64,000 nucleotides of DNA from an uncultured Candidatus Saccharibacteria bacterium (GTDB lineage: Bacteria > Patescibacteriota > Minisyncoccia > Phycocordibacterales > JAACPR01): contig CAZVRT010000001.1 in assembly GCA_964630375.1 (NCBI GenBank), forward strand, positions 135,379-199,378, given 5' to 3'. Positions within the stretch are counted from its first letter, which is position 1. Every line of letters begins with the position of its first letter. The translations under genes were made by a program, and so were the position numbers. The notes under the pieces are model-generated. The model made no database searches. It was given only the letters and a program-made list of their open reading frames with translations, and was not told where the DNA came from. Of this stretch, positions 1 to 64,000 are shown one piece after another.

Positions 1-2
1 TG

Positions 3-143
3 GGAAATGAAGTTGAAGGAGTTTCGCCGGAAATTTTGGCGGCTTGCGATGTGGTTGCAGAAATTCCGATGCTCGGAGAAAAAGAATCTCTAAATGTTTC
101 AGTTTCGTTTGGAATTTTTATTTTTAGGATTTTGGAGATTTAA
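3..143 (+). CDS. C-terminal fragment (5' partial) of a SpoU/TrmH-family RNA 2'-O-methyltransferase
   Basis: Frame 3 reads ...GNEVEGVSPEILAACDVVAEIPMLGEKESLNVSVSFGIFIFRILEI* with stop at 141-143. It matches the SpoU C-terminal knot motif (GNEgxGxsxE ... IPMxGxxESLNVSVaxGI). Confidence 0.5.
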   Translation, partial: GNEVEGVSPEILAACDVVAEIPMLGEKESLNVSVSFGIFIFRILEI

Positions 144-147
144 TTTT

Positions 148-1068
148 TTAGTTAATTTTCTTCTGACATTTCGGGCAAAAATGCGAGCTTCTTCCGCCGA
201 CAACGATTCGGGAAATTTGTCCGTCGCAGGTTTTTCTTAAGCAATCTTTATTTTTTCGTTGATAAACTTGGTGTTGAAGTTGGAATTGTCCTTTTTCTCC
301 TGATGGAATTCGATAATCTTGCATTGAGTCGCCTTTAAAATCAATTCCTTTCTTTAGAACTTCTTTAACAGCTTTATATAAATTCTTTAGAGAAATTTTA
401 TCTATCTTGTGTACAGGGGTTTCCGGATGAATTTTTGACATCCAAAGAGATTCGTCAGAATAAATATTTCCGATTCCGGCAATTAATTCTTGATCAAGCA
501 AAACTTGTTTTATTTTTCCGTTTTTTCTTCGCATAATTCGAGCTTGAAAAATTTCGTAAGAAAAATCATCGGCGATAGGATTTGGTCCCAAAACTCTTAT
601 ATCCGGATATTCAAAAAGTTCACTAGTTTTTATCATTGTAATTTTTGCAAATTTTCGTGTATCTGAAAGAGCAACAAAATTTCCGTCGCTTAAAGAAATT
701 ACAAATCTAATGTGTCCATTCCACGGATCATCTCGCAAAGGTCCTGGTTCAGTTGCAAGCCATTCCTTTTTCTTTTTGTCGTATGCATATTTTCCATAAA
801 GAAGATGTCCTGTCATTTTCATGTGAACAAGAATCGTCCAATCTTTATTTGTGTGAATCAAAACATTTTTTCCAACTCTTCCTGTGTCGATAATTTTTGC
901 TCCGACAAGTTCTTTTTTAAATTTCTTGAAAAATACAGGATCTTTTATTTCCGGTTTTCCATATCTGTATGGGGAATCGTAGCCGCTCCAAATATCAACA
1001 ATCTTTTTTCCTACAATTAGCTTTTTAAGTTCAGTCGCGGTCGTGTGTACCTCAGGTAATTCTGGCAT
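148..1068 (-). CDS. mutM: Formamidopyrimidine-DNA glycosylase (Fpg/MutM)
   Basis: The N-terminus is MPELPEVHTTATEL, the canonical Fpg start with Pro2 and Glu3, and the C-terminus has a CPKC zinc finger. Start chosen at the internal ATG (rc of cat 1066-1068) giving MPELPEV. Confidence 0.85.
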   Translation of the reverse strand: MPELPEVHTTATELKKLIVGKKIVDIWSGYDSPYRYGKPEIKDPVFFKKFKKELVGAKIIDTGRVGKNVLIHTNKDWTILVHMKMTGHLLYGKYAYDKKKKEWLATEPGPLRDDPWNGHIRFVISLSDGNFVALSDTRKFAKITMIKTSELFEYPDIRVLGPNPIADDFSYEIFQARIMRRKNGKIKQVLLDQELIAGIGNIYSDESLWMSKIHPETPVHKIDKISLKNLYKAVKEVLKKGIDFKGDSMQDYRIPSGEKGQFQLQHQVYQRKNKDCLRKTCDGQISRIVVGGRSSHFCPKCQKKIN

Positions 1069-1107
1069 ATCTAAGAGTCTAAATTGTCGCTTCCTGAATG
1101 GCAAGGT

Positions 1108-2349
1108 ATGATATGTTCAATGAGTGGTTTTAAGAGCGTTTTTATTTTCATTTTGTTTTTCATAATAGCGGTTCCGTCTGTGGGATATTTGGTTGAAAAA
1201 GATATTTTTTCTATTGCGGGAATAAATCAAACTGCGAATATTGCTGATTCGGGTCCTGTGAATTTGGATGATTTGCAAAATCGATATGATCGTTTTTCTG
1301 ATGGAAGAAATCATGTGGCAAATAGAATCAAAGTTTTAATTGTTCCTGGTCACGACGATGTTCATCATGGAGCTGATTTTAATGATTTAAAAGAAGTTGA
1401 TTTGAATAGAGAGTTGGCGAAAAATCTTTATCAATATCTTTTGAAAGATAAAAACTTCAGAGTATTTTTAGCTGCTGATGAAAATGGTTTTAATGAAAAA
1501 ATTACCAGTTATCTTGAAGATGAAAAAAACGAAATTGAGAAATTTAAAAATTTCAAAAAACAAGTTACACAAGAGCTAATTGATTCTGGTGAAATTCAAA
1601 TTGAACAATATGTGGCACACAACTCTGCGCCTGAAGAAGTTGTGAATGTTTTGTATGGAATAAATCGGTATGCCAACGAAGAAGATTTCGATATTGTGAT
1701 TCATGTGCATTTCAATGATTATCCTAGAAAAAATAAAAAAGAAGCCGGCGAACATTCTGGAATATCAATTTATGTTCCTGCGTCGCAATTTTTAAATGGC
1801 TCTGCTAGCAAAGAGATGGCAGAAAGTATTTTTGAAAGATTAACAAAAGTTTTTTCTCCGTCGACGCATCCTGTTGAGCAGGCGGGCGTGATTCAAGATA
1901 GCGAACTGATTGCTGTGGGAGCTTTTAATTCTGTTGATTCGGTTGCACTTTTGATTGAATACGGATATGTGTATGAGCCACAGTTTGTTGATCCTGTTTT
2001 GCGTTCAGTTGCTTTGAAAGAGTTGGCATATCAAACATATTTTGGACTAAAGAATTTCTTTGATGGAGAATTTGAAACAGAAAAAGAAACTGCATTGTTC
2101 CCTTATTTTTGGTCGCGAGATTTTAATGGAAAAGAAAAAGATAATATCGATGTTTTCGCATTACAAATGTTTTTGAGATTGAATGAACTTTATCCTCCGG
2201 AAAATAATTTTAAAGATTGTCCGATAAATGGAAGTTTTGGTGAATGCACAATTCAAGCGGTGAAATCTCTTCAGGAAAAATATGGATTAGAGCCAACAGG
2301 AAAAGTTGATTTTAAAGTCAGAGGTTTATTGCACGATTTGATTCAATAG
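1108..2349 (+). CDS. N-acetylmuramoyl-L-alanine amidase (Amidase_3-like) with C-terminal peptidoglycan-binding domain
   Basis: N-terminal TM or signal segment. VLIVPGHDDVHHGADFNDLKEVDL and IHVHFND resemble Amidase_3 zinc and catalytic motifs. The C-terminus ...LQMFLRLNELY...TIQAVKSLQEKYGLEPTGKVD resembles a PG_binding_1 repeat. Confidence 0.6.
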   Translation: MICSMSGFKSVFIFILFFIIAVPSVGYLVEKDIFSIAGINQTANIADSGPVNLDDLQNRYDRFSDGRNHVANRIKVLIVPGHDDVHHGADFNDLKEVDLNRELAKNLYQYLLKDKNFRVFLAADENGFNEKITSYLEDEKNEIEKFKNFKKQVTQELIDSGEIQIEQYVAHNSAPEEVVNVLYGINRYANEEDFDIVIHVHFNDYPRKNKKEAGEHSGISIYVPASQFLNGSASKEMAESIFERLTKVFSPSTHPVEQAGVIQDSELIAVGAFNSVDSVALLIEYGYVYEPQFVDPVLRSVALKELAYQTYFGLKNFFDGEFETEKETALFPYFWSRDFNGKEKDNIDVFALQMFLRLNELYPPENNFKDCPINGSFGECTIQAVKSLQEKYGLEPTGKVDFKVRGLLHDLIQ

Positions 2350-2353
2350 CAAC

Positions 2354-3616
2354 TTAGGGTTTTATTTTAGAAAACTCTTCGCGAACAACTTCTGCATCAG
2401 ACCAAGGTTCTTTTGTTCCGTTTGGACCCATGATGTATGGATCAGTTCCTTTTCCTGTAACTAGCACAACTGCGTTTGATTTTTGATTTGCGATTTCAAT
2501 TGCACGTCGAATTGCCAATCTTCTGTCCATAATTATTTCAGGGTCTTTGTCTAAAATTGCTTCTTTCATTTCATTTACAATTTTTCTTGGATCTTCATCG
2601 TATGGATCTTCATTGGTTAGAATTATATCGTCACAAAATTTTTCTGCGATTTCTGCCATCGCTGGTCTTTTCCAAGTGTCTCGTCCTCCTCCTGTGTTAC
2701 CGAGAACACAAACTTTATTTTTATTTGGAAATGCAGAATAAAGTGCAATTAAAGAATCTGGCGTGTGTGCGTAGTCGACATAAACTTCAAAAGTTTCTGA
2801 AGAAATAATTTTTTGAGCGCGACCTGGAACAACTTCAACATTTTCAATCCCTTCTTTTATTATTTTTTCGTCGATGCCAATTGATTCTGCAAAATTTATT
2901 GCTGCTAAAATATTACTTGCATTAAATTCGCCAATAAGTTTTGAGTAGATTGTACTTGCTTTCAATCGCAATTCGATTCCTTTATCTAGTTTGATTGGTC
3001 GATAAGTTTCTAGTGAGTATGAAATATTTTTGTTTGCTTCTGTTTGTTTAACAAAATCTTCAGAAGCCGGATCTTCTGCATTAATGATTAGCATTGAATG
3101 TGGATTTTTTGAAAGTGATTCTGCAAGAGAAATTTTTGCTTCTTTATATTTTTCAAATGAACCGTGTGATTCAATGTGTTCAGGTTGAAGATTTGTAAAA
3201 ATAAAAGCGTCTAATTCGATGAATTTATGTCGAAATTGTTTTGCTCCTTCTGAAGTTAATTCAAGGACAACCCAATCGCATTTTTCTTTTAATGCATCTT
3301 TAAGAAATTTTTGCATAAAACCGCGACCAGGCATCGACATTTTGTATAGATTTCTTTTTTCTTTTTCGCCGATAACAAAATGAATTCCGTTTGCCAAAGC
3401 GACTTTATAACCAGCAGCTCGTAAAACACTCGCAACTAATTCGGTTGTTGTGGTTTTTCCTTTTGTTCCTGTGATGCCGACAATTTTTAATTTTTTAGAA
3501 GGGAAGCCGTAATAAACTGCAGAAAGAAAGGCTAAAGAATAGTGATAAAAAGGTTGTATAAATTTAAATACTTTTTTTGGAATTATTTTTTTAATTGTTT
3601 TCAGAATTTTTTCCAT
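2354..3616 (-). CDS. murE: Mur ligase family protein, MurE-like (UDP-MurNAc-L-Ala-D-Glu:diamino acid ligase)
   Basis: GITGTKGKTTT P-loop, VDYAHTPDSL (MurE DYAHTPDAL signature), VVPGRAQ and a C-terminal Mur ligase domain. The N-terminal domain is short. Confidence 0.7.
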   Translation of the reverse strand: MEKILKTIKKIIPKKVFKFIQPFYHYSLAFLSAVYYGFPSKKLKIVGITGTKGKTTTTELVASVLRAAGYKVALANGIHFVIGEKEKRNLYKMSMPGRGFMQKFLKDALKEKCDWVVLELTSEGAKQFRHKFIELDAFIFTNLQPEHIESHGSFEKYKEAKISLAESLSKNPHSMLIINAEDPASEDFVKQTEANKNISYSLETYRPIKLDKGIELRLKASTIYSKLIGEFNASNILAAINFAESIGIDEKIIKEGIENVEVVPGRAQKIISSETFEVYVDYAHTPDSLIALYSAFPNKNKVCVLGNTGGGRDTWKRPAMAEIAEKFCDDIILTNEDPYDEDPRKIVNEMKEAILDKDPEIIMDRRLAIRRAIEIANQKSNAVVLVTGKGTDPYIMGPNGTKEPWSDAEVVREEFSKIKP

Positions 3617-3622
3617 AAATTT

Positions 3623-4183
3623 TTAAGAAAGATTTTTTAGTGCTTGTTTTACAATTTCTTCGGTTGATAGGGAGTTGTCGAGTTTTTGTACGGCGGCGCG
3701 GGCGTCGTTTAAGCTGTAACCAAGAGAGGTTAGTGCCTCGATAGCGTCGCTGGCGCCACTTTGCGTTCCGTCACCGCCGCCCGCGCCTTCCACTTTATCT
3801 TTCAATCCCACTAAAATTTTCTCGGCACTCTTTTTACCAATTCCTGATATTTTTGCCAAATGATCAGCGTTGCCACTTCTTATCCCTTCAAGAATTGTTG
3901 AGACTGGAGCCGTGTTTAAAATCCCCAAAGCAGACTTTGGTCCGATTCCAGAAATTGTTAACAAAAGCTCAAAGAAATCCAGTTCGCTTTTATCCAAAAA
4001 ACCATATAAATCTGAAGCTGTTTCTCTGATTGCGTGGTGTGTATAAAGAGAGACATTTTGCCCAGTTCTTATATTTAAAAGGCTAGAATTAGCGATTCTT
4101 ACCAAATACCCGACTCCTCCGACAAGCAAAATAGCTTCACCGTCTCCAATTTCATCAATCTCACCAATCAATTTTCTAATCAT
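3623..4183 (-). CDS. ruvA: Holliday junction DNA helicase RuvA
   Basis: MIRKLIGEI...LYGF...ELFELLLTISGIGPKSALGIL...KISGIGKKSAEKI gives the OB fold, two HhH motifs and domain III. Start taken at the internal ATG (rc of cat 4181-4183) rather than the upstream ORF extension. Confidence 0.85.
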   Translation of the reverse strand: MIRKLIGEIDEIGDGEAILLVGGVGYLVRIANSSLLNIRTGQNVSLYTHHAIRETASDLYGFLDKSELDFFELLLTISGIGPKSALGILNTAPVSTILEGIRSGNADHLAKISGIGKKSAEKILVGLKDKVEGAGGGDGTQSGASDAIEALTSLGYSLNDARAAVQKLDNSLSTEEIVKQALKNLS

Positions 4184-4249
4184 AAAATAATCATAACCGA
4201 TATTAAGACATCTTGCATTTTTGATTTCTTCTGATAAAGTGTTCTCGTT

Positions 4250-4519
4250 ATGCCTATAACTAAAGGAGCAAAAAAAGCAGTTCGATCTTCTGACAAGAAG
4301 CGAGTTTACAACCTTCGACGAAAGCGAAAGGTTACTTCTGCTGTGAAAGAAGTTAAAAAACTTGTTACAGCTGGAGACGCAAAAGCTGCACAAGAAAAGC
4401 TAAGCGCAGCCTACAAAGCATTGGATAAAGCTGCAAAAATGGGAACTATCAAAAAAGGTAATGCTTCTCGACAAAAATCTCGATTATCAGCCTCTATCAA
4501 AAAAGCTCAAAACAAATAA
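4250..4519 (+). CDS. rpsT: 30S ribosomal protein S20
   Basis: MPITKGAKKAVRSSDKKRVYNLRRKRKV... is a basic, helical bS20-like sequence of 89 aa. Confidence 0.85.
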   Translation: MPITKGAKKAVRSSDKKRVYNLRRKRKVTSAVKEVKKLVTAGDAKAAQEKLSAAYKALDKAAKMGTIKKGNASRQKSRLSASIKKAQNK

Positions 4520-4537
4520 AACAAATAAAACAAAAAA

Positions 4538-4560
4538 CCGGCTCCCAGCCGGTTTTTTGT
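4538..4560 (+). terminator. Rho-independent terminator after rpsT
   Basis: ccggctcccagccgg hairpin followed by a tttttt run. Confidence 0.7.
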
Positions 4561-4571
4561 TTGTTTAAATG

Positions 4572-4643
4572 TGCTCCTGCCAGGAATCGAACCTGGAGCT
4601 AGAGTTCCGCAAACTCTCATTTTATCCATTAAACTACAGGAGC
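4572..4643 (-). tRNA. tRNA-Arg (anticodon GCG)
   Basis: Reverse complement GCTCCTGTAGTTTAATGGATAAAATGAGAGTTTGCGGAACTCTAGCTCCAGGTTCGATTCCTGGCAGGAGCA folds as a cloverleaf. Perfect 5-bp anticodon stem AGAGT/ACTCT with loop TTGCGGA (U33, G37). CCA is not encoded. Confidence 0.7.
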
Positions 4644-4727
4644 ATGTGTCTGCCAGCAAGAATTTTGACAGACAACAAAAACATAATACTTTTTTGATAT
4701 TTTTAAGCAAGCCGACCCTAATTTGCC

Positions 4728-5198
4728 TTAAAAACCAAGTCTTTCCATGATTTTTTGAGAAAGTGGCTCGTCCATTTCTTCTTCGTGAAGATAATCCAAA
4801 AGATAATTTCTGATTTCATCTGGATCAGTTTTCATGCTGTCGTAAGGGATCACGATAAATGGCATTAAGAATTTTTGAGATCGCAAAATAATTCGGTCGT
4901 TGATTTCTTCATCAATTACCCAAAAAGATTCTAGAGTTGAGTAGGGAATTATAATTTGTCCGATTTGAATTCCTTTTCTTGTGATTCGGTATGTAAGAAT
5001 TTTAGGTTCTTCGTTTGCTTGAATAAAAGCAGTCATCGCGGCTAGCAAAATGAAAACTCCAAAAAAGAAATTTCCGAAATAAATTGCAAGAACAGCACCA
5101 GCTACTGCAATAGTCCCAACAATCCAAAACCAATCAGGAGTTTTTTCTCTGTGATGATGGTGTTCTAGAGATTTCCATTCAATAACTTTTGAGGCCAT
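4728..5198 (-). CDS. Hypothetical membrane protein
   Basis: 156-aa ORF with His-rich N-terminus and two predicted TM helices. Native-looking codon usage. Confidence 0.45.
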   Translation of the reverse strand: MASKVIEWKSLEHHHHREKTPDWFWIVGTIAVAGAVLAIYFGNFFFGVFILLAAMTAFIQANEEPKILTYRITRKGIQIGQIIIPYSTLESFWVIDEEINDRIILRSQKFLMPFIVIPYDSMKTDPDEIRNYLLDYLHEEEMDEPLSQKIMERLGF

Positions 5199-5215
5199 GT
5201 AATTATTATCTAAAA

Positions 5216-6247
5216 TTAATTAACATTAGTCCACTCACTTTTTTCTTTATTTTTGCTTAAAAATATTTTTCTAAAAATTTGGCTGCCGACAATTCCAATC
5301 ACTAAAGCAATTCCGTAAAATGCGATGAGTTGTGAAAATGAAAACGGAACATTTTTTGCAAAACCTAAAAAGAATACTGTGTACCAAGATACGAAAGATA
5401 TTGCACCAGACGCAAAAGCAATATGACTCAGGTTGATTGTTCTCTTCACATCAACACCGCTAGTTTTCCAAGAAATGCTTAGAAGTTTTGGAGTTATAAA
5501 AAGATTCAACAAAAATCCGTTCAAGATGATTATTCCTATGATAATTATTTTTGTTAAAAATTTAGCGCTGGCTAAAAGAGTTGCCGCTTGCGGAATAAAT
5601 AATCCGATGCCTGAAATAATTACAAGCAGAAGTCCGAACCAAACTATTTGAGACATAAGCTTTAGAACATCGCTTTCTTCTTTTGTAATTTTGAAATCTT
5701 TTAAGAATCTCAAAAACAAAACATCGCTGATTGTTGCACCACCAACTCCAAGAGCAAATCCAAGCAAATGCAGAAGTGTTATATATGATTGATTTTCCGC
5801 CAGTATCGGAGCAAAAGAAAATCCTGAAATTGAAACTCCAATCATTGAGAAAATGAAAATCAAAGTTGAAATTCCTGCGGACATTAGACACCAAGAACAC
5901 CAAATTCTAATTACGAACGCTTGAATAAAAGTCAGATATATTGAAAACAAAAATGCGGCGATAGAAATTGTGGTGATTGAGAAAATAAATAATTCAGTGC
6001 CGATTGCAGGGAAGAGAATTAAACTTAAATAACTCAATGTGATAATTCCATAATAAATAGCACCGTAAATTTCCAAACCGATTCCCAAAAAACTAGAATA
6101 GTCGCTGGTAATAACACTGTCGCAGTCTGCATTAAAAGGACACACAAGAGGTTTTTTCTTGTGCTTCTTTTTATAAATTCTGATTGTGATAATAAAACCA
6201 ATTAAAGCTGCGAGCGTGATTAGTGAATAAATGATTAACATAATCAA
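5216..6247 (-). CDS. Vitamin K epoxide reductase (VKOR) family membrane protein with extra C-terminal TM domain
   Basis: CPFNADCDS loop and CSWC (CxxC) in a TM helix near the N-terminus, as in VKOR. Poly-topic membrane protein of 343 aa. Confidence 0.5.
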   Translation of the reverse strand: MIMLIIYSLITLAALIGFIITIRIYKKKHKKKPLVCPFNADCDSVITSDYSSFLGIGLEIYGAIYYGIITLSYLSLILFPAIGTELFIFSITTISIAAFLFSIYLTFIQAFVIRIWCSWCLMSAGISTLIFIFSMIGVSISGFSFAPILAENQSYITLLHLLGFALGVGGATISDVLFLRFLKDFKITKEESDVLKLMSQIVWFGLLLVIISGIGLFIPQAATLLASAKFLTKIIIIGIIILNGFLLNLFITPKLLSISWKTSGVDVKRTINLSHIAFASGAISFVSWYTVFFLGFAKNVPFSFSQLIAFYGIALVIGIVGSQIFRKIFLSKNKEKSEWTNVN

Positions 6248-6271
6248 TATTGTATATTAGAATTTGACCCT

Positions 6272-7204
6272 ATGGAAATTTCAGTTTTGTATATGTTGTT
6301 TGGAATCGTGTTCATTTTGTATCTAATGTGCGATTTGTTTATTTTTAATCGCAAAGCACACGAGCCGACTTTTAAATCTATTTTGACGCAAACATTTATT
6401 GCGATTGGTTTAGCATTGGTTTTTTCTGTGACACTTTGGTTTTTTGGTTTTAACACCGAAGCGGTTTCGTTTACGACTGTGTACATAACTGAAAAAATGC
6501 TCTCGTTGGATAACTTGTTTGTGATGTTGGTGATTTTTCAATTTTTTGCAGTTGAGAAAAAATATCAACACCGAGTTTTGTTTTTCGGAATTTTGGGAGC
6601 GATTGTTTTTAGACTGGTATTTATTTTAGCTGGTTCAGCTTTAGTGAGTTCGTTGCATTGGATAATGTATTTGTTTGCAATCATTCTGATTATTACCGGC
6701 GTAAAAGTTTTGAAAGGAGGAAAAGAAGATCATCATGAAAAATTGAAGCACAATAAATTGAATCGGTTTTTGCATAAATACATTCCGTACACGACAGCAG
6801 ATCACAACGGAAAATTTCTTCTGAAGGTTAATGGAAAAAAAGTTTTGACAACTTTGGCTTTTGCGCTGATTTTGATCGAGGCGAGTGATATTGTTTTTGC
6901 TTTAGATTCAATTCCGGCTGCTTTTTCAATCACACAAGATCCGGCAATTATTTTTACTGCTAATATTGCCGCAATTCTCGGATTGCGTTCTTTATTCTTC
7001 TTGGTTGAATGGCTTTTGGAAAGATTGAAATATTTGAGTTATGGTTTGGGTGCGGTTTTGATTTTTATTGGAGGTAAATTTATTTTTGCGCCTTGGTTTC
7101 ATTTAAGCCCGACTGTGTCTCTTGTGATTATTTTGTTGATTTTAGGTGTTGTGACAGTGCTTTCTTTGTGTAAGAATCGCCTTTGCAAAATAGCGCCGAA
7201 TTAG
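6272..7204 (+). CDS. TerC family integral membrane protein
   Basis: EKMLSLDNLFV and EASDIVFALDSIPA motifs (TerC ExSLSxDN / DxxFAxDS) with multiple TM helices. Confidence 0.7.
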   Translation: MEISVLYMLFGIVFILYLMCDLFIFNRKAHEPTFKSILTQTFIAIGLALVFSVTLWFFGFNTEAVSFTTVYITEKMLSLDNLFVMLVIFQFFAVEKKYQHRVLFFGILGAIVFRLVFILAGSALVSSLHWIMYLFAIILIITGVKVLKGGKEDHHEKLKHNKLNRFLHKYIPYTTADHNGKFLLKVNGKKVLTTLAFALILIEASDIVFALDSIPAAFSITQDPAIIFTANIAAILGLRSLFFLVEWLLERLKYLSYGLGAVLIFIGGKFIFAPWFHLSPTVSLVIILLILGVVTVLSLCKNRLCKIAPN

Positions 7205-7283
7205 GTAGTATTACCGACACAGGTTTTTTGTTGCCTGAAATAAAGCCGAAGATAAAGATGAAACAAAAAATAAATTAAATATG

Positions 7284-7372
7284 GAGGGGTGGCAGAGTGG
7301 TTGATTGCACCAGTCTTGAAAACTGGAGTCTTCGAAAGGGGACCGGGAGTTCGAATCTCCCCCCCTCCGCCA
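7284..7372 (+). tRNA. tRNA-Ser (anticodon TGA), CCA encoded
   Basis: GGAGGGG acceptor stem, anticodon stem CCAGT/ACTGG with loop CTTGAAA, long variable arm, T-arm GGGAGTTCGAATCTCCC. Ends CCCCTCC-G-CCA. Confidence 0.85.
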
Positions 7373-7401
7373 AAATTTGGAATTAAAATTCCGCTATAAA
7401 C

Positions 7402-7914
7402 ATGGTCTACACTTCCAACACAAACATAAGTTTAATAGGAATGTCAGGGTGTGGAAAATCATACATAGGTAAGAAGTTGGCAGAAAAACTTGGCTATAAA
7501 CTTGTCGAGCTAGATTCTATGTTAGAAAAAGAGTACAGTCTTCCTCTTCAGAAGATATTAGAGAACTTGGGTGAAAAATATTTTCTGGAGAAGCAAGCGG
7601 AAGATGTGATTGTAAGTACACAGAATCAAAATAACCTCGTGGTTTCTCCTGGTGGATCGATTATCTATACAGTTAACGCTATGGAGCATTTGAAAAAAGT
7701 TTCGACGATAATTTATTTGAAGGCACCTCTTGAGGTTATAAGGTCTAGAATTCAGGAAAGTGATCGCGGTATCGTTGGATTGAAAAATAAAACACTAGAA
7801 GAATTATACAAAGAAAGAACTTTGCTTTATGAGAAATATGCTTCAATTACTATTGATGCAAATCAAGAAGCAGAAAAAGTTGTAAGTGATATAATGACCT
7901 ACATATCTAATTAA
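7402..7914 (+). CDS. P-loop kinase, shikimate-kinase-like fold
   Basis: LIGMSGCGKSYIGKKLAEKLGYKLVELD Walker A followed by LD...SPGGSI...IYL pattern typical of the shikimate kinase family. Codon usage is slightly GC-richer than neighbouring core genes. Confidence 0.5.
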   Translation: MVYTSNTNISLIGMSGCGKSYIGKKLAEKLGYKLVELDSMLEKEYSLPLQKILENLGEKYFLEKQAEDVIVSTQNQNNLVVSPGGSIIYTVNAMEHLKKVSTIIYLKAPLEVIRSRIQESDRGIVGLKNKTLEELYKERTLLYEKYASITIDANQEAEKVVSDIMTYISN

Positions 7915-7975
7915 ATCTATTGAAAGTTTACTAAATTAGCTTTCAACAGAACTGGAAATATGGAAAATATATCTA

Positions 7976-8350
7976 GTGGGACAACCAAACCGATACGACA
8001 ATGATTGGAAAGAGGTATTTAAAAAGTTACCTTATTTTGAATATTATGATTGGGAGTTTGATTCAGACCAGACTTCTCCGGATACATATTTTCCCGATGA
8101 TTTAAAAGGTATTTATTCTGCAGATATTCTGGTTGCAAATCCGGGGATTGCGCCTTCTGAGGCTACGTGGATTGAAATAGGTATTTTTTACGCAAAGAAT
8201 ATTAAAAATCCGGGCGAACAATGTAATAATCTTATTATAATTTGGAAGGATGATCGTAATCCAAAATGGTCAATAGAATTTGTTAAGAAAGCTGGGATCG
8301 TTGTTTCTACTTTTGAAGAAGCGATTGAAGAATTGAAAAAACTTAAGTAG
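7976..8350 (+). CDS. Hypothetical protein; possible N-terminally truncated nucleoside 2-deoxyribosyltransferase/Rcl-like fragment
   Basis: GTG-initiated ORF. ANPGIAPSEATWIEIGIFYAKNIKNPG resembles the DxGTxFEIGYAxALGKP motif of the deoxyribosyltransferase fold, but the N-terminal KIYLAGP strand is absent. An upstream ATG (7960) is out of frame. Confidence 0.3.
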   Translation: MGQPNRYDNDWKEVFKKLPYFEYYDWEFDSDQTSPDTYFPDDLKGIYSADILVANPGIAPSEATWIEIGIFYAKNIKNPGEQCNNLIIIWKDDRNPKWSIEFVKKAGIVVSTFEEAIEELKKLK

Positions 8351-8409
8351 TTGTGATTCTAATACTCGGCTGTATTTTCAGAAATCCTTATATAAGTTAA
8401 AATAATTTC

Positions 8410-8811
8410 ATGAAAATCTTAAACAACATCCTAAAAGCCTTAACAACTTTATTACTAATTTCTCCAATAATGGGAGTTCTGCAAATTTTTCCTGAGCCGA
8501 CTGCAGATATGTACAATACACCGGAGGCATATTCTTTCGTTAAAATTTTGATGGATAGTCAATATATAACTGTTATGCAAGCAGTTGTGTTTCTAATTGC
8601 AATTTTTTGCTTGTGGACAAAAAGAGTTCCGCTTGCGTCGATTTTGCTTTTGCCGATTACACTAAACATTGTTGGCTTCCACGCTTTTCTTGACGGAGGA
8701 CTTTTCACCGCAGGTGCACTGATGGGAAATATTTTGCTTGCTCTAAACATTTATTTCTTGTGGCAAAGCCGAGCTCAACTGAAGTTTTTGTTGAAGAAAA
8801 CTAGCTTCTAG
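8410..8811 (+). CDS. Small integral membrane protein (DoxX-like?)
   Basis: 133-aa ORF with about four TM helices. Confidence 0.4.
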   Translation: MKILNNILKALTTLLLISPIMGVLQIFPEPTADMYNTPEAYSFVKILMDSQYITVMQAVVFLIAIFCLWTKRVPLASILLLPITLNIVGFHAFLDGGLFTAGALMGNILLALNIYFLWQSRAQLKFLLKKTSF

Positions 8812-8889
8812 TGGGTGCTCATTGCTTTCTTTTGGAATTTTGATTATATGGTGTTGAACTAAAGTTCTAAACACAAACACATATAATCG

Positions 8890-9933
8890 ATGAAAGATAT
8901 TTCAGAAAAAGATCTGTATAGCCGACTTCTGGCTACACACAACGCTTTGTCACACCTCAAAACCGAGACAAGTCATCGCAGGCACAATTTCGAAAACGAT
9001 TTCCGTTCAGTCGGAGATCCTTTTATCCACGACCTCTCTGCGATTCTTTGTTCAAAATCGTATCGCAGAATGTCGGGAAAGAATCAGGTGGCTTCGGCTC
9101 CTTTCTTGCCGCATGTTCGTAATAGGATGACACATGTTTCTGAGGTTGTTGCACATTCTATTCGGACGGCTAGTCATCTTGGACTTAATACGAATCTGGT
9201 ACAGGCAATTTCAGCTGGCCATGACATCGGGCATGTTCCATTTGGTCATCAAGGTGAGCATTATTTGCAAACCAGAATTGGGAAAGGATTTTGTCACGAG
9301 CTTATGGGTGTCATTGTGGCTCAGCATATCGAAAGAGGAGGTGTTGGTCTTAATCTGACCCATGCAACTTTGGACGGTATGTATAGGCATTCTGGCAAAA
9401 ACACTTCGGAAAGCATGACGCCAGAGGCTTGGGTCAATCGTTATGCGGACAAGATCGCGTATCTTTTTGCTGATTATAACGATTTTATTCGCATGCAGTG
9501 GCACTGTGCTCCTGAGCTGGTTGAAACGATGGAGTGGTTTGGACACAATCAGCGAAGCAGAACCATCCGGACGATGCTGGCTCTTTGCGAAGAGTCCGCT
9601 GAGTCAGGACGAGTTATTTTCGAAAACTCCGAACCTGCTCAGAAATTCAATCATCTTCGATCTTTGATGTATCGGGAGTATGAAAGAGTGGTGGAGCAAG
9701 ATGTTTCGGCGCGGCTAGATCCGATTTATGAAATTCTCGAAAGAAGTGGAGCCATTCCGGCTTGGCTGGGAATTGCTTTGCTTACCGACGAAGAAGTGTG
9801 TCGTCTGAATTCAGAACACCGAATGATGAATTGGAAGAGTTTGATGGATACAGGACTGGGAGAGATTCTCAGGAAAACCACTCCAGAAAAACTTTTTTCG
9901 ATTGATCCGATGAATCTTGATTTGGATTGGTGA
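8890..9933 (+). CDS. dgt: HD-domain deoxyguanosinetriphosphate triphosphohydrolase-like protein
   Basis: RMTHVSEVVAHSIRTASHLG ... AISAGHDIGHVPFGHQGE is the classic dGTPase-family HD motif. The gene is markedly GC-richer than surrounding DNA and ends with TGA. Confidence 0.8.
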   Translation: MKDISEKDLYSRLLATHNALSHLKTETSHRRHNFENDFRSVGDPFIHDLSAILCSKSYRRMSGKNQVASAPFLPHVRNRMTHVSEVVAHSIRTASHLGLNTNLVQAISAGHDIGHVPFGHQGEHYLQTRIGKGFCHELMGVIVAQHIERGGVGLNLTHATLDGMYRHSGKNTSESMTPEAWVNRYADKIAYLFADYNDFIRMQWHCAPELVETMEWFGHNQRSRTIRTMLALCEESAESGRVIFENSEPAQKFNHLRSLMYREYERVVEQDVSARLDPIYEILERSGAIPAWLGIALLTDEEVCRLNSEHRMMNWKSLMDTGLGEILRKTTPEKLFSIDPMNLDLDW

Positions 9934-9940
9934 ATTTGTG

Positions 9941-9971
9941 CGGACTCCGGTCCGTTTTTATTTTTAAAGTT
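9941..9971 (+). terminator. Rho-independent terminator after dgt-like gene
   Basis: cggac-tccg-gtccg hairpin followed by tttttattttt. Confidence 0.65.
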
Positions 9972-10052
9972 GAAGGCGGATTAAAATACATTAAAGAGTA
10001 GTTAAAGTCCAGAATTATTGTATTTAAGCAAAAAAAGAATTAGAGTGTACAA

Positions 10053-10514
10053 ATGGCTCGATTATTGGGAATTGATTTTGGTGAAAAAAGAGTTGGTTTG
10101 GCGCTTTCGGATGAAGGTGCGAGGCTGGCTTTTCCTCATACAATTTTGCAAAATAACAAGGATTTACTTGATGAAATCGCAATTATTGTTGAAGAATATC
10201 AAGTTGAAAAAATCATCATCGGCGATTCTAAAGATTTCAGTATGAAAGAAAATAGAATTATGCAGGATGCGCGAGATTTTGCCGAAGAGTTTCAAGAAAA
10301 ATTTTCTGCCAAAAATTCTGCGGCAGATACGGAAGAAAAAAATAAAAAAATTGAAGTTGTTTTTCATCAGGAATTTATGACTTCGATGCAAGCAGAAAAA
10401 ACTCATTTCCAATTATCAGAGAGACACAAAGATCGTGGGGTGCAGAAAGGTAAGAATATCGATGCACAAGCCGCTGCAATAATTTTACAAAGTTATATTG
10501 ATTCTAATAAATAA
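10053..10514 (+). CDS. ruvX: Putative pre-16S rRNA nuclease / Holliday junction resolvase-like YqgF (RuvX)
   Basis: MARLLGIDFGEKRVGLALSD is the canonical YqgF N-terminus with a catalytic Asp. Confidence 0.8.
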   Translation: MARLLGIDFGEKRVGLALSDEGARLAFPHTILQNNKDLLDEIAIIVEEYQVEKIIIGDSKDFSMKENRIMQDARDFAEEFQEKFSAKNSAADTEEKNKKIEVVFHQEFMTSMQAEKTHFQLSERHKDRGVQKGKNIDAQAAAIILQSYIDSNK

Positions 10515-10535
10515 AAAATAATTTAAAATAAAAAC

Positions 10536-10964
10536 ATGTCAGACACACAAGATTTAAATACACAAAATTTAGAAAGTACAGAACAAACATCAGAAGTTGT
10601 CGAAGAAACAGTTGAGATAAAAGAAGAACCGAAAATTTCAATTGATCAATGTAAAGCGGTTGAAATAAAAATTGGAAAAATACTTTCTGTGGAAATTGTT
10701 CCTGATGCAGATAAACTTTTGAAACTTTCTGTTGATATGGGAGAAGCACAACCGCGGCAAATTCTTTCTGGAATAAGAATGTATTTTGAAGACCCTCAAA
10801 TTCTTGTGGGAAAGAAAGTTCCGTTCGTTGCAAACCTTGCGCCTCGGACAATTCGTGGACTTGAATCAAACGGAATGATTCTTGCTGTAAACGACAAAGA
10901 TGGAAATGGATTTTCTTTGCTTGAAGTCGGAGAAAATATTTCTGCTGGAAGTTTGGTCGGTTAA
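10536..10964 (+). CDS. Stand-alone tRNA-binding protein (Trbp111/CsaA-like, MetRS C-terminal-like OB domain)
   Basis: IGKILSVEIVPDADKLLKLSVDMGEAQPRQILSGI...VGKKVPFVANLAPRTIRGLESNGMILA is the EMAP/Myf tRNA-binding OB-fold signature, preceded by an acidic N-terminal tail. Confidence 0.7.
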   Translation: MSDTQDLNTQNLESTEQTSEVVEETVEIKEEPKISIDQCKAVEIKIGKILSVEIVPDADKLLKLSVDMGEAQPRQILSGIRMYFEDPQILVGKKVPFVANLAPRTIRGLESNGMILAVNDKDGNGFSLLEVGENISAGSLVG

Positions 10965-10985
10965 TTTTTTTAGCTAAGAATTTTT

Positions 10986-12005
10986 TTGTTGTATAATGTT
11001 TTTATGCAACAAAAAATAAAAAAACAATCTTTGTTTTTTAAAATTTTTCCTGTTCCAAAATTTCTTTCTTTAGATCCAGTTGGGATTGATATTTCTTTGC
11101 GTTCAGTACGTGCGATTAGATTTAAACATTCAAAATATGGATTGATACCAGACAAATTCAAAGAAGTTTTCTTAAAAGAAAAATGTGAGCTTTTGGAAAA
11201 TAGGGAAGATTTATCTGAGTGTGGTGAGCTGCGATATGCGCTAAGGGATTTAAAAAGATCGCTTAATTTAAAATACGTTTCTTTCTCTATGCCTGAGTTG
11301 AAGACTTATATTTTTAATACAAGCTTGCCTTTGGAAGCCTTGAAAAGTATAGACGACGCTTTGATTGTTAAACTGCAAGAAAATATTCCTCTTGATCCAA
11401 GCGAAATTATTTATGATTACACAATTTCTCGTATTGATAGAAACAGATCAAAAATTGATGTGGCGGTAACAGCTTTACCAAAAAATATTATAGAAGTTTA
11501 TACTGAGTTGATGAAACAAGAAGGATTAGTTCCTGTTGCTTTTGAATCTGAAAGCGAATCTGTTGCTCGTGCTGTAATTTCGGAAGACGATAAAACCCCT
11601 TATTTAATTGTTAATTTCGGAAATGCAAAAATTAGTTTTGCGATTGTTGAAAACGGAATTGTTCAATACACTTCTTCTTTGCCATTTCCGACAGAATCAG
11701 TTTTGAAAGATTTTGGTTCTCAAGAAGCACAAATTTTGAAATCGACTTTGAATAAACTTTTGATTTATTGGTTTACAAACAAACACAATGTTGGTTCTGA
11801 TGAAAAAATTACAAATCTTATAATGACAGGATCATTTGCGGACGCGCCTGGGCTGGCGGTTTTTCTTGAACAACATCTTCATGTTTCTGTTAGTGTGGCT
11901 GATGTTTGGAAAAATTGCTTTGATATAAGCGAATATGTTCCGGAGATGGATAAAAAAACTGCATTAAAATATGGAACTGCAATCGGATTAAGTTTGATGA
12001 AATAA
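10986..12005 (+). CDS. pilM: Type IV pilus assembly ATPase-like protein PilM
   Basis: VGIDISLRSVRAIRF and an actin-like ASKHA fold pattern (LIVNFGNAKISFAIVENG) in a 339-aa ORF. An alternative ATG start lies at 11004. Confidence 0.65.
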   Translation: MLYNVFMQQKIKKQSLFFKIFPVPKFLSLDPVGIDISLRSVRAIRFKHSKYGLIPDKFKEVFLKEKCELLENREDLSECGELRYALRDLKRSLNLKYVSFSMPELKTYIFNTSLPLEALKSIDDALIVKLQENIPLDPSEIIYDYTISRIDRNRSKIDVAVTALPKNIIEVYTELMKQEGLVPVAFESESESVARAVISEDDKTPYLIVNFGNAKISFAIVENGIVQYTSSLPFPTESVLKDFGSQEAQILKSTLNKLLIYWFTNKHNVGSDEKITNLIMTGSFADAPGLAVFLEQHLHVSVSVADVWKNCFDISEYVPEMDKKTALKYGTAIGLSLMK

Positions 12006-12006
12006 A

Positions 12007-12549
12007 ATGCTTAAACTTTTACTGAAAGAAGAAAAAAGAGAAATCAAAATCGAATATGGAATTCGCTTTTTAACAATTCTTTTCTTTGGAATTTCTTTTG
12101 TTTTGATTTTATTTTTAATATCTTTAATTCCAAGTTTTTTTGTTTTGAAAATTGATAAAGATGTTTTGGTTCAAGAGTTAAGTGTTGCTCAAAACAGCGA
12201 ATTAAATGAAGATAAAAAAAGATTGAGAGAGAAATTGCAATCACTTCAAAGCACTTTAAATATCGTTGATGAGCCGACAACTGAAATTTCTTATTACATT
12301 CAACAAATTACCGATCGTCAGCCGAGAAATGTGAGCATATCAAGTATAGGTTTCTCAAAGGAAAATTCTAAAAAAGTTATCCTTTTACAAGGAAACGCAA
12401 ACAGCCGAGAAAGCTTAGCTTCTTTTACCGACTCTTTGGAAATGGTTTCTGAGTTTGAATCAGTGAATCTTCCTTTTTCTAGTTTTGCGAGAGGTGCTGA
12501 TATCCCTTTTTCAATTACAATAAACTTGGTTGATAAAAATGAAAAATAA
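12007..12549 (+). CDS. pilN: PilN-like bitopic membrane protein
   Basis: Short cytoplasmic N-terminus, single TM, periplasmic coiled-coil. Immediately follows pilM. Confidence 0.5.
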   Translation: MLKLLLKEEKREIKIEYGIRFLTILFFGISFVLILFLISLIPSFFVLKIDKDVLVQELSVAQNSELNEDKKRLREKLQSLQSTLNIVDEPTTEISYYIQQITDRQPRNVSISSIGFSKENSKKVILLQGNANSRESLASFTDSLEMVSEFESVNLPFSSFARGADIPFSITINLVDKNEK

Positions 12550-13108
12550 AATTCCAACAAAAAAATATTTGATACTTTCAATTTTGAGTTTGGTTATTGT
12601 TGTTGCTATTTCTGTTTTTGCAATAATTTTTATTAATTCGGAAAAAGCAAAAGTAACAGAACTTTCAAATGAACTAATGATTGCAAGTAGAGAAGATGTG
12701 GTGGCTTTGAAACGTGCTATAAGAAATTATGAAACAAGTGCAGATGCGGTCGCTGATTTATTGGTTGATAAAAATGATGTTTTTTCTTTTATAAACGAAG
12801 TTGAGTTGTTGGCAGAAAACAGCGGCGCGGAAGCTGTGGTGGAAAATATTGATTTGTTTGATGTTGTAAAAAATGGAGAACTGGTTAGATACGATGGAAA
12901 AGAAAACCCAGAAAGAACTCATGGAAAATTTTTGATGAATATGAAAGTTGATGGAAGTTGGGAAGCGGTTGCTGGATTTTTATTGAAAATGGAAAACTTT
13001 CCTAAACACACATTAATTGATGCATTAAGATTAAATTCGGTTATTGATCCAGAAACACAAGCACAAACATGGTCTGCGAATTTTAATATAATAACTACAA
13101 CAAATTAA
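12530..13108 (+). CDS. pilO: PilO-like bitopic membrane protein
   Basis: Single N-terminal TM plus a coiled-coil domain, overlapping pilN in an operon arrangement. Confidence 0.45.
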   Translation: MIKMKNKIPTKKYLILSILSLVIVVAISVFAIIFINSEKAKVTELSNELMIASREDVVALKRAIRNYETSADAVADLLVDKNDVFSFINEVELLAENSGAEAVVENIDLFDVVKNGELVRYDGKENPERTHGKFLMNMKVDGSWEAVAGFLLKMENFPKHTLIDALRLNSVIDPETQAQTWSANFNIITTTN

Positions 13109-13465
13109 ATGTTTGAATTAAAAAGCAAAAGTAATAACGATAAAATAAAACCAAAGAAAACAATTTTTTTGTTTGGCGATTCTGTTGAGCGAGATTGGAT
13201 AATTTTGATTTCATTTTTATTTTTTATTTTAATTGCAGGATTGATTTTTTCTTGGTTTATTTTTAATTCAATTAGCTCAGAATCAGTTTTGACCGAAGAA
13301 GAATTTCGGCAAAGAAGTTCTTTGAAGATAGACACAGAACAACTTGATAGGGTGGTTTCAAATTTGAATAAAAAGAAAGAGATATTTGAAAGTTTAACCA
13401 GCGTTCCTGTTGAAGAATCATCTGCAGATTTAGGAGAATTGCCCGAAGAATTAAATTTTGACTAG
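13109..13465 (+). CDS. Small bitopic membrane protein, pilus-operon associated
   Basis: ATG directly follows the pilO stop (ttaaATG). One TM helix and an acidic C-terminus. Confidence 0.4.
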   Translation: MFELKSKSNNDKIKPKKTIFLFGDSVERDWIILISFLFFILIAGLIFSWFIFNSISSESVLTEEEFRQRSSLKIDTEQLDRVVSNLNKKKEIFESLTSVPVEESSADLGELPEELNFD

Positions 13466-13495
13466 TCTGCAATTTATTGGTATGTTGTTATGACT

Positions 13496-13570
13496 GCTCC
13501 CGTAGTTTAGTGGATAGAACAAGGGACTTCTAAGCCTTTAGCAGAGGTTCGATTCCTCTCGGGAGCACCA
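13496..13570 (+). tRNA. tRNA-Arg (anticodon TCT), CCA encoded
   Basis: GCTCCCG acceptor stem, T-arm AGAGGTTCGATTCCTCT, anticodon loop CTTCTAA. Ends CGGGAGC-A-CCA. Confidence 0.8.
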
Positions 13571-13575
13571 GAAAA

Positions 13576-13613
13576 TAAAAAACAGCCTAAATTTGAGGCT
13601 GTTTTTTTATTTT
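13576..13613. terminator. Bidirectional hairpin terminator
   Basis: aaaaaacagcctaaatttgaggctgttttttt is a hairpin flanked by A-run and T-run. It overlaps the 3' end of the convergent minus-strand gene. Confidence 0.6.
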
Positions 13614-14285
13614 AACAATCCCAACAATCAAACTAATAGTCGCTACCAACGCAACAGAAGCAAAACCTTCTTCGTTATTTAGATTGTGAATGTTTATAAA
13701 AAGCGGAACTATCATTGCGCCTGTAGCGATCGCAAGTGTGACCAAAAATTTTACCCGCACTGAAGAAAGAAAAACTTTAAAAGGATTACCGCCGTCTGTA
13801 ATTTGTGCAACCTCATAATTTGCTCTGAAAGCGGGGAACCAAGTTGTCCAAAGCTTATCGCGCACTTCGTAGTCGGTTTTTTCTTCTAGCTTTGCGACTT
13901 TTAGGTGATAAGTTTTTGCCACGATAATATTCACCAAACCAGCCAAACACCAACCGATAAAAATTGTCAGAATTGTGCCGGCAAAAACCCAGTATCCTGT
14001 AATTTGAGAAAGAATTGAAACCACAATAATTAAAGTTGTGCCAGGGAAAAAGCTGCCCACAAAATAAAGACCTTCTATAAAAACCGAGATAAACCCAGCT
14101 AAATAAACATGTTTTTCATCTGCATTTGATAAAAATTTTACCAATTCTTCAACTCCGGGAATTTTTGCATTCAAAAAACCCATTACGCAATATATATAAA
14201 GAGAAACTGCTGACAAAATCCAAACCAGTGCAGAATAATTAAAATGTTTCTTTGGAGTTTCAGTCATTGGCTTAAATAATATCAT
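13587..14285 (-). CDS. DedA/SNARE-associated-like membrane protein
   Basis: AGFISVFIEGLYFVGSFFPGTTL matches the DedA ExxxxxxxxPG motif. Multiple TM helices. Confidence 0.45.
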   Translation of the reverse strand: MILFKPMTETPKKHFNYSALVWILSAVSLYIYCVMGFLNAKIPGVEELVKFLSNADEKHVYLAGFISVFIEGLYFVGSFFPGTTLIIVVSILSQITGYWVFAGTILTIFIGWCLAGLVNIIVAKTYHLKVAKLEEKTDYEVRDKLWTTWFPAFRANYEVAQITDGGNPFKVFLSSVRVKFLVTLAIATGAMIVPLFINIHNLNNEEGFASVALVATISLIVGIVKIKKQPQI

Positions 14286-14327
14286 ATTTACTTTTTTAAA
14301 GATTTAAGTTAATGTTTATACCACTGA

Positions 14328-14400
14328 GGGCGATTAGCTCAGTTGGTAGAGCAACCCGTTTACACCGGGAAGGTCAGGGGTTCGAGTCCCTTATCGCCCA
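14328..14400 (+). tRNA. tRNA-Val (anticodon TAC)
   Basis: GGGCGAT acceptor stem, D-arm GCTCAGTTGGTAGAGC, anticodon loop TTTACAC, T-arm AGGGGTTCGAGTCCCTT. CCA is not encoded. Confidence 0.8.
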
Positions 14401-14407
14401 CAAAATA

Positions 14408-14440
14408 AAAAATCACCCTTTCTTTTTCAAAATCAGGTGA
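14408..14440 (-). terminator. Terminator for the minus-strand genes
   Basis: Reverse complement has a tcacc...ggtga hairpin followed by a T-run, downstream of the 14446 gene. Confidence 0.5.
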
Positions 14441-14445
14441 GGTGC

Positions 14446-14658
14446 TTAAAAAGTCGATAGATAATATTTTTTTCCGTTGTGTTCTTGTTCGGAAAGAATC
14501 GCACCAAGTGTTTTGATTTTTTCTTCTAAATCAGGGTATTCTTGAGTGAGTAGTTTGATTCCAGAATCTCCGAGAGGATATTCATAGACATCAGGATTGT
14601 TGTCCAGATGTTCTATTCCGTCATTTACTTTTTGCTCGAATGTTTTGAATTGTTCCAT
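14446..14658 (-). CDS. Hypothetical small acidic protein
   Basis: 70-aa ORF, co-directional with and upstream-adjacent to the kinase gene. Confidence 0.35.
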   Translation of the reverse strand: MEQFKTFEQKVNDGIEHLDNNPDVYEYPLGDSGIKLLTQEYPDLEEKIKTLGAILSEQEHNGKKYYLSTF

Positions 14659-14699
14659 GTTCTTTTTTAAAATATAATAAGTTTATGTGTCTGTCAAAT

Positions 14700-15434
14700 T
14701 TACTTCTTTCCTAATCTGGTTTCCAAGTTTCTTTTTATTGATTTTATAATAACTAAATCTTTAGGATAGTCTTCAGAAATGTATAAATGATTACCGGAGC
14801 CGTCTGCAGTTTTGTAAATATCTTCAGGTTTGTCATATCCAAAATCATATGTAGCATCTCCAAAATCTATAACAACAGGCACACCTGTTTCTTGGTCTAT
14901 CATTAAATTTCCTTCAGACAAATCACGGTGATGAATTCTGTCATGTGTATGCATTTCATTTAAGAATTTCTCAAGTTCAGAAAAATATTCTTCCAAATTA
15001 AATTTCTCAGGAATTAAAGAAGGATTTTCATGAGCTTGCTTTAAGGTTATTCCATTAATTCTACTCATCAAAAGAGCATCTACTCTTCTGTCTGAAGAGT
15101 CTTCAAAAGATATATACCCGATAACTTCAGGTAGTTTTACTTTTGTTGTTGTTTTGCTGGCTTTTTCCATAAATTCACCTTCTTGCTTTGGTGAATTAAA
15201 ACGAGGTTTGCTTGTGTCTTCATATAAATCATTCATTCTTGATTCAGAAATAATTTTTATACATAGTTGAGTATTTTCTTCTGACCAATATGAAACTTCT
15301 GCGGTTTTTCCTTCTCCCAAAAATCTTTCTTTTGAATCAGTGGTTTCGTGAATGAAAGATATAAGTTTTCTTTCTATTTCTTCAGCTCGACTGTCTTTCT
15401 TTTCTCTAAAAGAGAAGTGTTCTATTTGTTCCAT
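14700..15434 (-). CDS. RIO-type atypical serine protein kinase-like protein
   Basis: LGEGKTAEVSYW glycine loop, CIKI (VAIK-like Lys), HRDLSEGNLMI (RIO HGDLSEYN-type catalytic loop) and VIDFGDA (DFG) in a 244-aa protein. Confidence 0.6.
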   Translation of the reverse strand: MEQIEHFSFREKKDSRAEEIERKLISFIHETTDSKERFLGEGKTAEVSYWSEENTQLCIKIISESRMNDLYEDTSKPRFNSPKQEGEFMEKASKTTTKVKLPEVIGYISFEDSSDRRVDALLMSRINGITLKQAHENPSLIPEKFNLEEYFSELEKFLNEMHTHDRIHHRDLSEGNLMIDQETGVPVVIDFGDATYDFGYDKPEDIYKTADGSGNHLYISEDYPKDLVIIKSIKRNLETRLGKK

Positions 15435-15483
15435 GAGTTAATAATAACTTAATTTACTTTTAAAATAAAAAAGCGGTTGCCCG

Positions 15484-15780
15484 CTATTCTCTGAAATGAA
15501 GTCGACTTGGAAATTTTTTCCAGATTTCCCAAAGAGACAATAGTGAAAGTAATTCTTTCTCTGTGATGCGCATTTCTCCAATTTTCTTGTAAGATTTTGG
15601 AGAAACCATTCTAAATTGTTGATGAGTTCTACAGCTTCGGATTGTTTCGAAACACCCAAAAAGAGGTATGATTTCTTTTTTCTTTCTCCCTGTGACGTTG
15701 AGTTCTTTGGGGAGTTTGGTTTTTTTGTCCAAAACAATCTCACAGATTTCTTTTGCGTTTAGGTATTTTGACATATTCAA
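15484..15780 (-). CDS. Hypothetical protein
   Basis: 98-aa ORF. An alternative overlapping frame exists at 15438..15743, so either could be the real gene. Confidence 0.25.
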   Translation of the reverse strand: MNMSKYLNAKEICEIVLDKKTKLPKELNVTGRKKKEIIPLFGCFETIRSCRTHQQFRMVSPKSYKKIGEMRITEKELLSLLSLWEIWKKFPSRLHFRE

Positions 15781-15852
15781 GATCGGGTTTGTTTAATCTA
15801 TTTTTATTTCATTAAATATTAAAAGTCAATAAAGTAATATATAATTTTAAAA

Positions 15853-16611
15853 ATGAGCCAATCTAATGAAAATCTTTTTGAAAAAATAGAAGTTTTGTAT
15901 GAGACTGAAGATATTGTCGCGATAAATAAGCCTGCGGGACTGGTTGTTCATTCGGATGGAAAAACAGAATTTAAAAATCTGACTGATTGGATTTTAGAAA
16001 AATATCCAGAAACTGAAAAAGTAGGGGAGCCAATTCAGCTTAATAAACAAGGAAAAGAAATTATGCGTCCAGGGATTGTTCATCGATTGGATAAGGAAAC
16101 TTCAGGTGTGATGTTGATTGCTCGAACTCAAAAAGGTTTTGAAAATTTAAAACAACAATTCCAAGATAGAACGATTCAGAAAAATTATCATGCTTTTGCT
16201 TACGGAAACATTCGAGAGGAAATTACTATTATTGATAAACCAATCGGCAGATCTTCAAAAGATATTAGAAAATGGACTTCACTTCGTGACGCAAGAGGCC
16301 AAATGCGAGATGCTCTGACTTTGGTTAGGGTTTTGGGCAGAGGCAAAACTAATGGTGAAATTTTTACATATTTAGAAGCTGAGCCAAAAACAGGGCGAAC
16401 ACATCAAATTCGTGTTCATTTAAGAGCAATTGAAAAACCGATTATTTGCGATTCTCTTTATGCGCCAAACCGAGATTGTTTGCTTGGTTTTGATCGATTG
16501 GCTCTTCATGCAAGGCAAATTTCTTTTTTTGATATGGATGGTGAAAGAATTACTCTAGAAGCGGATTTTCCGGAAGATTTTCAAAAAGCGCTCAAGTGTT
16601 TACATAATTAG
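15853..16611 (+). CDS. RluA-family 23S rRNA/tRNA pseudouridine synthase
   Basis: GIVHRLDKETSGVMLIA has the catalytic Asp in the HRLD motif. GRTHQIRVH is the C-terminal RluA motif. Confidence 0.8.
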   Translation: MSQSNENLFEKIEVLYETEDIVAINKPAGLVVHSDGKTEFKNLTDWILEKYPETEKVGEPIQLNKQGKEIMRPGIVHRLDKETSGVMLIARTQKGFENLKQQFQDRTIQKNYHAFAYGNIREEITIIDKPIGRSSKDIRKWTSLRDARGQMRDALTLVRVLGRGKTNGEIFTYLEAEPKTGRTHQIRVHLRAIEKPIICDSLYAPNRDCLLGFDRLALHARQISFFDMDGERITLEADFPEDFQKALKCLHN

Positions 16612-16902
16612 TTAAAATTGATAAATTGAGATTCGGATATGGTGCGTTCTCATAAACTATCGAGTTGGCGGCGAGCATTTCCAAGACACAGTGTCATTGC
16701 TGCAAATTGGGTGTTTGTCCGGAAGCTTATCGCAAAAATAAATTGCGATGGGAGACAACAAGAATTTCGAGGCCAGAAATGGTACTGACCTTGAAAAGTC
16801 GGCAGGCCCGACATAGAAAGGAGGAACTTTTCTAAGTTGCGCTACGCGAGCTCGTTTCTCGCGGAATGCAGATGCAGGGCTAAAAATTCTGTAGCAAAAG
16901 GC

Positions 16903-16945
16903 GCCGGCGGACGAAGTCCGCCGGCGCCTTACAACTTTTATTTTT
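16903..16945 (+). terminator. Strong GC-rich hairpin terminator
   Basis: aaggcgccggcggac-gaa-gtccgccggcgcctt is a perfect 15-bp stem, followed by acaacttttattttt. Confidence 0.6.
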
Positions 16946-17008
16946 CTATTTAATTAAACCCTCAAACACTTGCTCAGATAAACACTTTATGTTAGATTAA
17001 CCCAACTT

Positions 17009-17545
17009 ATGAATACAGTAATATCACCAGTAAATATCGAATCTCGAAAGAACTTGGACCTAAGACCAGGAGACACTGTTAAGGTTTACCAAAAAATTCA
17101 AGAAAAAGGAAAAACTCGACTTCAAGTATTTGAAGGTCTTGTTCTAGCTAGAAAGCACGGTACAGAAGCCGGAGCAACTTTCACTGTTCGACGTTCAACA
17201 GGTGGTTACGGAGTGGAAAAAATTTTCCCACTATATTCTCCAATGATTGAAAAAATCGAAATCGTAAAACGATCAAAAGTTCGACGAAGCAAGCTTTACT
17301 ACATCCGACGAAAAGCTCTAAAACAAATTTCTAAGAGAATGAAAATGATGTTTGTAAATATCGACGATACTGTAAAAGAAGGTGAAGTTATTCCAGAAGA
17401 AATCGCATCAGAAGAAACTGCAGATACAGAGGTTCATGAAGAAGTTGTAGAAGAAACACCTGTAGAGGCAGAAGTTTCTGAAACTCCGTCTGAAAACACA
17501 GAAGTAGTTTCAGAAGAGACAGAAGAAAAGAAAGAAGAGAACTAA
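17009..17545 (+). CDS. rplS: 50S ribosomal protein L19 with long acidic C-terminal extension
   Basis: RPGDTVKVYQKIQEKGKTRLQVFEGLVLARKHG...FTVRRSTGGYGVEKIFPLYSP is the L19 core. About 70 extra Glu-rich residues follow. Confidence 0.85.
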   Translation: MNTVISPVNIESRKNLDLRPGDTVKVYQKIQEKGKTRLQVFEGLVLARKHGTEAGATFTVRRSTGGYGVEKIFPLYSPMIEKIEIVKRSKVRRSKLYYIRRKALKQISKRMKMMFVNIDDTVKEGEVIPEEIASEETADTEVHEEVVEETPVEAEVSETPSENTEVVSEETEEKKEEN

Positions 17546-17574
17546 ATCTGGTATAATATTTCCGTACCCAACAT

Positions 17575-17649
17575 GGCGCCTATAGCTTAGTGGTAAAGCC
17601 CCGGTCTGTGGATCCGGTTACAGGGGTTCAATTCCCCTTAGGCGCCCCA
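17575..17649 (+). tRNA. tRNA-His (anticodon GTG) with encoded G-1 and CCA
   Basis: An extra 5' G pairs with discriminator C73. Acceptor stem GCGCCTA/TAGGCGC, anticodon loop CTGTGGA, T-arm AGGGGTTCAATTCCCCT. Confidence 0.85.
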
Positions 17650-17690
17650 ATTAATTTAAAATAAAAATGCCATTTCTGGCAATATTTGAT

Positions 17691-17948
17691 TCAAGTATTT
17701 CTGCGATGTGCAAGGTCTCGTCGCTTAATCAAATCCATGTGATATTTTACTCGTTCTTCGGCTGTCATGACTGACATAGCCTCAAAGTCTAAGTTCAAAG
17801 ACGAGTGAAATTCATCTTTTCGAATCCACAAACGATTCCACCAGAGTTTGATTCTTTTGTTCCAGATTTTTCTTTTGATATTTCTGGCATCACATTTGAG
17901 GTTGTAGAACCAAAACCACACCGAAAACTTAAAGTTACGTTTTTTCAT
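17691..17948 (-). CDS. Hypothetical Trp/Lys-rich small protein
   Basis: 85-aa ORF next to tRNA-His, with no recognisable motif. Confidence 0.25.
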   Translation of the reverse strand: MKKRNFKFSVWFWFYNLKCDARNIKRKIWNKRIKLWWNRLWIRKDEFHSSLNLDFEAMSVMTAEERVKYHMDLIKRRDLAHRRNT

Positions 17949-18430
17949 AGTTTTGTGCTTTTTCTGACAGTATAACAGAAAAATATTGTTTTGCTACTAT
18001 TCTTACTAGGGAGGTTTGCTAAATGCCCAAGTGAAAGATAAAATTAGATTATGTTCAAACTAATCATTGTAATCTTAGCTTTTTTAGCAATTCTAGCTCT
18101 ATTTAATTAGGAAAAATAAGACTATCGTTGTCGAGCTTTTCTTCGAGGATTGATCTTATTGATTCGGTAAAGCTTACCTCGTCGTCTAACTAGTTGATCT
18201 CCCGGTTTTTCTTTTCTGATTGCTGATTTGATTTTCATAACTTTTGAATTTTGTAGTTGACTATTTTTAGCATATTTAGATGAGACTTGCAAACTTCGCT
18301 TGTCAATTTTCTGATTTTACTTATCCACAGCTTTCTACCAGTTTGTTGCAGATTTTAGGTTCTATAGATTTTAAAAAAAACTTAATCTTATATAATTAGA
18401 AAGATTTTAAAATTAATTGAGGAAAACTTT

Positions 18431-20983
18431 ATGACACCACTTGAGATTACCATCACAAAACGAGATGGCACAAAGGCAACTTTCAACGCTGACCGAATTA
18501 ATAAAGCAATTGAAAGAGCTTGTGCCGATTTGCCAAACGCTACTGAGATGGTGATGCAAGTTGCAACAGAAACTTCTTTGACTTTATACGATGGTGTTAC
18601 AGAAGATGAGCTAGATGAGGCGGTTATAAACGCTGCTTTGCAAAATATTCAATACGATACAAATTATGACATTGTTGCAAAAAGAATTTTGCTAAAAACT
18701 ATTTACGCTCGTGTTTTAGGAGACTACGACAAGTTAGATAAAGAAGCTCCTCAAATTCTTCATCAAAAAAGATTTCCTGAACATGTTAAACAATGGGTTG
18801 ATAGAGGTTTGTTAGACCGAAGAATGGTTGAGAAGTTTGATTTGCCAGAACTTGCTAATGCTTTAGATACATCAAGAGATGAGCTTTTTAATTATGCCGG
18901 ACTATCTGGTTTGCTAAATAGATATGCTCTAAAAGGTGAGAATCAAAAAGCTATTGAAACACCTCAATTTACTTTTATGCGAGTTGCAATGGGTCTTTCT
19001 TACAATGAACAAAACCCAAATGAAATTGCAAAGAAATTTTATGAAAAACTTTCAAAGCTAGAATATCTTGCCGGAGGTTCAACGAATCTAAACTCAGGGA
19101 CAGTTATGCCAGCTCTTTCAAACTGTATTCTTCTTGAAGTGCACGATTCAATGGATCATATTGCAAAGTCGGTTTCAGATATTATGCTTCTTTCAAAAGG
19201 TTCTGCTGGTATCGGTGCTTCTATCACAAAGTTGCGAGCATCAGGTTCTCCTTTAACTTCTTCAAATACAGTTTCATCAGGCCCTATTCCATTTTTGAAA
19301 ATTATTGATGTTGCAATTCGAGCGATTCAAAGAGGAGGAAAGAAAAAAGGTGCTCTGGCTTTTTATATGGAAAACTGGCACATCGACTTTCCAGACTTTC
19401 TTGAAGCAAGATTCAACAACGGAGATGAGCACTTGAGATTCCGAACAGCAGATACTGCAGCTTTCATGTCTGACGAATTTATGAAAAGAGTTCGCAATGG
19501 GGAACAATGGTATATGTTTGATCCAAAAGAAGTTCCGGATTTGAATGAACTTTACGGAGAGGCTTTTTCAAGAAGATATCACGAATATATTCAAATGGCA
19601 GAAGCAGGAAAAATGCGAACTTACAGAAAAGTTCCAGCGCGAGAGCAATACCGACAAATTACAGCGAGCTTGGTTTCAACTTCTCACCCTTGGATTACTT
19701 TCAAAGATGCAATCAACTTGCGAGCTTTGAACGACAACACCGGAACAATTCACATGTCGAACTTGTGTACAGAAATTTGTTTGCCACAAGACAAAGACAA
19801 TATTGCTGTATGTAACTTGGCTTCAATAAACTTATCTCAACACTTGAAGGGGAAAGAAGTTGATTGGCAAAAATTGGAAAATACGACTCGTATTTCTGTG
19901 CGACATTTAGATAACCTCATTGATATTAACCAGCTTCCAGTTCCTGAAGCTGCAAATTCAGACAAAAACAACAGAGCTGTTGGCCTTGGAGTTATGGGAC
20001 TTGCTGATGTGTTTGAAAAAATGGGCTGGTCATATGAACACAAAGAAGCTTACGATTTTGCTGACAGTATTTTTGAATTTATCAGTTACATGGCGATTGA
20101 TGAAAGTGCTAATCTTGCGCAAGAAAGAGGAAGTTACCCAAATTTCCAAGGTTCTCAATGGTCAAAAGGAAAAGTACCTATCGATACTTTGGAGAGACTA
20201 GAAAAAGAAAGAGGAATTGTTTTGACAGTAGATAAAACTTCAAAGCACGGTGGTCTTGATTGGAATGTTTTGCGAGAGAAAGTTAAGAAGGGAATGAGAA
20301 ACGCAACGCTTATGGCAATTGCTCCAAATGCAAATATCGGACTTGTTGGAGGAACTGTTCCTGGAATCGATCCAAGATTCGCACAAGTTTTCTCAAGAAA
20401 TAAAATTTCAGGAAAATATCTTGATATCAACACAAACTTGGTGAACGATTTGAAATCAAGAGGACTTTGGGAAAAAATGCGAGGAAAGATTTTTGAGGCA
20501 CAAGGCGATATCGAAAAAATCGAAGATATGCCACAAGATTTGAAAGACATTTACAAAACATCTTTCACAACTTCTCCTTATGCATTTATTGAAATCGCAG
20601 CTCGAGCTCAAAAATGGGTTGATCAAGCTTTGTCACGAAATATGTACTTGAGAACTAGAGACAACGAAGAGATTATGAAAATTTATTCTACTGCTTGGGA
20701 AAAAGGTGTGAAGACAACTTATTATCTACACATGGAACCAAGACATACAATTGAACAATCAACTACAAAAGTAAACAAAGCTGCTACACTTGGAAAAACA
20801 GGATTTGGTGCTATCAAAGCTAAACTAGCAGCCGCGGCTCCAGAGCCAGTAAATGCTCAAGAAGTTACAGCAAACGAAGTTGTCTCAACTACTGAAGTAC
20901 AAAAACCAAAGTATGTAGTTGTAAATAGAAACGACGGTCCAGTAGATCCTCAAGAAAGTTTTATCTGCGACAGTTGTCAGTAG
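18431..20983 (+). CDS. nrdA: Ribonucleoside-diphosphate reductase alpha subunit (class I) with N-terminal ATP-cone
   Basis: ITKRDGTKATFNADRINKAIERA (ATP-cone), NLCTEI active-site loop, C-terminal cysteine pair ...CDSCQ. 850 aa. Confidence 0.9.
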   Translation: MTPLEITITKRDGTKATFNADRINKAIERACADLPNATEMVMQVATETSLTLYDGVTEDELDEAVINAALQNIQYDTNYDIVAKRILLKTIYARVLGDYDKLDKEAPQILHQKRFPEHVKQWVDRGLLDRRMVEKFDLPELANALDTSRDELFNYAGLSGLLNRYALKGENQKAIETPQFTFMRVAMGLSYNEQNPNEIAKKFYEKLSKLEYLAGGSTNLNSGTVMPALSNCILLEVHDSMDHIAKSVSDIMLLSKGSAGIGASITKLRASGSPLTSSNTVSSGPIPFLKIIDVAIRAIQRGGKKKGALAFYMENWHIDFPDFLEARFNNGDEHLRFRTADTAAFMSDEFMKRVRNGEQWYMFDPKEVPDLNELYGEAFSRRYHEYIQMAEAGKMRTYRKVPAREQYRQITASLVSTSHPWITFKDAINLRALNDNTGTIHMSNLCTEICLPQDKDNIAVCNLASINLSQHLKGKEVDWQKLENTTRISVRHLDNLIDINQLPVPEAANSDKNNRAVGLGVMGLADVFEKMGWSYEHKEAYDFADSIFEFISYMAIDESANLAQERGSYPNFQGSQWSKGKVPIDTLERLEKERGIVLTVDKTSKHGGLDWNVLREKVKKGMRNATLMAIAPNANIGLVGGTVPGIDPRFAQVFSRNKISGKYLDINTNLVNDLKSRGLWEKMRGKIFEAQGDIEKIEDMPQDLKDIYKTSFTTSPYAFIEIAARAQKWVDQALSRNMYLRTRDNEEIMKIYSTAWEKGVKTTYYLHMEPRHTIEQSTTKVNKAATLGKTGFGAIKAKLAAAAPEPVNAQEVTANEVVSTTEVQKPKYVVVNRNDGPVDPQESFICDSCQ

Positions 20984-21024
20984 ATTTTGTTTAGAAGTTT
21001 ATCAATTTAATTTTTAAAAATATT

Positions 21025-21999
21025 ATGTTAATTGGAACAGCGGAAGAAAAAGATTACAATATTTATCCATCATCATATCCTTGGGCGAGAGAGCTTTATG
21101 ATCAAGCTGTTGCCAATACATGGTTTCCAAAAGAAATCCCATTGAAGGAAGATTTGGACGATTTGCAATCAATGACAGAAGATGAAGTTGATGCTGTTAA
21201 ATTCATAATGTCTTTCATGAATCCGGCTGAATTGGTTGTGAACAGATCAATTGCACTTGGAATTTATCCATATCTAAAATCTGCAGAGTGTCATTTGTTC
21301 TTGGCAAAATGGATGTGGGAAGAAGCGAACCACTGTATGACTTTTGAATACATGTTGGAAACTTTCCCTTGGGACAGAGATGAAATTTATGGAAAGCACT
21401 TGGTTACACCGACAATGCAAGCAAAAGAAGAGTTTGTTCAAAAATTCACAAAAAGAATGACAGAAGAAACTCTTGATATTACAACTCCGGAAGGTAAAAA
21501 AGATTTTATTAGAAATCTTGTGGCTACAAACGTGGTGATGGAAGGAGTTTGGTTCTATTCAGGATTCATGGTGATGCTTTCTTTCAGACAAAGAAATAAA
21601 TTGCGAAACTTTGGTTCTTTGATTACATGGATTGTGCGAGATGAAAGTTTGCACCTAAAATTTGGAATGACATTGCTTCTAACTATTCTTGAAGAAAATT
21701 CAGAGCTTGTGACAGAAGAATTTGCAACAGAAATTCGAGACATGATTGTTGCGGGAGTTGAAATTGAAATCGCATACAATCAAGAATTGTTCCCAAATGG
21801 AATTCTTGGATTGAACGCTGACTATGTAAATCAATATGTAAGATATGTAGCTGACAGACGACTTGAAGAATTAGGATTTGAACCTCACTACAACGTACAA
21901 AACCCAGCAAAATGGATGGCAACATCAACAGATGTTTTGGAGTTAGTTAACTTCTTTGAACAACAAAACACAAGTTACGAAGTAAATACAAAAGCTTAA
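21025..21999 (+). CDS. nrdB: Ribonucleoside-diphosphate reductase beta subunit
   Basis: EANHCMTFEY and DESLHLKFG di-iron ligand motifs, VMEGVWFYSGF. Confidence 0.9.
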   Translation: MLIGTAEEKDYNIYPSSYPWARELYDQAVANTWFPKEIPLKEDLDDLQSMTEDEVDAVKFIMSFMNPAELVVNRSIALGIYPYLKSAECHLFLAKWMWEEANHCMTFEYMLETFPWDRDEIYGKHLVTPTMQAKEEFVQKFTKRMTEETLDITTPEGKKDFIRNLVATNVVMEGVWFYSGFMVMLSFRQRNKLRNFGSLITWIVRDESLHLKFGMTLLLTILEENSELVTEEFATEIRDMIVAGVEIEIAYNQELFPNGILGLNADYVNQYVRYVADRRLEELGFEPHYNVQNPAKWMATSTDVLELVNFFEQQNTSYEVNTKA

Positions 22000-22004
22000 A
22001 AACT

Positions 22005-22187
22005 ATGTACGGAAACCCATCATTTGAAACAAGAAAGAATGCGGAAGAAGAAGGGAATTGCGGCTGTTTTCCTGATAATCCTAAAAATGGTAATTGTGAG
22101 AATTGTAAACATCGAAAAAAATTCTTGGAAATGTTAAACTCTGAAAGTTCTGATGTTGAAGTGGATGAGGTAGAAGCAGAAAAATAA
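22005..22187 (+). CDS. Small Cys-rich (zinc-ribbon-like) protein
   Basis: 60-aa ORF with CGC...C..C spacing (GNCGCFPDNPKNGNCENC), tightly packed between nrdB and folD. Confidence 0.4.
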   Translation: MYGNPSFETRKNAEEEGNCGCFPDNPKNGNCENCKHRKKFLEMLNSESSDVEVDEVEAEK

Positions 22188-22195
22188 TTCTAAAA

Positions 22196-23023
22196 ATGAT
22201 TTTACTTGATGGAAAAAAAATAGCTGAAGAAAAATCAGTCGGTTTGCGAGAATCTTTTGAAAAATTGGATGTAAAATCTAAGCTTCTTATTGTGCGTGTC
22301 GGAGAAGATTCAGCTTCTGATGTTTATGTTTCTAAAAAAGTTGAGTTTGGAGAGAAAGTTGGAGTTGATGTGGAAGTGGTTCATTTGTCTGATGAAGTTT
22401 CTGAAGAGGATGTTATTGCCGAGGTAAAAAGGGGAAATGAAAATCGAAATATAAAAGGAATTATTGTTCAACTTCCTTTGCCTAAAAATTTGAATAAAGA
22501 AAATATTTTAAATTCAATCAGTGCTGAGAAAGATGTTGATGGACTTACTGCAAAAAATCTTTGGAAGTTGATGAATGATGGTTCTGGAATTATTCCTGCG
22601 ACGGCTGGAGCGGTGGATTTGCTTTTGAAAGAATATCATATTGATGTTGTTGGAAAACACATTGTGATAGTCGGTGATTCAATTTTAGTTGGTAAGCCAA
22701 TGGCAATTCACTTTTTAAATAGAGATGCGACTGTGACTATTTGTCATGACAAAACTCGTGATTTGGCGAGCTTTACCAAGCAAGCAGATATTTTAATTGT
22801 GGCAGTTGGGAAACAAAATTTGATAAATCATTTTCATGTAGAAAAAGATCAGGTTGTTATAGATGTTGGAATTAATCGACTTGATGATGGAAAAGTTTCC
22901 GGAGATGTTGATTTTGATTCTGTGAAAGATTTAGTTTCTGCTATTACGCCTGTGCCTGGAGGAATTGGCCCACTGAATGTATTTTATCTTTTTGAAAACT
23001 TGCTTTCAATTAGTAAAAAATAG
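22196..23023 (+). CDS. folD: Bifunctional methylenetetrahydrofolate dehydrogenase/cyclohydrolase
   Basis: MILLDGKKIA...VQLPLP...DVDG...GKHIVIVGDSILVGKPMA matches the FolD architecture. Confidence 0.85.
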   Translation: MILLDGKKIAEEKSVGLRESFEKLDVKSKLLIVRVGEDSASDVYVSKKVEFGEKVGVDVEVVHLSDEVSEEDVIAEVKRGNENRNIKGIIVQLPLPKNLNKENILNSISAEKDVDGLTAKNLWKLMNDGSGIIPATAGAVDLLLKEYHIDVVGKHIVIVGDSILVGKPMAIHFLNRDATVTICHDKTRDLASFTKQADILIVAVGKQNLINHFHVEKDQVVIDVGINRLDDGKVSGDVDFDSVKDLVSAITPVPGGIGPLNVFYLFENLLSISKK

Positions 23024-23059
23024 AAGTATCATAAAGATATTATTATTTAATAAATTTTT

Positions 23060-23875
23060 ATGAGTTTTGATTCAGATCGTTTTGTTTCAGATAAAGCTTA
23101 CGCAACAGGAAAGACAATGTTTGTCGGAGTTGTGGCACTAACTTTGCTTGCAGCTTTTTTGGCGACAAAAATTATTACAGAAGTTATTGAGTGGAATAAA
23201 GCAGACAATGTTTATCCTACAAATGTAATCAGCGTTTTTGGTGAAGGAGAAGTTGTTGCTGTTCCTGACGTTGCAGAATTTTCATTTTCAGTAAATGAAA
23301 GAGGCGATAGTGTAGAAGCTGCTCAAGGTGTAGCTACTGGAAAAATTAATGCAGCGATTGATTTTCTAAAAGGTAAAGGAATCGAAGAAAAAGATATTGA
23401 AACAACAGGATATAATGCATACCCTCGTTATCAATACACAACATGTACAGGAACTGTTTGTGTAAACGAACAAACATTGATTGGTTATGAAGTTAGTCAA
23501 AATGTTTCAGTAACTGTTCGAGATACTTCAAAAGCAGGAGAATTGCTTTCTGGTGTAGGTTCAACAGGTATTTCAAATATCTCAGGACTTTCATTCAAGA
23601 TTGATGATATGGAAAAGTACAAGCAAGAAGCTAGAATGATTGCAATTGAAAAAGCAAAAGATCAAGCAAAAGATCTTGCAAAAGGTTTGGATGTTAAGTT
23701 GAAAGGAATCATCAACTTTAGTGAAGATTCTGGATATTATGGATATGGTGGAATGAATGCTGTTCCTGAAATGTCTGTACGACAAATGTCAGCAGATATG
23801 GCAGCGTCACCGCAACTTCCTTCAGGAGAAGAGAAGGTTCGAACAAAAGTTTATATTACATACGAATTTAAATAA
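23060..23875 (+). CDS. SIMPL/DUF541 domain protein (periplasmic immunogenic protein-like)
   Basis: N-terminal TM anchor. ISVFGEGEVVAVPDVAEFSFSVNERGDSVEAAQ...GYNAYPRY is characteristic of the SIMPL domain. Confidence 0.6.
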   Translation: MSFDSDRFVSDKAYATGKTMFVGVVALTLLAAFLATKIITEVIEWNKADNVYPTNVISVFGEGEVVAVPDVAEFSFSVNERGDSVEAAQGVATGKINAAIDFLKGKGIEEKDIETTGYNAYPRYQYTTCTGTVCVNEQTLIGYEVSQNVSVTVRDTSKAGELLSGVGSTGISNISGLSFKIDDMEKYKQEARMIAIEKAKDQAKDLAKGLDVKLKGIINFSEDSGYYGYGGMNAVPEMSVRQMSADMAASPQLPSGEEKVRTKVYITYEFK

Positions 23876-23902
23876 AATTTAATTCGTACATCGTACAACA
23901 CA

Positions 23903-23945
23903 AAAACCCGCAAAATATTCTATTTTGCGGGTTTTTGTGTTTTTA
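23903..23945 (+). terminator. Rho-independent terminator
   Basis: aaaacccgcaaaatattctattttgcgggtttttgtgttttt has an 11-bp stem plus a T-run. Confidence 0.75.
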
Positions 23946-24033
23946 TTTTCAAATTTTTCTTAAATTCGGCTTTATTTAAAGCTTATTTGTTGATTTGACT
24001 CAAATTAGATAGTGCGGTATTATATGTAAGTTC

Positions 24034-24056
24034 GCCCCTCAGGGGCGTTTTAAATT
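24034..24056 (+). terminator. Small GC hairpin upstream of secE (terminator or attenuator)
   Basis: cgcccctcaggggcg followed by ttttaaatt. Confidence 0.35.
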
Positions 24057-24068
24057 ACAGAAAAATTT

Positions 24069-24245
24069 ATGAGAATCATTCGTTACATAAAAGAAACAGC
24101 AGCAGAAATGAAGCATGTTACTTGGCCAACAAAAAGACAAGCAATGGTTTATACAATTTTAATTGTTATTATCTCGCTTTTTGTAGCTGCATACTTAGGA
24201 CTTGCAGACTGGCTATTTACAAGCTTTGTAAAATTATTCGTTTAA
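24069..24245 (+). CDS. secE: Preprotein translocase subunit SecE (58 aa, below the ORF-track cutoff)
   Basis: Manually translated as MRIIRYIKETAAEMKHVTWPTKRQAMVYTILIVIISLFVAAYLGLADWLFTSFVKLFV*. It has a single C-terminal TM, conserved WPT/RQ features, and sits directly upstream of nusG. Confidence 0.7.
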   Translation: MRIIRYIKETAAEMKHVTWPTKRQAMVYTILIVIISLFVAAYLGLADWLFTSFVKLFV

Positions 24246-24258
24246 TCGTTAATTTTTT

Positions 24259-24804
24259 ATGGCAAAACAACAACCCGCTCGAGAGCGAAATTGGTATGCA
24301 ATTCACACCTACGCAGGTTATGAAAACGCAGTGCTAAAAAATTTGAAACAAAGAATTGAATCTCTTGGAATGGAGGACAAAATCTTTAATGTGATTGTGC
24401 CTACAGAAAAGAAAATCAAAATCAAAGCAGGGAAGAAAGTTGAAGTAGAAGAAAAAATCTATCCAGGATATGTTTTGGTAGATATGGATGTAACGGATGA
24501 TTCTTGGTTTGTGGTTAGAAACACTCCTAGAGTTACTGGTTTCGTTGGTTCAGGAGTATATCCTGTTCCTTTGGAACAAAAAGAAGTAGACGAATTATTT
24601 AGTCGAATGCAAAAAGATACAGCAAAACACTCAATTAACCTTGAAGTTGATGACATGATTATGGTTGTTGACGGGCCATTTAAAGAGCTAGAAGGGAAAA
24701 TTGAGGAAGTCGACGAAGAACGAGGTAAAATCAAGGTTTTGGTCTCAATGTTCGGTCGAGAAACTCCTGTGGAGCTAGACTTCTTGCAGGTTAAGAAAAT
24801 TTAA
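24259..24804 (+). CDS. nusG: Transcription termination/antitermination factor NusG
   Basis: [14 protein letters not shown] (NGN domain) and C-terminal KOW ([20 protein letters not shown]). Confidence 0.9.
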
Positions 24805-24822
24805 GCTAATCTCTAAAGACTT

Positions 24823-25245
24823 ATGGCAAAGAAAATAACAAAACAATTGAAGCTACAAGTTCCTGCGGGGAAGGCAGTTCCTGCTCCGCCTCTTGGACCT
24901 TCTTTAGGACAAGCTGGTATAAACATCAGTGAATTTATCAATAGATTTAATGCAGATACACAAAGCCGGATGGGCGAGATTGTACCAACAGTGGTTACAG
25001 TTTACGAAGACAGAAGCTTTGATCTGGAATACAAAAAACCGCCGGCAAGTTTCTTGATTATGAAAGCAGCTGGAATCAAAGGAGGTTCTGGAAGCAATAT
25101 TCAAAAGAAAGCTGGTTCTATTACAGAAGCTCAATTGAGAGAAATTGCACAAGAGAAAATGGAAGACTTGAGTGCGAATGATGTTGAGGCTGCGATGAAG
25201 ATTATGGCGGGGTCGGCTCGGTCAATGGGAGTTGAAGTTAAATAA
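24823..25245 (+). CDS. rplK: 50S ribosomal protein L11
   Basis: KLQVPAGKAVPAPPLGPSLGQAGINI is the canonical L11 N-terminal domain. Confidence 0.9.
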   Translation: MAKKITKQLKLQVPAGKAVPAPPLGPSLGQAGINISEFINRFNADTQSRMGEIVPTVVTVYEDRSFDLEYKKPPASFLIMKAAGIKGGSGSNIQKKAGSITEAQLREIAQEKMEDLSANDVEAAMKIMAGSARSMGVEVK

Positions 25246-25255
25246 AGCTCAAAAA

Positions 25256-25346
25256 TAAAAACACCGAAAATTATTCTCTGCGTCAACGGCTTCGGTCTCT
25301 GACCTGCAGATGTTTCCTTAGAGAATAATTTTCGGTGTTTTTATTT
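25256..25346 (+). terminator. Long-stem hairpin (19-bp perfect stem, ~40-nt GC-rich loop) after rplK
   Basis: acaccgaaaattattctct ... agagaataattttcggtgt, followed by ttttatttt. rplA does not follow. Confidence 0.55.
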
Positions 25347-25379
25347 TCAAAATTTATTGTATTTCAACTTAATTAAAAA

Positions 25380-26264
25380 ATGGTAAACTCTTTAGATATG
25401 AAAAAATTTTTTAAGAATTTTGTAGAAGATTTTAAGAATTCGCTGTATGGAGGAGATTATAAAGGGCACTTTGCTGATAGAAAATTTTCAACTGCTTTGA
25501 AATATGTTTTTAAATTGGTTTCGATTGAAATGCTGGTTGTAATTATTTTTAGTTCGGTATTTTTGTTTCCTGCGGTAAAGCTAATTTTGGATAGAGACAG
25601 CATTGTTGATTTTGTTGATACTCACATGCCAGCAGATAAAAGTATTGAAATAAAAGAGGGAAGAGTAATTACCTCTGATGGAGAACCGATTTTTATAAAC
25701 GCACCTGATAGACTAAAAGAAACCGGAGTTGAGTATTTTGTTGTAATCGATCCTTCAATTACTACAACAGAAAATATAATTCAGTTATTTGAAACTTATA
25801 ACACTGCTAACTTAATAACTTCAAATATGTCTGTGACAAGAAATGAAACAGGTTCTGTCGAAATTACTTCTTTGAAAAATTATCCAGATTTTTTAATTAC
25901 AAATGAAAGTATTTTGGGTATTTACGAAAAAGCGAGACCATTTGTTTTTGTGCTGATTCCTTTGATGGTAATTTTCGGATTTATTTTCGGGACTATTTTT
26001 AGAGTAATTTTCTCACTATTTTTGGCGTTAATAATTTCATTGGGCGTGCTTTTAATTTCAAGATTCAAGAAAATTGATTTGAATTTTAAGCAAGCATATA
26101 TAATTTCAATGTATGCGATAACAATTACAGCTATAATCAGTGTGATTCAATCAATAATTAAAGCTGATGTTGTTGGTTTTATTTTGATGGTTGCTCTTAC
26201 TTTATTGCTAGTTATTGTGAATCTAAAAAATAAAAAAACCGCTGATTACTCAGCGGATAATTGA
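25380..26264 (+). CDS. Hypothetical polytopic membrane protein
   Basis: 294-aa ORF with an N-terminal soluble segment and four C-terminal TM helices. A hairpin lies in its last codons. Confidence 0.45.
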   Translation: MVNSLDMKKFFKNFVEDFKNSLYGGDYKGHFADRKFSTALKYVFKLVSIEMLVVIIFSSVFLFPAVKLILDRDSIVDFVDTHMPADKSIEIKEGRVITSDGEPIFINAPDRLKETGVEYFVVIDPSITTTENIIQLFETYNTANLITSNMSVTRNETGSVEITSLKNYPDFLITNESILGIYEKARPFVFVLIPLMVIFGFIFGTIFRVIFSLFLALIISLGVLLISRFKKIDLNFKQAYIISMYAITITAIISVIQSIIKADVVGFILMVALTLLLVIVNLKNKKTADYSADN

Positions 26265-26599
26265 AGTCGCTGACTGTATTGGTACATGTACCAATAAGTT
26301 CTGATTCTCAAGAAACAAAAAAGTTCTCTTCTTCTGCAGATTTTTTCCTCTCGGATTTTTTGTCTGATAAGAATCGATTTTTCTGATTTCAAAGATTTTT
26401 TCAACAACGGCTTGTCCAAGCCAAAAGATTTTTTGGAAAGAGCGTCGAGACATCGGCTGCAAAATTCCTCGTAATCAAGAAGCTCTTTGTTTTGTATCAG
26501 AAGTTGTGACGTTGAAGTTATAACTTCAAACATTTCTCGTTTGATTGCTAGCAGGTTCATTTGCTGGCAATTGTATATATTGGAGGATAATTTTGCAAA

Positions 26600-27256
26600 C
26601 TAAGCTTTGTAATCTTGTTTAAGCTCTGGAATTTTTCCTTCTTTTACTAATTCAGATTCTTTGCGGTCTTTTTCTGCATTTTTAAAGTTTTGTTTGATAA
26701 AGCCTTCAATAATATCTTTTTGATGGTATCTGCTTTCTTTTATCTCTGCTTTTTCATCTAATTTTTGAAAAACGATTTGGCAAAATCTTTCTCCTGGGTA
26801 TAGTTTAATAACTTGAGAATCAGTATTGTTTCGAATAGGGATAGCTAGTTGTCCTTTGTACCCAGAATCAACGATACCTGTTAAGTCGACAGATAAACCT
26901 TTTCTGTTTGTTGATGAGCGAGGGTAAAGAATCGCCATTAAGTCATCAGGAATTCCTACTGTTTCAAGTGTTGAAGCTAAAACATATTCACCAGGCAGAA
27001 GATCAAAAGTTTGTGATTTTTCTAATTCAATTACATCAAAATAATCTGGACGGTTTTCGCTTAAATGGTCGATATTTAATGCTTCTCGTCCTTTGTCTGT
27101 AAGATGCCATCTTTTTGGCAAAAGAAATGTGTAGCCAAGTCGCAAGTCTATGGCGTGAGCTTGTAATTGAAATTCATCCAAACTTGGTTCGAAAATAATT
27201 TCGTTAGAGTTAATTTTTTCCAGTATTTGTTTTTTAGTCAGAATAGACATATTCAA
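26600..27256 (-). CDS. dcd: dCTP deaminase family protein
   Basis: HAIDLRLG...PGEYVLASTLE...DSGYKG follows the Dcd/dUTPase-like trimer motif order. Likely start at MSILTKK (27250). Confidence 0.75.
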   Translation of the reverse strand: MNMSILTKKQILEKINSNEIIFEPSLDEFQLQAHAIDLRLGYTFLLPKRWHLTDKGREALNIDHLSENRPDYFDVIELEKSQTFDLLPGEYVLASTLETVGIPDDLMAILYPRSSTNRKGLSVDLTGIVDSGYKGQLAIPIRNNTDSQVIKLYPGERFCQIVFQKLDEKAEIKESRYHQKDIIEGFIKQNFKNAEKDRKESELVKEGKIPELKQDYKA

Positions 27257-27731
27257 ATAATATCGTATTTGGAGATAAGTTTGTACTTGATACCAGCTTT
27301 AATTTTTGTCGCAATTCTTGGGGCAGAAAAGGGACTCCTTCGCCAAATTCTATGTTCTCTTGAGTCAGAAACACTTTTTGGACCAAACCCTTTTCAATGA
27401 ATGTTTTATAAATCTCAGCCCCACCGATAATCGCGACTTCTTTTGTGTCTTCTTTTTCAAGTCTGGCAATTAAATCTTCCGGAGACTCTGATGTTGTTTC
27501 AACTCCGTCGATTTTTAAATCTTGTCGGCTTAAAATAATGTTTCTTCTGTTTTTTAGAGGTTTACCGAAAGTTTCAAAAGTTTTTCTACCCATTATCACT
27601 GTGCCGGCTTCTTTTGTTTTTTCAATGAAAAAATTTTTATCTTCTTTGCTAGTCCAGCTCATCGAATTTTCAGAATCATTTTTTGCAATGAATCCATCTT
27701 TTGTTTCTGCTGCGATTGCGAATACTTGCAT
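27234..27731 (-). CDS. folA: Dihydrofolate reductase
   Basis: MQVFAIAAETKDGFIAKN...TVIMGRKTFETFGKPLKNRRNIILSR matches the DHFR signature. ATG lies 5 nt after the thyA stop. Confidence 0.75.
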   Translation of the reverse strand: MQVFAIAAETKDGFIAKNDSENSMSWTSKEDKNFFIEKTKEAGTVIMGRKTFETFGKPLKNRRNIILSRQDLKIDGVETTSESPEDLIARLEKEDTKEVAIIGGAEIYKTFIEKGLVQKVFLTQENIEFGEGVPFLPQELRQKLKLVSSTNLSPNTILFEYVYSD

Positions 27732-27735
27732 GTTT

Positions 27736-28572
27736 TTATAAAGCAATTTTTAAACCTTTAATTGATCGCATTGGTTTATATTGAGATTCAATTTGAGAAA
27801 CTATTTCTTCAAGTAAAGTTTCATCTTTTTGTTCTGAGCGTTCAAAAGAATTTTCGGGCAAAGTTAATTTGATTGCTTTATGGTCATTTGTTCGAGAAAT
27901 AATTTCTTTTGCGGCATTGTAGTGATTCTCATAAATGTGTGCGTTTGAAATTGAGTGAGAGTAAGTACCAACTTTTACACCAAGTCTTTGCGCAAGAACA
28001 TATTGAAGAAAACAAAATCCTGCGATATCAAAAGGTGCGCCAAGAATCATGTCGTTTGAACGAACAATGTTGTGCATATGAAGTTTTCCATCAATGATGT
28101 TTATGGTGAAAGTGTATGGACAGGGAACATTGGCTTTTTTCTTTAATGAAAGACCGTCTTGTGCTGGATCCCAAGCGATAACAACTCCGTGCCGTGAGCT
28201 CGGTTCTTTTTCAAGAAGTTCAACAAGAAGTTTTATTTGGTCTCGTCCGAAGTGTTTTCGCCATCGGTATCCGTATGCAACAGTTACAACATCGTTTGGA
28301 TTTGTGAAAGCATCCCAGATTTTTGTGTGGTTGCGGAGAAAGTCGGCAGGTTTTCTTGCTCCAGACAAAAACCAGATTTGCTCTACGAATGGTCCGCGAA
28401 CAGGAATTTTTCTTAAAGTTAAAAGAGGGAAACCATCTTCTTCGGGGTTGATTTTAAAATGCATTCCTGGGACGGCGGCTGTTTCTAATTTTGTTCTTTC
28501 TGAAAATTCTCGATAACCTTTTTCAAGTATCTCTTTAAGCATTTCTTGGTAGATTTGGTCAAACTTTGTCAT
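27736..28572 (-). CDS. thyA: Thymidylate synthase ThyA
   Basis: LRKIPVRGPFVEQIWFLSGA...PCPYTFTINIIDGKLHMHNIVRSNDMILGAPFDIA has the catalytic Cys in the P-C-P-Y region. Confidence 0.9.
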   Translation of the reverse strand: MTKFDQIYQEMLKEILEKGYREFSERTKLETAAVPGMHFKINPEEDGFPLLTLRKIPVRGPFVEQIWFLSGARKPADFLRNHTKIWDAFTNPNDVVTVAYGYRWRKHFGRDQIKLLVELLEKEPSSRHGVVIAWDPAQDGLSLKKKANVPCPYTFTINIIDGKLHMHNIVRSNDMILGAPFDIAGFCFLQYVLAQRLGVKVGTYSHSISNAHIYENHYNAAKEIISRTNDHKAIKLTLPENSFERSEQKDETLLEEIVSQIESQYKPMRSIKGLKIAL

Positions 28573-28606
28573 GTCAGTATTTACATTATAATATTTAAAG
28601 TATAAT

Positions 28607-29140
28607 ATGCATTATAGACATTCCTTAACTTTTATGGACAAAAAAGAAATTAAATACCCATATCTTCCTGAGGGGAGAGAAATCAAATATGTGTCAGCTG
28701 ACAATCTTTTTATGAAAGAGGCGCGCGCTTTTGCTCGTGAGCACTCACTGGATGATGCAATGCCAAACTCTAGTGTGATGGTGAAAGATGGTAATGTCAT
28801 CGCCCGGGCCGCAAACGGTAGCGATTATCACAAAACTTATGCGTGCGAGAGAGTAAAGCAAGGAATTCCAACTGGGCAAGGTTATGAGCTTTGTGAAGGT
28901 TGTCACCCTAAAAATCACTCTGAACAATCTGTGATCAGAGAAGCACAAGAAAAAGAATTTGATGTCTCTGGTGCGGATATTTATCTGTGGGGGCATTGGT
29001 GGTGTTGTGAACCTTGCTGGAACGCAATGATTGAAAACGGAATCAAAGATGTTTATTTGTTGGAAGGAAGTGAAAAACTTTTTGACAGAGGTCATCCTGA
29101 AAATATCATTGGACGTCAGTTTGAATCGACAGAGGGCTAG
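28607..29140 (+). CDS. comEB: dCMP deaminase (cytidine/deoxycytidylate deaminase zinc-binding family)
   Basis: HSEQSVI (H[AS]E) and CEPC (PCxxC) zinc motifs. The protein ends ENIIGRQFESTEG*. Confidence 0.8.
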   Translation: MHYRHSLTFMDKKEIKYPYLPEGREIKYVSADNLFMKEARAFAREHSLDDAMPNSSVMVKDGNVIARAANGSDYHKTYACERVKQGIPTGQGYELCEGCHPKNHSEQSVIREAQEKEFDVSGADIYLWGHWWCCEPCWNAMIENGIKDVYLLEGSEKLFDRGHPENIIGRQFESTEG

Positions 29141-29153
29141 TTCCTCTTTTTTA
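29098..29153 (+). repeat. Direct repeat, left copy (3' end of comEB plus its terminator)
   Basis: tgaaaatatcattggacgtcagtttgaa-t-cgacagagg-[hairpin]-ttttt. About 47 of 56 positions are identical to 33846..33899. Confidence 0.85.
29131..29153 (+). terminator. Terminator of comEB
   Basis: agagg-gctagtt-cctct hairpin followed by tttttt. Confidence 0.6.
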
Positions 29154-29215
29154 TTTTTAAATTTTTTAGCTTTGGTATAAACTAATATTTAATTTATTAA
29201 ATTAAATATACTTCC

Positions 29216-30544
29216 GTGAAAGATACTGAGGAATTGAAAAATCAAATCAAAAATAAAAAAGTATTGGTAGTTTCAGGTTGTAATTTTTCTTTTCCACTAA
29301 ATTCTGGACCAACTTTGAGATCTATGTTTAACAAGTTTGAAAAAGATAACTTGGCACAAATGTATTTTGCCGGAGATAATATGCCGGATTTTGAATTTTG
29401 CAGTAATTATTTTAAGGTGACTTGGGTTGATATTCTAACTTCGTTAGTGCAAGGGTATTCTGATTGTGGTTCTGTTTACGCCAATACGGATGATTTTGAT
29501 TCGAATGGAACTGTAGAATCACGAAGTATTCTATCATTCTTAATACAAAGGTTTTTATATTCAATTATTCCAATATTTCAAAAGAGTCCTCGTCTGAGAG
29601 ATTTTATCTGGAGATTTAATTCTTGGAAAAGTCCAAAAATGTTAAAGTGGCTAGATGAGTATAAGCCAGATTTGATTTTCTTCAGTCCTGCTGATAGGGG
29701 GTCTTCTCATCAGATTGCTAGATTTATTTCAAATTACACCAGAGCCCCGCTTGTTGTTTGGGTTACTGATGACTATGTCTTATTTCCAAAGCGTATAAAC
29801 TTGATTGATAAAATACAAAAAATAAGATTGAGGAGAATTTTTAGAAAAACTATTTCAATGTCATCTGTTTGTTTTGCAATTGGCGATCGAATGGCCAAAG
29901 ATTACGAAAAGTTTTTTGGAAAAAGATTTATGACAATTATGAACTCGGTCAAAATACAAGATTATGTTGAATATTCGGGCGGACAGAATCTGAACTTTTC
30001 TTATTTTGGTAGTTTGTATCTTGATAGATGGAAAATTTTAATAAAATTAGCAGAGGCAGCGCCTCCTGGGAGTATAAGTGTATATACTGATCTTTCAAAA
30101 CTTCCAAAAAATATTGTTGAAGATATTGTTTTTGAATTTGAAAAGGCTGATATAAAAATTAAGGAATTTGTTAAAGGCGAAGATTTGCGAAAAGCTATGT
30201 TGGATAGCGATATACTTATTCAAGCAGAAAGTGACGATATTGTAACAAAAAGTCTGACGCGGCTTTCGGTGGCTACTAAAATTCCAGAATATTTAATTTC
30301 AGGCAGGGCTATTCTGGGCATTGGTCCACCAGAAGTTGCTTCTATGAAATTATTATCAGAAAACAATATAGGGTTAGTTATTTCTGGTGATAATATTTCT
30401 ATTCAAAATAAAAATCTAAAAAGAATAGTAGACGACCCTGATTATAGAAAAGAGCTTGGTAAGCGCGGGTATGATTATGCAGTTGCAAATTTTGATAATG
30501 ATTTGATTTCGGCAAGGTTTAAGGATATTATCGAAAACATATAA
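29216..30544 (+). CDS. Glycosyltransferase (GT-B fold, GT4-like)
   Basis: 442-aa ORF with GTG start. C-terminal ...SVATKIPEYLISGRAILGIGPPEV resembles the GT4 nucleotide-sugar binding motif. Its position upstream of fnlABC-like genes suggests a FucNAc transferase. Confidence 0.55.
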   Translation: MKDTEELKNQIKNKKVLVVSGCNFSFPLNSGPTLRSMFNKFEKDNLAQMYFAGDNMPDFEFCSNYFKVTWVDILTSLVQGYSDCGSVYANTDDFDSNGTVESRSILSFLIQRFLYSIIPIFQKSPRLRDFIWRFNSWKSPKMLKWLDEYKPDLIFFSPADRGSSHQIARFISNYTRAPLVVWVTDDYVLFPKRINLIDKIQKIRLRRIFRKTISMSSVCFAIGDRMAKDYEKFFGKRFMTIMNSVKIQDYVEYSGGQNLNFSYFGSLYLDRWKILIKLAEAAPPGSISVYTDLSKLPKNIVEDIVFEFEKADIKIKEFVKGEDLRKAMLDSDILIQAESDDIVTKSLTRLSVATKIPEYLISGRAILGIGPPEVASMKLLSENNIGLVISGDNISIQNKNLKRIVDDPDYRKELGKRGYDYAVANFDNDLISARFKDIIENI

Positions 30545-30549
30545 ATAAT

Positions 30550-31575
30550 ATGAAAGATAAAATATTACTAATAACAGGGGGAACTGGTTCTTTTGGAAAC
30601 GCTGCAGTTGAGAAATTTTTAGATACTAATCATTTTAAAGAAATTCGCATATTTTCGAGAGATGAGAAAAAACAAGATGATATGCGTAATTATTTCAGAA
30701 ATCCTAAATTAAAATTTTATATTGGAGATGTGCGTGATCCCCAAAGTTTGGATATTGCGATGAAAGGAGTAGATTATGTTTTTCATGCTGCCGCATTAAA
30801 GCAAGTTCCGTCTTTGGAATTTTTTCCGCTCGAAGCTGCTAAAACACATGTGTTTGGATCACAAAATGTAATTTCTTCCGCGATTTCACACAAGGTTAAA
30901 AAGGTTATATTAATGAGTACAGATAAAGCTGTTTATCCAATAAACGCAATGGGGATCTCGAAAGCTTTAATGGAAAAAGTTGCTGTTGCTGCTTCTAGAA
31001 CCTTGACCGATGATGAAACTGTAATATCTGTGGTGCGTTATGGAAACATTATGGCTTCTAGAGGTTCTGTAATTCCATTATTTTTAAAACAAATAAAATC
31101 GGGCAAAGCACTAACAATTACCAACCCCAACATGACTCGTTTTTTAATGTCCATTCATGATTCTGTGGAACTGGTATTATTTGCTTTTGAAAACGGTAAG
31201 CAAGGAGACATATTTGTAAACAAAGCTCCATCTGGTACGGTCGGTGATTTGGCTGAAGCATTAAAACAGATATGTAATGCTAATAATCCAATACAAGTTA
31301 TTGGGTTAAGGCATGGTGAAAAAACACATGAAACTCTATGTTCTAAAGAAGAAATGGTTGTGGCTCAAGATATGGGTAATTTTTATCGCATACCAGCTGA
31401 TTGCCGAGATTTAAACTACACACTTCAAAATTTACAAAATGATAATTTGGTACAAGAAGGTTATACGTCAGATAACGCTGAACAAAAAAATGTAGAAGAT
31501 ATTAAAAACATATTATTAAAATTGCCTTATATTCGCAGAGAGGTTTTTGGAGAAGATGCCAAACATGACATCTAA
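30550..31575 (+). CDS. UDP-GlcNAc 4,6-dehydratase/5-epimerase (CapD/Cap5E/FnlA family)
   Basis: KILLITGGTGSFGNA (SDR Rossmann), MSTDKAVYP (catalytic YxxxK region shifted as in CapE), 341 aa as in Cap5E/FnlA. Confidence 0.85.
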   Translation: MKDKILLITGGTGSFGNAAVEKFLDTNHFKEIRIFSRDEKKQDDMRNYFRNPKLKFYIGDVRDPQSLDIAMKGVDYVFHAAALKQVPSLEFFPLEAAKTHVFGSQNVISSAISHKVKKVILMSTDKAVYPINAMGISKALMEKVAVAASRTLTDDETVISVVRYGNIMASRGSVIPLFLKQIKSGKALTITNPNMTRFLMSIHDSVELVLFAFENGKQGDIFVNKAPSGTVGDLAEALKQICNANNPIQVIGLRHGEKTHETLCSKEEMVVAQDMGNFYRIPADCRDLNYTLQNLQNDNLVQEGYTSDNAEQKNVEDIKNILLKLPYIRREVFGEDAKHDI

Positions 31576-32692
31576 ACATATCAAAATAGGAATTACGGGA
31601 CAATCTGGATTTATTGGAACACATTTACGTAATACTATGATGCGTAGTCCGGATAAATTTTTTCTTATTGATTTTCATAGAAATTATTTTTTAAACGATG
31701 TTGAGCTGGATAAATTTTGCGAACAATGTGATGTGATTGTGCACTGCGCATCGGTAATTAAAACTGACGATGATGATTTTTATCAAACCAATGTTTTGCT
31801 TGCGGAAAAGTTGGCAAACTCATTAATACGTGTTGGAGGGGATAAGCATTTGGTGATGACGTCTTCTTTACAAGAGGATAAAGATACTTCTTATGGTAAA
31901 TCCAAAAAACTTGCACGTGAATTATTGGCGCAACAATCAAGTCAAAGTAATTTTTCATTTACAGGTATGATAGTTCCCAATGTGTTCGGTCCTTTTATGT
32001 GCCCTTATCATAATTCAGTAATTGCTACTTTTTGCCAACAAATAGTTAAAAATGAAACTCCAAAAATTATAGTTGATAACACTTTGAGTCTTATCTACAT
32101 CGACGAATTGGTTAAAGAAATTATTGATAAAGTTTTAAACAAGGAAAACAATCCTTTGTATATTGTTCCTCATCAATACAAAATCAAGGTTTCTGATTTA
32201 TTAGATAAATTACAAAACTATAAAACATGTTATCAAGATATGAAATGTATTCCTGATATCAGTGATTCTTTTAGTCTAAATTTATTTAATACTTATCTAT
32301 GCTACTTGTTTTCAGAAAATTATTTTCCAGTTCAACTTGATGTTCATGAAGATGAAAGGGGAATTTTTTCAGAAATTGTAAAACTTAAATCAGGAGGTCA
32401 GGTTTCTTTTTCAACCACTCTGCCCGGAGTCATAAGAGGAAATCATTACCATACTAGGAAGGTTGAAAGATTCATTGTGGTAAAAGGAAAAGCTATGATA
32501 GCATTGCGCAAGATAGGTACTAGTGAAGTTTTAAAATTTAATGTTGATGGACAGAAACCTGCTTATGTTGATATTCCGATATGGCATACACACAACATAC
32601 AGAATACGGGTAATGATAGTTTGCATGTTGTTTTTTGGATAAATGAAATTTATAACCCTGATGATTCAGATACTTATTTTGAAAAAGTTTAA
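31547..32692 (+). CDS. Cap5F/FnlB-like NAD-dependent reductase with C-terminal cupin domain
   Basis: IGITGQSGFIG Rossmann N-domain and a C-terminal cupin-like region (GNHYHTRKVERFIVVKGKA), the two-domain architecture of CapF/WbjC. The start could be at Met7 (31565). Confidence 0.65.
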   Translation: MEKMPNMTSKHIKIGITGQSGFIGTHLRNTMMRSPDKFFLIDFHRNYFLNDVELDKFCEQCDVIVHCASVIKTDDDDFYQTNVLLAEKLANSLIRVGGDKHLVMTSSLQEDKDTSYGKSKKLARELLAQQSSQSNFSFTGMIVPNVFGPFMCPYHNSVIATFCQQIVKNETPKIIVDNTLSLIYIDELVKEIIDKVLNKENNPLYIVPHQYKIKVSDLLDKLQNYKTCYQDMKCIPDISDSFSLNLFNTYLCYLFSENYFPVQLDVHEDERGIFSEIVKLKSGGQVSFSTTLPGVIRGNHYHTRKVERFIVVKGKAMIALRKIGTSEVLKFNVDGQKPAYVDIPIWHTHNIQNTGNDSLHVVFWINEIYNPDDSDTYFEKV

Positions 32693-32713
32693 CAGTTATT
32701 AAGTTATTAAATT

Positions 32714-33838
32714 ATGAAATTAAAAGTAATCACAGTGATTGGTACTAGGCCTGAAATTATACGTTTATCTAGGGTAATGCATGCTTTGGATTTTTCTGAA
32801 TCAATAGAGCATGTCGTTGTTCATACTGGTCAAAATTATGATTATGAATTAAATCAGATTTTTTTTGATGAATTAGAGTTGCGTAAACCCAATTATTTTC
32901 TTGATGCTGCTGGAGAAACTACTGCCGATACAATAGGTCAGATTTTTACAAAACTGGATAAAATTCTTGATGTTGAAAAACCAGATGCGTTTTTAGTATT
33001 GGGGGACACAAATAGTTGTTTGAGTACTATTATTGCAAAGAAAAAACATATACCAGTTTTTCACATGGAAGCAGGTAATCGTTGTTTTGATCAGAGAGTC
33101 CCGGAAGAGACTAATCGTAAAATCGTTGATCATATTTCAGACATAAATTTAACTTATAGCAACATTGCAAGAGAGTATTTGATTAATGAGGGATTCCCTG
33201 CGAAGCAGATTATTAAAACCGGCTCACCAATGTTTGAAGTTATTAACTATTATTTGCCTGGTATTTTGTCTTCAAATATTTTGGAGAAACTGAAAATTGA
33301 GAAAGGGAAGTTTTTTGTAGTTTCTTTTCATAGACAAGAAAATGTAGATGATGAGCAAAACCTTTCTTCATTTTTGGAAATACTAAATCTTGTGTCTGAA
33401 AAATATAATTATCCAATTATTGTCAGTACTCATCCTCGGACGCGAGCAAAAATAGAAAAAAGTAATATAAAAATAGATTCCAATATTCATTTTTTGAAGC
33501 CCCTAGGATTTTTTGATTATCAAGCCTTACAAATTAATTCTTTTGCCGTGTTGTCTGACAGTGGAACTATTTCGGAAGAATCATCAATATTAAATTTTAG
33601 AGCGCTTAATCTTCGTGAATCTCATGAAAGACCAGAGGGAATGGAAGAAGCGGCGGCGATGATGGTTGGGTTAAATGCCGACAGGGTTATGCAAGGGCTT
33701 TCTCAGTTGCAGTATCAAAAAACAGATTCTGAAAGAAATTTTAGATTAGTGTCGGATTATTCTGTACCAAATGTATCAGACAAAGTTGTGAGAATAATTA
33801 TTAGTTACGTTGATTACATAAAAAGATTATATAATTAA
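32714..33838 (+). CDS. UDP-N-acetylglucosamine 2-epimerase (non-hydrolysing; Cap5G/FnlC/WecB family)
   Basis: MKLKVITVIGTRPEIIRLS...HTGQNYDYELNQIFF...GDTNS...HMEAGNR are canonical WecB motifs. Confidence 0.85.
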   Translation: MKLKVITVIGTRPEIIRLSRVMHALDFSESIEHVVVHTGQNYDYELNQIFFDELELRKPNYFLDAAGETTADTIGQIFTKLDKILDVEKPDAFLVLGDTNSCLSTIIAKKKHIPVFHMEAGNRCFDQRVPEETNRKIVDHISDINLTYSNIAREYLINEGFPAKQIIKTGSPMFEVINYYLPGILSSNILEKLKIEKGKFFVVSFHRQENVDDEQNLSSFLEILNLVSEKYNYPIIVSTHPRTRAKIEKSNIKIDSNIHFLKPLGFFDYQALQINSFAVLSDSGTISEESSILNFRALNLRESHERPEGMEEAAAMMVGLNADRVMQGLSQLQYQKTDSERNFRLVSDYSVPNVSDKVVRIIISYVDYIKRLYN

Positions 33839-33845
33839 AGCTGGT

Positions 33846-33899
33846 TGAAAATATCATTGGACGTCAGTTTGAAGCGACAGAGGATTAATCCTCTTTTTA
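33846..33899 (+). repeat. Direct repeat, right copy (orphan copy of comEB 3' end plus terminator)
   Basis: It encodes ENIIGRQFEATED* in frame but has no upstream deaminase body. The hairpin is agagg-attaat-cctct followed by ttttt. Confidence 0.85.
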
Positions 33900-33962
33900 T
33901 TTAAATAAAAAAGCAGTCATCCCTTAAGACGACCGCGAAAGAGCTTCAATTTGTTTCTGGTA

Positions 33963-34652
33963 TCACAGCGGTATAGAAGGATCCATTTTGAGAAACCAAT
34001 CCGGAACTTCCGACCTCTTTGTGGCTTCTTCATAATAAATCTTGTACCCAGTTTCTTGGCACTCTGTTTCCAGTAAACCAAACTTTCCAAACAGATCGAA
34101 GAGATGGCGGAACCTTTCCTGAGCTTCTGCAATCAGTTGATGTTGGTCTGCTCTGTGGGTCTGTAACCACAGACATCTTTCGGCGGCGGTGACCAAAATA
34201 CTGAATCCGACTCTCTTAATCTCGTCAAATGAATTGCACAACTTGATGTCTGCACCCATTTCCCAGAAAAGATTGTCAGAATCTTTTTCAAAGATCTTTA
34301 GCAATTTTTTTTCTAGAAAAGTGAAAATTAGTATGACAATGCTGACCACCGTAAAACTCAAGAGTAGTGCGATATCAAGACTTTCTTTGGGAGTCCTACC
34401 AATGATTAAAAAGAAGGCTGACCAGAACACCAATAAGAATGCCATTACGAGCAAAGTATATAGCATATTCAAAGTGTTTTTTTCGATTTGAACTAAATCA
34501 ACCTTCTTTATGTCTGACCAACTTGCGACAAGATAGTCACGAGTCTTGCGATTCATTAACATTTCTGCGATTTTCATTTTGTCTTTCAATGCTGATTGGT
34601 TTATTTCAAAAGCGGAGAGTTTCGGTCTCACTATAAAATGGTTTTCGGCCAT
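33963..34652 (-). CDS. Hypothetical membrane protein, compositionally GC-richer than the core
   Basis: 229 aa with two central TM helices. Its codon usage and GC are clearly higher than flanking genes. Confidence 0.4.
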   Translation of the reverse strand: MAENHFIVRPKLSAFEINQSALKDKMKIAEMLMNRKTRDYLVASWSDIKKVDLVQIEKNTLNMLYTLLVMAFLLVFWSAFFLIIGRTPKESLDIALLLSFTVVSIVILIFTFLEKKLLKIFEKDSDNLFWEMGADIKLCNSFDEIKRVGFSILVTAAERCLWLQTHRADQHQLIAEAQERFRHLFDLFGKFGLLETECQETGYKIYYEEATKRSEVPDWFLKMDPSIPL

Positions 34653-34745
34653 TTACAGTTTTTTCGCTTGCTTGTGATTGTCAGCTTCAATCTTCGTTGC
34701 AAAATTAACAATAATTTTAGCGGACGTCAATTTTTGGGAAATGAA

Positions 34746-34780
34746 TAAGCCGCGGGCGAAGCCCGCGGCTTATTTGATTT
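34746..34780 (+). terminator. Orphan GC-rich hairpin plus T-run with no obvious upstream plus-strand gene
   Basis: aagccgcgggcgaagcccgcggctt followed by atttgatttt. Confidence 0.4.
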
Positions 34781-35071
34781 TAATTGGCACAAAAATCCAA
34801 TTTCTCACGCCAAAAGTTATGATTTTCCTCGGGTGTGAATTTTCAGATACAAGACAATGATTTACTTGCAAATCTGAAGCGGTGTCTTGTTTAAACCTCC
34901 TCAGATTTTCTGGAGTTGCTTCCAGAAAGAACAAGTATTCCGGATAGTACAGTTCTGGTTGCTTCATCTATTAGCTATAATAGCATTTTTTGATAAAATA
35001 TCTTTAATAAGTAAAACGCTATGATTTAACCTCTGCAAAAACTAATATTTATTAAATTAACTATAATTACT

Positions 35072-36244
35072 ATGAAAGATATTGAAATTGCAGAATTAAT
35101 AAAGAAGGAAAATCAAAGACAAGAGAGTGTTATAAATCTTATCGCTTCAGAAAACTATGTTTCAGATGATGTTTTGGCGGCACTTGGTTCAAAATTGAAC
35201 AACAAATACGCAGAAGGTTATCCAAATGCGCGATATTACGGTGGAAATGAAATTGTTGATCAAGTTGAGTCTTTGACACAAAAGCGCGCGCTTGAAGCTT
35301 TTGGTTTAAATGAAAATGAATGGGCGGTAAATGTCCAAGCGCTTTCAGGTTCTCCGGCAAACTTGGCAGTTTATTTTGCGCTTGTAGAAAAAGGAGGAAA
35401 GATAATGGGAATGCGACTTGATCACGGAGGACATCTTACTCATGGTCACAAAGTTTCTGCGACAGGAAGTTTTTATGAATCAATTCAATTCGGAGTTGAT
35501 GAACAAACTGAACTTTTAAATTTTGAAGAAATAGAAAAAATTGCACAGCAAGAAAAACCAAAAATTATTGTTGCTGGTTTTACCGCATATCCGCGAATAA
35601 TTGATTGGCAAAAATTTCGAGAGATTGCTGATAAGGTCGGAGCGTATTTGATGGTGGACATGTCTCATATCGCAGGGCTTGTTGCTGGAGGAGTTTATCC
35701 TTCGCCGTTTCCGTATGCTGATATTGTCACAACAACAACTCACAAAACTTTGCGTGGTCCGAGAAGTGCGCTGATTTTTTCACGAAAAGACGATAGAAAA
35801 TTAAATGAAAAAATAAACAAAGCAGTTTTTCCTGGGCTTCAAGGTGGTCCACACATCAATCAAATTGCCGGAGTTGCAGTTGCGTTGAAAGAAGTAAACT
35901 CAGAAGAATTTAAAAAATACGCTGAGCAAATTGTGAAAAATGCAAAAGCGTTGTCAGACGAATTGCAAAACCTTGGTTGGCGAGTCGTTTCTGGTGGAAC
36001 TGATTCTCACTTGGTTTTGGTTGATACTTGGATGAATGGAAAGGGAATTTCAGGAAAAGAGGCTAGTGATAAATTGGAGGCGGAAGGAATTATCGTGAAC
36101 AAAAACACGATTCCAAACGACCAAAGAAGCCCTGCTGATCCGTCAGGAATTCGTCTTGGTACCGCAGCTGAAACTACTCGCGGAAAAAAAGAAAAAGATT
36201 TTGAGGAGATTGCTAGAAAAATTGACGAGGTTTTGCGAAAATAA
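35072..36244 (+). CDS. glyA: Serine hydroxymethyltransferase
   Basis: LIASENYVS...YAEGYPNARYYGG...LDHGGHLTHG...TTTTHKTLRGPR (PLP Lys in THKT). Confidence 0.9.
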   Translation: MKDIEIAELIKKENQRQESVINLIASENYVSDDVLAALGSKLNNKYAEGYPNARYYGGNEIVDQVESLTQKRALEAFGLNENEWAVNVQALSGSPANLAVYFALVEKGGKIMGMRLDHGGHLTHGHKVSATGSFYESIQFGVDEQTELLNFEEIEKIAQQEKPKIIVAGFTAYPRIIDWQKFREIADKVGAYLMVDMSHIAGLVAGGVYPSPFPYADIVTTTTHKTLRGPRSALIFSRKDDRKLNEKINKAVFPGLQGGPHINQIAGVAVALKEVNSEEFKKYAEQIVKNAKALSDELQNLGWRVVSGGTDSHLVLVDTWMNGKGISGKEASDKLEAEGIIVNKNTIPNDQRSPADPSGIRLGTAAETTRGKKEKDFEEIARKIDEVLRK

Positions 36245-36260
36245 ATTTTAGAAAATAAAA

Positions 36261-36683
36261 ATGCAAATCAAATTCAAAAAATTAAATGAAAATGCAATAG
36301 CTCCAAATTATGCATATCAGTTTGATGCAGGAATGGATTTATTTTGTTCTGAAAATATTTCAATCGAGCCAAATCAGAGAGTACAAGTTTCAACAGGAAT
36401 TGCAATGGAAATTCCGGGAGGTTTTGTCGGATTGATTTGGGACAAAAGTGGATTGTCGCATAAAAGTGGGTTAAAAACTTTGGGAGGTGTTATTGATTCT
36501 CAATATCGTGGGGAAATAAAAATCGGAATAATAAATTTAAGTGATGAAATATTTCATTTTGAAGTTGGGCAGAAAGTTGCACAGATGTTGATTCAAAAAG
36601 TTGAGCAAGTTGATTTGGTCGAGTCGATGGAACTTTCTGAAACTAATCGTGGTGAAGGGGGTTTTGGAAGCACTGGAAAATAA
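36261..36683 (+). CDS. dut: dUTP diphosphatase
   Basis: AGMDL, GLIWDKSGL, GVIDSQYRGEI and a C-terminal GFGSTG give all five dUTPase motifs. Confidence 0.85.
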   Translation: MQIKFKKLNENAIAPNYAYQFDAGMDLFCSENISIEPNQRVQVSTGIAMEIPGGFVGLIWDKSGLSHKSGLKTLGGVIDSQYRGEIKIGIINLSDEIFHFEVGQKVAQMLIQKVEQVDLVESMELSETNRGEGGFGSTGK

Positions 36684-36695
36684 ATCTGAAATAAA

Positions 36696-37385
36696 ATGCA
36701 AACACAAAATAAAAAAGGAAAATTTATTGTGATAGATGGGACAGATGGTTCTGGAAAGGGAACACAAACAGAATTGCTGGTTAATGCACTCAAAGCAAAA
36801 AACTTGGATGTGATAACTTTAGATTTTCCTCAATACGGAAAATCTTCTTGTTATTTTGTAGAAAAATATTTAAGAGGAGAATACGGAACTGCGGATGAAG
36901 TTGGTGCAAAAAGAGCTTCTTTGTTTTATGCGTTAGATCGTTTTGATATTTCAAAACAAATAAAAGATTGGTTGGATGAAGGGAAAATAATTGTAAGCAA
37001 TCGATATGTTTCAGCTAGTATGGGTCATCAAGCTGGAAAAATAAAAGATTTTGAAGAAAGAGAAAAGTTTTTAGATTGGTTGGATGAATTAGAATTTGAA
37101 ATTTGCGAAATTCCCAGACCTGATGAAATTATTTTCTTGTATATGCCGCCAGAAATTGGGCAAAAATTAGTTGATCAGAAATCTGCTCGCGATTATACAA
37201 ATGGTAAAAAGAGAGATATTCATGAAGCGGATTTAGATCATTTGAAAAATGCATCGGAAGCTTATAAATACGTTGCAAATAAATTTAATTGGAAAACTAT
37301 AAATTGTACTGAAGGCGATGAAATTTTGAGTAGAGAACAAATTTTAAATCAGATTTTAAAGGTTTTGGAAGATGTGCTAGACTAG
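36696..37385 (+). CDS. tmk: Thymidylate kinase
   Basis: FIVIDGTDGSGKGTQ P-loop and DRY-like SNRYVSAS region. Confidence 0.85.
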   Translation: MQTQNKKGKFIVIDGTDGSGKGTQTELLVNALKAKNLDVITLDFPQYGKSSCYFVEKYLRGEYGTADEVGAKRASLFYALDRFDISKQIKDWLDEGKIIVSNRYVSASMGHQAGKIKDFEEREKFLDWLDELEFEICEIPRPDEIIFLYMPPEIGQKLVDQKSARDYTNGKKRDIHEADLDHLKNASEAYKYVANKFNWKTINCTEGDEILSREQILNQILKVLEDVLD

Positions 37386-37392
37386 CCACAAC

Positions 37393-39111
37393 ATGCAGGA
37401 AAGAATAAAAACGGTAATAAAAGACATAATTACAGGGCTTGGTTTGGAGCAAGTTGATTTTGTTGTTGAACACCCTGCGGATTTATCTTATGGAGATTAT
37501 TCTACAAATGTGGCGATGATTCTTTCAAAAAAACTTGGGAAAAGTCCGATTGAAGTTGCTAATGATATGCAAAAAGGTCTGGAAGCAAGTTTTAATGGCG
37601 ACATCGAAAAAGTAGAAATTGCTGGTCCGGGATTTATAAATTTTTATTTATCAAAAAAGTTTTTTGAAGAAGCTGTTCAAGATGTAATTAATCAAGGAAA
37701 AAATTACGGACAAAATAATCACTTGGAAGGACAAAAAACAATTATTGAGTTTACTGATCCTAATCCTTTTAAGGCATTTCATATCGGACACATGATGAGT
37801 AATTTTATAGGTGAAGCTCTTTGCAAAATTTCTGAATGGAACGGTGCTGAAGTGAAGCGAGCGATTTATCAAGGTGATGTTGGATTGCATGTAGCGATGG
37901 CTGTTTGGGGGATGGTACAAAATCGAGCTGGGTTTCCTAGTGATAATGATTCTTTGGATATGAAAGTTCGTTTTCTTTCAAACTCTTATGCTTTTGGAGC
38001 GACTGAATATAAAAGAGATGAACGAGCAAAAAAAGAAATTGAGGTAACTAACAAAATGATTTTTGAGAAATCAAATCATGAATTGAATATTTATTATGAA
38101 AAAGGAAAGAAATGGAGTTTGGAAGCATTTGAAGTAATTTACAAAAGACTTGGAACAAAATTTGATTTTTACTTTTTGGAAAGTGAAAGTGCAGAGTTCG
38201 GGAAGCAAACTGTTTTAAGTAATATTGAAAATGGAATTTTTGAAGTTGGTGAAGGTGGTGCGGTAATTTATAAAGGAGAAAAACATGGATTGCATACTCG
38301 AGTTTTTATAAACTCAATGGGACTTCCGACATACGAAGCTAAAGAACTTGGTTTGGCGAAAATTAAATCAGAAACTTACGAATACGATCGCTCGATTGTT
38401 ATAACTGCAAGTGAGCAAAACCAATATTTCAAAGTTGTGTTGCAGGCGATGAATGAAATTTTTCCTGATTTGGCTTCAAAAACAACTCACATGTCTCATG
38501 GAATGTTGCGACTTCCGTCTGGAAAAATGAGTTCTCGAACAGGGGATGTTATTACGGCAGAACAATTGATTGAAGATGTGCGAACAAAAGTTGCAGAAAA
38601 AGTTGCTGAAAGAGATTATGATGACGTTTTAAAAGAAGATGTTATTGAAAAAGTCGCACTTGGTTCTCTTAAATATTCAATTTTAAAACAAGCAATTGGT
38701 CGTGACATTATTTTTGATTTTGATAAATCACTTTCTTTTGAAGGTGATTCTGGTCCGTATCTTCAATACACTGCTGCGCGTTCAGCTTCGATTTTGAGAA
38801 AGGCGGAAGCCGAAGGATTTTCTGCATTTGGCGGCGCTCAACCTGAAGAGTGGGAAGTAACAAACGTTGAAAAAATTATAAATAGATTTCCTGAAGTCGT
38901 AAAAGAATCTTACGAAGAACTTGCACCGCAAAAAATAATTTCTTATCTAACTGAGTTGGCGAGTGAATTTAATAGTTTTTATGGTTCTCATAAAATTGTT
39001 GATACGGAAGATTTGGCAACACCCTACAAAATTGGAATTACACAATCAGTGCTTATTGTATTGGAAAACGGAATGGAAATTTTAGGAATGCAGCTGCCAG
39101 AAAGAATGTAA
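37393..39111 (+). CDS. argS: Arginyl-tRNA synthetase
   Basis: TDPNPFKAFHIGH class-I HIGH motif in ArgRS context, with an N-terminal Arg_tRNA_synt_N-like domain and C-terminal DALR-type helical domain. 572 aa. Confidence 0.85.
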   Translation: MQERIKTVIKDIITGLGLEQVDFVVEHPADLSYGDYSTNVAMILSKKLGKSPIEVANDMQKGLEASFNGDIEKVEIAGPGFINFYLSKKFFEEAVQDVINQGKNYGQNNHLEGQKTIIEFTDPNPFKAFHIGHMMSNFIGEALCKISEWNGAEVKRAIYQGDVGLHVAMAVWGMVQNRAGFPSDNDSLDMKVRFLSNSYAFGATEYKRDERAKKEIEVTNKMIFEKSNHELNIYYEKGKKWSLEAFEVIYKRLGTKFDFYFLESESAEFGKQTVLSNIENGIFEVGEGGAVIYKGEKHGLHTRVFINSMGLPTYEAKELGLAKIKSETYEYDRSIVITASEQNQYFKVVLQAMNEIFPDLASKTTHMSHGMLRLPSGKMSSRTGDVITAEQLIEDVRTKVAEKVAERDYDDVLKEDVIEKVALGSLKYSILKQAIGRDIIFDFDKSLSFEGDSGPYLQYTAARSASILRKAEAEGFSAFGGAQPEEWEVTNVEKIINRFPEVVKESYEELAPQKIISYLTELASEFNSFYGSHKIVDTEDLATPYKIGITQSVLIVLENGMEILGMQLPERM

Positions 39112-39167
39112 ATCTCGAGTCAATTTGATTTGACTTAAATATATTTTATGGTATTTTCATAAACGAT

Positions 39168-39527
39168 ATGAGTTCATTGTTTTCTGAATTGCCGGAAATT
39201 TTCGTCTGCAAAGACGGAGATTTGTTAACTTGTGAAAAACAAAACGAGGATTGGACTTGGCTGAAGGCCGAGTTCACCTACAACGAAAGTGGAGAAGTGA
39301 CTCAATGTCGTTTCGTAAGGTTGGATGAGAATTATCGCCCAACCGGACAGCGAATCGATGAGCTTCTTCAGGCTTCTTCTGACGAGCATGATGGGCAGAT
39401 GGCCTTGGCTGCTGTCAAAGCTTTTTATCATTACGATAAGATTTGCAAACATGCTTCACAAGCCAGAGACGTGCTAGTGGCTCACGGGTATCCTGTGGAA
39501 GAAAATGAAGTGTTTTGTGGGATTTAA
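39168..39527 (+). CDS. Hypothetical protein (GC-richer codon usage)
   Basis: 119-aa ORF with its own GC-rich terminator and no recognisable motif. Confidence 0.35.
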   Translation: MSSLFSELPEIFVCKDGDLLTCEKQNEDWTWLKAEFTYNESGEVTQCRFVRLDENYRPTGQRIDELLQASSDEHDGQMALAAVKAFYHYDKICKHASQARDVLVAHGYPVEENEVFCGI

Positions 39528-39540
39528 TGGAATTTTCTCG

Positions 39541-39570
39541 AAGGCGCGGACGAAGTCCGCGCCTTTTTTA
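39541..39570 (+). terminator. GC-rich hairpin terminator (GGACGAAGTCC-core family)
   Basis: aaggcgcggac-gaa-gtccgcgcctt followed by ttttta. Same core as the hairpin at 16905. Confidence 0.65.
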
Positions 39571-39609
39571 TTTGACAATAAATAACCAAAATTGTAATTT
39601 ATTCTCTGA

Positions 39610-40053
39610 ATGAGTGACACACCTGAGTACATACTAGACATTGATTCTCCTAAAAAATGGAGAAATCAGAAACCCCAAGATGAATCTGTGCTAGATTCTT
39701 TCACCAGAATTCCTGAGGAAGTTTCAGAAGAAGTCCGTTTGGAAATCGAACGAATCACAAGAGTGGTAATACACCAAGAAGTTGGAAAAATTTCATTTTA
39801 CGTTTTTACTACCAGCAGAGAATGGATAGCTCAGAGTTTTTCTGATGATGGAAATCATTTTGAAACATACTTACTTTCTGAAGATCCAAACTTTGAACCG
39901 CCTGGTCATGATGTTCCTTATTTCAGAACTTGTCCGCAGGTCAGGAGTATTGCAATCAGGATTTGCAAGGATTATATTTTTGGAAATGTTCGTAGAGATC
40001 ATTTCTGCGAAGCTTGGCAAAAGTTTTGCCGCTCTGGTTTCAAAAGCGAATAG
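39610..40053 (+). CDS. Hypothetical protein
   Basis: 147-aa ORF, followed by a short hairpin gcgcctctgagcgc plus T-run (40059..40077). Confidence 0.35.
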   Translation: MSDTPEYILDIDSPKKWRNQKPQDESVLDSFTRIPEEVSEEVRLEIERITRVVIHQEVGKISFYVFTTSREWIAQSFSDDGNHFETYLLSEDPNFEPPGHDVPYFRTCPQVRSIAIRICKDYIFGNVRRDHFCEAWQKFCRSGFKSE

Positions 40054-40119
40054 TTTCTGCGCCTCTGAGCGCTTTTTATTTAATTGAAACAAAGCCCTAA
40101 ATGTCGTATGCTGTAAATC

Positions 40120-43100
40120 ATGACAAACGAGGCAGATGAAACTAACAAAAGTCAAATAGCTCAAAGAGAAGAAAAAATTCTAGAATTTTGGAATCAAAAT
40201 GAAATCTTTAAAAAATCTTTAGAAAAAGAAGCTAAAAATGGCGATTTTGTGTTTTTTGATGGACCTCCTTTTGCAACAGGAATGCCACATTATGGACACC
40301 TTCTTCCTGGGACTGTGAAAGATATTATTCCTCGTTACAAAACCATGAACGGATACAGAGTGACTCGTCGGTGGGGTTGGGATACTCACGGTCTTCCAAT
40401 CGAAAATCTAATTCAAAAAGAAAGAGGTCTTCAAACAAAACAAGATATAGAAGATTTTGGAATTAAAAATTTTAATGAAGCTGCTAGAGCCAGTGTTTTT
40501 CGGTATTTGGATGAGTGGAAAAAAATTATTCCTCGAACTGGTCGTTGGGTAGATTTTGAAGACAACTACATCACAATGGATTCTAAATATATGGAATCTG
40601 AATGGTGGATGTGGAAGACACTTCATCAAAACGGTTTGGCTTATGAAGGTTTTAAATCAATGCATATTTCTCCTTTGCTTGAAACCGCACTTTCAAACTT
40701 TGAAGTAAATCAAAATTACAAAGACATTACAGATTTATCGGCAACTGTAAAATTTGAGTTAGTGGACGAAAAGGGAACTTTTGTTTTGGCTTGGACAACA
40801 ACTCCTTGGACGCTTCCGGGGAATGTCGCATTGGCGATAAATAAAAATCTTTCTTATATAAAAGTAAAATCTGAAAATGAATTTTATATCGTAGCAAAAG
40901 ATTTAGTTGAAAAAGTTTTTGAAGGAAAAGAATATGAAATTATTTCAGAAATTTCTGCCGAAGATTTGCTTGGAAAAAAATACACTCCACCTTTCAATTA
41001 TTTTATAAACGATCCTAATTTAGAAAATCGTGAAAATGGCTGGAAAATTTATCACGGAGATTTTGTGACAACAGAAGATGGAACGGGAATTGTGCATATT
41101 GCTCCAGCTTTTGGTGAAGATGACTTGAATTTAGGTAAAGAAAATAATTTGCCGTTTGTTCAACATGTAAAAATTGATGGAACAATAAAACCAGAAGTAA
41201 AAGAATTTGCAGGACTTCAAGCAAAACCAAAAGAAGATCCGATGCAAACTGATATTGAGTTTGTAAAATATTTGGCTCACAACGGATTTTTGTTTAGCAA
41301 GAAAAAATACACTCACTCATATCCGCATTGTTGGAGAACTGATGCGCCACTTTTGAATTATGCGATGTCTTCTTGGTACATCAAGGTAACTGATTTGAAA
41401 GACAAAATTGTTAAGGAAAACGATAAAATAAATTGGTCGCCTGACTTTGTTGGGAAATCTCGTTTTGGAAATTGGTTGAAAGACGCTAAAGATTGGTCTG
41501 TTTCTCGTGCGCGATTTTGGGGAACACCGATTCCGGTTTGGAAATCAGAAGATGAAAGTGAGATTGCAATAATTGGTTCAGTTGATGAGTTAAAAGAAAA
41601 AACAAAAAGTTCAAATACTTTTGTCGTGTTGCGACATGGAGAAGCTGATCATAATTTAGAAAATAAAGCTTCTGATAGTGATAATCCGCCAAGTAACCTA
41701 ACTCAAAGAGGAAAAGATGACATTGCAAGAACTGCAGAAAATTTTACAGGAGAAACTTTTGATTTAATTTATTCTTCACCTTTAATCAGAACAAAAGCCA
41801 CTGCGGAAATCATTGCAGAAAAAATTGGTTATCCGAAAGAAAATATTATCTTTGATGAAAGAATTGCAGAAGTGAAAACTGGTTTTGATGGACGTCCAAT
41901 TTCAGAATATCGAAATTATTTTTCTTCAAATTTAGAAAAATTCGAAAAAGCTGCGCCAGGTGGAGAAACTCTTTTTGAATTAAAAAAACGAGTTGGAAGT
42001 TTTTTGAAAGATATTGATTCTCAAAATGTTGGAAAGAAAATTTTGGTTGTAACTCACGAATATGTAACTTGGATGATGGTCTCTGCAAATGAAGGTTTGA
42101 ATGTGAAAGATACAGTTGCAATAAAAAATGACACGGAAGATTTTATCGAAACAGGGAAGACTATCGAGTTCGTTCCAAATCGGTTGCCTGTAAATGATAA
42201 TTTTGAAGTCGATTTGCATCGACCATATATTGATGATGTCGTTTTCATGCAAAACGAAAAAATAATGAAAAGAATTCCAGATGTTTTTGATACTTGGGTT
42301 GATTCTGGATCAGTTCCTTTTGCTTCGAATTTTTATCCAAAAAATAAAGAAAGATTTAATCCAGATTCAGGTTTGTTTAAAAAATCAATAAATTATCCAG
42401 CTGACTTTATTTCTGAAAGTTTGGATCAAACACGAGGTTGGTTTTATTCTTTGATTGTTTTGAATACTGCTTTGTTTGGGCATTCTCCTTATAAAAATGT
42501 TGCGGTGACTGGGCTTGTATTGGCGGAAGATGGAAGAAAAATGTCTAAAAGTTTAAAAAATTATCCGGAAATTGATTCTGTTTTAAATAAATTTGGTGCT
42601 GATGCTATGAGATATTATTTAATGTCATCTCAAGCAGTGAAAGCTGAGTCGCTTTTATTTTCAGAAAAAGGTGTTGATGAAGTTTCAAAGAAATTGATTG
42701 GTCGTTTAAACAATGTGCTTTCTTTCTATGAAATGTACAAACATGTTTTGGGAAATGAAAAAGCAAATGAAAGTAAAAATGTTTTAGACAAATGGATTTT
42801 ATCTCGTCTTTCAGAATTGAAAGAACAAGTTACAAATTCTTTAGATAATTACGAAATCGACAGAGCAACTCGACCTTTCATGGATTTTGTTGATGATTTA
42901 TCTACTTGGTATATTCGTCGTTCTCGTGACAGATTTAAAAATGAATCAAGTGAAGATGATCAAGAAAATAATGATGCAAAATTTGCAGCTGCGACAACAA
43001 AATTTGTTTTGAAAAATTTATCAAAACTAATGGCTCCTTTTACGCCTTTTATTGCTGAAGAAATTTATCAAACGCTAAAAGATGAGGGTGATGTGGAAAG

Positions 43101-43596
43101 TGTCCATTTGGAATCGTGGCCGGAGTTGCAAAAAGTTGATGAAAAAATAATTTCAGAAATGCAAACTCTGCGGGAAACTGTGACTCGTGCTCTGGAAGAA
43201 AGAACAAAAGTTGGTATAAAAGTTCGACAACCGCTCTCTTTGGTAACTTTGAAAAAAGAAGAATTGAAAAACAAAGATGATTTGTTGGAAATTTTGAAAG
43301 ATGAATTGAATGTAAAAAATGTTGCATTTGATTCTGCTCAGGAAAGTGAAGCTGTTTTAGACACAAATATTTCAGAAGAATTGAAGTTCGAAGGAAATGC
43401 AAGAGAATTTATTCGCTCAATTCAGCAGCTCCGAAAAGAGGCAGGATTACAGCCTTCAAATGAAATTAAAGTTTTTGCACCGCAAAAAATCGAGACAGAA
43501 ATCGGAAACTTTAAAGAAGAAGTTAAAAAAATGGTTCGAGCTACGGAAATAGTTTTCATCGACACGGAAGCAATAAAAATTCAAAAACTTTCTTAA
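40120..43596 (+). CDS. ileS: Isoleucyl-tRNA synthetase (type 2, eukaryote/archaeal-like) carrying an inserted histidine-phosphatase-like domain
   Basis: PPFATGMPHYGHLL (HIGH), GRKMSKSLKN (KMSKS) and a CP1 editing region. The segment between WGTPIPVW and DLHRPYIDD...DTWVDSGS holds an extra ~230 aa containing VVLRHGEADHNL, SSPLIRTKATAEII and LVVTHEYV. Total length is 1158 aa. Confidence 0.9.
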   Translation: MTNEADETNKSQIAQREEKILEFWNQNEIFKKSLEKEAKNGDFVFFDGPPFATGMPHYGHLLPGTVKDIIPRYKTMNGYRVTRRWGWDTHGLPIENLIQKERGLQTKQDIEDFGIKNFNEAARASVFRYLDEWKKIIPRTGRWVDFEDNYITMDSKYMESEWWMWKTLHQNGLAYEGFKSMHISPLLETALSNFEVNQNYKDITDLSATVKFELVDEKGTFVLAWTTTPWTLPGNVALAINKNLSYIKVKSENEFYIVAKDLVEKVFEGKEYEIISEISAEDLLGKKYTPPFNYFINDPNLENRENGWKIYHGDFVTTEDGTGIVHIAPAFGEDDLNLGKENNLPFVQHVKIDGTIKPEVKEFAGLQAKPKEDPMQTDIEFVKYLAHNGFLFSKKKYTHSYPHCWRTDAPLLNYAMSSWYIKVTDLKDKIVKENDKINWSPDFVGKSRFGNWLKDAKDWSVSRARFWGTPIPVWKSEDESEIAIIGSVDELKEKTKSSNTFVVLRHGEADHNLENKASDSDNPPSNLTQRGKDDIARTAENFTGETFDLIYSSPLIRTKATAEIIAEKIGYPKENIIFDERIAEVKTGFDGRPISEYRNYFSSNLEKFEKAAPGGETLFELKKRVGSFLKDIDSQNVGKKILVVTHEYVTWMMVSANEGLNVKDTVAIKNDTEDFIETGKTIEFVPNRLPVNDNFEVDLHRPYIDDVVFMQNEKIMKRIPDVFDTWVDSGSVPFASNFYPKNKERFNPDSGLFKKSINYPADFISESLDQTRGWFYSLIVLNTALFGHSPYKNVAVTGLVLAEDGRKMSKSLKNYPEIDSVLNKFGADAMRYYLMSSQAVKAESLLFSEKGVDEVSKKLIGRLNNVLSFYEMYKHVLGNEKANESKNVLDKWILSRLSELKEQVTNSLDNYEIDRATRPFMDFVDDLSTWYIRRSRDRFKNESSEDDQENNDAKFAAATTKFVLKNLSKLMAPFTPFIAEEIYQTLKDEGDVESVHLESWPELQKVDEKIISEMQTLRETVTRALEERTKVGIKVRQPLSLVTLKKEELKNKDDLLEILKDELNVKNVAFDSAQESEAVLDTNISEELKFEGNAREFIRSIQQLRKEAGLQPSNEIKVFAPQKIETEIGNFKEEVKKMVRATEIVFIDTEAIKIQKLS

Positions 43597-43597
43597 T

Positions 43598-44194
43598 ATG
43601 CATCATATTTACGAAACAAACGCTTTTGTTTTAAAAAATGTTCCGCACGGAGAAGCTGATTCTTTGCTTACAATTTTTACTGAAGATTTAGGAGTTGTTT
43701 TAGCGACCGCACAAGGAATAAGATATGAAAAATCAAAATTGCGTTTCGCTACGCAGAAGCTTTCGCTTTGTAGAGTTTCTCTTGTTCGTGGAAAGGGAAT
43801 GTGGCGATTAACGAATGCAGTTCCAATCGAAAATAATTATTCTAATTTGGATTCAGAGATAGTTTGTGCAATTTCTAGAATTTTTAAACTTCTCGAGAGA
43901 CTAGTTGCGGGCGAGTCATCAGACTCAAAACTTTTTTCAATTTTGCAATCAGGTGTTGAGTATTTAAAAAATATTCAAAATGAAAAAGATTTAAACAAAG
44001 AATTAATTTTAGACATCGAAGCTGTGATTGTTTTAAGAATTTTAAATCGCCTTGGTTATATTGGTTCAGATGAGCGCATAAATTTTTATGTTCTAAACGA
44101 AAATTGGGAAGGGGAGATTTTCGATAAAATGAAACAAGAGCGACGCGATGCTCTAAAAGCTATAAATGCTGGAATTCGGGAAAGCCAACTTTAA
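43598..44194 (+). CDS. recO: DNA repair protein RecO (short form)
   Basis: N-terminal OB-fold AFVLKNVPHGEADSLLTIFTEDLGVV matches the RecO N-terminus. ATG overlaps the ileS stop. Confidence 0.55.
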   Translation: MHHIYETNAFVLKNVPHGEADSLLTIFTEDLGVVLATAQGIRYEKSKLRFATQKLSLCRVSLVRGKGMWRLTNAVPIENNYSNLDSEIVCAISRIFKLLERLVAGESSDSKLFSILQSGVEYLKNIQNEKDLNKELILDIEAVIVLRILNRLGYIGSDERINFYVLNENWEGEIFDKMKQERRDALKAINAGIRESQL

Positions 44195-44230
44195 TTTTAA
44201 ATAAAATTTGCGTGTTATAATTATTTCATT

Positions 44231-46180
44231 ATGGATCCGTTGGATTTAAGTGGTTCAAATTCAAATAATAATTCGCCAGACAAAAGTCGTGTCACGAAGC
44301 TTCAAGAGAAGTTGTATTCTCCAAATACTCAATTTCAAATTCGTGCCAGACAAAATTTAAAAAGACCAACAAACGATATTCCTGAAGCTTGGGAAGATTT
44401 AGAAAAAGATAGTTTCTCAAAAGAATTGGGAAGAACAAAAACTTCGGTTTTTACAAAAATTGTTTTGGTAGCTTTTGTGTTTTTTATCGCTTCACTGGGA
44501 TTCGCTTTTTATAAATTTAGCGGAAGCAGTGCAAATAAATATTCAAGCACTGTTGATATAACAGTTGTCGGACCTGTTGCAGTTGGAGGAGGGGAAGAAT
44601 TATCTCTTGATATTATTATTCAAAATAAAAATCCATTTCCACTTCAAACCGCCGATATTGTAATTGAGTATCCTGAGGGAACAAAAACTGCTGATTTGCA
44701 AAACGATATGCCAAGAATGAGAGTTGGAATCGGAGATGTAGAACCGAATTCAGTTGTAAAAAAGACTTATACCGCAGCCTTGTTTGGTGAAGAAGGTGAA
44801 AAAAAGGAAATTGAAGCACGAATCGAATATCGAGTTCCAAACTCTAATGCAATTTTTGAAAATAAAAAATCTTTTGACTTAGTTTTACAATCTTCGCCTG
44901 TGAGAATTGTAGTTGATACAGTTAGGGAAATTACTTCTGGGCAAGCTTTGAATTTTGATGTGACAGTTTCTTCTAATTCAAACAGCGAGTTAGAAAATGT
45001 TTTGGTAACAGCAGAATATCCATTTGGTTTTACTTTTTCTGAATCAACAATTCCACCCACAACAGGAAATAATGTTTGGTTTTTTGAAAAATTATCTCCT
45101 CAAGAATCAAAGAAGTTTAATGTGCGAGGTTCTGTGATTGGGCAAAACAACGAAGAAAGAGTTTTCAAATGGAATATTGGTTTGGCTGATGCAGAAAATA
45201 AAAATGATTTCAGGGTGAAATTTACAACAGTTGCAAAATCAATGACGCTGATTCGTCCATTTTTGGCTATGGAATTGGCGGTTGATGGAGATTTTGGTGT
45301 TGATTTGATTAGACAAGGAGGAAGACAAATGAATGGAAGACTAACTTTCACAAATAATACTGGAAGTGTGATTGTCGATCCTAGAATTATTTTGAAAATG
45401 GACGGAGAAGTTTTGGATGATCCGACAGTTACAGTTGAGGGTGGTTTCTTTAATTCGAGTGATAACACAATTACTTGGGACAAGGTTACAAATCCAAGCA
45501 TGTTTAAGGAACTTGCAGTTGGTCAATCAGAAACTTTAAACTTTAATTTTACTTCAAAACAATTAGCGACAAGACAAGCAGTTTTCAAAAATCCTGAAAT
45601 TGTTATGAGCGCTGCAATCACAGGAAAAAGAGTGGGAGAAGATTCTGTGCCTGAAGATATTAAAGTTGATGTTGCGAAAAGAATTAAATTCCAATCGTCT
45701 GTGGGTCTTTCATCTAATATTTCGAGATCAAGTGATATCTTTATCCAATCAGGTCCAATTCCGCCCAAAGTTGAACAAGATACAACTTACAATATAACTT
45801 TAAGTTTAAGTAACTCTTCAAATCTTTTGCAAAGAGGAAAAGTGAGAGCAACTTTGCCGCCATATGTAAGATGGAACAATGCTGTATATCCGGATTCTGA
45901 AAAAATTACTTTCATGCCGTCTTCAAGAACAATTGAATGGGATTTGGGAGAAGTTCGAGAGCACGTTGGGCATATTGATCCTGCAAGAAGTGTAACTTTC
46001 CAAATAACTCTTACTCCATCTTCAACTCAAATTGGACAGTCTCCGGCACTTTTGATTGAACCTACATTTACTGGGTTTGATTCGTTTACTAATTCAGAAG
46101 TTACTACTTCTGCGCAAGCTCCAACAACTTCACTTGGACAAGGTTTGGCTGAGACAGAAAATTCGGTGGTTGTGCCTTAA
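44231..46180 (+). CDS. Large membrane-anchored surface protein with repeated beta-sandwich (CARDB/DUF11-like) domains
   Basis: Cytoplasmic N-terminus of ~70 aa, one TM helix, then ~560 aa of repetitive Thr/Ser/Val-rich beta-strand-like segments. Confidence 0.45.
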   Translation: MDPLDLSGSNSNNNSPDKSRVTKLQEKLYSPNTQFQIRARQNLKRPTNDIPEAWEDLEKDSFSKELGRTKTSVFTKIVLVAFVFFIASLGFAFYKFSGSSANKYSSTVDITVVGPVAVGGGEELSLDIIIQNKNPFPLQTADIVIEYPEGTKTADLQNDMPRMRVGIGDVEPNSVVKKTYTAALFGEEGEKKEIEARIEYRVPNSNAIFENKKSFDLVLQSSPVRIVVDTVREITSGQALNFDVTVSSNSNSELENVLVTAEYPFGFTFSESTIPPTTGNNVWFFEKLSPQESKKFNVRGSVIGQNNEERVFKWNIGLADAENKNDFRVKFTTVAKSMTLIRPFLAMELAVDGDFGVDLIRQGGRQMNGRLTFTNNTGSVIVDPRIILKMDGEVLDDPTVTVEGGFFNSSDNTITWDKVTNPSMFKELAVGQSETLNFNFTSKQLATRQAVFKNPEIVMSAAITGKRVGEDSVPEDIKVDVAKRIKFQSSVGLSSNISRSSDIFIQSGPIPPKVEQDTTYNITLSLSNSSNLLQRGKVRATLPPYVRWNNAVYPDSEKITFMPSSRTIEWDLGEVREHVGHIDPARSVTFQITLTPSSTQIGQSPALLIEPTFTGFDSFTNSEVTTSAQAPTTSLGQGLAETENSVVVP

Positions 46181-46204
46181 TAAAAGTAGTGTAATATTTC
46201 GATT

Positions 46205-47587
46205 ATGATAAATGACAAGATGGAAAAGATAGTTTCTCTGGCAAAACGCCGTGGTTTTATATTTCAAGGTTCTGAAATATATGGTGGATTGGCTGGTATT
46301 TATGATTTTGGACCTCGAGGAGTTGAGCTTCTAAATAATATTAAGCAAGCTTGGTGGAAAGCTAATGTTTACGATAAAGAAAATTATTTTGGAATTGATT
46401 CTGGAATGTTTAAGCACCCTAGAGTTTGGGAGGCCAGTGGTCATACAAAAGGTTTTTCAGATCCATTGGCTGAATGTAGAGAGTGTAATACAAGAATTCG
46501 TGTCGATAAAGAATTGGCAAAGATTGGTGTTGTGGCGGATGAGAAAATGTCTGAGGATGAAATCAATCGTCTTTTTGATGAAAACAGAGAAAAAATTTCT
46601 TGTCCAAAGTGTGGTAAGAAAAACTTTACACCTGCTAAGGCATTTAATTTGTTAGTAAGATCAAACTTGGGTGATTTTACATCGGAAGGGGGTGAACCAG
46701 TTTATCTTCCAGGAGAAGCGTGTCAGGGTATTTATTTAAATTTTAAAAATGTTGTAGATACTTTACAACCAAAAATTCCTTTTGGTATTTCTCAGATTGG
46801 TAAAGCATTTAGAAATGAAATCTCGCCGAGGAATTTTCTTTTTAGAACTCGTGAACTGGAGCAGGCAGATACACAATATTTTGTAAGACCAAATGAAAAT
46901 AAAGAGGCTTACGAGAAAATAAAACAAAATCGGTGGGACTGGTATAAATCTATAGGAATAAAAGAGGAAAATCTTCGCTGGAAACAGCATGATAATTTAG
47001 TTTTTTATGCTAAAGACGCTTGGGATATAGAATATAATTTTCCTTCTTTGGGTTTTGATGAGTTGGAGGGTATTCATGATCGTACGGATTATGATCTTAC
47101 TCAACATATGAATTTTTCTGGAGAAGATTTAAGATATTTCGATCAGGAAAAACAAGAAAAATACATACCTTGGATTTTAGAAACTTCAGTTGGACTTGGA
47201 AGATTGTTTCTGGCTGTAATTTCAGATGCATATTACGAAGATGAAATGGATGGTGAGACTAGAGTTGTTTTAAGATTATCTCCAAAATTAGCACCAATAA
47301 AAGTCGCAGTGTTTCCACTTTTGAAAAATCGACCTGAACTTCAAGAAAAAGCTCGAGAAATTTATCAAAAAATCAGAAAAGAAATTCCGCAAACAGTTTT
47401 TGATGATAACGGAAATGTTGGAAAGAGATACCGACGACAAGATGAAATCGGAACTCCTTTCTGCATTACGATAGATTTTGAAACTCTTGAGCAAAATGCA
47501 GGCATAACAGTCCGCGCCCGCGACACAGGACAGCAAGAAAGAATTTCTGAAGATGAAATTGTAAATTATTTGAAAGAAAGATTGTAA
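46205..47587 (+). CDS. glyQS: Glycyl-tRNA synthetase (dimeric alpha2 type)
   Basis: KRRGFIFQGSEIYGGLAGIYDFGPRG (motif 1 region), class-II motifs and a C-terminal anticodon-binding domain. 460 aa. Confidence 0.85.
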   Translation: MINDKMEKIVSLAKRRGFIFQGSEIYGGLAGIYDFGPRGVELLNNIKQAWWKANVYDKENYFGIDSGMFKHPRVWEASGHTKGFSDPLAECRECNTRIRVDKELAKIGVVADEKMSEDEINRLFDENREKISCPKCGKKNFTPAKAFNLLVRSNLGDFTSEGGEPVYLPGEACQGIYLNFKNVVDTLQPKIPFGISQIGKAFRNEISPRNFLFRTRELEQADTQYFVRPNENKEAYEKIKQNRWDWYKSIGIKEENLRWKQHDNLVFYAKDAWDIEYNFPSLGFDELEGIHDRTDYDLTQHMNFSGEDLRYFDQEKQEKYIPWILETSVGLGRLFLAVISDAYYEDEMDGETRVVLRLSPKLAPIKVAVFPLLKNRPELQEKAREIYQKIRKEIPQTVFDDNGNVGKRYRRQDEIGTPFCITIDFETLEQNAGITVRARDTGQQERISEDEIVNYLKERL

Positions 47588-47649
47588 TTATTGATTATTT
47601 AAACAATTTGTGGTTATCTGGCTTCAGAAAGGTCTCAATAATTTACAGA

Positions 47650-48075
47650 ATGAAAGTGAAAGAAAAATGGTCAAACCCACATTGTCTTCCGGTAAGTGCT
47701 TTTCGTAAAAGTAAAAGCAGCAGAGGAAATAACGTTTTTCCACCATTGAATCTTTTTATAAGACAAAGGTTGAAAGCTTTGAATATAGGAGTTGAGAATA
47801 TCCAGAGCAGTCTCGGAATTTCCAAGACAAAAGCATATCTAGTGTGCAATGGCTGGTTTGTTACAGATTATGATGATAGGTGTGCTTTTGCTGATTTGAT
47901 TAAAGTTCCATTGAAAACATTGGTTCTCTGGGAGCACGGTCTTCTTGAGGATGAAGAGATTCCTAATTTTTTAGATGGTGTATATGAGATTAAAAAAGAA
48001 ATTGATGATGCGTTAGAGCAATTGGCTATAAAATTTGATGTTTCTTTGGAGTATCTCAAGGAATTGGTTGGTTAA
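47650..48075 (+). CDS. Putative XRE-family helix-turn-helix transcriptional regulator
   Basis: IRQRLKALNIGVENIQSSLGISKTKAYLVCNGW resembles an XRE HTH. Start placed at the internal ATG 47650 (the ORF track begins at a TTG). Confidence 0.4.
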   Translation: MKVKEKWSNPHCLPVSAFRKSKSSRGNNVFPPLNLFIRQRLKALNIGVENIQSSLGISKTKAYLVCNGWFVTDYDDRCAFADLIKVPLKTLVLWEHGLLEDEEIPNFLDGVYEIKKEIDDALEQLAIKFDVSLEYLKELVG

Positions 48076-48152
48076 TTTAACTTATGTTTCTGCACTGAAT
48101 AGTGCTTTTTATTTACTTTTATATAACCCAAATAAGTGATAATATTTAACTA

Positions 48153-49223
48153 ATGAAAGACTCCACAGACAAAACAATTTCTATAAACATAACCAGCTGG
48201 GGAATTGTAAAAGCTGGTATCATTTTCCTTTTGTTCTGGTTTTTATGGACTATTAGAGACCTGCTTTTGGTAATTGTTACATCGGTTGTTATTGCGTCGG
48301 CGGTAACTCCAATTGCGAATTTTATTTCTGCAAAGACAAAAGCACCTCGTGTCGTTTCAGTTTTGGGTCTTTATGTTGGTATTGCTTTGTTTTTCTTGGG
48401 GATTTTTGCAATATTTTTGCCGCCGTTTATCTCTGATGTCAAAACTGCTTTTTATCAAATTCCATTTTATTTAAACGAACTAAACAATGACAGGGTAAGT
48501 AATTTGCCTGGCTTCGATGTTTTAGTTACTTCAATTCGAGAAATGGAATCAACTGAAGATTTGTTAAATAAAGTTTCAACTTCTGTTTCTGGTGCGACTT
48601 TTGGATTTTTGACTACAGCCTCAGCTGTCTTTGGTGGAGCGCTTTCGTTTATTTTGATTGTGGTAATTTCTTTTTATCTTGCGGTGCAAAAAGATGGGGT
48701 AGGAGATTTTTTGAGAATTGTTACTCCTTTAAAACATGAAAAATATGTTCTTGATCTTTGGAAAAGAAGTCAGAAAAAAATTGGACTTTGGATGCAAGGA
48801 CAACTTCTGCTTGCTGTTATTGTTGGTGTGATGACGTTTATGCTGCTTTCTGTTGTTGGTGTTCCAAACGCTACAATGTTGGCATTTATCGCTATGTCTT
48901 TGGAAATTATTCCGTTGTTTGGTCCGATTATTGCGGCGATTCCTGCGATTGCTCTAGCTCTTTTGAGTGGCGGTGTAACTCTTGGTTTGATAACCCTTTG
49001 TATTTTTATTGTCATTCAACAATTTGAAAGCCACTTGATTCAGCCTTTAGTTGTGAAAAAAATTGTCGGCATTCCTGCACTTGTGGCAATTTTCGCAATC
49101 ATCATTGGAGCACAAGTTGCTGGCTTCTTAGGAATTCTGATATCTGTACCCGTCGCTGCTGTGGTGATGGAATTTTTAGGCGATATTGAAAAGAAAAAAA
49201 TTGCTGCTAATCTTAGAGACTAA
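48153..49223 (+). CDS. AI-2E family transporter (PerM/YdiK-like permease)
   Basis: 8-TM topology and characteristic ISFYLAVQKDGVGDFL and GPIIAAIPA segments. Confidence 0.7.
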   Translation: MKDSTDKTISINITSWGIVKAGIIFLLFWFLWTIRDLLLVIVTSVVIASAVTPIANFISAKTKAPRVVSVLGLYVGIALFFLGIFAIFLPPFISDVKTAFYQIPFYLNELNNDRVSNLPGFDVLVTSIREMESTEDLLNKVSTSVSGATFGFLTTASAVFGGALSFILIVVISFYLAVQKDGVGDFLRIVTPLKHEKYVLDLWKRSQKKIGLWMQGQLLLAVIVGVMTFMLLSVVGVPNATMLAFIAMSLEIIPLFGPIIAAIPAIALALLSGGVTLGLITLCIFIVIQQFESHLIQPLVVKKIVGIPALVAIFAIIIGAQVAGFLGILISVPVAAVVMEFLGDIEKKKIAANLRD

Positions 49224-49232
49224 TTTTAATTT

Positions 49233-50678
49233 ATGTCAGAAAAAAAATCGTTTTATATAACAACAACGCTTCCTTATGTTAATTCAAAACCACATATCGG
49301 TTTTGCTATGGAAATTGTTCGCGCAGATGCTCTTGCTCGTTTCAAAAGAGAAACTGGTTTTGATGTTTTTTTCAACACAGGAACAGATGAACACGGAGTA
49401 AAAATTTTTGAGAAAGCTCAAGAAAATGGAAAAAGCACTCAAGATTATGTTGATGAGATGTCTGAACATTTTAAAAATCTGAAAGAAGTCTTGAATTTAT
49501 CTTTTGATAATTTTATTAGAACAACAGATGCAAATCATATAATCGCGGCACAAGAATTTTGGAAAAAATGTCTAGCTAACGGATATATTTATAAAAAAGA
49601 ATATTCAGGTTTGTATTGCGTAGGGGATGAAATGTTTGTGAAAGAAAAAGATTTGGTAGATGGACGATGTCCAAATCATCCGACGCAAGATCCAATCACC
49701 TTAACAGAAGAAAATTATTTTTTTGCGTTTTCTAAATTTTCAGAAAAACTTTCAAAATATTTTGAAGAAAATCCAGATTTTGTTGTGCCAGGGTTTCGTT
49801 TAAATGAAATGAAGCAAATGATTGCAGATGGTTTGGAAGATTTTAGTATTTCAAGAATTAAAGAAAAAATGCCGTGGGGAATTTCAATTCCGGATGATGA
49901 GGATCAAGTGATGTATGTTTGGTTTGATGCGCTTGTAAATTATATTTCTGCGGTTGGTTGGCCAAATGATGAGGAGAAATTCAAAAAATATTGGACTGAT
50001 GCTACACGAGTGCAATTTTGTGGGAAGGACAACACCCAACATCAATCTCTGCGATGGCAAGCAATGCTTTTTGCCGCTGGGTTGCCGAATACCAATCATG
50101 TAGTTGTGAGTGGTTTTATAAATTCCGGCGGACAAAAAATGTCTAAATCTATTGGAAATATAATTGAGCCTTTAGATATTGTGCAAGAATATGGTGTTGA
50201 TGCGCTTCGTTATTATCTTTTGAGAGAAATTCATCCTTTTGAAGATAGTGATGTTACTCCTGAAAAAATTAAAATTGCCTACAACGCAAATCTTGCAAAT
50301 GGTCTTGGAAACTTGGTAAACAGAATTCTAAAAATGTCAGAAGACAATTTAGAAGGGAATTTCAACTTTAACAGCTCTTTTGAAAATTTGCCCGCAAAAT
50401 ATTTGCAAGCTTTCGAGAAATTTAATTTTCAAGAGGCAATGGATTTTATTTGGAAAGAAATTTCTGATTTAGATCAAAAAATTCAAGACACACAACCGTT
50501 TAAGTTGATAAAAGAAAACCCAGAAGAAGCGAAGAAAATTATTTACGAACTAGTTGAAAAATTATTTAATATTGCTACACTTCTCAAGCCATTACTTCCT
50601 GATACATCCGAGGCAATTATTTCAGCAGTGTTAAAAAACAAAAAACCGGAAGCCCCTTTATTTCTTAGAAAAGATTAA
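49233..50678 (+). CDS. metG: Methionyl-tRNA synthetase, minimal form without C-terminal tRNA-binding domain
   Basis: TTTLPYVNSKPHIGFAME (HIGH-like) and GQKMSKSIGN (KMSKS). Only 481 aa. Confidence 0.85.
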   Translation: MSEKKSFYITTTLPYVNSKPHIGFAMEIVRADALARFKRETGFDVFFNTGTDEHGVKIFEKAQENGKSTQDYVDEMSEHFKNLKEVLNLSFDNFIRTTDANHIIAAQEFWKKCLANGYIYKKEYSGLYCVGDEMFVKEKDLVDGRCPNHPTQDPITLTEENYFFAFSKFSEKLSKYFEENPDFVVPGFRLNEMKQMIADGLEDFSISRIKEKMPWGISIPDDEDQVMYVWFDALVNYISAVGWPNDEEKFKKYWTDATRVQFCGKDNTQHQSLRWQAMLFAAGLPNTNHVVVSGFINSGGQKMSKSIGNIIEPLDIVQEYGVDALRYYLLREIHPFEDSDVTPEKIKIAYNANLANGLGNLVNRILKMSEDNLEGNFNFNSSFENLPAKYLQAFEKFNFQEAMDFIWKEISDLDQKIQDTQPFKLIKENPEEAKKIIYELVEKLFNIATLLKPLLPDTSEAIISAVLKNKKPEAPLFLRKD

Positions 50679-50687
50679 AATCAAAAT

Positions 50688-51533
50688 ATGCAAAATTCAA
50701 AGCCCAACATGCGCTCTATGGTAAAGGCCTGTGAGAATTTAGGAATTCAGTACAAGAAGCTTGATAAGATCGGAAACTTGCTTTGTTTAGAAATAAACGA
50801 ACAGCCGTTTTATTTTACTAATGTTCGTGTTCCTATAAACAACGAATCTGTTGCGGCGATTTGTTTAAATAAAGTTTATGCTTATTGGCTTTTGGAAAAG
50901 GAATTACCAATGCCAAAAACAAAATCATATCTTGATCCGGATGCAAAAGATGACGATGTTAGAAAAAATGCCGAATTTAAAACTCAAAAACAAATTGTTT
51001 CAGATATTTTAAATAATTTCGAAATGCCTTTGATTGTAAAAATGAATTCAGGCGCACAAGGTAAACATGTTTATAAATGTGATACAAAAAGAAAAATTGC
51101 AAAAGCTGTAAAAGCAATCTTCAAAAAGAAACAAAAAAATTATGACTCAAGTGTTTTGGCACAGCATTTTATTGATATAAAACACGAATACCGAGTTATC
51201 TTGCTTGATGGAGAATCTATTTTGATTTATGAAAAAGTTTCTAATAAAAAAACTCAAAACTTAAGTCCTTTGCACAACGATGACGGTAGAGCTGAAATAG
51301 TTCAAGATGATGAAATTAAAAATCAAATTATTGAAATAGTAAACAGAAGTGCAGAACTAAAAAAATTTGGTTGGATTGGTTTGGATATTGCCAAAGATGC
51401 AAATGGTGACTGGTGGATTTTGGAATTAAACACTCGTCCAGGATTTTCGTATTTCATCAGAGACAACGGAGATGAAAAAATAGTTGAAGTTTACGAAAAA
51501 CTTTTAACAAGAATAAGAGATGAAAAACGATAA
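50688..51533 (+). CDS. ATP-grasp family ligase (RimK/Ddl-like)
   Basis: PLIVKMNSGAQGKHVY, EYRVILLDGE and GLDIAKDANGDWWILELNTRPGF are ATP-grasp B/C-domain motifs. Confidence 0.55.
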   Translation: MQNSKPNMRSMVKACENLGIQYKKLDKIGNLLCLEINEQPFYFTNVRVPINNESVAAICLNKVYAYWLLEKELPMPKTKSYLDPDAKDDDVRKNAEFKTQKQIVSDILNNFEMPLIVKMNSGAQGKHVYKCDTKRKIAKAVKAIFKKKQKNYDSSVLAQHFIDIKHEYRVILLDGESILIYEKVSNKKTQNLSPLHNDDGRAEIVQDDEIKNQIIEIVNRSAELKKFGWIGLDIAKDANGDWWILELNTRPGFSYFIRDNGDEKIVEVYEKLLTRIRDEKR

Positions 51534-52344
51534 ACCAGATTTTATAGATATTCATTCACATTTACAGTTTCCTGTATTTAATGAAGATTTAGAATCAGTT
51601 ATTGAACGAGCATTTGAAAATAAAACTTGGGTAATAAATGTCGGCACAAATTTTAAGACTTCTTCTGAAGCGGTGGATATTGCTGAGAGATATTCAGAAG
51701 GTATGTACGCAATTATCGGGCTTCACCCAATTTATACAAATAAATCTTTCCAAGACGAAGATGGAAATGGAGAAGATTTTGATAGAGAAAAATTTGAGGA
51801 GTTAATTAAAAATCCCAAGGTAGTTGGGGTGGGTGAGTGTGGTTTGGATTTTTTTAGAATTGAAGGAGATCGGGAAGAAAATATTCAAAAGCAAAAAGAA
51901 ATTTTTGAAGCACAAATAGATTTAGCTGCGAAATACGATAAACCTTTGATGATTCATTGTAGAGACGCATACCCAGAAGTTTTGGAGATTTTGTCTAAAA
52001 AGAAATCTGAATATGGCGATAAAGTTAGAGCAAATTTTCACTTTTTTGCCGGCTCTTTGGAAGACACTCAAAAAATCCTGGATTTGGGATTCAATTTCTC
52101 GTTTACCGGAGTTATCACTTTTGCTAAGGACTACGAAAAACTGGTCAAAATGGCCCCAATTGAGCGCATTTTCTCTGAAACAGACTGTCCTTATGTCGCT
52201 CCAGTACCTCATCGAGGCAAGCGAAATGAGCCTGTTTTTGTCTCAGAAGTAGTTAAAAAAATCGCTGAAATCAAAGAATTGGATTACGAGGAGGTTAAGA
52301 GGACACTGGTGCAAAATGCTCTTGATTTCTTTGGCATCAAATAA
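51520..52344 (+). CDS. tatD: TatD-family metal-dependent hydrolase/DNase
   Basis: DIHSHLQF, GLHP and GECGLDFF are TatD motifs. Confidence 0.8.
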   Translation: MKNDKPDFIDIHSHLQFPVFNEDLESVIERAFENKTWVINVGTNFKTSSEAVDIAERYSEGMYAIIGLHPIYTNKSFQDEDGNGEDFDREKFEELIKNPKVVGVGECGLDFFRIEGDREENIQKQKEIFEAQIDLAAKYDKPLMIHCRDAYPEVLEILSKKKSEYGDKVRANFHFFAGSLEDTQKILDLGFNFSFTGVITFAKDYEKLVKMAPIERIFSETDCPYVAPVPHRGKRNEPVFVSEVVKKIAEIKELDYEEVKRTLVQNALDFFGIK

Positions 52345-52382
52345 TCTTGCATGGTATCAGGCTTTATGTTAATCTTTGGCAC

Positions 52383-52913
52383 ATGTCAGAAAATGAAATA
52401 ATTAATACAGACGAGGTACGGCTTTACGAGCTGGGTATTAACCTTGTTACAACTCTTGAAGATAAAGCTCAAAGTGATTTTGAAACTGTAAAAGAAATCG
52501 TTAAAAAACACGGTGGGGAAATTAAATCAGAGTCTACTCCAGTAGCAGTCCCACTAGCTTACACAATGTTCAAAAATGTTGACTCTCGAAACATCAAGCA
52601 CAACGCAGCGTCATTTGGTTGGGTTAAATTTGAAGCTACTCCGGAAAAAATTGAACTAATTAAAGAAGACCTTGATTTGAATGGTGAAATTTTGCGATAT
52701 GCAATCTTCAAAACTACTGAAGACGCAAACACTACAGCTGAAGCAGTTGCTGAAATTTTGACAAAGAAATCAGACTCAGACGACAAAAAGAAGTCTAAAG
52801 AAGGTGAAAGCGAAGAATCAACAGAAGAAGCTGAAGTTGCTGAAACTGAAGAAGTTGCAACAGAAGAAGAAATCGACGAAGCTATCGATTCTCTAGTTGA
52901 AAATCAAGAATAA
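52383..52913 (+). CDS. rpsF: 30S ribosomal protein S6 with acidic C-terminal tail
   Basis: YELGINLVT...KHGGEI...PLAYTMFKN...ILRYAIFK match the bS6 pattern. The order rpsF-ssb-rpsR is conserved. Start at ATG 52383. Confidence 0.7.
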   Translation: MSENEIINTDEVRLYELGINLVTTLEDKAQSDFETVKEIVKKHGGEIKSESTPVAVPLAYTMFKNVDSRNIKHNAASFGWVKFEATPEKIELIKEDLDLNGEILRYAIFKTTEDANTTAEAVAEILTKKSDSDDKKKSKEGESEESTEEAEVAETEEVATEEEIDEAIDSLVENQE

Positions 52914-52987
52914 ATAAAAAAGACCTAAAATCTAGCTAAAGGTCTAGATTGACTACCTGTCATAACTCTGCGAACATAATAGATGTT

Positions 52988-53443
52988 ATGTATTTAAATA
53001 AAGCAATTATTGTAGGAAACCTTACTAGAGACCCAGAATTAAAATCATTACCTTCAGGTATGGCGGTTTGTTCGTTTTCAGTAGCGACAAATCGAGTGTG
53101 GAAAGATCAAAATGGAGCAAAACAAGAATCGACTGATTATCACAATATTGTTGTTTTCGGACGACAAGCTGAAACAGCTGCTCAATATTTAAAGAAAGGG
53201 CAAAATGTGATGATTGAAGGAAGAATCCAAACTAGAAGTTGGGACAATCAATCTGGTCAAAAGCAATATAGAACAGAGATTGTTGCGGATAGGGTTCAAT
53301 TTGGCGCTAAAACAGGCGGTGCAGGTGGTTCTTCTCCAAATCAATCTTCAGGTCCTTCATCACCAATGGATGCTCCTATGGACGATGGTGGTCAAATAGA
53401 ATACCCAGCTGATGAGATCAACCCAGAAGACATTCCATTTTAA
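52988..53443 (+). CDS. ssb: Single-stranded DNA-binding protein
   Basis: MYLNKAIIVGNLTRDPELK...YHNIVVFGRQAE OB fold, Gly/Pro/Gln-rich linker and a C-terminal ...EDIPF tail. Confidence 0.85.
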   Translation: MYLNKAIIVGNLTRDPELKSLPSGMAVCSFSVATNRVWKDQNGAKQESTDYHNIVVFGRQAETAAQYLKKGQNVMIEGRIQTRSWDNQSGQKQYRTEIVADRVQFGAKTGGAGGSSPNQSSGPSSPMDAPMDDGGQIEYPADEINPEDIPF

Positions 53444-53490
53444 TTAGGGTATTGCATATCTATTTGACTTTGTGTATAGTGTTCAGACCT

Positions 53491-53691
53491 ATGACAAATG
53501 ATTATTTCAATCAAAAAAGCATCAAAACAATAGATTACAAGGACATCGAACACTTGAGACGATTTGTTAATCCAAACGGAAGAATCCTTTCAAGACGGCG
53601 AACTGGTCTATCAGCAAAGCACCAACGACAAGTTGAGAACGCTATTAAGCGAGCTCGGTTTATGGGATTGATGCCTTTTATCGCTCGATAA
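53491..53691 (+). CDS. rpsR: 30S ribosomal protein S18
   Basis: IDYKDIEHLRRFVNPNGRILSRRRTGLSAKHQRQVENAIKRAR is canonical bS18. Start at ATG 53491. Confidence 0.8.
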   Translation: MTNDYFNQKSIKTIDYKDIEHLRRFVNPNGRILSRRRTGLSAKHQRQVENAIKRARFMGLMPFIAR

Positions 53692-53712
53692 ATTCAATAT
53701 AAAAACTTCAAA

Positions 53713-53790
53713 AACAAAATACTCGCAAATTTTTGCTTCCGCAGGCGTGAGCCGAGGACTGGCAAAAATTTGCGAGTATTTTGTTTTTCT
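53713..53790 (+). terminator. Long-stem hairpin terminator (23-bp perfect stem, 25-nt GC-rich loop) after rpsR
   Basis: acaaaatactcgcaaatttttgc ... gcaaaaatttgcgagtattttgt followed by ttttct. Confidence 0.6.
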
Positions 53791-53836
53791 GAATTTTTTA
53801 TGTAAAATCTAAAAGAACCTTGAACCCTTATTTGAT

Positions 53837-54052
53837 ATGAGTAATTATAGACAACAAGATTTCTTCGAGTCTCTTGGATGGCCTGATCATTTTGTCGAGG
53901 AACTCCCTCAAACGAGCGAAACAGAATCTGTTCATCTGCCACAGCAGTCGTCAAATCATCCAGATCTTTTTTCAACGCCTAAACAAAAAACACCCGCTCC
54001 CGAATATTTTGGAGAGGATGTTTCTGTAAAGCGTCCAAGAATTCTCAGCTGA
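53837..54052 (+). CDS. Hypothetical small Pro/Gln-rich protein
   Basis: 71-aa ORF followed by its own terminator gaggga-aatc-cctc plus ttttt (54051..54069). GC-richer than the core. Confidence 0.3.
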   Translation: MSNYRQQDFFESLGWPDHFVEELPQTSETESVHLPQQSSNHPDLFSTPKQKTPAPEYFGEDVSVKRPRILS

Positions 54053-54087
54053 GGGAAATCCCTCTTTTTATTTCAGCACAGCTTTGT

Positions 54088-54666
54088 TTAAACTCGCTCT
54101 GTATATTCTCCAGTATCAGTATTGATTCTGATAACATCTCCGATTTCTACAAACACAGGAGTTGTAATCATTGCTCCAGTTTCAACTTTTACTTTCTTGT
54201 CTGCACCACTAGCTGTATTTCCTTTAATGCTTGGCGGAGCTTCAATAACCTTCAGATCAACTTTAATTGGTAGGGAAATACCGATGATTCTTTCTCCAAA
54301 ATATAGAGCATCATAGTCTGAACCTTCTTTCATGTATTTAATTTTGTCAGCTAAAACTGCTTCAGGAACTTCAAATCTTTTGCTTTTATCATTTGGGTCT
54401 GTAAACCAATATTCCACAGAGTTGTTTTGTCTGTTTACTTTATTGAAAGAATATCTAACTGTTCTTTTTTCGATATAAGCCTCTTCCACTGTGTCGGCAT
54501 AGTGAAAAGTTTGTTGTCTGGTAACACCGGTAATTAAGTTTCGTAATTTTGTTTGGTTAACAGGTTTTCTTTGTTGTTTTCTCGATACTTGTGATTCCAA
54601 AACTTCATAAGGATCGCCATCAAGAATAATGTAACCTCTTTCTCTGATTTCGTTATAGTTCAACAT
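54088..54666 (-). CDS. efp: Elongation factor P
   Basis: Three OB/KOW-like domains in a 192-aa protein. RKPVNQTKLRNLITGV contains the conserved loop lysine. Confidence 0.85.
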   Translation of the reverse strand: MLNYNEIRERGYIILDGDPYEVLESQVSRKQQRKPVNQTKLRNLITGVTRQQTFHYADTVEEAYIEKRTVRYSFNKVNRQNNSVEYWFTDPNDKSKRFEVPEAVLADKIKYMKEGSDYDALYFGERIIGISLPIKVDLKVIEAPPSIKGNTASGADKKVKVETGAMITTPVFVEIGDVIRINTDTGEYTERV

Positions 54667-54684
54667 GAGCAGTATCTTAGCAAA

Positions 54685-55740
54685 TTAATTAGCTTCTTTC
54701 ATGCTTTCACGAATCTTCTTTAGAAGTTCTTTATTAACAGAGGGATTTTCTTTCAAAAATGTTCTTGATGCATCATAGCCTCTGCCAAGCTTAACTTCTC
54801 CATAAGAATACGAAGAACCTGATTTTTGAATTAGTCCGTATTTTTCACCTAAAGCTAAAATCTCACCTTCTCTTGAGATTCCTTCGTTGTACATAAGATC
54901 AAACTCAGCAACCTTGAATGGGGCAGCGACCTTGTTTTTCACAACTTTTACTTTTACGCGACCTCCCATAATTTCATCACCTTTTTTGATTTGTGCGATT
55001 CTTCGGATATCAAGTCTTACAGAAGTATAGAATTTCAATGCTTTTCCTCCTGGTGTTGTTTCTGGATTACCAAACATCACGCCAATTTGCATACGAATTT
55101 GGTTGATGAAGATAACAACAGTATTTGATTTTGCCACGATAGCAGTAAGCTTTCTTAACGCTTGAGACATTAGACGAGCTTGTTTTCCTACGTGGTGAGC
55201 TCCCATATCTCCTTCAATTTCATCTTTTGGTGTAAGAGCTGCGACTGAGTCCACTACAATTACATCAATTTTTCCAGAACGAACAAGGCTTTCTGTGATT
55301 TCTAGTGCTTGTTCTCCTGTGTCTGGTTGAGAAATTAGAAGTTCATCAAGTTTTACTCCAATTTTCTTTGCGTATTCCGGATCAAGAGCGTGCTCAGCAT
55401 CAACGAATGCACAAATACCGCCTTTCTTTTGAGCTTCTGCTGTGATGTGTAGGGAAAGGGTAGTTTTACCAGATGATTCCGGACCATATATTTCAATAAT
55501 TCTTCCTCGCGGTACACCACCAACTCCAAGAGCATCATCAAGACTGATTGAGCCTGTTGGTATAACATCAACATTTACTTTTGGTTTTTCACCAAGTTTC
55601 ATAATCGCTTCTTCTCCGAATTTTGTTTTTATCTCTCGAAGTGTATCTTCAATATTTTTTGAAGAATTTCGCGGACCATCACTTGTATCTGCTTCTTTAA
55701 TTACTTTTTTCTCTTTTGTTGTTTTCTTTTTTGTCGCCAT
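54685..55740 (-). CDS. recA: Recombinase RecA
   Basis: [20 protein letters not shown] Walker A and the L1/L2 loop regions. 351 aa. Confidence 0.95.
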
Positions 55741-55783
55741 GTTTTGTATTTTAAATTATTGGTAATTAAATTTTAATAAAAAA

Positions 55784-56206
55784 TTATTCAAGTGACGGTG
55801 AAGAAGTTGGGGAAGTGCTGGCTAGATCAATTTCTATTTCCGGCGCTTCTATTTCTACAGGCTCTCCATTGTATGTGTACCAAAGGATTGTTTCAGTAGA
55901 TCTTTCAAATCTGTCTTTAGCGTCAATCTTAATTATACTTGTCCCTGGTGGTAACAGCAATTTCTCTTTAAATTCATTATCTTCATTTATATAGATAGTT
56001 CTGCCGTTCATACTAATGAATGAAGTATTTCGAGCTTCACCGATTATTTCAATGAAAGGCGAGTCAAAAGAAAGGCCGCTTTCGGGACTTTTTATAATAA
56101 TTTGAGGGCCAGAAAGAAGTTGTCTGGCGTTAAAAAAAGCATAAACCAGTACCAGAGCAAGGAATGATAGAGTACCGAAAGTTATGAGTTTTTTTCTAAA
56201 TTTCAT
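55784..56206 (-). CDS. Hypothetical exported protein
   Basis: Signal/TM N-terminus with a beta-rich body. Overlaps the ftsK stop by 11 nt. Confidence 0.4.
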   Translation of the reverse strand: MKFRKKLITFGTLSFLALVLVYAFFNARQLLSGPQIIIKSPESGLSFDSPFIEIIGEARNTSFISMNGRTIYINEDNEFKEKLLLPPGTSIIKIDAKDRFERSTETILWYTYNGEPVEIEAPEIEIDLASTSPTSSPSLE

Positions 56207-58382
56207 CTTCGTTGTCTTCAGGTGATGATTGAGGCGCGCCGGCTCCGATTACATCACGAGGTTTTGAGCCGTCTGCGGGCCCTACGACACCACGTTCTTC
56301 CAGTAGGTCGATTAGGCGCGCCGCTCTTGAGTATCCAACACGCAGTTTTCGTTGAATATAAGAAGTAGAGGCTTTTCCAGCTTCAATAACAACTCTTCTG
56401 GCATCATTATAAAGTTCATCATCGTCATCATTTGGTTCATCAAAGCCACCGGCAGCTGCAATTGCATCCATTGGGTTAGGGTCATTATTTGCATTTCCGC
56501 CCAAATCAATAGAAGAACTGTTAATTTCATCTTTATATTGTTTGTGTAGCCAATCCACAACATTTTTAACCTCCAATTCTGTAATAAAGGCAGATTGCAA
56601 TCGAACAGGTTGTGACATTTCTCCAGAAAGATAAAGCATGTCTCCGGCTCCAAGAAGCTTTTCCGCACCCGGCATGTCTAGAATTGTTCGAGAGTCGATC
56701 TGAGAAGCAACTTGCAATGCAACTCTGGTAGGGATATTGGCTTTAATTAAACCGGTAATAACATTCACGCTCGGTCTTTGTGTTGAGATAAGAAGGTGAA
56801 TACCAACGGCACGGCTCATTTGTGCCAAACGAACAATTGCAGATTCAAGCTCTCGTGGATATGTTTGCATAATATCTGCCAACTCGTCGATAATTACTAC
56901 TATATATGGCATGTTCTCAGGAAGTTCTGCGTCAGGATCATTTTTAGCTTCCTTCAATGCTGGTTCCAATATATTTGCATGATATGACTGAATGTCTCGC
57001 ACTGCATTTTCTTCAAGCAAATCGTATCGTCTATCCATTTCTTTTGCCGCCCATTTAAGTGCAAGAATAGCTTTTTTTGCATCAGTGATAACAGGGGTCA
57101 GAAGGTGAGGGATTTTATTATAAAGAGTAAGCTCAACTCTTTTTGGATCGACCATTATGAATTTAAGTTGGTCAGGATGATTCTTATATAATAGAGAAGT
57201 TACAACTGCGTGAAGTGTTACAGATTTTCCAGAACCAGTTGCACCGGCAATAAGTGCGTGAGGCATTTTTGCCAAGTTTGCAATTTGAGCTTTTCCTGTA
57301 ATTCCTTTTCCAAGACAAACAGAAAGTGGTTTTGATGGATCAGAAAAATTCGGATCTTTGATAAGGGAACCAAGCCCAACTGTTGTTTTGATTGAGTTTG
57401 GAATTTCAATTCCCACAAGAGATTTTCCAGGAATAGGTGCTTCGACTCGGAGTGGGTGAGCTGCAAGTGCAAGTGATAAGTCATTTTGCAAAGCAACTAT
57501 TCTTGAAAGCTTTACACCTTCGGCAGGTTTCAAAGCGTATCGTGTTACCGACGGTCCGATTGAAACTTCATCCATCTCAACTTGAATACCGAAGTTTGCA
57601 AGAGTTCTCTTGATGATATTTGCATTTGCTTTTACGTCTCCAACTTCAGGACGCCCAGAATCCTTTTGAAGAAGTGTTAATGGTGGAGGAGTGAAAGTTT
57701 GTTGTGCTGATCTTTTTGCAAAGAAAATCAATCCGCTTGGTTTTTTTGCCGGAGCTTGAGTTGGAGTAGGGGAAACAACAGGAACTTCATCATCTTCATT
57801 TTCATCTTCTTCATCATCGACATCGTCTTGCTCTGTAGATTTTTTAACACCTTTGATGACAACTTCTTCCTCTTCTTCAGAAAGTGCTTTTTCTTTTTTA
57901 GCAAAAAGTTTATTCAAATCAATTTTTAGAGAAAGGTTAAAAATCACTAAAATTGAAATTAACAGAACAGAGATAAGAATGATTAAAGAAACCCAGAAGT
58001 CCAACATTGCATTTAACCCTGTTGAAAGTAAGTTTCCAATTAGACCTCCTTTATCAAAAATTAAGTCTACAATTCCTAAGCCTGATACGAAGATAAAGAT
58101 GGCGCCAATTATTTTTGGAATAGCCAAATTGTGTTTCAGAGAGGCAAGGAAAGAGACTCCTAAACCGAACAATATAATAGGTACTAAATAGTACCCAACT
58201 CCAAATAATTTATTAAAACCGTTGAATGTTAGCTGTCCTAATATTCCAGCTTTGCCAAAAGCGGCAAACGATAAAAATGCTGCTACTGCTAAAAATCCAA
58301 TGGCGATGATTGCTTCAATTGTTTCTTCTTTTAAAAATGGTTCTGCGACCGGTTCTTTATTTTTATTTTTTTTTCTAGACAT
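56196..58382 (-). CDS. ftsK: DNA translocase FtsK/SpoIIIE
   Basis: N-terminal TM helices, a Glu/Asp-rich linker, and HALIAGATGSGKSV Walker A in the motor domain. Confidence 0.9.
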   Translation of the reverse strand: MSRKKNKNKEPVAEPFLKEETIEAIIAIGFLAVAAFLSFAAFGKAGILGQLTFNGFNKLFGVGYYLVPIILFGLGVSFLASLKHNLAIPKIIGAIFIFVSGLGIVDLIFDKGGLIGNLLSTGLNAMLDFWVSLIILISVLLISILVIFNLSLKIDLNKLFAKKEKALSEEEEEVVIKGVKKSTEQDDVDDEEDENEDDEVPVVSPTPTQAPAKKPSGLIFFAKRSAQQTFTPPPLTLLQKDSGRPEVGDVKANANIIKRTLANFGIQVEMDEVSIGPSVTRYALKPAEGVKLSRIVALQNDLSLALAAHPLRVEAPIPGKSLVGIEIPNSIKTTVGLGSLIKDPNFSDPSKPLSVCLGKGITGKAQIANLAKMPHALIAGATGSGKSVTLHAVVTSLLYKNHPDQLKFIMVDPKRVELTLYNKIPHLLTPVITDAKKAILALKWAAKEMDRRYDLLEENAVRDIQSYHANILEPALKEAKNDPDAELPENMPYIVVIIDELADIMQTYPRELESAIVRLAQMSRAVGIHLLISTQRPSVNVITGLIKANIPTRVALQVASQIDSRTILDMPGAEKLLGAGDMLYLSGEMSQPVRLQSAFITELEVKNVVDWLHKQYKDEINSSSIDLGGNANNDPNPMDAIAAAGGFDEPNDDDDELYNDARRVVIEAGKASTSYIQRKLRVGYSRAARLIDLLEERGVVGPADGSKPRDVIGAGAPQSSPEDNEDEI

Positions 58383-58531
58383 TTGTCCCTATATAATAAC
58401 ACGCTTATTTTAAGCCACGAATATGTGAAAAACTTTGTCCTTAAAGGACAGCAATGTCTTTTATAAAAGACACAAATTAGAACACTCTCCAAGAGAGTAC
58501 ACAATTGTTTTTTGTCTTTGATTTTTTTAGA

Positions 58532-59263
58532 ATGCAACTTATGGACATGGAATTCTTCCCAAAAAATTACGACAGCTTTAAAGTCTTTTTGTTTAAGAAA
58601 GTTGAGAGGATTTCCTTGGCACTTTATTTGGCTACGAACCATATATCTGACGGTGTTTCATTAAAGACACATATAAGAGAAATTGCTGATTGTCTTATAA
58701 AAGACATTCTTGAATTTAATAGAGGGCAAACAAACATAAATTCGACTATCACAATAAAAGAAGATTTTTTGGAATTAAAGACACTTATAAATTTTGCGAT
58801 GAGTGCTAACCTTATAAATAGAAACAACTCAGCCATTTTAATAGAAGAAATAAACAAACTAAGTAGAGACATTGATACTCACAAAGACAATCTTATTGGT
58901 GACAGTGATTTCAAAAAATCGTTCTTTGTTGTTGAGTCTCGACCAAGATTTTCAGAACCAGTTTCTGAAGCAAATTCTTTTAAAGGACATGAAGAAAAGA
59001 TCGAGACAAAAGAGGTTGCTACAAATGTAAGAAGCATAAGCAATTTTAATAAAGGACAAGAACCTAAAAATCTATCAAATAGCAGAGCTGAAGAAATTAT
59101 GAAAATTATAAAAGACAACGGAAAGGTGACAATAAAAGACATTTCAAATCAAATAAAAAATTGTAGTGAAAAAACCATCCAGAGAGAACTTTTAAAAATG
59201 GTGTCCTTGAATTTAATTAAAAAAGAAGGAGAGAGAAGATGGAGTACGTATTCAATTTTGTAA
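58532..59263 (+). CDS. Hypothetical protein with C-terminal winged-helix-like DNA-binding segment
   Basis: C-terminus ...GKVTIKDISNQIKNCSEKTIQRELLKMVSLNLIKKEGERRWSTY looks like a wHTH. Start is ambiguous among several N-terminal Met codons. Confidence 0.35.
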   Translation: MQLMDMEFFPKNYDSFKVFLFKKVERISLALYLATNHISDGVSLKTHIREIADCLIKDILEFNRGQTNINSTITIKEDFLELKTLINFAMSANLINRNNSAILIEEINKLSRDIDTHKDNLIGDSDFKKSFFVVESRPRFSEPVSEANSFKGHEEKIETKEVATNVRSISNFNKGQEPKNLSNSRAEEIMKIIKDNGKVTIKDISNQIKNCSEKTIQRELLKMVSLNLIKKEGERRWSTYSIL

Positions 59264-59702
59264 TTAATTTGCAATTAACATCAAATTGATTTTTTACATT
59301 TTTTGAGGTATTATTCGAACTGGTGGATACTGGGTCAAAAACTCAGTTATCCACATTAGCTTATGTGTCCACTACTTAATGGTGCGATACAATATGCAAT
59401 GTACCTGGAGACGGAGGAGACGAACGGTACGAATGATCGTTGAAAATTGAATAGCGAATTCGTCATCTTAAGGTATTTCCCGCACGATTAATTCAGTTAC
59501 GGTTGCATTGACAGACACACAGACCAAATCATTGAAGCCAATCGTTTTTTGGTGGGCGACTATCAAAAACGTTGGTGTTTATCGTTGGACTTCCGATTTA
59601 AAATTGAAGTCTAAAACGTTAGTAATTAATTACCAATGTTCAGTTGCTAATCATTATTAAAATAACAGGTTAGTAATTGCACTTAAGATTTATAAAAAAC
59701 AA

Positions 59703-61658
59703 ATGAAAAAAACTTTTTCAAAAGTTGTTGCTGTAGCACTTGCTTTGACATTTGCGACAACAACATCAGCTTTGACAGCTGCTGACATCCAACTTCTAGT
59801 AAGCATGGGTGTTATCCCAGCTGACAAAGCAGCTGCAGCTTTGGCTGCAATCGGAGGTAGTTCAACTACTTCTACAGCTTCTTGTGGAGTTTACACAAGA
59901 GACTTAACTCTTGGTTCAACAGGAGCGGATGTAGTATCACTACAAACTTTCCTTGAAGCAAAAGGATTTTTAACAATTCCAGTTGGAACATCTAAGGGAT
60001 ACTTCGGTACTCTTACACAATCAGCTTTGGGTAGATACCAAGCAGCTAATGGAATCGCTCCAACAGCTGGATACTTTGGTCCAGTTACACGAGCTAAAGT
60101 TTCATCTGACTGTACTCCAGGAACAACAACTCCAGGAACAACAACTCCAGGTAAAACACTTTCTGGAGATGAAGCACGACTAGACAACTACCGAGCACTT
60201 TCAACATACTCAAACGAGGATATTGAAGAAGGTGAAACAGGAGGAGTATTCGCTGCTGAATTCAAGGTTAGAGATGGAGACATCGAAATCGACCGAGTTG
60301 ACGTTGCTGTTGAAGCTGGTTCAGGTTCAGAAGACAAACCATGGAGACAAATCGAATCTATCGCTTTGATCGTTAACGGAGAAGAAGTTGACTCAAAGAG
60401 CGTAGATCGAGAATCTGACTGGTCTCGAAAAGACAGTACATTCTCACCTTCATCTTCTAGAGCTTATGAAACACGATTCACAGGACTAGGATTCATCGTT
60501 GATGAAGATGAAACAGCTACTATCGAAGTAGAAATCACAACTTCAGACAGTATTGATAACAGCAAACTTCCAACATCATGGAGAGTTTGGATTCCACGAG
60601 ACGGTCTACGAGCAGTTGACGGAAAGGGAATCGATCAATACGTAGGATCACAAGATGATTACAAGACATTCAATATCGAAGCTGCTGATGACGGAAAGGT
60701 TCGAGTTCGAGAGAGCGATGACGATCTAGACCCATCAATTCTAGTTGTAGACGCAAATAAGAAATCTTCTTCATACGAAGTATTCCGATTTGAAATCGAC
60801 AACAGTGAAGATGCAGATGTTCTATTGAACACTCTTACAATCCTTGCTACATCTACAACATCAGATCTTTCAAAAGTTATCTCAAAACTAACAGTTGAAA
60901 TCGATGGAGATAGATTTGACTTCGACTCATCAACAAGCACAGCTACACATACAGCTTACTTGTTCGATCTAGAAGACAATGGAGATGAATTCGAAATTGG
61001 CGAAGACGACAGAGTAGAAGTAGTTGTTAAAGCTGAGTTTGCAAAACAATCTGGAAACTATGCTGATGGTACAACAGTACAATTCGGTATCGGTCGGGTT
61101 AATGGTGTAAACGACGTAGTAGGAATCACAGCTGAAGGAGCATCTACAAATGACCCATCAGATGTTGACGGACGAGTAGAAGGTTCAATCCACACTCTAC
61201 GAACAACAGGTGTTGCTGTAGAAGTTACTTCAAAGAACTTCACATACCACAACAACACAGCTGATTCACTAGCTGATGATGAAGGAGAATACCGATTCAC
61301 AGTTAAAGTTACAGCTCTAGAAGATGATGCATGGATCAACAACCAAGTTGCCCTAGCAGCTTCAACAACAGCTGGATTCGTAGCTACAGTTACAGGTGAT
61401 ACATTTGCAGGAACATCTTCTGCAAGAATCGCTGACACATCAGCTAAGACTCAAATAAACGGACGATACAAGGTTGCTGAAGGAACTTCAGAAACATTTA
61501 TCATCGCAGTTAGACTAGACCCAAGTTCACAACAAACACTTGGATTGAAACTAACAGGAGTTAACTTTGCTGCTGACTCAACAACAGGTACATTCGGAGC
61601 ATTCGTTGTTCCAGATATTCCTGCTAACTCAATCCCAACAGAAGTTATTAAGAACTAG
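59703..61658 (+). CDS. Secreted cell-surface (S-layer-like) protein with peptidoglycan-binding domain
   Basis: Signal peptide, then a PG_binding_1-like repeat (TGADVVSLQTFLEAKGF...ALGRYQAANGI), a TPGTTTPGTTTPG linker, and a large acidic beta-rich domain. Codon usage is distinct and biased, consistent with high expression, and it has a strong terminator. Confidence 0.55.
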   Translation: MKKTFSKVVAVALALTFATTTSALTAADIQLLVSMGVIPADKAAAALAAIGGSSTTSTASCGVYTRDLTLGSTGADVVSLQTFLEAKGFLTIPVGTSKGYFGTLTQSALGRYQAANGIAPTAGYFGPVTRAKVSSDCTPGTTTPGTTTPGKTLSGDEARLDNYRALSTYSNEDIEEGETGGVFAAEFKVRDGDIEIDRVDVAVEAGSGSEDKPWRQIESIALIVNGEEVDSKSVDRESDWSRKDSTFSPSSSRAYETRFTGLGFIVDEDETATIEVEITTSDSIDNSKLPTSWRVWIPRDGLRAVDGKGIDQYVGSQDDYKTFNIEAADDGKVRVRESDDDLDPSILVVDANKKSSSYEVFRFEIDNSEDADVLLNTLTILATSTTSDLSKVISKLTVEIDGDRFDFDSSTSTATHTAYLFDLEDNGDEFEIGEDDRVEVVVKAEFAKQSGNYADGTTVQFGIGRVNGVNDVVGITAEGASTNDPSDVDGRVEGSIHTLRTTGVAVEVTSKNFTYHNNTADSLADDEGEYRFTVKVTALEDDAWINNQVALAASTTAGFVATVTGDTFAGTSSARIADTSAKTQINGRYKVAEGTSETFIIAVRLDPSSQQTLGLKLTGVNFAADSTTGTFGAFVVPDIPANSIPTEVIKN

Positions 61659-61719
61659 TTTCTTAGTTACGAAGTTAGGAAAGTTAGGTAGTCGCGTAAA
61701 AGTAACTATTTAGGCAAAA

Positions 61720-61748
61720 AGCCGCCCGAAAGGGCGGCTTTTTGTTTT
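61720..61748 (+). terminator. Rho-independent terminator
   Basis: agccgcccgaaagggcggct (GAAA tetraloop) followed by ttttgtttt. Confidence 0.8.
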
Positions 61749-61799
61749 GCTTTATTTAATTTATTTTTTAATTTTTCTTTATCGTGACTTTATCTGTGT

Positions 61800-62939
61800 T
61801 TGGTTATGATACTGCCCATGAAAAATAAATCATTTATATTTCGAGGGATGTTTTTATTAGTATTGTTTGCTACACCGCAATTTTTGTTTGCGATGAAAAT
61901 AAATGAAATTATGTACGATGTTCCTGGCACTGATTCTGGTAGGGAATGGATTGAGGTTTTTAACGATACAGATACCGATATAGATTTTTCTAATTGGAAG
62001 CTTTTAGAAAATGCGGTAAATCATGCTGTTAAGTTGATTTTGGGGGAGGCTGTGATTCCAAAAGGCGGTTTTGCCATTATCGCCGATAATACCGAGAAAT
62101 TTTTAATTGATAACCCAGATTTTGATGGAACGCTTTTTGACAGTGTTTTTTCACTGACCAATACAGGCGAAACTTTGGCTCTAATTAATCCATCTGGAAA
62201 TAAAGTTGATGAAATTACATATTCAGACTCTCTGGGTGCAAAAGGCGACGGAAACTCTTTGCAAATGAATGATGGTTTCTTGATGCCAGCAATTCCAACC
62301 CCAGGAAAGCAAAATTCCCGAGAAGAGATTGTTCAGACTGATTCAAACACTTCGGCGACTACAACATCTGATATTTCTACCCATTCTTCTTCAATATCTT
62401 TATCAAAAACCAAAGAAACCTTTGATTTTGAGGTTTTGATCGGCAGAGACAGAATGTCATCGATAAAATCACCGATTATTTTTGAAGCAAAACCAAAGAA
62501 TGATATTGGGCTGGGCAAGGTTAAATATTCGTGGAATATGGGCGATGGCAATCGGGAGAGCGGAAGTATTTTGAAATATGCTTATAAACACCCAGGTTCT
62601 TATAATATTGTTTTAAACGCTACTGTTGGAGGCAAACATTCGGTTGCCAGATTGGTTGCCCATATTTTAGAGCCTAAAATTGATTTTGTTTTAAGTGAAA
62701 AAGGTATCGAATTTACCAATCTGGACAACAATGAGCTAAATATTGGTCAGTGGAAGGTACGCGCCGATGATAAAACTATGGATTTTATCTTTCCTCAAGA
62801 CACAATTATTAGTCCAAAACAAAAAATAATCTTTGATTGGGATCTGTTTATTAAAAAACCGAAAGATTTTGATTATCAACAGAAAGCTTTCAATCTATTT
62901 TTCCCAAACGGTGATATAATAGTGCCTGTAAAGTTATGA
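61800..62939 (+). CDS. Secreted lamin-tail-domain (LTD) plus PKD-like domain protein
   Basis: INEIMYDVPGTDSGREWIEVFNDTDTDIDFSNWKL...LTNTGETLALINPSGNKVDEITYSD is the LTD signature. KYSWNMGDGNRESGSILKYAYKHPGSYNIVLNA is PKD-like. Confidence 0.55.
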   Translation: MVMILPMKNKSFIFRGMFLLVLFATPQFLFAMKINEIMYDVPGTDSGREWIEVFNDTDTDIDFSNWKLLENAVNHAVKLILGEAVIPKGGFAIIADNTEKFLIDNPDFDGTLFDSVFSLTNTGETLALINPSGNKVDEITYSDSLGAKGDGNSLQMNDGFLMPAIPTPGKQNSREEIVQTDSNTSATTTSDISTHSSSISLSKTKETFDFEVLIGRDRMSSIKSPIIFEAKPKNDIGLGKVKYSWNMGDGNRESGSILKYAYKHPGSYNIVLNATVGGKHSVARLVAHILEPKIDFVLSEKGIEFTNLDNNELNIGQWKVRADDKTMDFIFPQDTIISPKQKIIFDWDLFIKKPKDFDYQQKAFNLFFPNGDIIVPVKL

Positions 62940-63002
62940 AGGGATTAGGATTTGTAATAGGTTTTGCGTTGTTAATCATTTCGAGCTTTCTTTTAATGGT
63001 TT

Positions 63003-63590
63003 TTGTTTAAAAATATTATGGAAGCATTGGGAAAATTATTTGGAAGTCTGGCTCGCGTGAAAGTGATGAAACTTTTTTTGTTCAATGATGATACTGTTTT
63101 TGATAAAAAAGAAGTTTCTAAAAGGGCAAAAATTTCAGCCGCAAATACAACAAAAGAGTTAAATTTGCTTGTACGTGCCGGTCTTTTAAAGAAAAGAAAA
63201 AATCAAGGTTTCTTTTTAAATAAAAATTTTCCATTTTTGTTTCCTTTGCAAGAACTTTTGATGCACTCTGCACCTATGCAAGAGAAAGAGATTTCAAAAA
63301 GGCTAAATGTTGTAGGAAAAGTGAAAGCGGTGGTTGTTTCGGGAGTATTTATACAAAATCCTGAAAGTAGGTTGGATATTTTGGTGGTTGGTGATGATAT
63401 CAGTCAAAATCGTCTAAAGAGCGTTATTGGCAATATGGAATCTGAAATTGGTAGAGAATTGAGGTTTGCTTTGCTTGAGACTGCTGATTTCAAATACAGA
63501 CAAGGTGTTTGTGACAGATTGGTGCGAGATGTATTTGAATACCCTCATAAGATCGTTGTGGATAAAGTCGGGATAGAATACGCTAGGTGA
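63003..63590 (+). CDS. Hypothetical protein with N-terminal winged-helix-like segment
   Basis: 195-aa ORF. RVKVMKLFLFNDDTVFDKKEVSKRAKISAANTTKELNLLVRAGLLKK is HTH-like. Confidence 0.35.
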   Translation: MFKNIMEALGKLFGSLARVKVMKLFLFNDDTVFDKKEVSKRAKISAANTTKELNLLVRAGLLKKRKNQGFFLNKNFPFLFPLQELLMHSAPMQEKEISKRLNVVGKVKAVVVSGVFIQNPESRLDILVVGDDISQNRLKSVIGNMESEIGRELRFALLETADFKYRQGVCDRLVRDVFEYPHKIVVDKVGIEYAR

Positions 63591-63641
63591 TACAATTAAA
63601 TAGTGGGGGAAAATCCCATATTTAATATTTATTGATATCAC

Positions 63642-64000
63642 ATGAATAGTTTTAATGATCTTGCAAATACACTGACTGTGTCAGCACAAGGTGTTGGGCG
63701 TAGTTTGGTGGATGTTGCTGCAGCTGTTTTAGTTGCTGTAATTATTTTTGTTCTTGGGTGGCTTATTGCTATCTTGGTTTCAAAAGCAGTTGAAAGAGTT
63801 GTTAGAGCAATTAAGTTGGATTCACTTTTGAAAACAGCTGGTGTAGATGATCTCCTAAACAAAATGGGAGTGAAGCTAAACTCAGGAAAATTCTTGGGGG
63901 AAATTGCTCGATGGTACTTGATTGTTGTCTTCCTAATTGTCGCTTTCGATATTATAGGACTTACACATATCACAGCATTTTTGACTAGTGTTGCTATTGG
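63642..64000 (+). CDS. Mechanosensitive channel (MscS-like) N-terminal TM-helix domain, 3' truncated by the window end
   Basis: Manual translation MNSFNDLANTLTVSAQGVGRSLVDVAAAVLVAVIIFVLGWLIAILVSKAVERVVRAIKLDSLLKTAGVDD... runs open to the window edge and resembles the conserved TM_helix repeat of MscS-family proteins. Preferred over the antisense ORF 63638..63973. Confidence 0.5.
   Translation, partial: MNSFNDLANTLTVSAQGVGRSLVDVAAAVLVAVIIFVLGWLIAILVSKAVERVVRAIKLDSLLKTAGVDDLLNKMGVKLNSGKFLGEIARWYLIVVFLIVAFDIIGLTHITAFLTSVAI

Follow-up and report, generated by a model that had tools for sequence, protein, structure and literature searches.

The enzymes of the UDP-L-FucNAc pathway are known as FnlA/B/C in E. 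coli O26 and S. pneumoniae, WbjB/C/D in P. aeruginosa O11 and CapE/F/G in S. aureus. The O-antigen of Flavobacterium psychrophilum contains L-FucNAc, and its locus has three genes for UDP-L-FucNAc synthesis (PMC6519341). [quoted passage not shown] Islands at the 3′ ends of tRNA or protein genes are flanked by direct repeats (attL/attR), one copy of which keeps the target intact. Here we describe a locus that shares features with each of these systems. From its sequence, we infer that a bacterium with a tiny genome, a member of the Patescibacteria, acquired a module of four genes that together make and attach L-FucNAc, a surface sugar.

Genomic context

The window, the whole 64-kb stretch of DNA analysed here, comes from a low-GC Patescibacteria genome. 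It contained a 4.6-kb four-gene module between a dCMP-deaminase gene ('comEB') and glyA, inside a dTMP-synthesis gene cluster that is widely conserved across Patescibacteria. The left arm of this cluster (26600–28572, minus strand) consisted of dcd (26600–27256; Pfam DCD), folA (27234–27746; DHFR_1) and thyA (27736–28572; Thymidylat_synt), an order kept in the related loci L002, L005 and L007. The right arm (35072–37385, plus strand), also conserved in relatives, consisted of glyA (35072–36244; SHMT), dut (36261–36683; dUTPase) and tmk (36696–37385; Thymidylate_kin). These Pfam matches bear out an earlier note on this DNA, which had placed dTMP-synthesis genes on both sides of the module.

The deaminase gene (28607–29140, plus strand) was intact and matched Pfam dCMP_cyt_deam_1 (E = 7.6e-11). 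It had 1337 homologues, which begin at ATG 28637, with 72–81% identity in close relatives. Its product is a dCMP-deaminase-family enzyme. The name comEB, used in the earlier note, proved loose, as the protein scored 19.7 bits against the NCBIfam ComEB equivalog, the cutoff being 219. The window also contained recA, recO, ruvA and pilM/N. Neither the cassette nor any window ORF of 180 aa or more yielded an integrase or transposase, in line with the earlier claim that an integrase is missing. No priming transferase, flippase or polymerase was found in the window.

Cassette genes

The four genes were co-oriented on the plus strand and, as previously proposed, were matched by Pfam, NCBIfam and structure searches to a GT4-like transferase followed by FnlA-, FnlB- and FnlC-type enzymes. 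The first gene (29216–30544) encodes a glycosyltransferase (GT) from a rare family, extended at its N-terminus by 14 glyA-like residues; its homologues start at about residue 15 of the window protein. The Pfam Glyco_transf_4 match reached an E-value of only 6e-4. In 5.8e9 proteins searched, 98 homologues with at most 46% identity were found, the named ones belonging to Bacteroidota. The protein models as a GT-B/GT4 fold (AF2, pLDDT 82.7), and the best Foldseek matches of the model were mostly GT4-family GT-B transferases (PimB′, PglA, BshA and MshA; E ~1e-12).

The second gene (30550–31575; Polysacc_synt_2, 8e-99) is predicted to encode a FnlA/CapE/WbjB-type UDP-GlcNAc 4,6-dehydratase/5-epimerase, and the third (31547–32692; Epimerase and Polysacc_synt_C, 6e-47) a FnlB/CapF/WbjC-type reductase with an SDR and a cupin-like C-domain. 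They scored 479 bits with TIGR04130 (FnlA) and 247 bits with NF047837, respectively, both under the strict NCBIfam equivalog cutoffs. Their structure matches were CapE (3vvb, 4e-132) and Cap5F (2zkl, 8e-65). The FnlA-like protein has STDK and M-x3-K at residues 123–139, Met replacing the catalytic Tyr of SDRs (PMC5774825). The gene call for the reductase gave 378 aa, and the start is likely ATG 31556 or 31565. The fourth gene (32714–33838; Epimerase_2, 3e-92) probably encodes a FnlC/CapG/WbjD-type non-hydrolysing UDP-HexNAc 2-epimerase, with a TIGR00236 score over the cutoff and matches to 4hwg (4e-127) and CapG (7ya2, 4e-117).

These matches strongly suggest that the cassette encodes the CapE/F/G (FnlA/B/C) trio and a GT4-like transferase. 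As in described UDP-L-FucNAc pathways, the three genes are adjacent and co-oriented in A-B-C order, CapE, Cap5F and CapG are among the best solved-structure matches, and the M-x3-K of the FnlA-like protein and the SDR plus cupin-like architecture of the FnlB-like protein are present (PMC5774825). In contrast to those systems, the host is a Patescibacterium, the surroundings are a nucleotide-metabolism cluster and not an O-antigen or capsule locus, and genes for Wzx, Wzy or a priming transferase are missing from the neighbourhood. Going by family knowledge, FnlA, FnlB and FnlC would convert UDP-GlcNAc via UDP-L-PneNAc to UDP-L-FucNAc. The GT-B enzyme may then use L-FucNAc, or decorate an L-FucNAc acceptor, in a putative cell-surface glycan.

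Flanking repeats

The direct repeat that the earlier note had reported around the cassette was recovered. Positions 29098–29161 and 33846–33909, both on the plus strand, showed 80% identity in an ungapped alignment of 64 nt. In the core (29098–29135 and 33846–33883), 37 of 38 nt were identical, and no chance match to this 38-mer appeared when the window was dinucleotide-shuffled 100 times. The left copy is the genuine end of the dCMP-deaminase ORF and comprises its last 14 codons, a terminator-like hairpin (29131–29147) and a T-run. The right copy is an orphan comEB 3′ stub, likewise of 14 codons, which encodes ENIIGRQFEATED plus a stop codon and retains a terminator-like hairpin (33879–33894) and a T-run. 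Its reading frame is open only from 33835, 1 nt ahead of the epimerase stop codon (33836–33838), and the stub is therefore without a gene body, as had been described. The stub hairpin (−11 kcal/mol, z −3.1) is likely the terminator of the cassette.

A second repeat, as well as an insert-bearing gap between the stub and glyA, had escaped the earlier note. Positions 29162–29245 (plus strand) reproduce, with divergence, the window's glyA from its proximal upstream region through the start codon to about codon 10. They matched 35010–35100 collinearly; the native upstream region lies at 35010–35071. The local score was 56, compared with 22.1 ± 3.1 (maximum 43) in 2000 dinucleotide shuffles, a value reached by none of 1267 window tiles. 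Against the upstream regions of glyA orthologues the copy scored at most 38, and its closest match was the window's own. In its present place, the copy serves as the region upstream of the GT ORF and, with the glyA codons read in frame into the GT, as the N-terminal extension of that ORF. The left spacer is compact (75 nt) and without the GC-rich hairpin and small ORF of the native spacer. Since the glyA promoter and first codons are copied as well, the duplicated unit is, judging by these alignments, the whole comEB-tail/terminator/glyA-promoter/glyA-first-codons junction. Cassette transcription is predicted to start from the duplicated glyA-type upstream region and to stop at the stub hairpin, and translation probably begins at the glyA-type start codon in the left copy.

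The source is a metagenome-assembled genome, and two genomes might have been joined at a short common repeat. We regard such a chimera as barely credible, because a second assembly (Logan, SRR16797977, locus L001) was identical over 6489 nt from thyA to orf229, including both junctions, and because the GT bears a host glyA-like leader and cassette codon usage is host-like. The 38-nt repeat is also shorter than the k-mers typical of metagenome assemblers, which counts against a chimera too.

The right repeat is not next to glyA, as 33910–35071 intervenes. The first part of this gap (33910–34741, minus strand) is a separate 0.8-kb insert carrying orf229 (33963–34652, minus strand; 229 aa), with its own terminator-like hairpin (33936–33913). 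The gene had no match in Pfam, NCBIfam or PHROG, only five cluster representatives among 1.84e9 proteins were related to it, and it was absent from relatives. Judged by eye from its sequence, the product is probably a membrane protein of an almost orphan family. It is compositionally foreign (GC3 0.44 versus 0.26 ± 0.055; codon-usage rank 2 of 48). The orf229 insert came later and split the right-hand junction copy, with which the left copy is collinear. The remainder (34742–35071) is ancestral spacer, with a GC-rich hairpin (34742–34776, −29 kcal/mol), a 65-aa ORF (34770–34967, minus strand) and the glyA upstream region. Its layout is homologous in L002 and L005.

Related loci

In five close relatives, the comEB–glyA site was empty or otherwise filled. 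As an empty site of the kind the earlier note had asked for, L008 has glyA directly after comEB with a 111-nt spacer. The gaps in L002–4 and L012 are ~380 nt, with one small minus-strand ORF in L002–4; L005 holds an unrelated 553-aa ORF and L007 two unrelated ORFs. Neither the GT nor fnl genes were found near comEB in any of 87 related loci across Patescibacteria. The comparison supports the four-gene module as an insertion relative to these relatives. This part of the earlier claim, a glycan module acquired at the comEB 3′ end, stood; the duplication, which had been limited to that end, spans the whole comEB–glyA junction.

In two other Patescibacteria, cargo likewise lies between an intact comEB and a stub of the comEB 3′ end. 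The cargo is a PemK/MazF toxin gene in L060 and a YoeB/RelE-like gene in L034. The L060 stub looked slightly more foreign than the functional tail, which would speak against entry by displacement, though the differences were within noise. Stubs start at codon −14 here and at about −55 to −63 elsewhere, a spread that favours recombination with comEB as the anchor over a fixed att site.

The earlier note had likened the locus to integrative elements that regenerate tRNA 3′ ends. A tyrosine or serine recombinase element could have inserted at the comEB 3′ end, supplied a replacement 3′ end and later lost its integrase. It would account for near-perfect 38-nt core repeats of which one completes a gene and the other is orphaned, for empty sites in relatives and for the recurrence of comEB stubs. 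However, all four cassette ORFs are assigned and none is a recombinase, and the window ORFs of 180 aa or longer include none either. The repeat runs on into the upstream region, start codon and codons of a second gene, which is unexpected of an att site, and independent events hit different comEB positions. We consider a decayed island of this kind improbable.

Source of the cassette

Among named homologues, those nearest to the GT and the FnlB-like protein came from Bacteroidota (45–58% identity). GT homologues lie directly upstream of fnlA in L009 and L010. The cassette thus resembles Bacteroidota O-antigen or capsule loci such as L009 in GT family and gene order, and L009 (34%) and L010 (28%) in low GC (cassette 32%). 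It differs in being only a four-gene sub-block, whereas L009 has GT-fnlA-x-fnlB-fnlC within a large rml/Wzx locus, with an extra 144-aa ORF between fnlA and fnlB. Identities to Bacteroidota-type loci of 45% (GT), 51% (FnlB) and 69–71% (FnlA and FnlC) imply that the transfer was not recent or that the donor is unsampled. No donor or intermediate genome was found. GT homologues reached at most 46% identity in 5.8e9 proteins; the best identity for the FnlB-like protein was 58%.

A foreign composition, for which the earlier note had proposed to look, was seen in orf229, which that note did not mention, and not in the cassette, whose codon usage was ordinary for the window. The transfer was therefore old, or the donor had a similar composition. 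Host-like codon usage would also suit a cassette that is ancestral here and was lost from the sampled relatives, and direct repeats around 4.7 kb would favour precise loss by recombination. This is very unlikely, given its presence in 0 of 87 related loci, the other cargo or empty sites in relatives, and best homologues at 46% (GT) and 58% (FnlB), the named ones in Bacteroidota.

Origin of the cassette

Divergence between the two junction copies was strongly uneven: 28 of 28 and 37 of 38 nt were identical at the start, compared with ~64% (23 of 36) in the hairpin and T-run, and the upstream-region copy showed further substitutions and indels. The left copy was about as diverged from the right as the right was from orthologues of other species (91% identity in the tail, with 88% between the right copy and L008; scores of 37 and 46, respectively, for the upstream region). 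The stub tail keeps the clade consensus (38 of 43 to L008), whereas the functional comEB tail is derived (34 of 43). The first 28 nt of both tails share derived synonymous states that are absent from orthologues.

A single in-place insertion of a foreign fragment or junction-bearing circle could have duplicated the whole ~470-nt junction, by a Campbell-type single crossover or by unequal sister-chromosome exchange bridged by the fragment, with one join at codon ~10 of glyA and the second at codon −14 of comEB. Afterwards, ~330 nt with the hairpin and small ORF would have been deleted from the left copy and orf229 inserted into the right one, and the two copies would have diverged. This possible but rather doubtful route yields both repeats from one event, and both essential genes stay intact only under duplicative insertion. 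It also agrees with the collinearity of the copies, the proximity of the left upstream piece to the window's own glyA (56 versus at most 38) and the shared derived states. Against it, deletion in the left copy and strong decay elsewhere are extra steps, and 28–38 nt of identity beside ~64% needs gene conversion or chance; by our own estimate, 28 straight identities at ~30% neutral divergence have P ~5e-5. Moreover, it is the functional tail that departs from the clade consensus and not the unconstrained stub.

The uneven divergence, together with a distance between the copies about equal to that between species, fits a donor-derived left copy better than a recent in-place copy. To a homology-facilitated, 3′-end displacement type of entry, through the host's own recombination with the conserved comEB as anchor and no dedicated integrase, we give an even chance; the route of origin is the least certain part of our best explanation. 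In an earlier step, the module would have left a Bacteroidota-like polysaccharide locus in which GT-fnlA-fnlB-fnlC was a sub-block. DNA of a related Patescibacterium donor, already holding comEB-tail/terminator/glyA-leader::GT-fnlABC, may then have recombined within comEB on the left, with an illegitimate join at codon −14 of comEB on the right that displaced the resident comEB 3′ end downstream as the stub. Against this displacement route, no mosaic breakpoint was detectable in the window's comEB, and the glyA-leader::GT fusion would only have been moved to a donor yet to be seen, where a duplicative event would be needed in turn.

As in described 3′-end displacement, new cargo lies between an intact gene and an orphan made of that gene's own 3′ end; orphans differ in length from lineage to lineage, no integrase is present, and conserved sequence upstream could serve as the homology anchor. 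Unlike in those systems, a housekeeping gene for a dCMP deaminase takes the place of a polymorphic toxin as the anchor, and what was carried in is a sugar-nucleotide pathway here, with toxin-antitoxin genes as the cargo of L034 and L060. In addition, the glyA leader is duplicated as a second piece at the opposite end of the cargo, and the mechanism is one we infer. As read from the alignments, the cassette would owe its promoter-like leader and terminator-like hairpin, and probably its start codon as well, to the duplicated junction. The cassette is a clean, though not unprecedented, example of gene capture.

A duplicated junction flanks the glycan cassette

The four cassette genes, a glycosyltransferase gene (GT; 29216–30544) followed by fnlA-, fnlB- and fnlC-type genes, lie between the dCMP-deaminase gene (here comEB) and glyA, and this insertion is flanked by a duplicated junction. 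In a repeat comparison within the window, positions 29098–29161 and 33846–33909 aligned without gaps at 80% identity over 64 nt. The 38-mer core of this repeat had exactly two occurrences in the window, with one mismatch, and zero were expected from 100 dinucleotide-preserving shuffles, which bears out the direct repeat described in an earlier note. The left copy comprises the final 14 codons of an intact ORF of the dCMP-deaminase family (28607–29140; Pfam dCMP_cyt_deam_1) and, after them, a terminator-like hairpin with a T-run (29131–29156). The right copy codes for ENIIGRQFEATED and a stop codon. Its frame is open no further upstream than 33835, 1 nt ahead of the stop codon of the preceding gene (33836–33838), so that it constitutes an orphan stub. 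The stub retains a hairpin (33879–33894) and T-run, with a folding energy better than that of shuffled sequence (−11 kcal/mol, z −3.1).

The two comEB tails were identical over their first 28 nt, and both had the synonymous states ATC, GGA and CAG, which were not found in orthologues. Immediately thereafter, in the hairpin and T-run, identity dropped to about 64% (23/36). The stub ends as the clade consensus does (EATED-stop, GATTAA; 38/43 to the relative L008), and the ending of the functional comEB is derived (ESTEG-stop, GGCTAG; 34/43 to L008). The divergence between the left and right junction copies was similar to that between the right copy and the orthologous junctions of other species.

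A second repeat (29162–29245) covers the 54 nt upstream of the GT ORF and roughly 10 codons at the ORF's start. This stretch represents a diverged copy of the beginning of the window's own glyA, upstream region and initial codons included (35010–35100), the start regions of the two copies being GTGAAAGATACTGAG and ATGAAAGATATTGAA. The local alignment score was 56, versus 22.1 ± 3.1 (maximum 43) in 2000 dinucleotide shuffles, and no other tile of the window scored as high. The upstream piece was nearer to the window's own glyA upstream region (56) than to orthologous ones (at most 38), and the copy ahead of the GT gene carried additional substitutions and indels. In a global alignment, the left copy (29098–29245) was collinear with 33846–33909 joined to 35010–35100. 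Therefore, the whole junction of comEB tail, terminator, glyA upstream region and glyA start was duplicated; the earlier note had correctly recognized the duplicated comEB 3' ends and had missed the glyA leader. The spacer of the left copy is compact (75 nt) and contains neither a GC-rich hairpin nor a small ORF. A likeness of the left copy to the region upstream of an inserted 553-aa gene in the related locus L005 (TTAGCTTTG) was not significant (score 25 versus 21.7 ± 3.6 in shuffles).

Two further features of comEB were observed. Its homologues begin at the ATG at 28637, and the ORF has a 10-codon extension (MHYRHSLTFM, 28607–28636) ahead of this start, which most homologues use. Since a similar peptide (HYRQNLNFM) precedes comEB in locus L007 and in P0005, some genomes may truly have such an extension or leader. 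The best sigma-70-like match of the region (TTGACA-16-TATCAT, 11/12; 29082–29109) is located within the comEB 3' end, with the −10 element inside the repeat core and the −35 element just outside. Similar hexamers are kept in relatives, and the match may merely reflect coding constraint (LFDR...ENII).

The empty site and the right flank

The five closest relatives found (thyA 90–94% and glyA 80–92% identical to the window) all had the order dcd-folA-thyA, comEB ... glyA-dut, with tmk next in most. The comEB–glyA spacer differed among comparison loci. L008 had an empty spacer of 111 nt, L002–L004 contained a GC-rich hairpin and one small minus-strand ORF, and L012 had a gap of about 380 nt, the size seen in L002–L004. 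L005 had the same content as L002–L004 plus an unrelated 553-aa ORF (10571–12232), and L007 contained two unrelated minus-strand ORFs (3278–4518; 182 and 171 aa); the ORFs of L005 and L007 were not accompanied by a comEB stub. The spacer is a generally variable spot.

In the window, the right repeat does not adjoin glyA, as an insert (33910–34741) intervenes, located between the T-run of the stub and an ancestral GC-rich hairpin. The insert carries orf229 (33963–34652, minus strand, 229 aa), which has its own terminator-like hairpin (33936–33913) and looks membrane-bound by eye. Only five related cluster representatives were found for it among 1.84e9 proteins. Beyond the insert follow the GC-rich hairpin (34742–34776; 16-bp stem, −29 kcal/mol) and a minus-strand ORF for a small protein of 65 aa (34770–34967). 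In L002 and L005, a GC hairpin and a small minus-strand ORF (73 and 67 aa, respectively) occupied the matching position, and both were missing in L008. These small proteins are very divergent and had no family assignment. Given the comEB–glyA layouts of the relatives, window positions 34742–35071 are ancestral, and relative to this ancestral spacer the window contains the cassette and orf229 as two additional segments. The products of orf229, the 65-aa ORF and the inserted ORFs of L005 and L007 had no Pfam, NCBIfam or PHROG assignment.

Across 87 comEB loci of Patescibacteria, linkage of thyA, comEB, glyA and in part tmk was widespread, and none (0/87) had GT or fnl homologues near comEB. A scan of genome contigs yielded 80 comEB loci, all without the cassette, and a scan of metagenome contigs with a degenerate tail pattern gave three matches, all distant and of high GC. 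Closer relatives with the cassette were absent from the searched collections, in which the best GT homologue had at most 46% identity. A second assembly of the locus (Logan, SRR16797977) was identical over 6489 nt across both junctions, although it may stem from the same reads.

The description of the thymidylate synthesis genes as a 'supercluster' in the earlier note is supported by nrdA, nrdB and folD, which are located upstream in the window. DUF1189 and SIMPL-family genes (25380–26264 and 23060–23875), together with nusG and rplK, lie between the nrdAB-folD and dcd-folA-thyA blocks. L002 and L005 had most of this arrangement as well, suggesting that an extended neighbourhood of deoxynucleotide and folate genes is conserved. 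The isoleucyl-tRNA synthetase gene (40120–43596) encodes a histidine-phosphatase domain (His_Phos_1) inserted at residues 502–666, an architecture shared by L005, L007 and L008.

Predicted functions of the cassette

All four cassette ORFs could be assigned to sugar enzymes. Judged by sequence, the first fnl-type product (30550–31575; Polysacc_synt_2, 8e-99) is a Polysacc_synt_2-type extended SDR nearest to FnlA/CapE/WbjB rather than PseB/FlaA1. FnlA (TIGR04130) was its best NCBIfam match with 479 bits, versus 320 bits for PseB, albeit below the strict equivalog cutoff of 730, and its best solved structure was CapE (3vvb, E 4e-132), versus 4e-71 for FlaA1 (2gn4). Residues 123–139 (STDKAVYPINAMGISKA) aligned column for column with CapE. 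STDK is kept, and the catalytic Tyr of Y-x3-K is replaced by Met (M-x3-K), a hallmark of WbjB/CapE (PMC5774825). The second product (31547–32692), a predicted FnlB/CapF/WbjC-type reductase, combines a Pfam Epimerase (SDR) domain with a C-terminal cupin-like Polysacc_synt_C domain (6e-47). It aligned over its full length with Cap5F (2zkl, residues 14–380, E 8e-65) and scored 247 bits against NF047837, below the cutoff of 500. The third (32714–33838), a predicted FnlC/CapG/WbjD-type 2-epimerase, exceeded the TIGR00236 (wecB-type) cutoff of 210 with 234.5 bits and matched the structures 4hwg (4e-127) and CapG (7ya2, 4e-117). In P. aeruginosa, E. coli, S. pneumoniae and S. aureus, UDP-L-FucNAc is made from UDP-GlcNAc by the FnlA/B/C trio (PMC5774825). 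The matches to CapE, Cap5F and CapG and the M-x3-K motif are consistent with the UDP-L-FucNAc-type pathway read from the locus previously, and the cassette enzymes would draw on the UDP-GlcNAc pool to form UDP-L-FucNAc.

An AlphaFold (AF2) model of the GT (pLDDT 82.7, pTM 0.80) indicated a two-Rossmann-domain GT-B fold resembling GT4 enzymes, and its top Foldseek matches included PimB', PglA, HepE, BshA and MshA (E ~1e-12, probability 1.0). Profile evidence was limited to Glyco_transf_4 in Pfam (20.4 bits, below the cutoff of 28.5) and an E-value of 0.005 at best against PDB sequences; Pfam Glycos_transf_1 gave no match. Homologues of the GT begin at about residue 15 (MKILVVSHNSF...), so the 14-residue N-terminal extension MKDTEELKNQIKNK, modelled with low confidence, lies outside the enzyme family. 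The GT is predicted to add L-FucNAc from UDP-L-FucNAc, or a sugar onto L-FucNAc, in a surface glycan. No flippase, polymerase or priming transferase was encoded in the window.

The GT family is rare, with 98 matches in 5.8e9 proteins (best identity 46%). Its named members belong to Flavobacterium psychrophilum, Chryseobacterium and Rikenellaceae, with one weaker match in Cytobacillus. The O-antigen of F. psychrophilum contains L-FucNAc (PMC6519341). An identity with F. psychrophilum WbuA or WfpA was ruled out, as these are a 266-aa GT2 and a 400-aa GT4, whereas the homologue is another protein, of 426 aa. In two unrelated contigs (L009 and L010), fnlA lies directly downstream of a GT homologue; L009 has the order GT-fnlA-x-fnlB-fnlC within a large locus that also contains rml genes and encodes a flippase and a priming transferase. 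The best named relatives of the FnlB-type protein were Bacteroidota (53–58% identity), except for one Balneolaceae entry. With no cassette in the 87 loci and the named FnlB and GT relatives mostly in Bacteroidota, the lateral origin that had been proposed stands.

Composition was a weak sign of foreignness. In GC and tetranucleotide comparisons, as the earlier note had proposed, the cassette was not outlying: it was slightly AT-richer (GC 0.323 versus 0.352 for the window), its tetranucleotide distance was unremarkable (z 1.75, rank 7/119), and the codon usage of its four genes was ordinary (ranks 18–37/48). The outlier was orf229 (GC3 0.44 versus 0.26 ± 0.055 in the window; codon-usage rank 2/48). 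This ordinary composition points to an old cassette or a low-GC donor, L009 and L010 having 34% and 28% GC. The strongest compositional outlier of the window was 56500–63600, notably 59703–61658, with the top tetranucleotide distances. It encodes a 651-aa PG_binding_1 protein with the most deviant codon usage (1.83 versus a mean of 0.96), adjoined by a Lamin-tail/PKD-domain protein.

Mode of insertion

The insertion itself, as previously proposed, is supported by the empty comEB–glyA site in L008 and by the pieces that the window has in excess of the ancestral spacer. No window ORF of 180 aa or more encoded an integrase, transposase or recombinase domain, in agreement with the earlier note. 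The window encodes recA, recO, ruvA and pilM/N, which hint only indirectly at natural transformation of the host. Since inverted repeats at the cassette boundaries were merely A/T-rich low-complexity pairs, there was no transposon-like signature. No Rfam or tRNA match fell within the locus in the respective scans, the five tRNAs being located at 4.5–17.6 kb.

Orphan comEB fragments also occurred elsewhere. In L060 (Kaiserbacteria MFKY01000057.1, 1285–2480), comEB is followed by a minus-strand PemK/MazF toxin gene and then by a stub of comEB, about 175 nt long. In L034 (Paceibacterota DATDWX010000024.1, 101–1430), it is followed by a YoeB/RelE-like ORF, an overlapping minus-strand ORF without family match, and a stub of 160 nt, 76% identical at the protein level. 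Both stubs start near the WGHWWACE motif, at about codon −55 to −63 counted from the comEB end, and are much longer than the window stub, which starts at codon −14.

Like att-type islands at gene 3' ends, the cassette is bounded on each side by a direct repeat, and one repeat copy completes the target gene. In contrast to such islands, it has no integrase or recombinase in or beside it, and the comEB insertions do not reuse the same core position. The differing boundaries, the missing recombinase and the extension of the repeat into the upstream region of a second gene, glyA, argue against a fixed att site. The previous interpretation is partly supported: its insertion, its pathway, the lateral origin and the lack of an integrase stand, and its analogy to tRNA-associated islands does not. 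All three loci instead match the architecture of 3'-end displacement, in which an intact gene is followed by cargo and an orphan 3' fragment of variable length, as proposed for Rhs, CDI and T6SS loci (PMC5361080). Incoming DNA would anchor by homology in the conserved comEB, and an illegitimate joint at its far end would shift the resident comEB 3' end downstream as a stub.

The comEB sequences bear on this as follows. The functional tail is off the clade consensus and the stub is on it, a scan of the window comEB in 84-nt blocks detected no mosaic breakpoint, and in nearest-neighbour comparisons of the comEB copies of L034 and L060, including the affinities of their stubs, differences were within noise. 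Displacement, the immediate donor being a related Patescibacterium, is the reading we favour, and we give it about an even chance. Its main rival, possible if rather unlikely, is one duplicative insertion in place, followed by a deletion of about 330 nt in the left copy and patchy decay. Such a duplication would account for both repeats by a single event, but would require gene conversion or luck for 28–38 nt to have stayed identical.

Expression and implications

Transcription of the cassette probably starts in the duplicated glyA-type upstream region and translation at GTG 29216, in the same context as the ATG of glyA. Transcription probably ends at the stub hairpin, opposite the convergent terminator-like hairpin of orf229. 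The locus also suggests how acquired genes could be wired in, with the upstream region and start codon of a house-keeping gene, both duplicated, in front and a duplicated terminator-like hairpin behind. Horizontally acquired sugar-nucleotide modules and displaced or duplicated gene ends are already known; the locus adds the probable reuse of a terminator-like hairpin and of an upstream region with its start codon, and a site at comEB where Patescibacteria possibly capture DNA recurrently.

Patescibacteria have tiny genomes and are thought to be largely episymbiotic, and to our knowledge their acquisition of new functions is poorly documented. The locus is a fully resolved example, with a known empty site, two readable junctions and a biochemically well-defined cargo. 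This cargo, UDP-L-FucNAc synthesis and a transferase, would alter the cell surface and thus the interface with hosts and phages. The stubs with other cargo hint that comEB is a preferred capture site. As comEB shows high conservation throughout the phylum and lies beside a tolerant spacer, its 3' end might even be a recurrent, integrase-free landing pad, a doubtful generalization at present, in which DNA of other lineages would be captured repeatedly by anchoring in comEB, a stub being displaced each time and cargo delivered (a surface-glycan pathway here, toxin–antitoxin genes elsewhere). If true, this would be a general route for reduced genomes to gain accessory genes, readable from the stubs left behind.

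What the first reader, a model, noticed from the sequence alone, without database searches (positions are those of the whole stretch)
29178..29236. The glycosyltransferase has captured a copy of the glyA promoter and first codons
The ~59 nt upstream of and into the GT gene (aaactaatatttaatttattaaattaaatatacttccGTGaaagatactgaggaattg) align at ~80% identity with the region upstream of and into glyA (35037-35090: aaaactaatatttattaaattaactataattactATGaaagatattgaaattg). The shared stretch includes the first codons (M-K-D-T-E vs M-K-D-I-E), so the GT appears to have a GTG start created by the fusion.

Together with the comEB 3' duplication, this suggests the whole ancestral comEB-terminator-PglyA-glyA5' junction (~140 nt) was duplicated during insertion. 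The incoming cassette would then have been placed under a copy of the housekeeping glyA promoter.

The left junction also contains a 25-bp AT-only palindrome (29185-29209, atatttaattta-t-taaattaaatat). It may be a protein-binding site, but it is not compelling on its own in AT-rich DNA.
Basis: seen in the sequence. Interest (0 to 1): 0.6.

Follow-up and report, generated by a model that had tools for sequence, protein, structure and literature searches.

The report
Sugar-gene cassette borrowed glyA's upstream region
In an uncultured ultra-small (Paceibacterota) bacterium, a four-gene surface-sugar cassette sits between two housekeeping genes, flanked by diverged copies of the junction it split. 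It therefore begins with a copy of the glyA upstream region and start codon and ends with a copy of the neighbouring gene's terminator, a tidy natural example of a known process (promoter capture).

Summary
The core 29179-29236 aligns to glyA's upstream region and first codons (35039-35090) with 46 matches, 5 mismatches and 3 indels. Local alignment score is 35 against 14±2.5 for shuffles, and the next best place in the window scores 21. The adjacent 29098-29161 repeats at 33846-33909 (comEB 3' end plus terminator).

Relatives (L004, L005) lack the cassette and conserve the glyA copy. GT homologues lack the 14-residue N-terminal extension. The window GT has no start codon at the native position. 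So the GT copy is the derived one, and it probably supplies the start codon.

In this clade the comEB-glyA junction is about 1.2 kb and holds two minus-strand ORFs. The right-hand copy keeps them; the left copy lacks them.

The cassette is GT plus FnlA/B/C-like genes, a block that is operon-internal in another genome. It carries no recombinase, no terminal inverted repeats and no short target duplication. The most likely origin is a duplicative, recombinase-independent insertion.

Promoter activity is inferred only. The 25-nt AT palindrome is perfect and statistically unusual.

Separately, relics of the comEB 3' end flank other cargo in four further Paceibacterota loci. This is a new member of a known kind, of moderate interest.

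The parts
28634..29140 (+). dCMP deaminase (comEB-type) gene. The mechanical ORF starts at 28607, but orthologues start at the Met encoded at 28634.
   Evidence: Pfam dCMP_cyt_deam_1. Orthologue N-termini MEKKEIKYPYLP. ATG confirmed at 28634.
29098..29161 (+). Left copy of the comEB 3' end (last 14 codons), terminator and T-rich tail.
   Evidence: Repeat D1. 56 matches, 4 mismatches and 5 gap nt to 33846-33906; score 46 against shuffles 8.4 +/- 1.7.
29131..29157 (+). Intrinsic-terminator-like hairpin (AGAGGG-CTAGT-TCCTCT) followed by a T run, downstream of comEB.
   Evidence: Terminator scan. Fold -6 kcal/mol.
29165..29236 (+). Copy of the glyA upstream region plus first 5-7 codons. The confident core is 29179-29236; 29165-29178 is weaker.
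   Evidence: Closest to the window's own glyA upstream (score 32) rather than to L004/L005 (22/21) or others (<=16).
29185..29209 (.). Perfect 12+1+12 AT-only palindrome, specific to the GT copy. Relative to the glyA copy it was made by a 5-nt tandem duplication (ATTTA) and a C-to-A change. It overlaps the first 3 nt of the -10-like hexamer.
   Evidence: It is the only AT-only palindrome with arms of at least 12 nt in the window; 0.08 expected in locally shuffled sequence.
29207..29212 (+). -10-like hexamer TATACT, 3 nt upstream of the GTG. It aligns with TATAAT of the glyA copy.
   Evidence: Function inferred only.
29216..30544 (+). Glycosyltransferase (GT-B/GT4-like), 442 aa from GTG 29216. 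Alternative starts are TTG 29234 and TTG 29264. The N-terminal ~14 residues (MKDTEELKNQIKNK) are absent from most homologues.
   Evidence: An in-frame stop at 29198 means GTG 29216 is the first possible start (read).
30550..31575 (+). FnlA-like UDP-GlcNAc 4,6-dehydratase/5-epimerase.
   Evidence: Pfam Polysacc_synt_2 7.8e-99. TIGR04130 FnlA 478.8 bits, which is below the 730 cut-off.
31556..32692 (+). FnlB/WbjC-like reductase. ATG 31556 is preferred over TTG 31547.
   Evidence: Pfam Polysacc_synt_C, Epimerase. NF047837 246.8 bits, below the 500 cut-off. The Logan gene call is 378 aa.
32714..33838 (+). FnlC/WecB-type non-hydrolysing UDP-GlcNAc 2-epimerase, the last cassette gene.
   Evidence: Pfam Epimerase_2 2.8e-92. 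TIGR00236 234.5 bits, above the 210 cut-off.
33846..33909 (+). Orphan relic of the comEB 3' end (14 codons, own TAA at 33886-88) with a terminator hairpin at 33879-33894 and a T run. It begins 7 nt after the fnlC-like stop.
   Evidence: tblastn relic hit aa 165-176.
33963..34652 (-). ORF229, a membrane-like protein of unknown function. It belongs to the ancestral comEB-glyA spacer and has a homologue in L004 (37% identity).
34770..34967 (-). ORF65, a small ORF divergent from glyA. It is a positional homologue of L004 ORF64 and L005 ORF72.
35025..35090 (+). Resident glyA upstream region and first codons, the source-type copy. TATAAT lies at 35062-35067, 4 nt before the ATG at 35072.
35072..36244 (+). 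glyA (serine hydroxymethyltransferase).
   Evidence: Pfam SHMT 2.2e-166.

Best explanation
**What it is.** A promoterless block of four genes was inserted into the thymidylate/folate gene cluster of a Paceibacterota bacterium, at the comEB-glyA junction. The block is one glycosyltransferase plus FnlA/FnlB/FnlC-like enzymes for a UDP-L-FucNAc-type sugar. In another genome (L092) the same block lies inside a large polysaccharide gene cluster.

**How the insertion left its marks.**
- The insertion was duplicative. The cassette is now flanked by two diverged copies of the junction it split.
- On its 5' side lies comEB 3' end, terminator, about 50 nt of glyA upstream DNA and glyA codons 1 to about 7, fused in frame to the GT.
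- On its 3' side lies an orphan comEB 3' end plus terminator. This continues into the ancestral spacer (ORF229, ORF65), the resident glyA upstream region and intact glyA.

**Consequences.**
- Both housekeeping genes stayed intact.
- The cassette became a self-contained unit. It has a copy of the glyA upstream/initiation region in front, which supplies the start codon (ATG since mutated to GTG). It has a copy of the comEB terminator behind.

**Most likely mechanism.** A recombinase-independent event, either replicative template switching or microhomology-mediated insertion. The 1.1-kb spacer was lost from the left copy in the same event or later. About 7-10% substitution divergence followed.

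**Shown versus inferred.**
- Shown: the homology, the direction of copying, the absence of the cassette in relatives, the missing native start codon, and the absence of mobile-element hallmarks.
- Inferred: that the copied segment is an active promoter, which start codon is used, and the molecular mechanism of insertion.
For: **The repeats are real and specific**
- Both repeats are significant and found nowhere else in the window.
- They occur in the same order and orientation on both sides of the cassette.

**The cassette is an insertion**
- Relatives L004 and L005 (glyA 86% identical) have thyA-comEB-[minus-strand ORFs]-glyA-dut with no cassette.
- None of the 80 metagenomic comEB loci has GT or fnl genes next to comEB.
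- The flanking genes form a dTMP/folate cluster: dcd, folA, thyA, comEB, glyA, dut, tmk. The cassette is a functional outlier within it.

**The GT copy is the derived one**
- The glyA 5' end and upstream region are conserved in the orthologues L004/L005, and most other loci examined start glyA with MKD.
- GT homologues begin MK[IV]L[IV][IV]S; the window has AAA at that codon.

**The copy arose within this lineage**
- The left copy is closest to this genome's own glyA upstream: score 32, against 22/21 for L004/L005.
- It keeps a few ancestral states that the resident copy has lost. This indicates an origin after the split from L004/L005, followed by independent drift.

**The cassette needed outside signals**
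- In L092 the GT-fnlA-x-fnlB-fnlC block is internal to a long polysaccharide gene cluster. The GT there starts 30 nt after the preceding gene. That block would carry no promoter of its own.

**Regulatory features are retained**
- Terminator hairpins plus T runs are kept in both comEB-end copies, with different loops.
- -10-like hexamers are aligned in both promoter copies.
- -10-like hexamers 2-12 nt before start codons are common at heads of operons in this window. So about 50 nt could suffice as a promoter.

**No mobile-element hallmarks**
- No recombinase, transposase or terminal inverted repeats were found.

**Age**
- GC3 of the cassette (0.23-0.25) matches host genes, consistent with an old, ameliorated insertion.
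Against: - No transcription data exist.
- The sigma-70 scan finds no -35/-10 pair at either copy.
- The 5-nt insertion in the GT copy changes spacing upstream of the -10-like box.
- The -10-like hexamers lie only 3-4 nt from the start codons. From my own knowledge of E. coli, that is shorter than the usual distance to a transcription start.
- The comEB terminator is weak (-6 kcal/mol, z -0.46), so read-through from comEB could drive the cassette.
- The left copy lacks the 1.1-kb spacer, so at least one extra step (a deletion or an additional template switch) is needed.
- The GT-side junction cannot be placed exactly, because the nearest GT homologue is only 46% identical.
- TTG 29264 remains a possible start. 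If used, the glyA codons would be untranslated.
Confidence: 0.6

Rival explanations
1. **Imported junction (one-sided homology-anchored or Campbell-like recombination).** The glyA-upstream::GT fusion formed earlier in a closely related strain that lacked the 1.1-kb spacer, by simple insertion of the cassette into the 5' end of its glyA. DNA carrying comEB-terminator-PglyA-g::GT-fnlABC was then taken up. It recombined homologously within comEB and joined illegitimately 14 codons before the recipient's comEB stop. The relic at 33846-33909 would then be the recipient's own comEB end, and the left copy would be donor DNA.
For: - It explains without a deletion why the right side is colinear with L004 while the left copy lacks the spacer.
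- Direct comEB-glyA adjacency (43-190 nt) is common in Paceibacterota.
- The first 28 nt of the comEB repeat are identical and the differences begin only after them.
- comEB 3'-end relics flank different cargo in L024, L036, L049 and L089, and no cargo carries a recombinase. This fits recurrent comEB-anchored recombination.
- comEB is unusually divergent among close relatives (56-71% against 86-95% for glyA), which suggests frequent allele exchange.
Against: - It needs a donor whose glyA was disrupted.
- The left copy is closest to this genome's own glyA upstream. The donor would therefore have to be a very close relative that had also lost the spacer.
- Outside the hairpin loop the comEB repeat differs little, so the 28-nt identical run is only weakly unusual (about 5% at 10% divergence, my estimate).
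- No such donor allele was found in the genome or metagenome scans.
Confidence: 0.25
2. **Neutral scar, no promoter.** The duplication is real, but the glyA-derived segment is only a by-product of insertion. The cassette is transcribed by read-through from the comEB promoter across a weak terminator. At most the copied DNA supplies a start codon.
For: - The left terminator is weak (-6 kcal/mol, not better than shuffles).
- No consensus -35/-10 pair is detected.
- The 5-nt insertion and other changes in the GT copy could reflect decay.
- In L024 the cargo starts 19 nt after the comEB stop with no terminator, so co-transcription with comEB is used elsewhere.
Against: - The 14-nt ATTTATTAAATTAA core and the -10-like hexamer are retained with the key A2/T6 positions, while the flanks drifted.
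- The hairpin and T run are retained after comEB in the left copy.
- Short-leader -10-like boxes are typical of operon heads in this window.
Confidence: 0.2
3. **Chance, low complexity or a shared regulatory motif.** The resemblance reflects AT-rich composition or a common promoter or operator motif, and the common MKD start, rather than copying.
For: - MKD starts occur in 4 of 63 genes of the window, and in one GT homologue, P0025.
- Similarity beyond codon 7 is not significant.
Against: - Score 35 against shuffles 14 +/- 2.5 (maximum 25), and the next best in the window is 21.
- The 22-mer is unique to the two sites.
- The alignment is continuous from -51 to +21.
- It is physically joined to a second, independent repeat (the comEB end) in the same order.
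Confidence: 0.02
4. **Assembly chimera.** Two co-occurring strains were joined at the glyA 5' end.
For: This is a metagenome-assembled genome. The Logan assembly breaks at 34099-34127 inside ORF229, which hints at strain variation nearby.
Against: - A separately built Logan contig spans thyA through both junctions to ORF229 with 0 mismatches.
- The left copy differs from the right by indels and substitutions, so it is not a collapsed repeat.
- The fusion is in frame, and the GT lacks its own start codon.
Confidence: 0.03

Closest known systems
Promoter capture by duplication or deletion. Examples: rnk-citT in the Cit+ E. coli of the long-term evolution experiment, as cited in PMC3575422, and activation of a horizontally transferred gene by microhomology-mediated deletion or amplification (Li & Bock 2019, PMC6614815).
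   Same: A gene lacking its own promoter ends up behind a copy of a resident promoter, while the original promoter-gene pair stays intact. Junctions are formed without a dedicated recombinase.
   Different: This is a natural, old event (about 7-10% divergence between copies) in an uncultured CPR bacterium. The copy includes the start codon and first codons as an in-frame fusion. A terminator copy closes the unit. Expression is not demonstrated.
Genomic islands integrated into the 3' end of a conserved gene, with attL/attR direct repeats that restore the gene. This covers tRNA/tmRNA-targeting and protein-gene-targeting integrative elements (my own knowledge).
   Same: The cargo is flanked by direct repeats consisting of the target gene's 3' end. 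The gene stays intact and an orphan 3' end is left at the far side. The same gene end is used with different cargo in other genomes (L024, L036, L049, L089).
   Different: No integrase or recombinase is found in or next to any cargo. Breakpoints differ between loci: aa ~112-127 in three, and ~161-164 in two. The repeat in the window extends past the gene into the terminator and into the next gene's promoter.
Homology-facilitated illegitimate recombination during natural transformation. It is described for Acinetobacter and Streptococcus (my own knowledge) and mentioned in PMC6382021.
   Same: Foreign DNA is integrated with one homologous anchor and one illegitimate, microhomology-type end, with no element-encoded enzymes. 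It is plausible for Patescibacteria, where natural competence has been exploited for genetics (PMC10633639).
   Different: To my recollection, the classical cases delete recipient DNA rather than duplicate the anchor's end. No donor is identified, and competence of this organism is unknown.
Putative mobile or re-used promoters (Nijveen, Matus-Garcia & van Passel 2012, PMC3575422).
   Same: Highly similar promoter regions occur in front of unrelated genes in one genome.
   Different: Here the copy is not free-standing. It is part of a duplicated insertion junction together with coding sequence from both neighbours.
fnlABC / capEFG / wbjBCD UDP-L-FucNAc biosynthesis modules with an adjacent glycosyltransferase (my own knowledge of the pathway).
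   Same: The domain series and gene order match: 4,6-dehydratase/epimerase, reductase, 2-epimerase, preceded by a GT.
   Different: The FnlA and FnlB matches fall below NCBIfam equivalog cut-offs, so the sugar product is uncertain. The module is isolated from any larger polysaccharide cluster and sits in a nucleotide-metabolism operon.

Membership tests
Promoter capture by duplication/rearrangement | A copy of a resident gene's upstream region lies directly in front of an unrelated gene, and the resident gene keeps its own copy. | tested here: met
   29165-29236 vs 35025-35090. glyA is intact.
Promoter capture by duplication/rearrangement | The captured gene lacked a promoter of its own. | tested here: inconclusive
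   In L092 the homologous GT-fnl block is operon-internal, with the GT 30 nt after the preceding gene. The actual donor is unknown.
Promoter capture by duplication/rearrangement | Transcription of the captured gene starts at the copied promoter. | not testable with these tools
   No RNA data. Only -10-like hexamers are present, and the consensus scan is negative at both copies.
Integrase-mediated island at a gene 3' end (att repeats) | Direct repeats made of the target gene's 3' end flank the cargo. | tested here: met
   29098-29161 and 33846-33909.
Integrase-mediated island at a gene 3' end (att repeats) | A tyrosine or serine recombinase is encoded in or beside the island. | tested here: not met
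   Pfam and NCBIfam on all four cassette genes and ORF229/ORF65 give no recombinase. PADLOC adds no hit for GT, ORF229 or ORF65. Pfam on the cargo ORFs of L024, L036, L049 and L089 gives none either.
Integrase-mediated island at a gene 3' end (att repeats) | The same crossover site is used by independent insertions. | tested here: inconclusive
   The window and L024 breakpoints lie about 7 nt apart. L036, L049 and L089 break about 40-50 codons earlier.
Transposon / IS insertion | Short (2-15 bp) target-site duplication, terminal inverted repeats and a transposase. | tested here: not met
   The duplication is at least 64 nt. The inverted-repeat score at the cassette ends is 12 against shuffles 15 +/- 2.7. 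There is no transposase domain.
Intrinsic (Rho-independent) terminator | A G+C-containing hairpin followed by a T run, directly after a stop codon. | tested here: met
   29131-29147 and 33879-33894, both followed by T runs. Energies are -6 and -9.2 kcal/mol. Activity is not tested.
Sigma-70 type promoter | -35 and -10 hexamers with 16-18 nt spacing. | tested here: not met
   No hit at either copy in the scan. Only the -10-like TATAAT/TATACT are present. CPR promoter rules are unknown.
UDP-L-FucNAc pathway (FnlA/FnlB/FnlC) | FnlA equivalog. | tested here: inconclusive
   TIGR04130 is the best hit at 478.8 bits, but the cut-off is 730.
UDP-L-FucNAc pathway (FnlA/FnlB/FnlC) | C-4 reductase (FnlB/WbjC) equivalog. 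| tested here: inconclusive
   NF047837 scores 246.8 bits; the cut-off is 500.
UDP-L-FucNAc pathway (FnlA/FnlB/FnlC) | Non-hydrolysing UDP-GlcNAc 2-epimerase. | tested here: met
   TIGR00236 scores 234.5 bits, above the 210 cut-off.
GT4 (GT-B) glycosyltransferase | Pfam Glyco_transf_4 / Glycos_transf_1 domains above threshold. | tested here: inconclusive
   Glyco_transf_4 scores 20.4 bits against a 28.5 cut-off. There are 97 homologues, a few of which carry PF13439/PF13524/PF26337.

The most novel reading that the evidence does not exclude
The 3' end of the dCMP deaminase gene may be a recurrent, recombinase-less landing pad in Paceibacterota.
- Unrelated cargo has inserted there repeatedly: a sugar cassette here, PemK/MazF and RelE-like toxin genes, and an HExxH protein plus an uncharacterised 211-aa ORF elsewhere.
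- Each insertion comes with a direct repeat that restores the gene end.
- This could reflect an undescribed integration route in CPR bacteria. Candidates are competence-driven, comEB-anchored illegitimate recombination, or a trans-acting recombinase that recognises this gene end.
- In the window the process also copied the neighbouring promoter. The new perfect 25-nt palindrome would then be a newly evolved operator that uncouples the cassette from glyA regulation.
Probability: 0.15. Interest if true: 0.6.

Novelty: new member of a known kind. Interest (0 to 1): 0.4.

Why it matters
How horizontally acquired, promoterless genes become expressed is usually studied in laboratory evolution. Here the answer can be read from a natural genome of a candidate-phyla-radiation bacterium, a group with no promoter maps and few genetic tools.

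- One insertion appears to have supplied the cassette with a promoter region, a start codon and a terminator, all copied from its two housekeeping neighbours. Neither neighbour was damaged.
- The locus gives a concrete pair of about 50-nt sequences that should share core promoter function. That is a handle for defining Paceibacterota promoters.
- The cassette probably alters a cell-surface sugar, which matters for organisms thought to live attached to hosts.
- The recurrent comEB-end relics hint at a preferred insertion site that deserves a systematic survey.

Tried and rejected
- **Chance or low complexity.** Rejected by shuffles and a whole-window scan.
- **Organism-wide promoter consensus.** The motif and the palindrome half-site are not enriched elsewhere. 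The extra half-site hits at 7270 and 30289 are single 1-mismatch matches.
- **Longer fusion reaching glyA codons 8-17 with in-frame deletions.** Not significant: p about 0.04, equalled by an unrelated gene.
- **Known RNA element in the junctions.** Rfam gave only sub-threshold noise at 34727-34814.
- **Transposon or integrase.** No such domains and no terminal inverted repeats.
- **Closer relatives carrying the cassette or an intermediate allele.** The genome and metagenome scans found none. The best comEB relative is 68-69% identical and the best GT homologue 46%. Exact-protein look-ups found only the same sample.
- **Foreign origin of the left copy from a lineage with direct comEB-glyA adjacency.** No such spacer resembles it; scores are <=16-20 against 32 for the window's own copy.
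- **Compositional foreignness of the cassette.** GC3 is indistinguishable from host genes.
- **Function of ORF229/ORF65.** No Pfam, NCBIfam or PADLOC hit.
- **Literature on CPR promoters or leaderless mRNAs.** Nothing found. The Patescibacteria HGT survey (PMC12455944) does not mention promoters, direct repeats or integrases.
Full report
**Observation**

- A local alignment of 29160-29245 with 35020-35100 scores 35. Two thousand shuffles give 14.0 +/- 2.5 with a maximum of 25.
- When the GT-upstream segment is slid over the whole window on both strands, the only comparable scores are at the glyA upstream region. The next best place scores 21.
- The confident core is 29179-29236 against 35039-35090. 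It has 46 matches, 5 mismatches and three indels of 5, 1 and 2 nt, which is 90% identity without gaps and 78% with gaps.
- A weaker extension reaches 29165/35025.
- The shared 22-mer occurs only at these two places in the window.
- Immediately to the left, 29098-29161 repeats at 33846-33909. This is the last 14 codons of the dCMP deaminase gene, its terminator hairpin and the T run. It gives 56 matches, 4 mismatches and 5 gap nucleotides, with score 46 against 8.4 +/- 1.7.
- Similarity past about 29236 into the GT gene is not distinguishable from A-rich background.
- Separately built Logan contigs from sample SRR16797977 reproduce 27639-34127 and 34099-37032 without a mismatch.

**Context**

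The window comes from a Candidatus Paceibacterota (CPR) bacterium. The nearest genomes are MAGs JBAYWG010000001 (L005) and JAGOTN010000001 (L004), whose glyA is 86% identical by global alignment (87% and 86% in tblastn).

The region is a thymidylate/folate cluster. On the minus strand lie dcd, folA and thyA. On the plus strand lie comEB-type dCMP deaminase, glyA, dut and tmk.

Between the deaminase and glyA lie four plus-strand genes:
- a GT-B-like glycosyltransferase (29216-30544);
- an FnlA-like dehydratase/epimerase (30550-31575);
- an FnlB/WbjC-like reductase (31556-32692);
- a WecB/FnlC-type 2-epimerase (32714-33838).

After these come the orphan deaminase end, two minus-strand ORFs of unknown function (ORF229, ORF65), and then glyA.

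**Direction and ancestral state**

- L004 has deaminase, terminator, ORF199(-), ORF64(-) and glyA. L005 has deaminase, ORF72(-) and glyA. Neither has the cassette.
- The window's right-hand side, from the orphan deaminase end through ORF229, a conserved non-coding stretch, a G+C-rich hairpin and ORF65 to the glyA upstream region, is colinear with L004. The ancestral junction of this clade was therefore about 1.2 kb, not about 140 nt.
- The glyA start MKDIEIA and its upstream region are conserved in L004/L005. MKD[I/L/K/T] starts recur in most other Paceibacterota glyA genes examined.
- None of 97 GT homologues shares the window's MKDTEELKNQIKNK extension. Most begin MK[IV]L[IV][IV]S.
- At the position of their Met the window has AAA.
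- GTG 29216 is the first possible start after an in-frame stop at 29198. GTG 29216 and TTG 29234 both lie inside the glyA-derived stretch. TTG 29264, three codons after the homologues' Met, cannot be excluded.
- The GT copy is therefore derived from glyA, and it most likely supplies the start codon (ATG changed to GTG).
- The left copy is more similar to this genome's own glyA upstream (score 32) than to L004/L005 (22, 21) or to any direct deaminase-glyA spacer of other lineages (<=16-20).
- At a few positions it keeps the state seen in L004/L005 where the resident copy has changed.
- The two deaminase-end copies are likewise far closer to each other than to L004/L005.
- The copying therefore happened in this lineage after its split from L004/L005. 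Both copies have drifted since, by roughly 7-10% substitutions plus indels.

**The cassette**

- The closest GT homologues are only 44-46% identical. Named ones are from Flavobacterium psychrophilum.
- In L092 the homologous GT is followed by fnlA, a small ORF, fnlB and fnlC, inside a long polysaccharide gene cluster. The GT there starts 30 nt after the preceding gene. In L093 a GT-fnlA pair recurs.
- The block is thus a recurring module that, in L092, has no promoter of its own.
- In the window its limits are tight. It ends 7 nt after the fnlC-like stop and begins within a few codons of the GT's native start.
- Its GC3 (0.23-0.25) equals that of host genes.
- No recombinase, transposase, terminal inverted repeat or short target duplication is present.

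**Regulatory reading**

- Both deaminase-end copies keep a hairpin on the same AGAGG/CCTCT base, with different loops, followed by T runs. The cassette is therefore followed by a terminator-like copy, and the deaminase gene keeps its own.
- In front of the GT, the 14-nt ATTTATTAAATTAA core and a -10-like hexamer (TATACT, aligned with glyA's TATAAT) are retained.
- In this window about ten of some 27 operon-leading genes have a -10-like hexamer ending 2-12 nt before the start codon, and Shine-Dalgarno motifs are rare. Short or absent leaders may therefore be normal here, in which case about 50 nt of upstream DNA could be a complete promoter.
- This remains inference. The consensus scan finds no -35/-10 pair at either copy. 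The hexamers lie only 3-4 nt from the start codons. The left terminator is weak, so read-through from the deaminase gene is a live alternative.

**Palindrome**

- 29185-29209 is a perfect 12+1+12 AT-only palindrome.
- All other perfect palindromes with arms of at least 12 nt in the window are G+C-rich terminator hairpins. Locally shuffled sequence gives 0.08 such palindromes per window.
- Relative to the glyA copy it arose by a 5-nt tandem duplication (ATTTA) and a C-to-A change at the one remaining mismatched position.
- Either the symmetry was selected, for example as a new operator overlapping the -10-like box, or it was produced by quasi-palindrome template-switch correction, a mutational mechanism I know from the literature. 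I could not distinguish these.

**Mechanism**

The topology is junction, cassette, junction, with both housekeeping genes intact and no element-encoded enzyme.
- The best fit is a duplicative, recombinase-independent insertion: replicative template switching or a microhomology-type event. The 1.1-kb spacer would have been lost from the left copy in the same event or later.
- Using L004 as a proxy for the ancestral terminator tail, the left copy runs colinear through TTTTTTATTTT(T)AAATTTT and then joins the glyA upstream region at an ATTT(T)A-like microhomology. This is my inference.
- The main rival is that the fusion formed in a close relative lacking the spacer and was imported by recombination anchored in the deaminase gene. 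That would leave the recipient's own gene end as the relic.
- Laboratory work shows that horizontally transferred genes are readily activated by microhomology-mediated deletion or amplification that captures a resident promoter (PMC6614815). Promoter re-use is documented across prokaryotes (PMC3575422).

**A wider pattern**

- Among 83 loci with a deaminase homologue, five carry a second, partial copy of its 3' end downstream of the intact gene. These are the window/L001, L024, L036, L049 and L089.
- No such relic exists for thyA (67 loci) or dut (28 loci). glyA shows only a second glyA copy in tandem (L018, L060).
- The cargo between gene and relic differs:
  - L036 and L089 carry a PemK/MazF-like toxin.
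  - L049 carries a weak RelE/YoeB-like toxin plus a small partner.
  - L024 carries an HExxH protein and a 211-aa ORF whose C-terminus is the relic itself.
- The L024 breakpoint lies about 7 nt from the window's. The other three break 40-50 codons earlier.
- The deaminase is also the most divergent gene of the cluster among close relatives (56-71% against 86-95% for glyA).
- This looks like a permissive or preferred insertion site. Whether a specific mechanism underlies it is open.

**Verdict**

Two corrections apply. The ancestral junction was longer and the left copy is a composite. Promoter function and the start codon are inferred, not shown.

In kind, this is promoter capture accompanying insertion of a horizontally acquired cassette, which is a known process. 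The instance is new, is unusually complete (promoter region, start codon and terminator all borrowed), and lies in a phylum where regulatory signals are uncharted.

Noticed in passing
L024:8401-8436 and 9897-9932; L036:734-881 and 1438-1590; L049:488-624 and 1205-1341; L089:3029-3158 and 3682-3809: Other Paceibacterota loci carry a partial second copy of the dCMP deaminase 3' end downstream of the intact gene. Different cargo lies in between: PemK/MazF-like toxin, RelE/YoeB-like toxin plus partner, and an HExxH protein plus a 211-aa ORF that ends in the relic. Five of 83 loci show this, against none for thyA or dut ends.
   Followed up: partly
window 28634-29140; L004:5319-5828; L005:9121-9615: The dCMP deaminase is far more divergent among close relatives (56-71% identity) than its neighbours thyA (90-91%) and glyA (86-95%). 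This suggests allele replacement or relaxed constraint. The mechanical ORF start at 28607 is probably 9 codons too early.
   Followed up: partly
window 34653-34780: A non-coding stretch of about 130 nt between ORF229 and a 14-bp G+C-rich hairpin (34744-34774) is conserved with L004, and the hairpin alone also with L005. It contains a promoter-like TTGTCA-16-CAAAAT at 34678-34705 on the plus strand and could encode a small RNA. Rfam gives only sub-threshold noise.
   Followed up: partly
window 33963-34652 (-): ORF229 is a membrane-like protein with no family match. Its GC3 of 0.44 is an outlier against 0.20-0.27 for neighbouring genes. It is only 37% identical to its L004 counterpart, although the flanking genes are 86-90% identical.
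   Followed up: partly
window 40120-43596 (+): The class I aminoacyl-tRNA synthetase (IleS/ValS/LeuS type, 1158 aa) has a histidine phosphatase (His_Phos_1) domain at residues 502-666, inserted within the catalytic domain. This is an unusual domain insertion.
   Followed up: no
window 34099-34127: The Logan assembly of SRR16797977 breaks here, inside ORF229. The two contigs overlap by 29 nt, which may indicate strain-level variation next to the insertion.
   Followed up: no
window-wide gene starts, e.g. 8890, 15853, 22196, 35072, 48153: About ten of some 27 operon-leading genes have a -10-like hexamer ending 2-12 nt before the start codon, and Shine-Dalgarno-like motifs are rare. This suggests leaderless or very short-leader mRNAs in this organism.
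   Followed up: partly
L018:11738-14246; L048:11712-14218; L060:2301-4057: Some Paceibacterota carry a second glyA copy in tandem downstream of the deaminase gene; the second copy in L060 matches only glyA residues 2-129.
   Followed up: no
window 33895-33912 vs 29148-29170: After the terminator the two copies differ by what looks like a 7-nt inversion (TTTTTTA against TAAAAAA) and a 12-nt deletion in the relic relative to L004. The A run in the relic serves as the T run of the minus-strand terminator of ORF229 (33913-33936).
   Followed up: partly

Follow-up and report, generated by a model that had tools for sequence, protein, structure and literature searches.

A histidine-phosphatase domain nested in the type-2 isoleucyl-tRNA synthetase of Patescibacteria

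The window analysed here, meaning the whole stretch of 64,000 nucleotides, encodes a type-2 isoleucyl-tRNA synthetase (IleRS) in which a predicted histidine-phosphatase domain is nested within CP3, at a loop on the surface of the catalytic core. Few enzymes are as conserved as the aminoacyl-tRNA synthetases, and the domains added to them are usually non-catalytic and terminal and are found mostly in eukaryotes. In this case, the synthetase is bacterial and essential, and its catalytic core contains an unrelated and apparently active enzyme; the arrangement is maintained over a very deep, species-rich lineage of uncultured, host-dependent bacteria. The sequence comparisons lean towards the insert being a catalytically active phosphatase that is functionally coupled to IleRS.

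The ileS gene is a single unbroken ORF encoding a protein of 1158 aa (Table 1), and no second ileS was found within the 64-kb window. The protein scored 852.3 bits against the NCBIfam model TIGR00392 (ileS, cutoff 621.4), and the valS and leuS models remained under their own cutoffs. In Pfam, tRNA-synt_1 was matched with E=1.7e-126, and this match was broken into two stretches. Searches of the PDB with phmmer returned type-2 or eukaryote-like structures (8wnd, 4e-213; 8c8u, 1.8e-211; 1ile, 5e-182) ahead of the weaker type-1 matches (1ffy, 1.4e-97; 8c9e, 2.6e-94), together with the isolated editing-domain structures 1wk8 and 1wny. The full-length AlphaFold2 model (pLDDT 92.1, pTM 0.85) was compared with IleRS structures using Foldseek, which gave E=2e-83 and target-normalised TM values of 0.81-0.91 for 8c8w, 8wnd and 1ile, with type-2 structures again ahead of type-1. 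The overall fold is like that of the type-2 (eukaryote/archaeon-like, mupirocin-insensitive) enzymes of Priestia megaterium (IleRS2, 8c8u/8c8w), Thermus thermophilus (1ile) and yeast (8wnd/7d5c); the window protein shares with them the HIGH and KMSKS signatures, the editing motifs of CP1 and both the anticodon-binding and the C-terminal domain. The Thr-rich editing motif WTTTPWTLPGN spans positions 225-235, and the HxAPxxGxxD motif is present as HIAPAFGEDD at 326-335, with H326 and D335 at least 90% conserved in a 114-sequence alignment. The ileS ORF is identified by these matches as a type-2 IleRS with its synthetic and editing motifs intact. The source organism is a Paceibacteria/Patescibacteria (CPR) bacterium.

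Table 1. Positions of ileS, its functional motifs, the nested phosphatase domain and the neighbouring genes in the window
Feature	Position	Strand	Basis or conservation
argS, arginyl-tRNA synthetase, 572 aa, conserved upstream neighbour	37393..39111	+	Order also in L001, L003, L004 and in the unfused L005, L010, L011
ileS ORF, type-2 IleRS with predicted nested phosphatase domain	40120..43596	+	1158 aa; TIGR00392 and AlphaFold2
HIGH signature PHYGH, aa 56-60	40285..40299	+	P56, H57, G59, H60 at least 90% conserved, 114-sequence alignment
CP1 editing Thr-rich motif TTTPWTLPGN, aa 226-235	40795..40824	+	T226-T231 at least 90% conserved (114 sequences)
CP2-CP3 linker AKDWSVSRARFWG (aa 456-468), WGTPIPVW, N-terminal half of CP3	41485..41610	+	ORF sequence, AlphaFold2 secondary structure
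Inserted His_Phos_1 domain, aa 498-696	41611..42207	+	Pfam and alignment to 8wnd
RHG motif: Arg505, His506 (predicted phospho-accepting nucleophile), Gly507	41632..41640	+	R505 in 276/278, H506 in 277/278 aligned sequences
Arg557, second phosphate-binding arginine (SPLxR)	41788..41790	+	275/278 aligned sequences
Glu584, predicted general acid (DERxxE)	41869..41871	+	270/275 non-gap sequences
His646, second catalytic histidine (VTHE)	42055..42057	+	275/276 non-gap sequences
C-terminal half of CP3, back into Rossmann fold (DLHRPYID ... DTWVDSGS), aa 697-731	42208..42312	+	Alignment, motifs, model
KMSKS signature, aa 807-811	42538..42552	+	K807, M808, K810 at least 90% conserved (114-sequence alignment)
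Anticodon-binding domain, aa 890-1041, then DUF5915 C-terminal domain	42787..43242	+	Anticodon_1 E=7.9e-35, DUF5915 E=2.2e-13 (Pfam)
recO, 198 aa, conserved downstream neighbour	43598..44194	+	RecO_N E=1.7e-15 (Pfam); synteny in L001, L011, L012, L013

The CP3 of known type-2 enzymes comprises about 60-70 aa and, in Thermus, includes a Zn motif (PMC7191050, PMC7955072), whereas a 200-aa enzyme domain is nested there in the window protein. Two strands and a helix (aa 473-494, AlphaFold2 model) make up the N-terminal half of CP3, and the conserved IleRS segments WGTPIPVW (467-474), DLHRPYID (698-705) and DTWVDSGS (724-731) enclose the insert. In the alignment to yeast IleRS (8wnd), query position 497 pairs with chain position 494 and query position 697 with chain position 498, and the insertion of about 200 aa is therefore clean. 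It begins some 30 residues past the CP2-CP3 linker; in yeast, the equivalent segment, 453-ARDWNVSRNRYWG-465, is part of the lining of the pocket that takes the CCA end of the tRNA (PMC7955072). Related insert-less IleRS proteins have 42-46 aa at the same CP3 site, and CP3 is known to vary structurally among IleRS enzymes (PMC7191050). GC content inside the insert equals that outside, and neither a composition shift nor meaningful direct or inverted repeats were found at the insert borders.

These results agree with most of what the first-pass annotation had reported for the gene. The type-2 identity was upheld, all quoted motifs were recovered in the order given, and the in-frame insertion between WGTPIPVW and DLHRPYID was located by the 8wnd alignment and the motif positions. 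The description of a normally short host site is matched by the 42-46 aa of the insert-less relatives and the Zn motif in Thermus CP3 (PMC7191050). The span of 41585-42280 was correct in location, although slightly too wide on both sides and out of frame (codon 489 starts at 41584), and the insert size of about 230 aa must be corrected to about 200 aa (aa 498-696).

The Pfam family His_Phos_1 (PF00300) covers aa 502-666 with E=9e-29 and 5e-30 (101-105 bits, gathering threshold 21.7), and the motifs RHGEAD (505-510), SSPLIRTK (552-559), DERIAEV (579-585) and VVTHEY (643-648) were located within it. Arg505, His506, Arg557, Glu584 and His646 are each at least 98% conserved among 278 aligned sequences, in which the insert has a median identity of 36% and the flanks one of 50%. 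By alignment, the insert retains the full predicted catalytic set, consisting of these five residues and Asn512, and purifying selection on these residues is strong, given that identity within the family has fallen to about 36%. When modelled alone, the insert reached a pLDDT of 96.3, and the model describes a self-contained domain with the alpha/beta histidine-phosphatase fold. The complete and correctly ordered branch-1 catalytic set noticed in the first reading of the sequence is thereby borne out.

In the histidine phosphatase superfamily, the substrate phosphoryl group moves to the histidine of the RHG motif, the leaving group receives a proton from an acid, and hydrolysis of the phospho-histidine follows. 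In the insert, His506 would take the phosphoryl group from the substrate, Glu584 would supply a proton to the leaving group, and phospho-His506 would then be hydrolysed. It is conceivable that the domain is instead non-catalytic, serving as a structural stand-in for the CP3 Zn knuckle or as an allosteric sensor of a phosphorylated metabolite that tunes IleRS. The structural variability of CP3 would accommodate the former role, and a sensor would likewise conserve the phosphate-binding residues. Conservation extends beyond the phosphate-binding arginines to His506 (277/278) and Glu584 (270/275), however, and both the existence of stand-alone orthologues as free enzymes and the retention of catalytic residues in the extra copies described below make a non-catalytic insert highly improbable.

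The insert is modelled as a PhoE/PspA/CobC-type histidine phosphatase, nearest by fold to small-molecule phosphatases and not to SixA. Its predicted catalytic Arg-His, Arg, Glu and His residues are the same as in PspA phosphoserine phosphatase (4ij5), PhoE (1h2e), GpgP (6s2q), CobC (6e4b) and the riboflavin-pathway HFP (9mmh), and its cap subdomain is similar in size to that of these capped branch-1 enzymes, to which it is only 20-26% identical. These enzymes are free-standing, whereas the domain described here either lies within IleRS or is tied to it genetically. The segment from Glu584 to His646 comprises 62 residues, which is the size seen in phosphatases, and the insert scored below the cutoffs of the dPGM models (dPGM_arch, 61 bits vs 225; GpmB, 43 vs 261; pgm_1, 28.6 vs 81.7). 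It likewise scored below the NCBIfam equivalog cutoffs of PspA (57-61 bits vs 350) and CobC (68-73 vs 163), and reached that of no specific metabolic phosphatase. SixA is without a cap subdomain and aligns to the insert over only 134 residues, and the SixA model TIGR00249 gave 34 bits (cutoff 74.5); the insert is clearly nearer to PspA, PhoE and CobC than to SixA, which the first-pass annotation had suggested.

The same comparison bears on the possibility that the domain acts as a protein phosphatase, stripping inhibitory phosphates, such as those added by HipA-like or Ser/Thr kinase toxins, off IleRS or a translation partner. Kinase toxins that target aminoacyl-tRNA synthetases exist (HipA on GltX, HipT on TrpS), and being tethered to its target would fit such an enzyme. 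We regard this role as very unlikely, given the low SixA score, a fold that resembles the capped metabolite phosphatases more than it does SixA, PGAM5 or Sts, a conserved neighbourhood without a kinase, and the lack of PADLOC defence or toxin matches for the insert or for P0007.

The first-pass annotation had also suggested a survey of orthologues for the same insert and had considered the architecture undescribed. All 120 of the best full-length database matches carry a nested PF00300 domain, and the organism names among them are all Paceibacterota, Parcubacteria or Patescibacteria. An exhaustive profile search returned at least 150 distinct 50%-identity cluster representatives at E<=1e-94, mostly as a single continuous flank-insert-flank match, and the insert with both flanks was present in 260 of the 285 fetched proteins. 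The phosphatase-in-IleRS arrangement is a clade-wide trait, common to hundreds of related bacteria and not peculiar to the source genome. In the literature searched, no account of a histidine phosphatase combined with IleRS was found, in line with the earlier statement, though the proteins are already in databases. Public annotation names the homologues only "class I tRNA ligase family protein" or "isoleucyl-tRNA synthetase", and the former label conceals the feature.

Two other readings were set aside. A search with the insert only had yielded just 6 fused fragments (33-47% identity), because of a word-index limit, and the resulting impression of a rare feature was rejected after the full-length and profile searches showed a very large family. 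A split IleRS, suggested by short matches (P0002 and P0005; L001, L002 and L011), was likewise rejected; these matches were read as sequencing frameshifts and not biology, because adjoining genes on these low-coverage contigs, argS among them, are interrupted as well.

An assembly chimera or a frameshift that fused a phosphatase gene to ileS is conceivable in principle, since such a gene adjoins ileS in related lineages. The insert is flanked in frame by IleRS sequence on both sides, though, which is no end-to-end join, and composition is even across the junctions. Moreover, an identical protein is present in the independent Logan assembly of run SRR16797977, two GTDB MAGs (L003 and L004) contain full-length ORFs with unchanged gene order, and the same architecture recurs in over 260 homologues obtained from many samples and with many assemblers. 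An artefact can be practically dismissed on these grounds.

The order argS-ileS-recO is common to fused ileS genes and insert-less orthologues. All five stand-alone orthologues of the phosphatase that were examined (metagenome loci L005, L010, L011, L012 and L013) lie directly beside an insert-less ileS. Scored with the insert HMM, these five stand-alone orthologues reached 191-211 bits, compared with 84-134 bits for generic family members. The IleRS bodies of the fused and unfused states have diverged to about 38% identity, and the linkage to ileS has been kept. To follow the direction of evolution, by fusion or by fission, NJ trees were built for the phosphatase domain and for the IleRS body; the topologies of both are interleaved and long-branched. 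Two small ORFs in the gap between argS and ileS (39168-39527 and 39610-40053) were considered as remnants of a stand-alone phosphatase and discarded, as they showed no significant similarity; they also had no Pfam or PADLOC matches.

Further copies of the phosphatase were observed in relatives, as tandem copies in CP3 and also in two further IleRS loops. The extra copies retain the catalytic residues except in P0279, in which the fourth copy is truncated by the contig end and the third has an N-to-A change. Other enzyme domains are embedded in some family members. Some proteins (P0103 and P0281) carry a RimL/MccE-type GNAT (PF13302) inside CP1 besides the phosphatase, and one relative has a P-loop kinase-like insert, with Pfam matches that include a chloramphenicol-phosphotransferase-like family and Zeta_toxin. 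A curated NCBIfam model, NF040702 (ileS_w_GNAT), sets a precedent for an IleRS with a foreign enzyme domain inside it, and differs in that its GNAT is located in CP1 and the phosphatase in CP3. The window protein scored 314 bits against this model (cutoff 1999), and no Pfam match to a GNAT was found in it.

By analogy with these GNATs, the phosphatase might be an embedded resistance module that disarms a phosphorylated natural IleRS inhibitor at its point of attack. IleRS is often an antibiotic target, but to our knowledge no natural IleRS inhibitor has a phosphomonoester, and histidine phosphatases usually cut monoesters, whereas aminoacyl-AMP mimics have diester or phosphoramidate links. Although GNATs are able to detoxify the warheads of aminoacyl-tRNA synthetase inhibitors (10.64898/2025.12.02.691738), and both the GNAT in CP1 and the P-loop kinase-like insert of relatives would suit a resistance role, such a function is very unlikely for the phosphatase.

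The separate gene beside insert-less ileS, together with the duplicated copies and those in other loops, leads us to infer that the phosphatase serves IleRS as a dedicated partner and is no random passenger. Maintenance, several re-insertions or duplications and a neighbouring gene in sister lineages are a classic sign of functional partnership. We know of no phosphatase step in isoleucine charging, and the pattern therefore points to missing biology, for which tRNA end repair, handling of nucleotide by-products, regulation, and antibiotic or toxin resistance are candidate roles.

A different explanation is a housekeeping enzyme, i.e. a small-molecule phosphatase acting for instance on phosphoserine, a sugar phosphate, ribazole or a riboflavin intermediate, which would be mechanistically unlinked to aminoacylation and reside inside the neighbouring ileS only because a streamlined genome gains co-expression or stability from it. 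A cap subdomain as large as that of PhoE/PspA and the 62-residue Glu584-His646 segment would suit such an enzyme, as would the mostly acidic inserts, and an origin beside ileS offers a simple path to fusion. Three loops tolerate the domain, and its geometry relative to IleRS therefore seems loose. Against this, the ileS-specific linkage is held in both fused and unfused states despite IleRS bodies of only about 38% identity, insertions and duplications occurred repeatedly and independently in the same essential enzyme, and co-expression would come at a high cost if it were gained by nesting in an essential synthetase's catalytic core. Considering also that the NCBIfam equivalog cutoffs of specific metabolic phosphatases were not reached, we judge a housekeeping role to be possible though doubtful.

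For a phosphatase coupled to IleRS, the putative substrate would be phosphorylated, nucleotide-sized and tied to the aminoacylation cycle. The first-pass annotation had named a nucleotide, a phospho-protein partner or the tRNA as candidate substrates. The leading candidate, a weakly supported guess that is itself doubtful, is a blocked tRNA 3' end, in which a 3'-phosphate, a 3'-pyrophosphate or an opened 2',3'-cyclic phosphate would be cleared before isoleucine attachment. Blocks of this type are produced by toxSAS enzymes, which pyrophosphorylate the CCA end and thereby prevent aminoacylation (10.1101/2021.04.30.441581; PMC11559606). The CP2-CP3 linker lines the CCA pocket in yeast IleRS (PMC7955072), which supports proximity of the insert to this pocket. 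Insertion at three different loops suggests, however, that exact placement by the CCA pocket is dispensable, and the nearest structural relatives of the insert all use small metabolites. We also know of no branch-1 histidine phosphatase that works on RNA ends. No consistent basic RNA-binding surface was seen in the domain, as judged from the pI of inserts and stand-alone forms; the median pI of the inserts is 5.9, and stand-alone forms range from 4.5 to 10.3, which makes electrostatics a poor guide to RNA binding here.

In its strongest form, this candidate would make the embedded phosphatase a third IleRS active site for the tRNA 3' end, beside the synthetic and editing sites, that heals 3'-phosphate or 3'-pyrophosphate blocks left by ribotoxins or toxSAS-type enzymes. 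We consider this unlikely. If true, it would mean that tRNA repair or immunity against tRNA toxins is built into an aminoacyl-tRNA synthetase itself. A separate point counted against a phosphatase coupled to IleRS is that such a function would be confined to IleRS.

Other His_Phos_1 domains are also joined to machinery related to nucleic acids, nucleotides or tRNA. The best NCBIfam match of the insert is PRK07238 (E=1.7e-20), the bifunctional RNase H/acid phosphatase of the Rv2228c type, which, like MutT1 (Nudix and histidine phosphatase; 3fjy, 9cxx) and TFIIIC tau55 (2yn0), contains an active-looking His_Phos_1 domain. These fusions are end-to-end and without an aminoacyl-tRNA synthetase, and their likeness to the insert is at superfamily level only. 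Two distant stand-alone relatives differ in their surroundings. P0008 has no aminoacyl-tRNA synthetase neighbour; in the single case of P0010, the gene overlaps a NUDIX gene by 4 bp, with a class II aminoacyl-tRNA synthetase and a pyrophosphatase-like gene nearby, an association that is suggestive.

The window gene is a syntenic ileS with intact motifs (see table). All motifs quoted in the first-pass annotation were found in the translated ORF in the order it had described, and the IleRS signatures are also conserved across the aligned family. In Pfam searches, the protein matched tRNA-synt_1 in two stretches (E=1.7e-126) together with Anticodon_1 and DUF5915, and it scored 852 bits on the NCBIfam model TIGR00392 (ileS), against a cutoff of 621. 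Its earlier assignment to type 2 also holds, as phmmer comparison with PDB chains placed it much nearer to type-2/eukaryote-like enzymes (8wnd, 4e-213; 8c8u, 1.8e-211; 1ile, 5e-182) than to the type-1 IleRS 1ffy (only about 1e-97).

Within this protein, His_Phos_1 (PF00300) matched aa 502-666 (E=9e-29). In the alignment to yeast IleRS, the query residues on either side of the extra segment, 497 and 697, pair with chain residues 494 and 498; the extra ~200 aa therefore represent a clean insertion (aa 498-696, nt 41611-42207). The insertion is in frame, as first proposed, but the span originally drawn was slightly too wide and one base out of frame. In yeast IleRS, CP3 comprises residues 459-526, and the CP2-CP3 linker, 453-ARDWNVSRNRYWG-465, lines the pocket holding the tRNA CCA end (PMC7955072). 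CP3 is structurally variable among IleRS and carries a Zn motif in Thermus (PMC7191050). The equivalent linker in the window IleRS is AKDWSVSRARFWG (aa 456-468). The phosphatase starts ~30 residues past it, behind two CP3 strands and one helix in the predicted secondary structure, and the insert is therefore nested inside CP3, which measures 239 aa from the WGxP motif to HRPxD versus 42-46 aa in unfused IleS.

Conservation was assessed in an alignment of 278 sequences (277 family members and the window protein), in which median identity is 36% for the insert versus 50% for the flanks. The AlphaFold2 model of the whole protein, based on a 114-sequence alignment, reached a mean pLDDT of 92.1 and a pTM of 0.85, with block means of 92-97 over the insert, and its IleRS body matched type-2 IleRS structures with TM values of 0.81-0.91. 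Modelled alone, the insert is predicted to fold independently (pLDDT 96.3, pTM 0.92). The near-invariant catalytic positions, combined with these confident models, lead us to regard the insert as a bona fide branch-1 histidine phosphatase, a nested domain predicted to be well folded and to retain its catalytic set. Given how enzymes of this superfamily are established to work, catalysis is expected to proceed through phospho-His506, Glu584 serving as general acid.

Table. Features of the window, conserved positions, insertion sites and stand-alone phosphatase genes at related metagenome loci (L handles)
Feature	Position	Strand	Remarks
Small ORF, 119 aa	39168-39527	+	between argS and ileS
Small ORF, 147 aa	39610-40053	+	between argS and ileS
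ileS ORF	40120-43596	+	uninterrupted, 1158 aa
DUF11-containing protein, 649 aa	44231-46180	+	downstream of recO
Class II aaRS, 460 aa	46205-47587	+	tRNA-synt_2b and HGTP_anticodon
ORF, 481 aa	49233-50678	+	weakly similar to class I aaRS (IleRS body, E=8e-10)
HIGH-type motif PHYGH	aa 56-60		window IleRS
Editing motif TTTPWTLPGN	aa 226-235		window IleRS
WGTPIPVW	aa 467-474		window IleRS
RHGEAD	aa 505-510		window IleRS insert
SSPLIRTK	aa 552-559		window IleRS insert
DERIAEV	aa 579-585		window IleRS insert
VVTHEY	aa 643-648		window IleRS insert
DLHRPYID	aa 698-705		window IleRS
DTWVDSGS	aa 724-731		window IleRS
KMSKS	aa 807-811		window IleRS
Arg	R505		kept 276/278
His	H506		kept 277/278
Asn	N512		kept 260/278
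Arg	R557		kept 275/278
Glu	E584		kept 270/275 non-gap
His	H646		kept 275/276 non-gap
Site A	CP3 (majority)		tandem pairs in P0178, P0222, P0198
Site B	between DxWFESG and DQTRGWF		P0237 copy 2; P0255 copy 1
Site C	past KMSKS, before anticodon-binding domain		second copies in P0188, P0255, P0242
Stand-alone phosphatase	L005 581-1147		tail-to-tail with insert-less ileS
Stand-alone phosphatase	L010 about 5531-6100	same as ileS	upstream of insert-less ileS
Stand-alone phosphatase	L011 6001-6585	same as ileS	upstream of insert-less ileS
Stand-alone phosphatase	L012 1428-2024	same as ileS	upstream of insert-less ileS
Stand-alone phosphatase	L013 513-1079	same as ileS	upstream of insert-less ileS

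An assembly artefact is effectively excluded by the uniform GC content across the insert junctions, by homologues, and by an identical protein in an independent Logan assembly (run SRR16797977); the NCBI record P0018 is likewise 100% identical. Flanking repeats were looked for at the insert borders of the window ileS and none were found. In two GTDB MAGs of Candidatus Paceibacterota (L003 and L004), the IleS reading frame is likewise unbroken, at 1175 and 1166 aa; the inserts are 72% and 67% identical to that of the window, and the genes follow the same order. PF00300 and IleRS domains occurred together in all 120 of the best full-length matches (52-100% identity, 852-1325 aa), and the organism names among these, where the source gives them, are Paceibacterota, Paceibacteria, Parcubacteria or Patescibacteria. 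Searched exhaustively with a profile, 1.84 billion 50%-identity representatives yielded at least 150 proteins at E<=1.7e-94 among the matches listed, most of them aligning in one stretch that spans the phosphatase and both IleRS flanks; insert and both flanks were present in 260 of the 285 proteins fetched. The nested phosphatase is thus distributed clade-wide, as a trait of a large CPR lineage rather than of the window alone.

When the 281-aa insert region served as query, a word-indexed homology search gave only 17 matches, and over 100 family members of 52-100% identity escaped it. The full-length query recovered these; sparse or negative word-index results from short, divergent queries should not be taken to indicate rarity. 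In L001, L002 and L011, ileS, argS and other genes are split into many short ORFs, and the record name of L001 bears a "2x" coverage tag; these breaks look like frameshift errors of low-coverage assemblies, not genuinely split genes, and explain the short "fused fragment" matches of the insert-only search.

The first-pass annotation had considered the architecture undescribed, and we found no description of an aaRS with a histidine-phosphatase domain in the full-text literature searched, which excluded most subscription journals. The sequences themselves already sit in public databases with precomputed Pfam matches, where the only names given are "class I tRNA ligase family protein", "isoleucyl-tRNA synthetase", "hypothetical protein" and, once, "GNAT family N-acetyltransferase". 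IleRS and the phosphatase are each well known; their combination is undescribed. Among curated models, NCBIfam NF040702 (GNAT-containing IleRS) comes nearest as a precedent for an IleRS that harbours a foreign enzyme domain; the window protein falls outside this model (314 bits; cutoff 1999).

Three insertion sites were distinguished among the family IleRS (A-C, table), and the phosphatase domain occurs twice in eight 50%-identity representatives. The homologue P0279 has four matches, the fourth copy being cut short at the protein end, which may coincide with a contig end. In P0255, CP3 is short. The catalytic Arg-His, Arg, Glu and His are kept in every complete copy, the exceptions being the truncated fourth copy of P0279 and P0276, whose domain is partial and degenerate. 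At the position of the conserved Asn, the third copy of P0279 carries Ala. Tethering of the phosphatase to IleRS has recurred. Furthermore, P0103 (aa 285-415) and P0281 (aa about 281-413) combine the CP3 phosphatase with a GNAT domain inside the CP1 editing region; that of P0103 is of the RimL/MccE type (PF13302), and NCBI names the protein only "GNAT family N-acetyltransferase". In the case of P0247, a P-loop kinase-like domain with the Walker A motif GACGAGKT occupies site B (aa about 735-905, DCWFESG to DQTRGWF) in addition to the CP3 phosphatase. The Pfam matches of this domain to AAA_18, AAA_33 and Zeta_toxin are weak, and its match to the chloramphenicol-phosphotransferase-like family lies below the cutoff. 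Kinase-like and phosphatase domains on one synthetase recall end-healing enzymes, in this single cluster only.

Related phosphatases were also identified as separate genes. In five related metagenome loci, L005 and L010-L013, a stand-alone gene for the orthologous phosphatase, with a product of ~190 aa, directly adjoins an ileS that lacks the insert. The closest stand-alone relative of the insert, P0007 (39% identity), is encoded in L005 between the 3' end of argS and the oppositely oriented IleS gene, which lacks the insert (sequence there: WGIPLPIWETEDGERIVVGSIKEIEAMSGQKVTDLHRPYIDD). The order is argS, phosphatase and ileS (985 aa, start 10 bp downstream) in L010; argS, phosphatase, ileS, small ORF, recO and a large surface protein in L011; and phosphatase, ileS, small ORF and recO in L012 and L013, with a 550-aa DUF7619 protein beyond recO in L013. 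Directly upstream of the phosphatase lies argS in L005, L010, L011 and probably L012, and in L011 and L012 just 2 bp separate the phosphatase start from where the preceding gene ends. The window order is argS, two small ORFs, ileS with the nested phosphatase, recO and the DUF11 protein; the unfused loci and the window share the same synteny, and the unfused arrangement is itself conserved. On an HMM built from the inserts, the stand-alone proteins scored 191-211 bits, as high as true inserts, versus 84-134 bits for generic His_Phos_1 proteins, and fused and unfused forms were interleaved in crude NJ trees. At L009 5426-6591, the gene of a more distant stand-alone relative (P0010) shares 4 bp with a NUDIX hydrolase gene, recalling the MutT1-type pairing of Nudix and histidine phosphatase; a class II aaRS gene and a gene matching pyrophosphatase weakly lie ~2 kb upstream of it.

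The pattern of fusion and gene neighbourhood suggests a functional partnership in which the phosphatase is dedicated to IleRS, a reading towards which we lean with modest confidence. The leading candidate substrate, proposed only tentatively, would be a tRNA 3' end blocked by phosphate, because the insert is rooted beside the CCA-pocket linker and because the acceptor end of the tRNA shuttles between two sites in IleRS. A further reason is the documented use of 3'-pyrophosphorylation as an attack on tRNA that prevents its charging (10.1101/2021.04.30.441581; PMC11559606). It counts against this candidate that every one of the nearest folds belongs to a metabolite phosphatase. The main rival is a metabolic phosphatase without a mechanistic link to charging, for which we also see a rather limited chance. 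The tRNA 3'-end candidate is further weakened by the lack of a consistent basic surface on the domain and by its occurrence in three different loops, and it leaves unexplained why IleRS alone would carry a phosphatase. Smaller weight is given to a protein phosphatase, a resistance module against a phosphorylated inhibitor, or a non-catalytic sensor or scaffold.

In the window, the two small ORFs fill the slot held by the stand-alone phosphatase in the unfused relatives; they showed no Pfam or PADLOC match and no similarity to the phosphatase. GC content is raised at these ORFs (0.42-0.47 vs about 0.33 around). L003 and L004 likewise have two small ORFs between argS and ileS, and the 119-aa ORF has a weak homologue in L004 (27% over 111 aa). 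The 649-aa DUF11 protein is probably a surface protein; in L003, L004, L011 and L013, too, a large gene is found at this downstream position. The region around the window ileS is also rich in aaRS genes.
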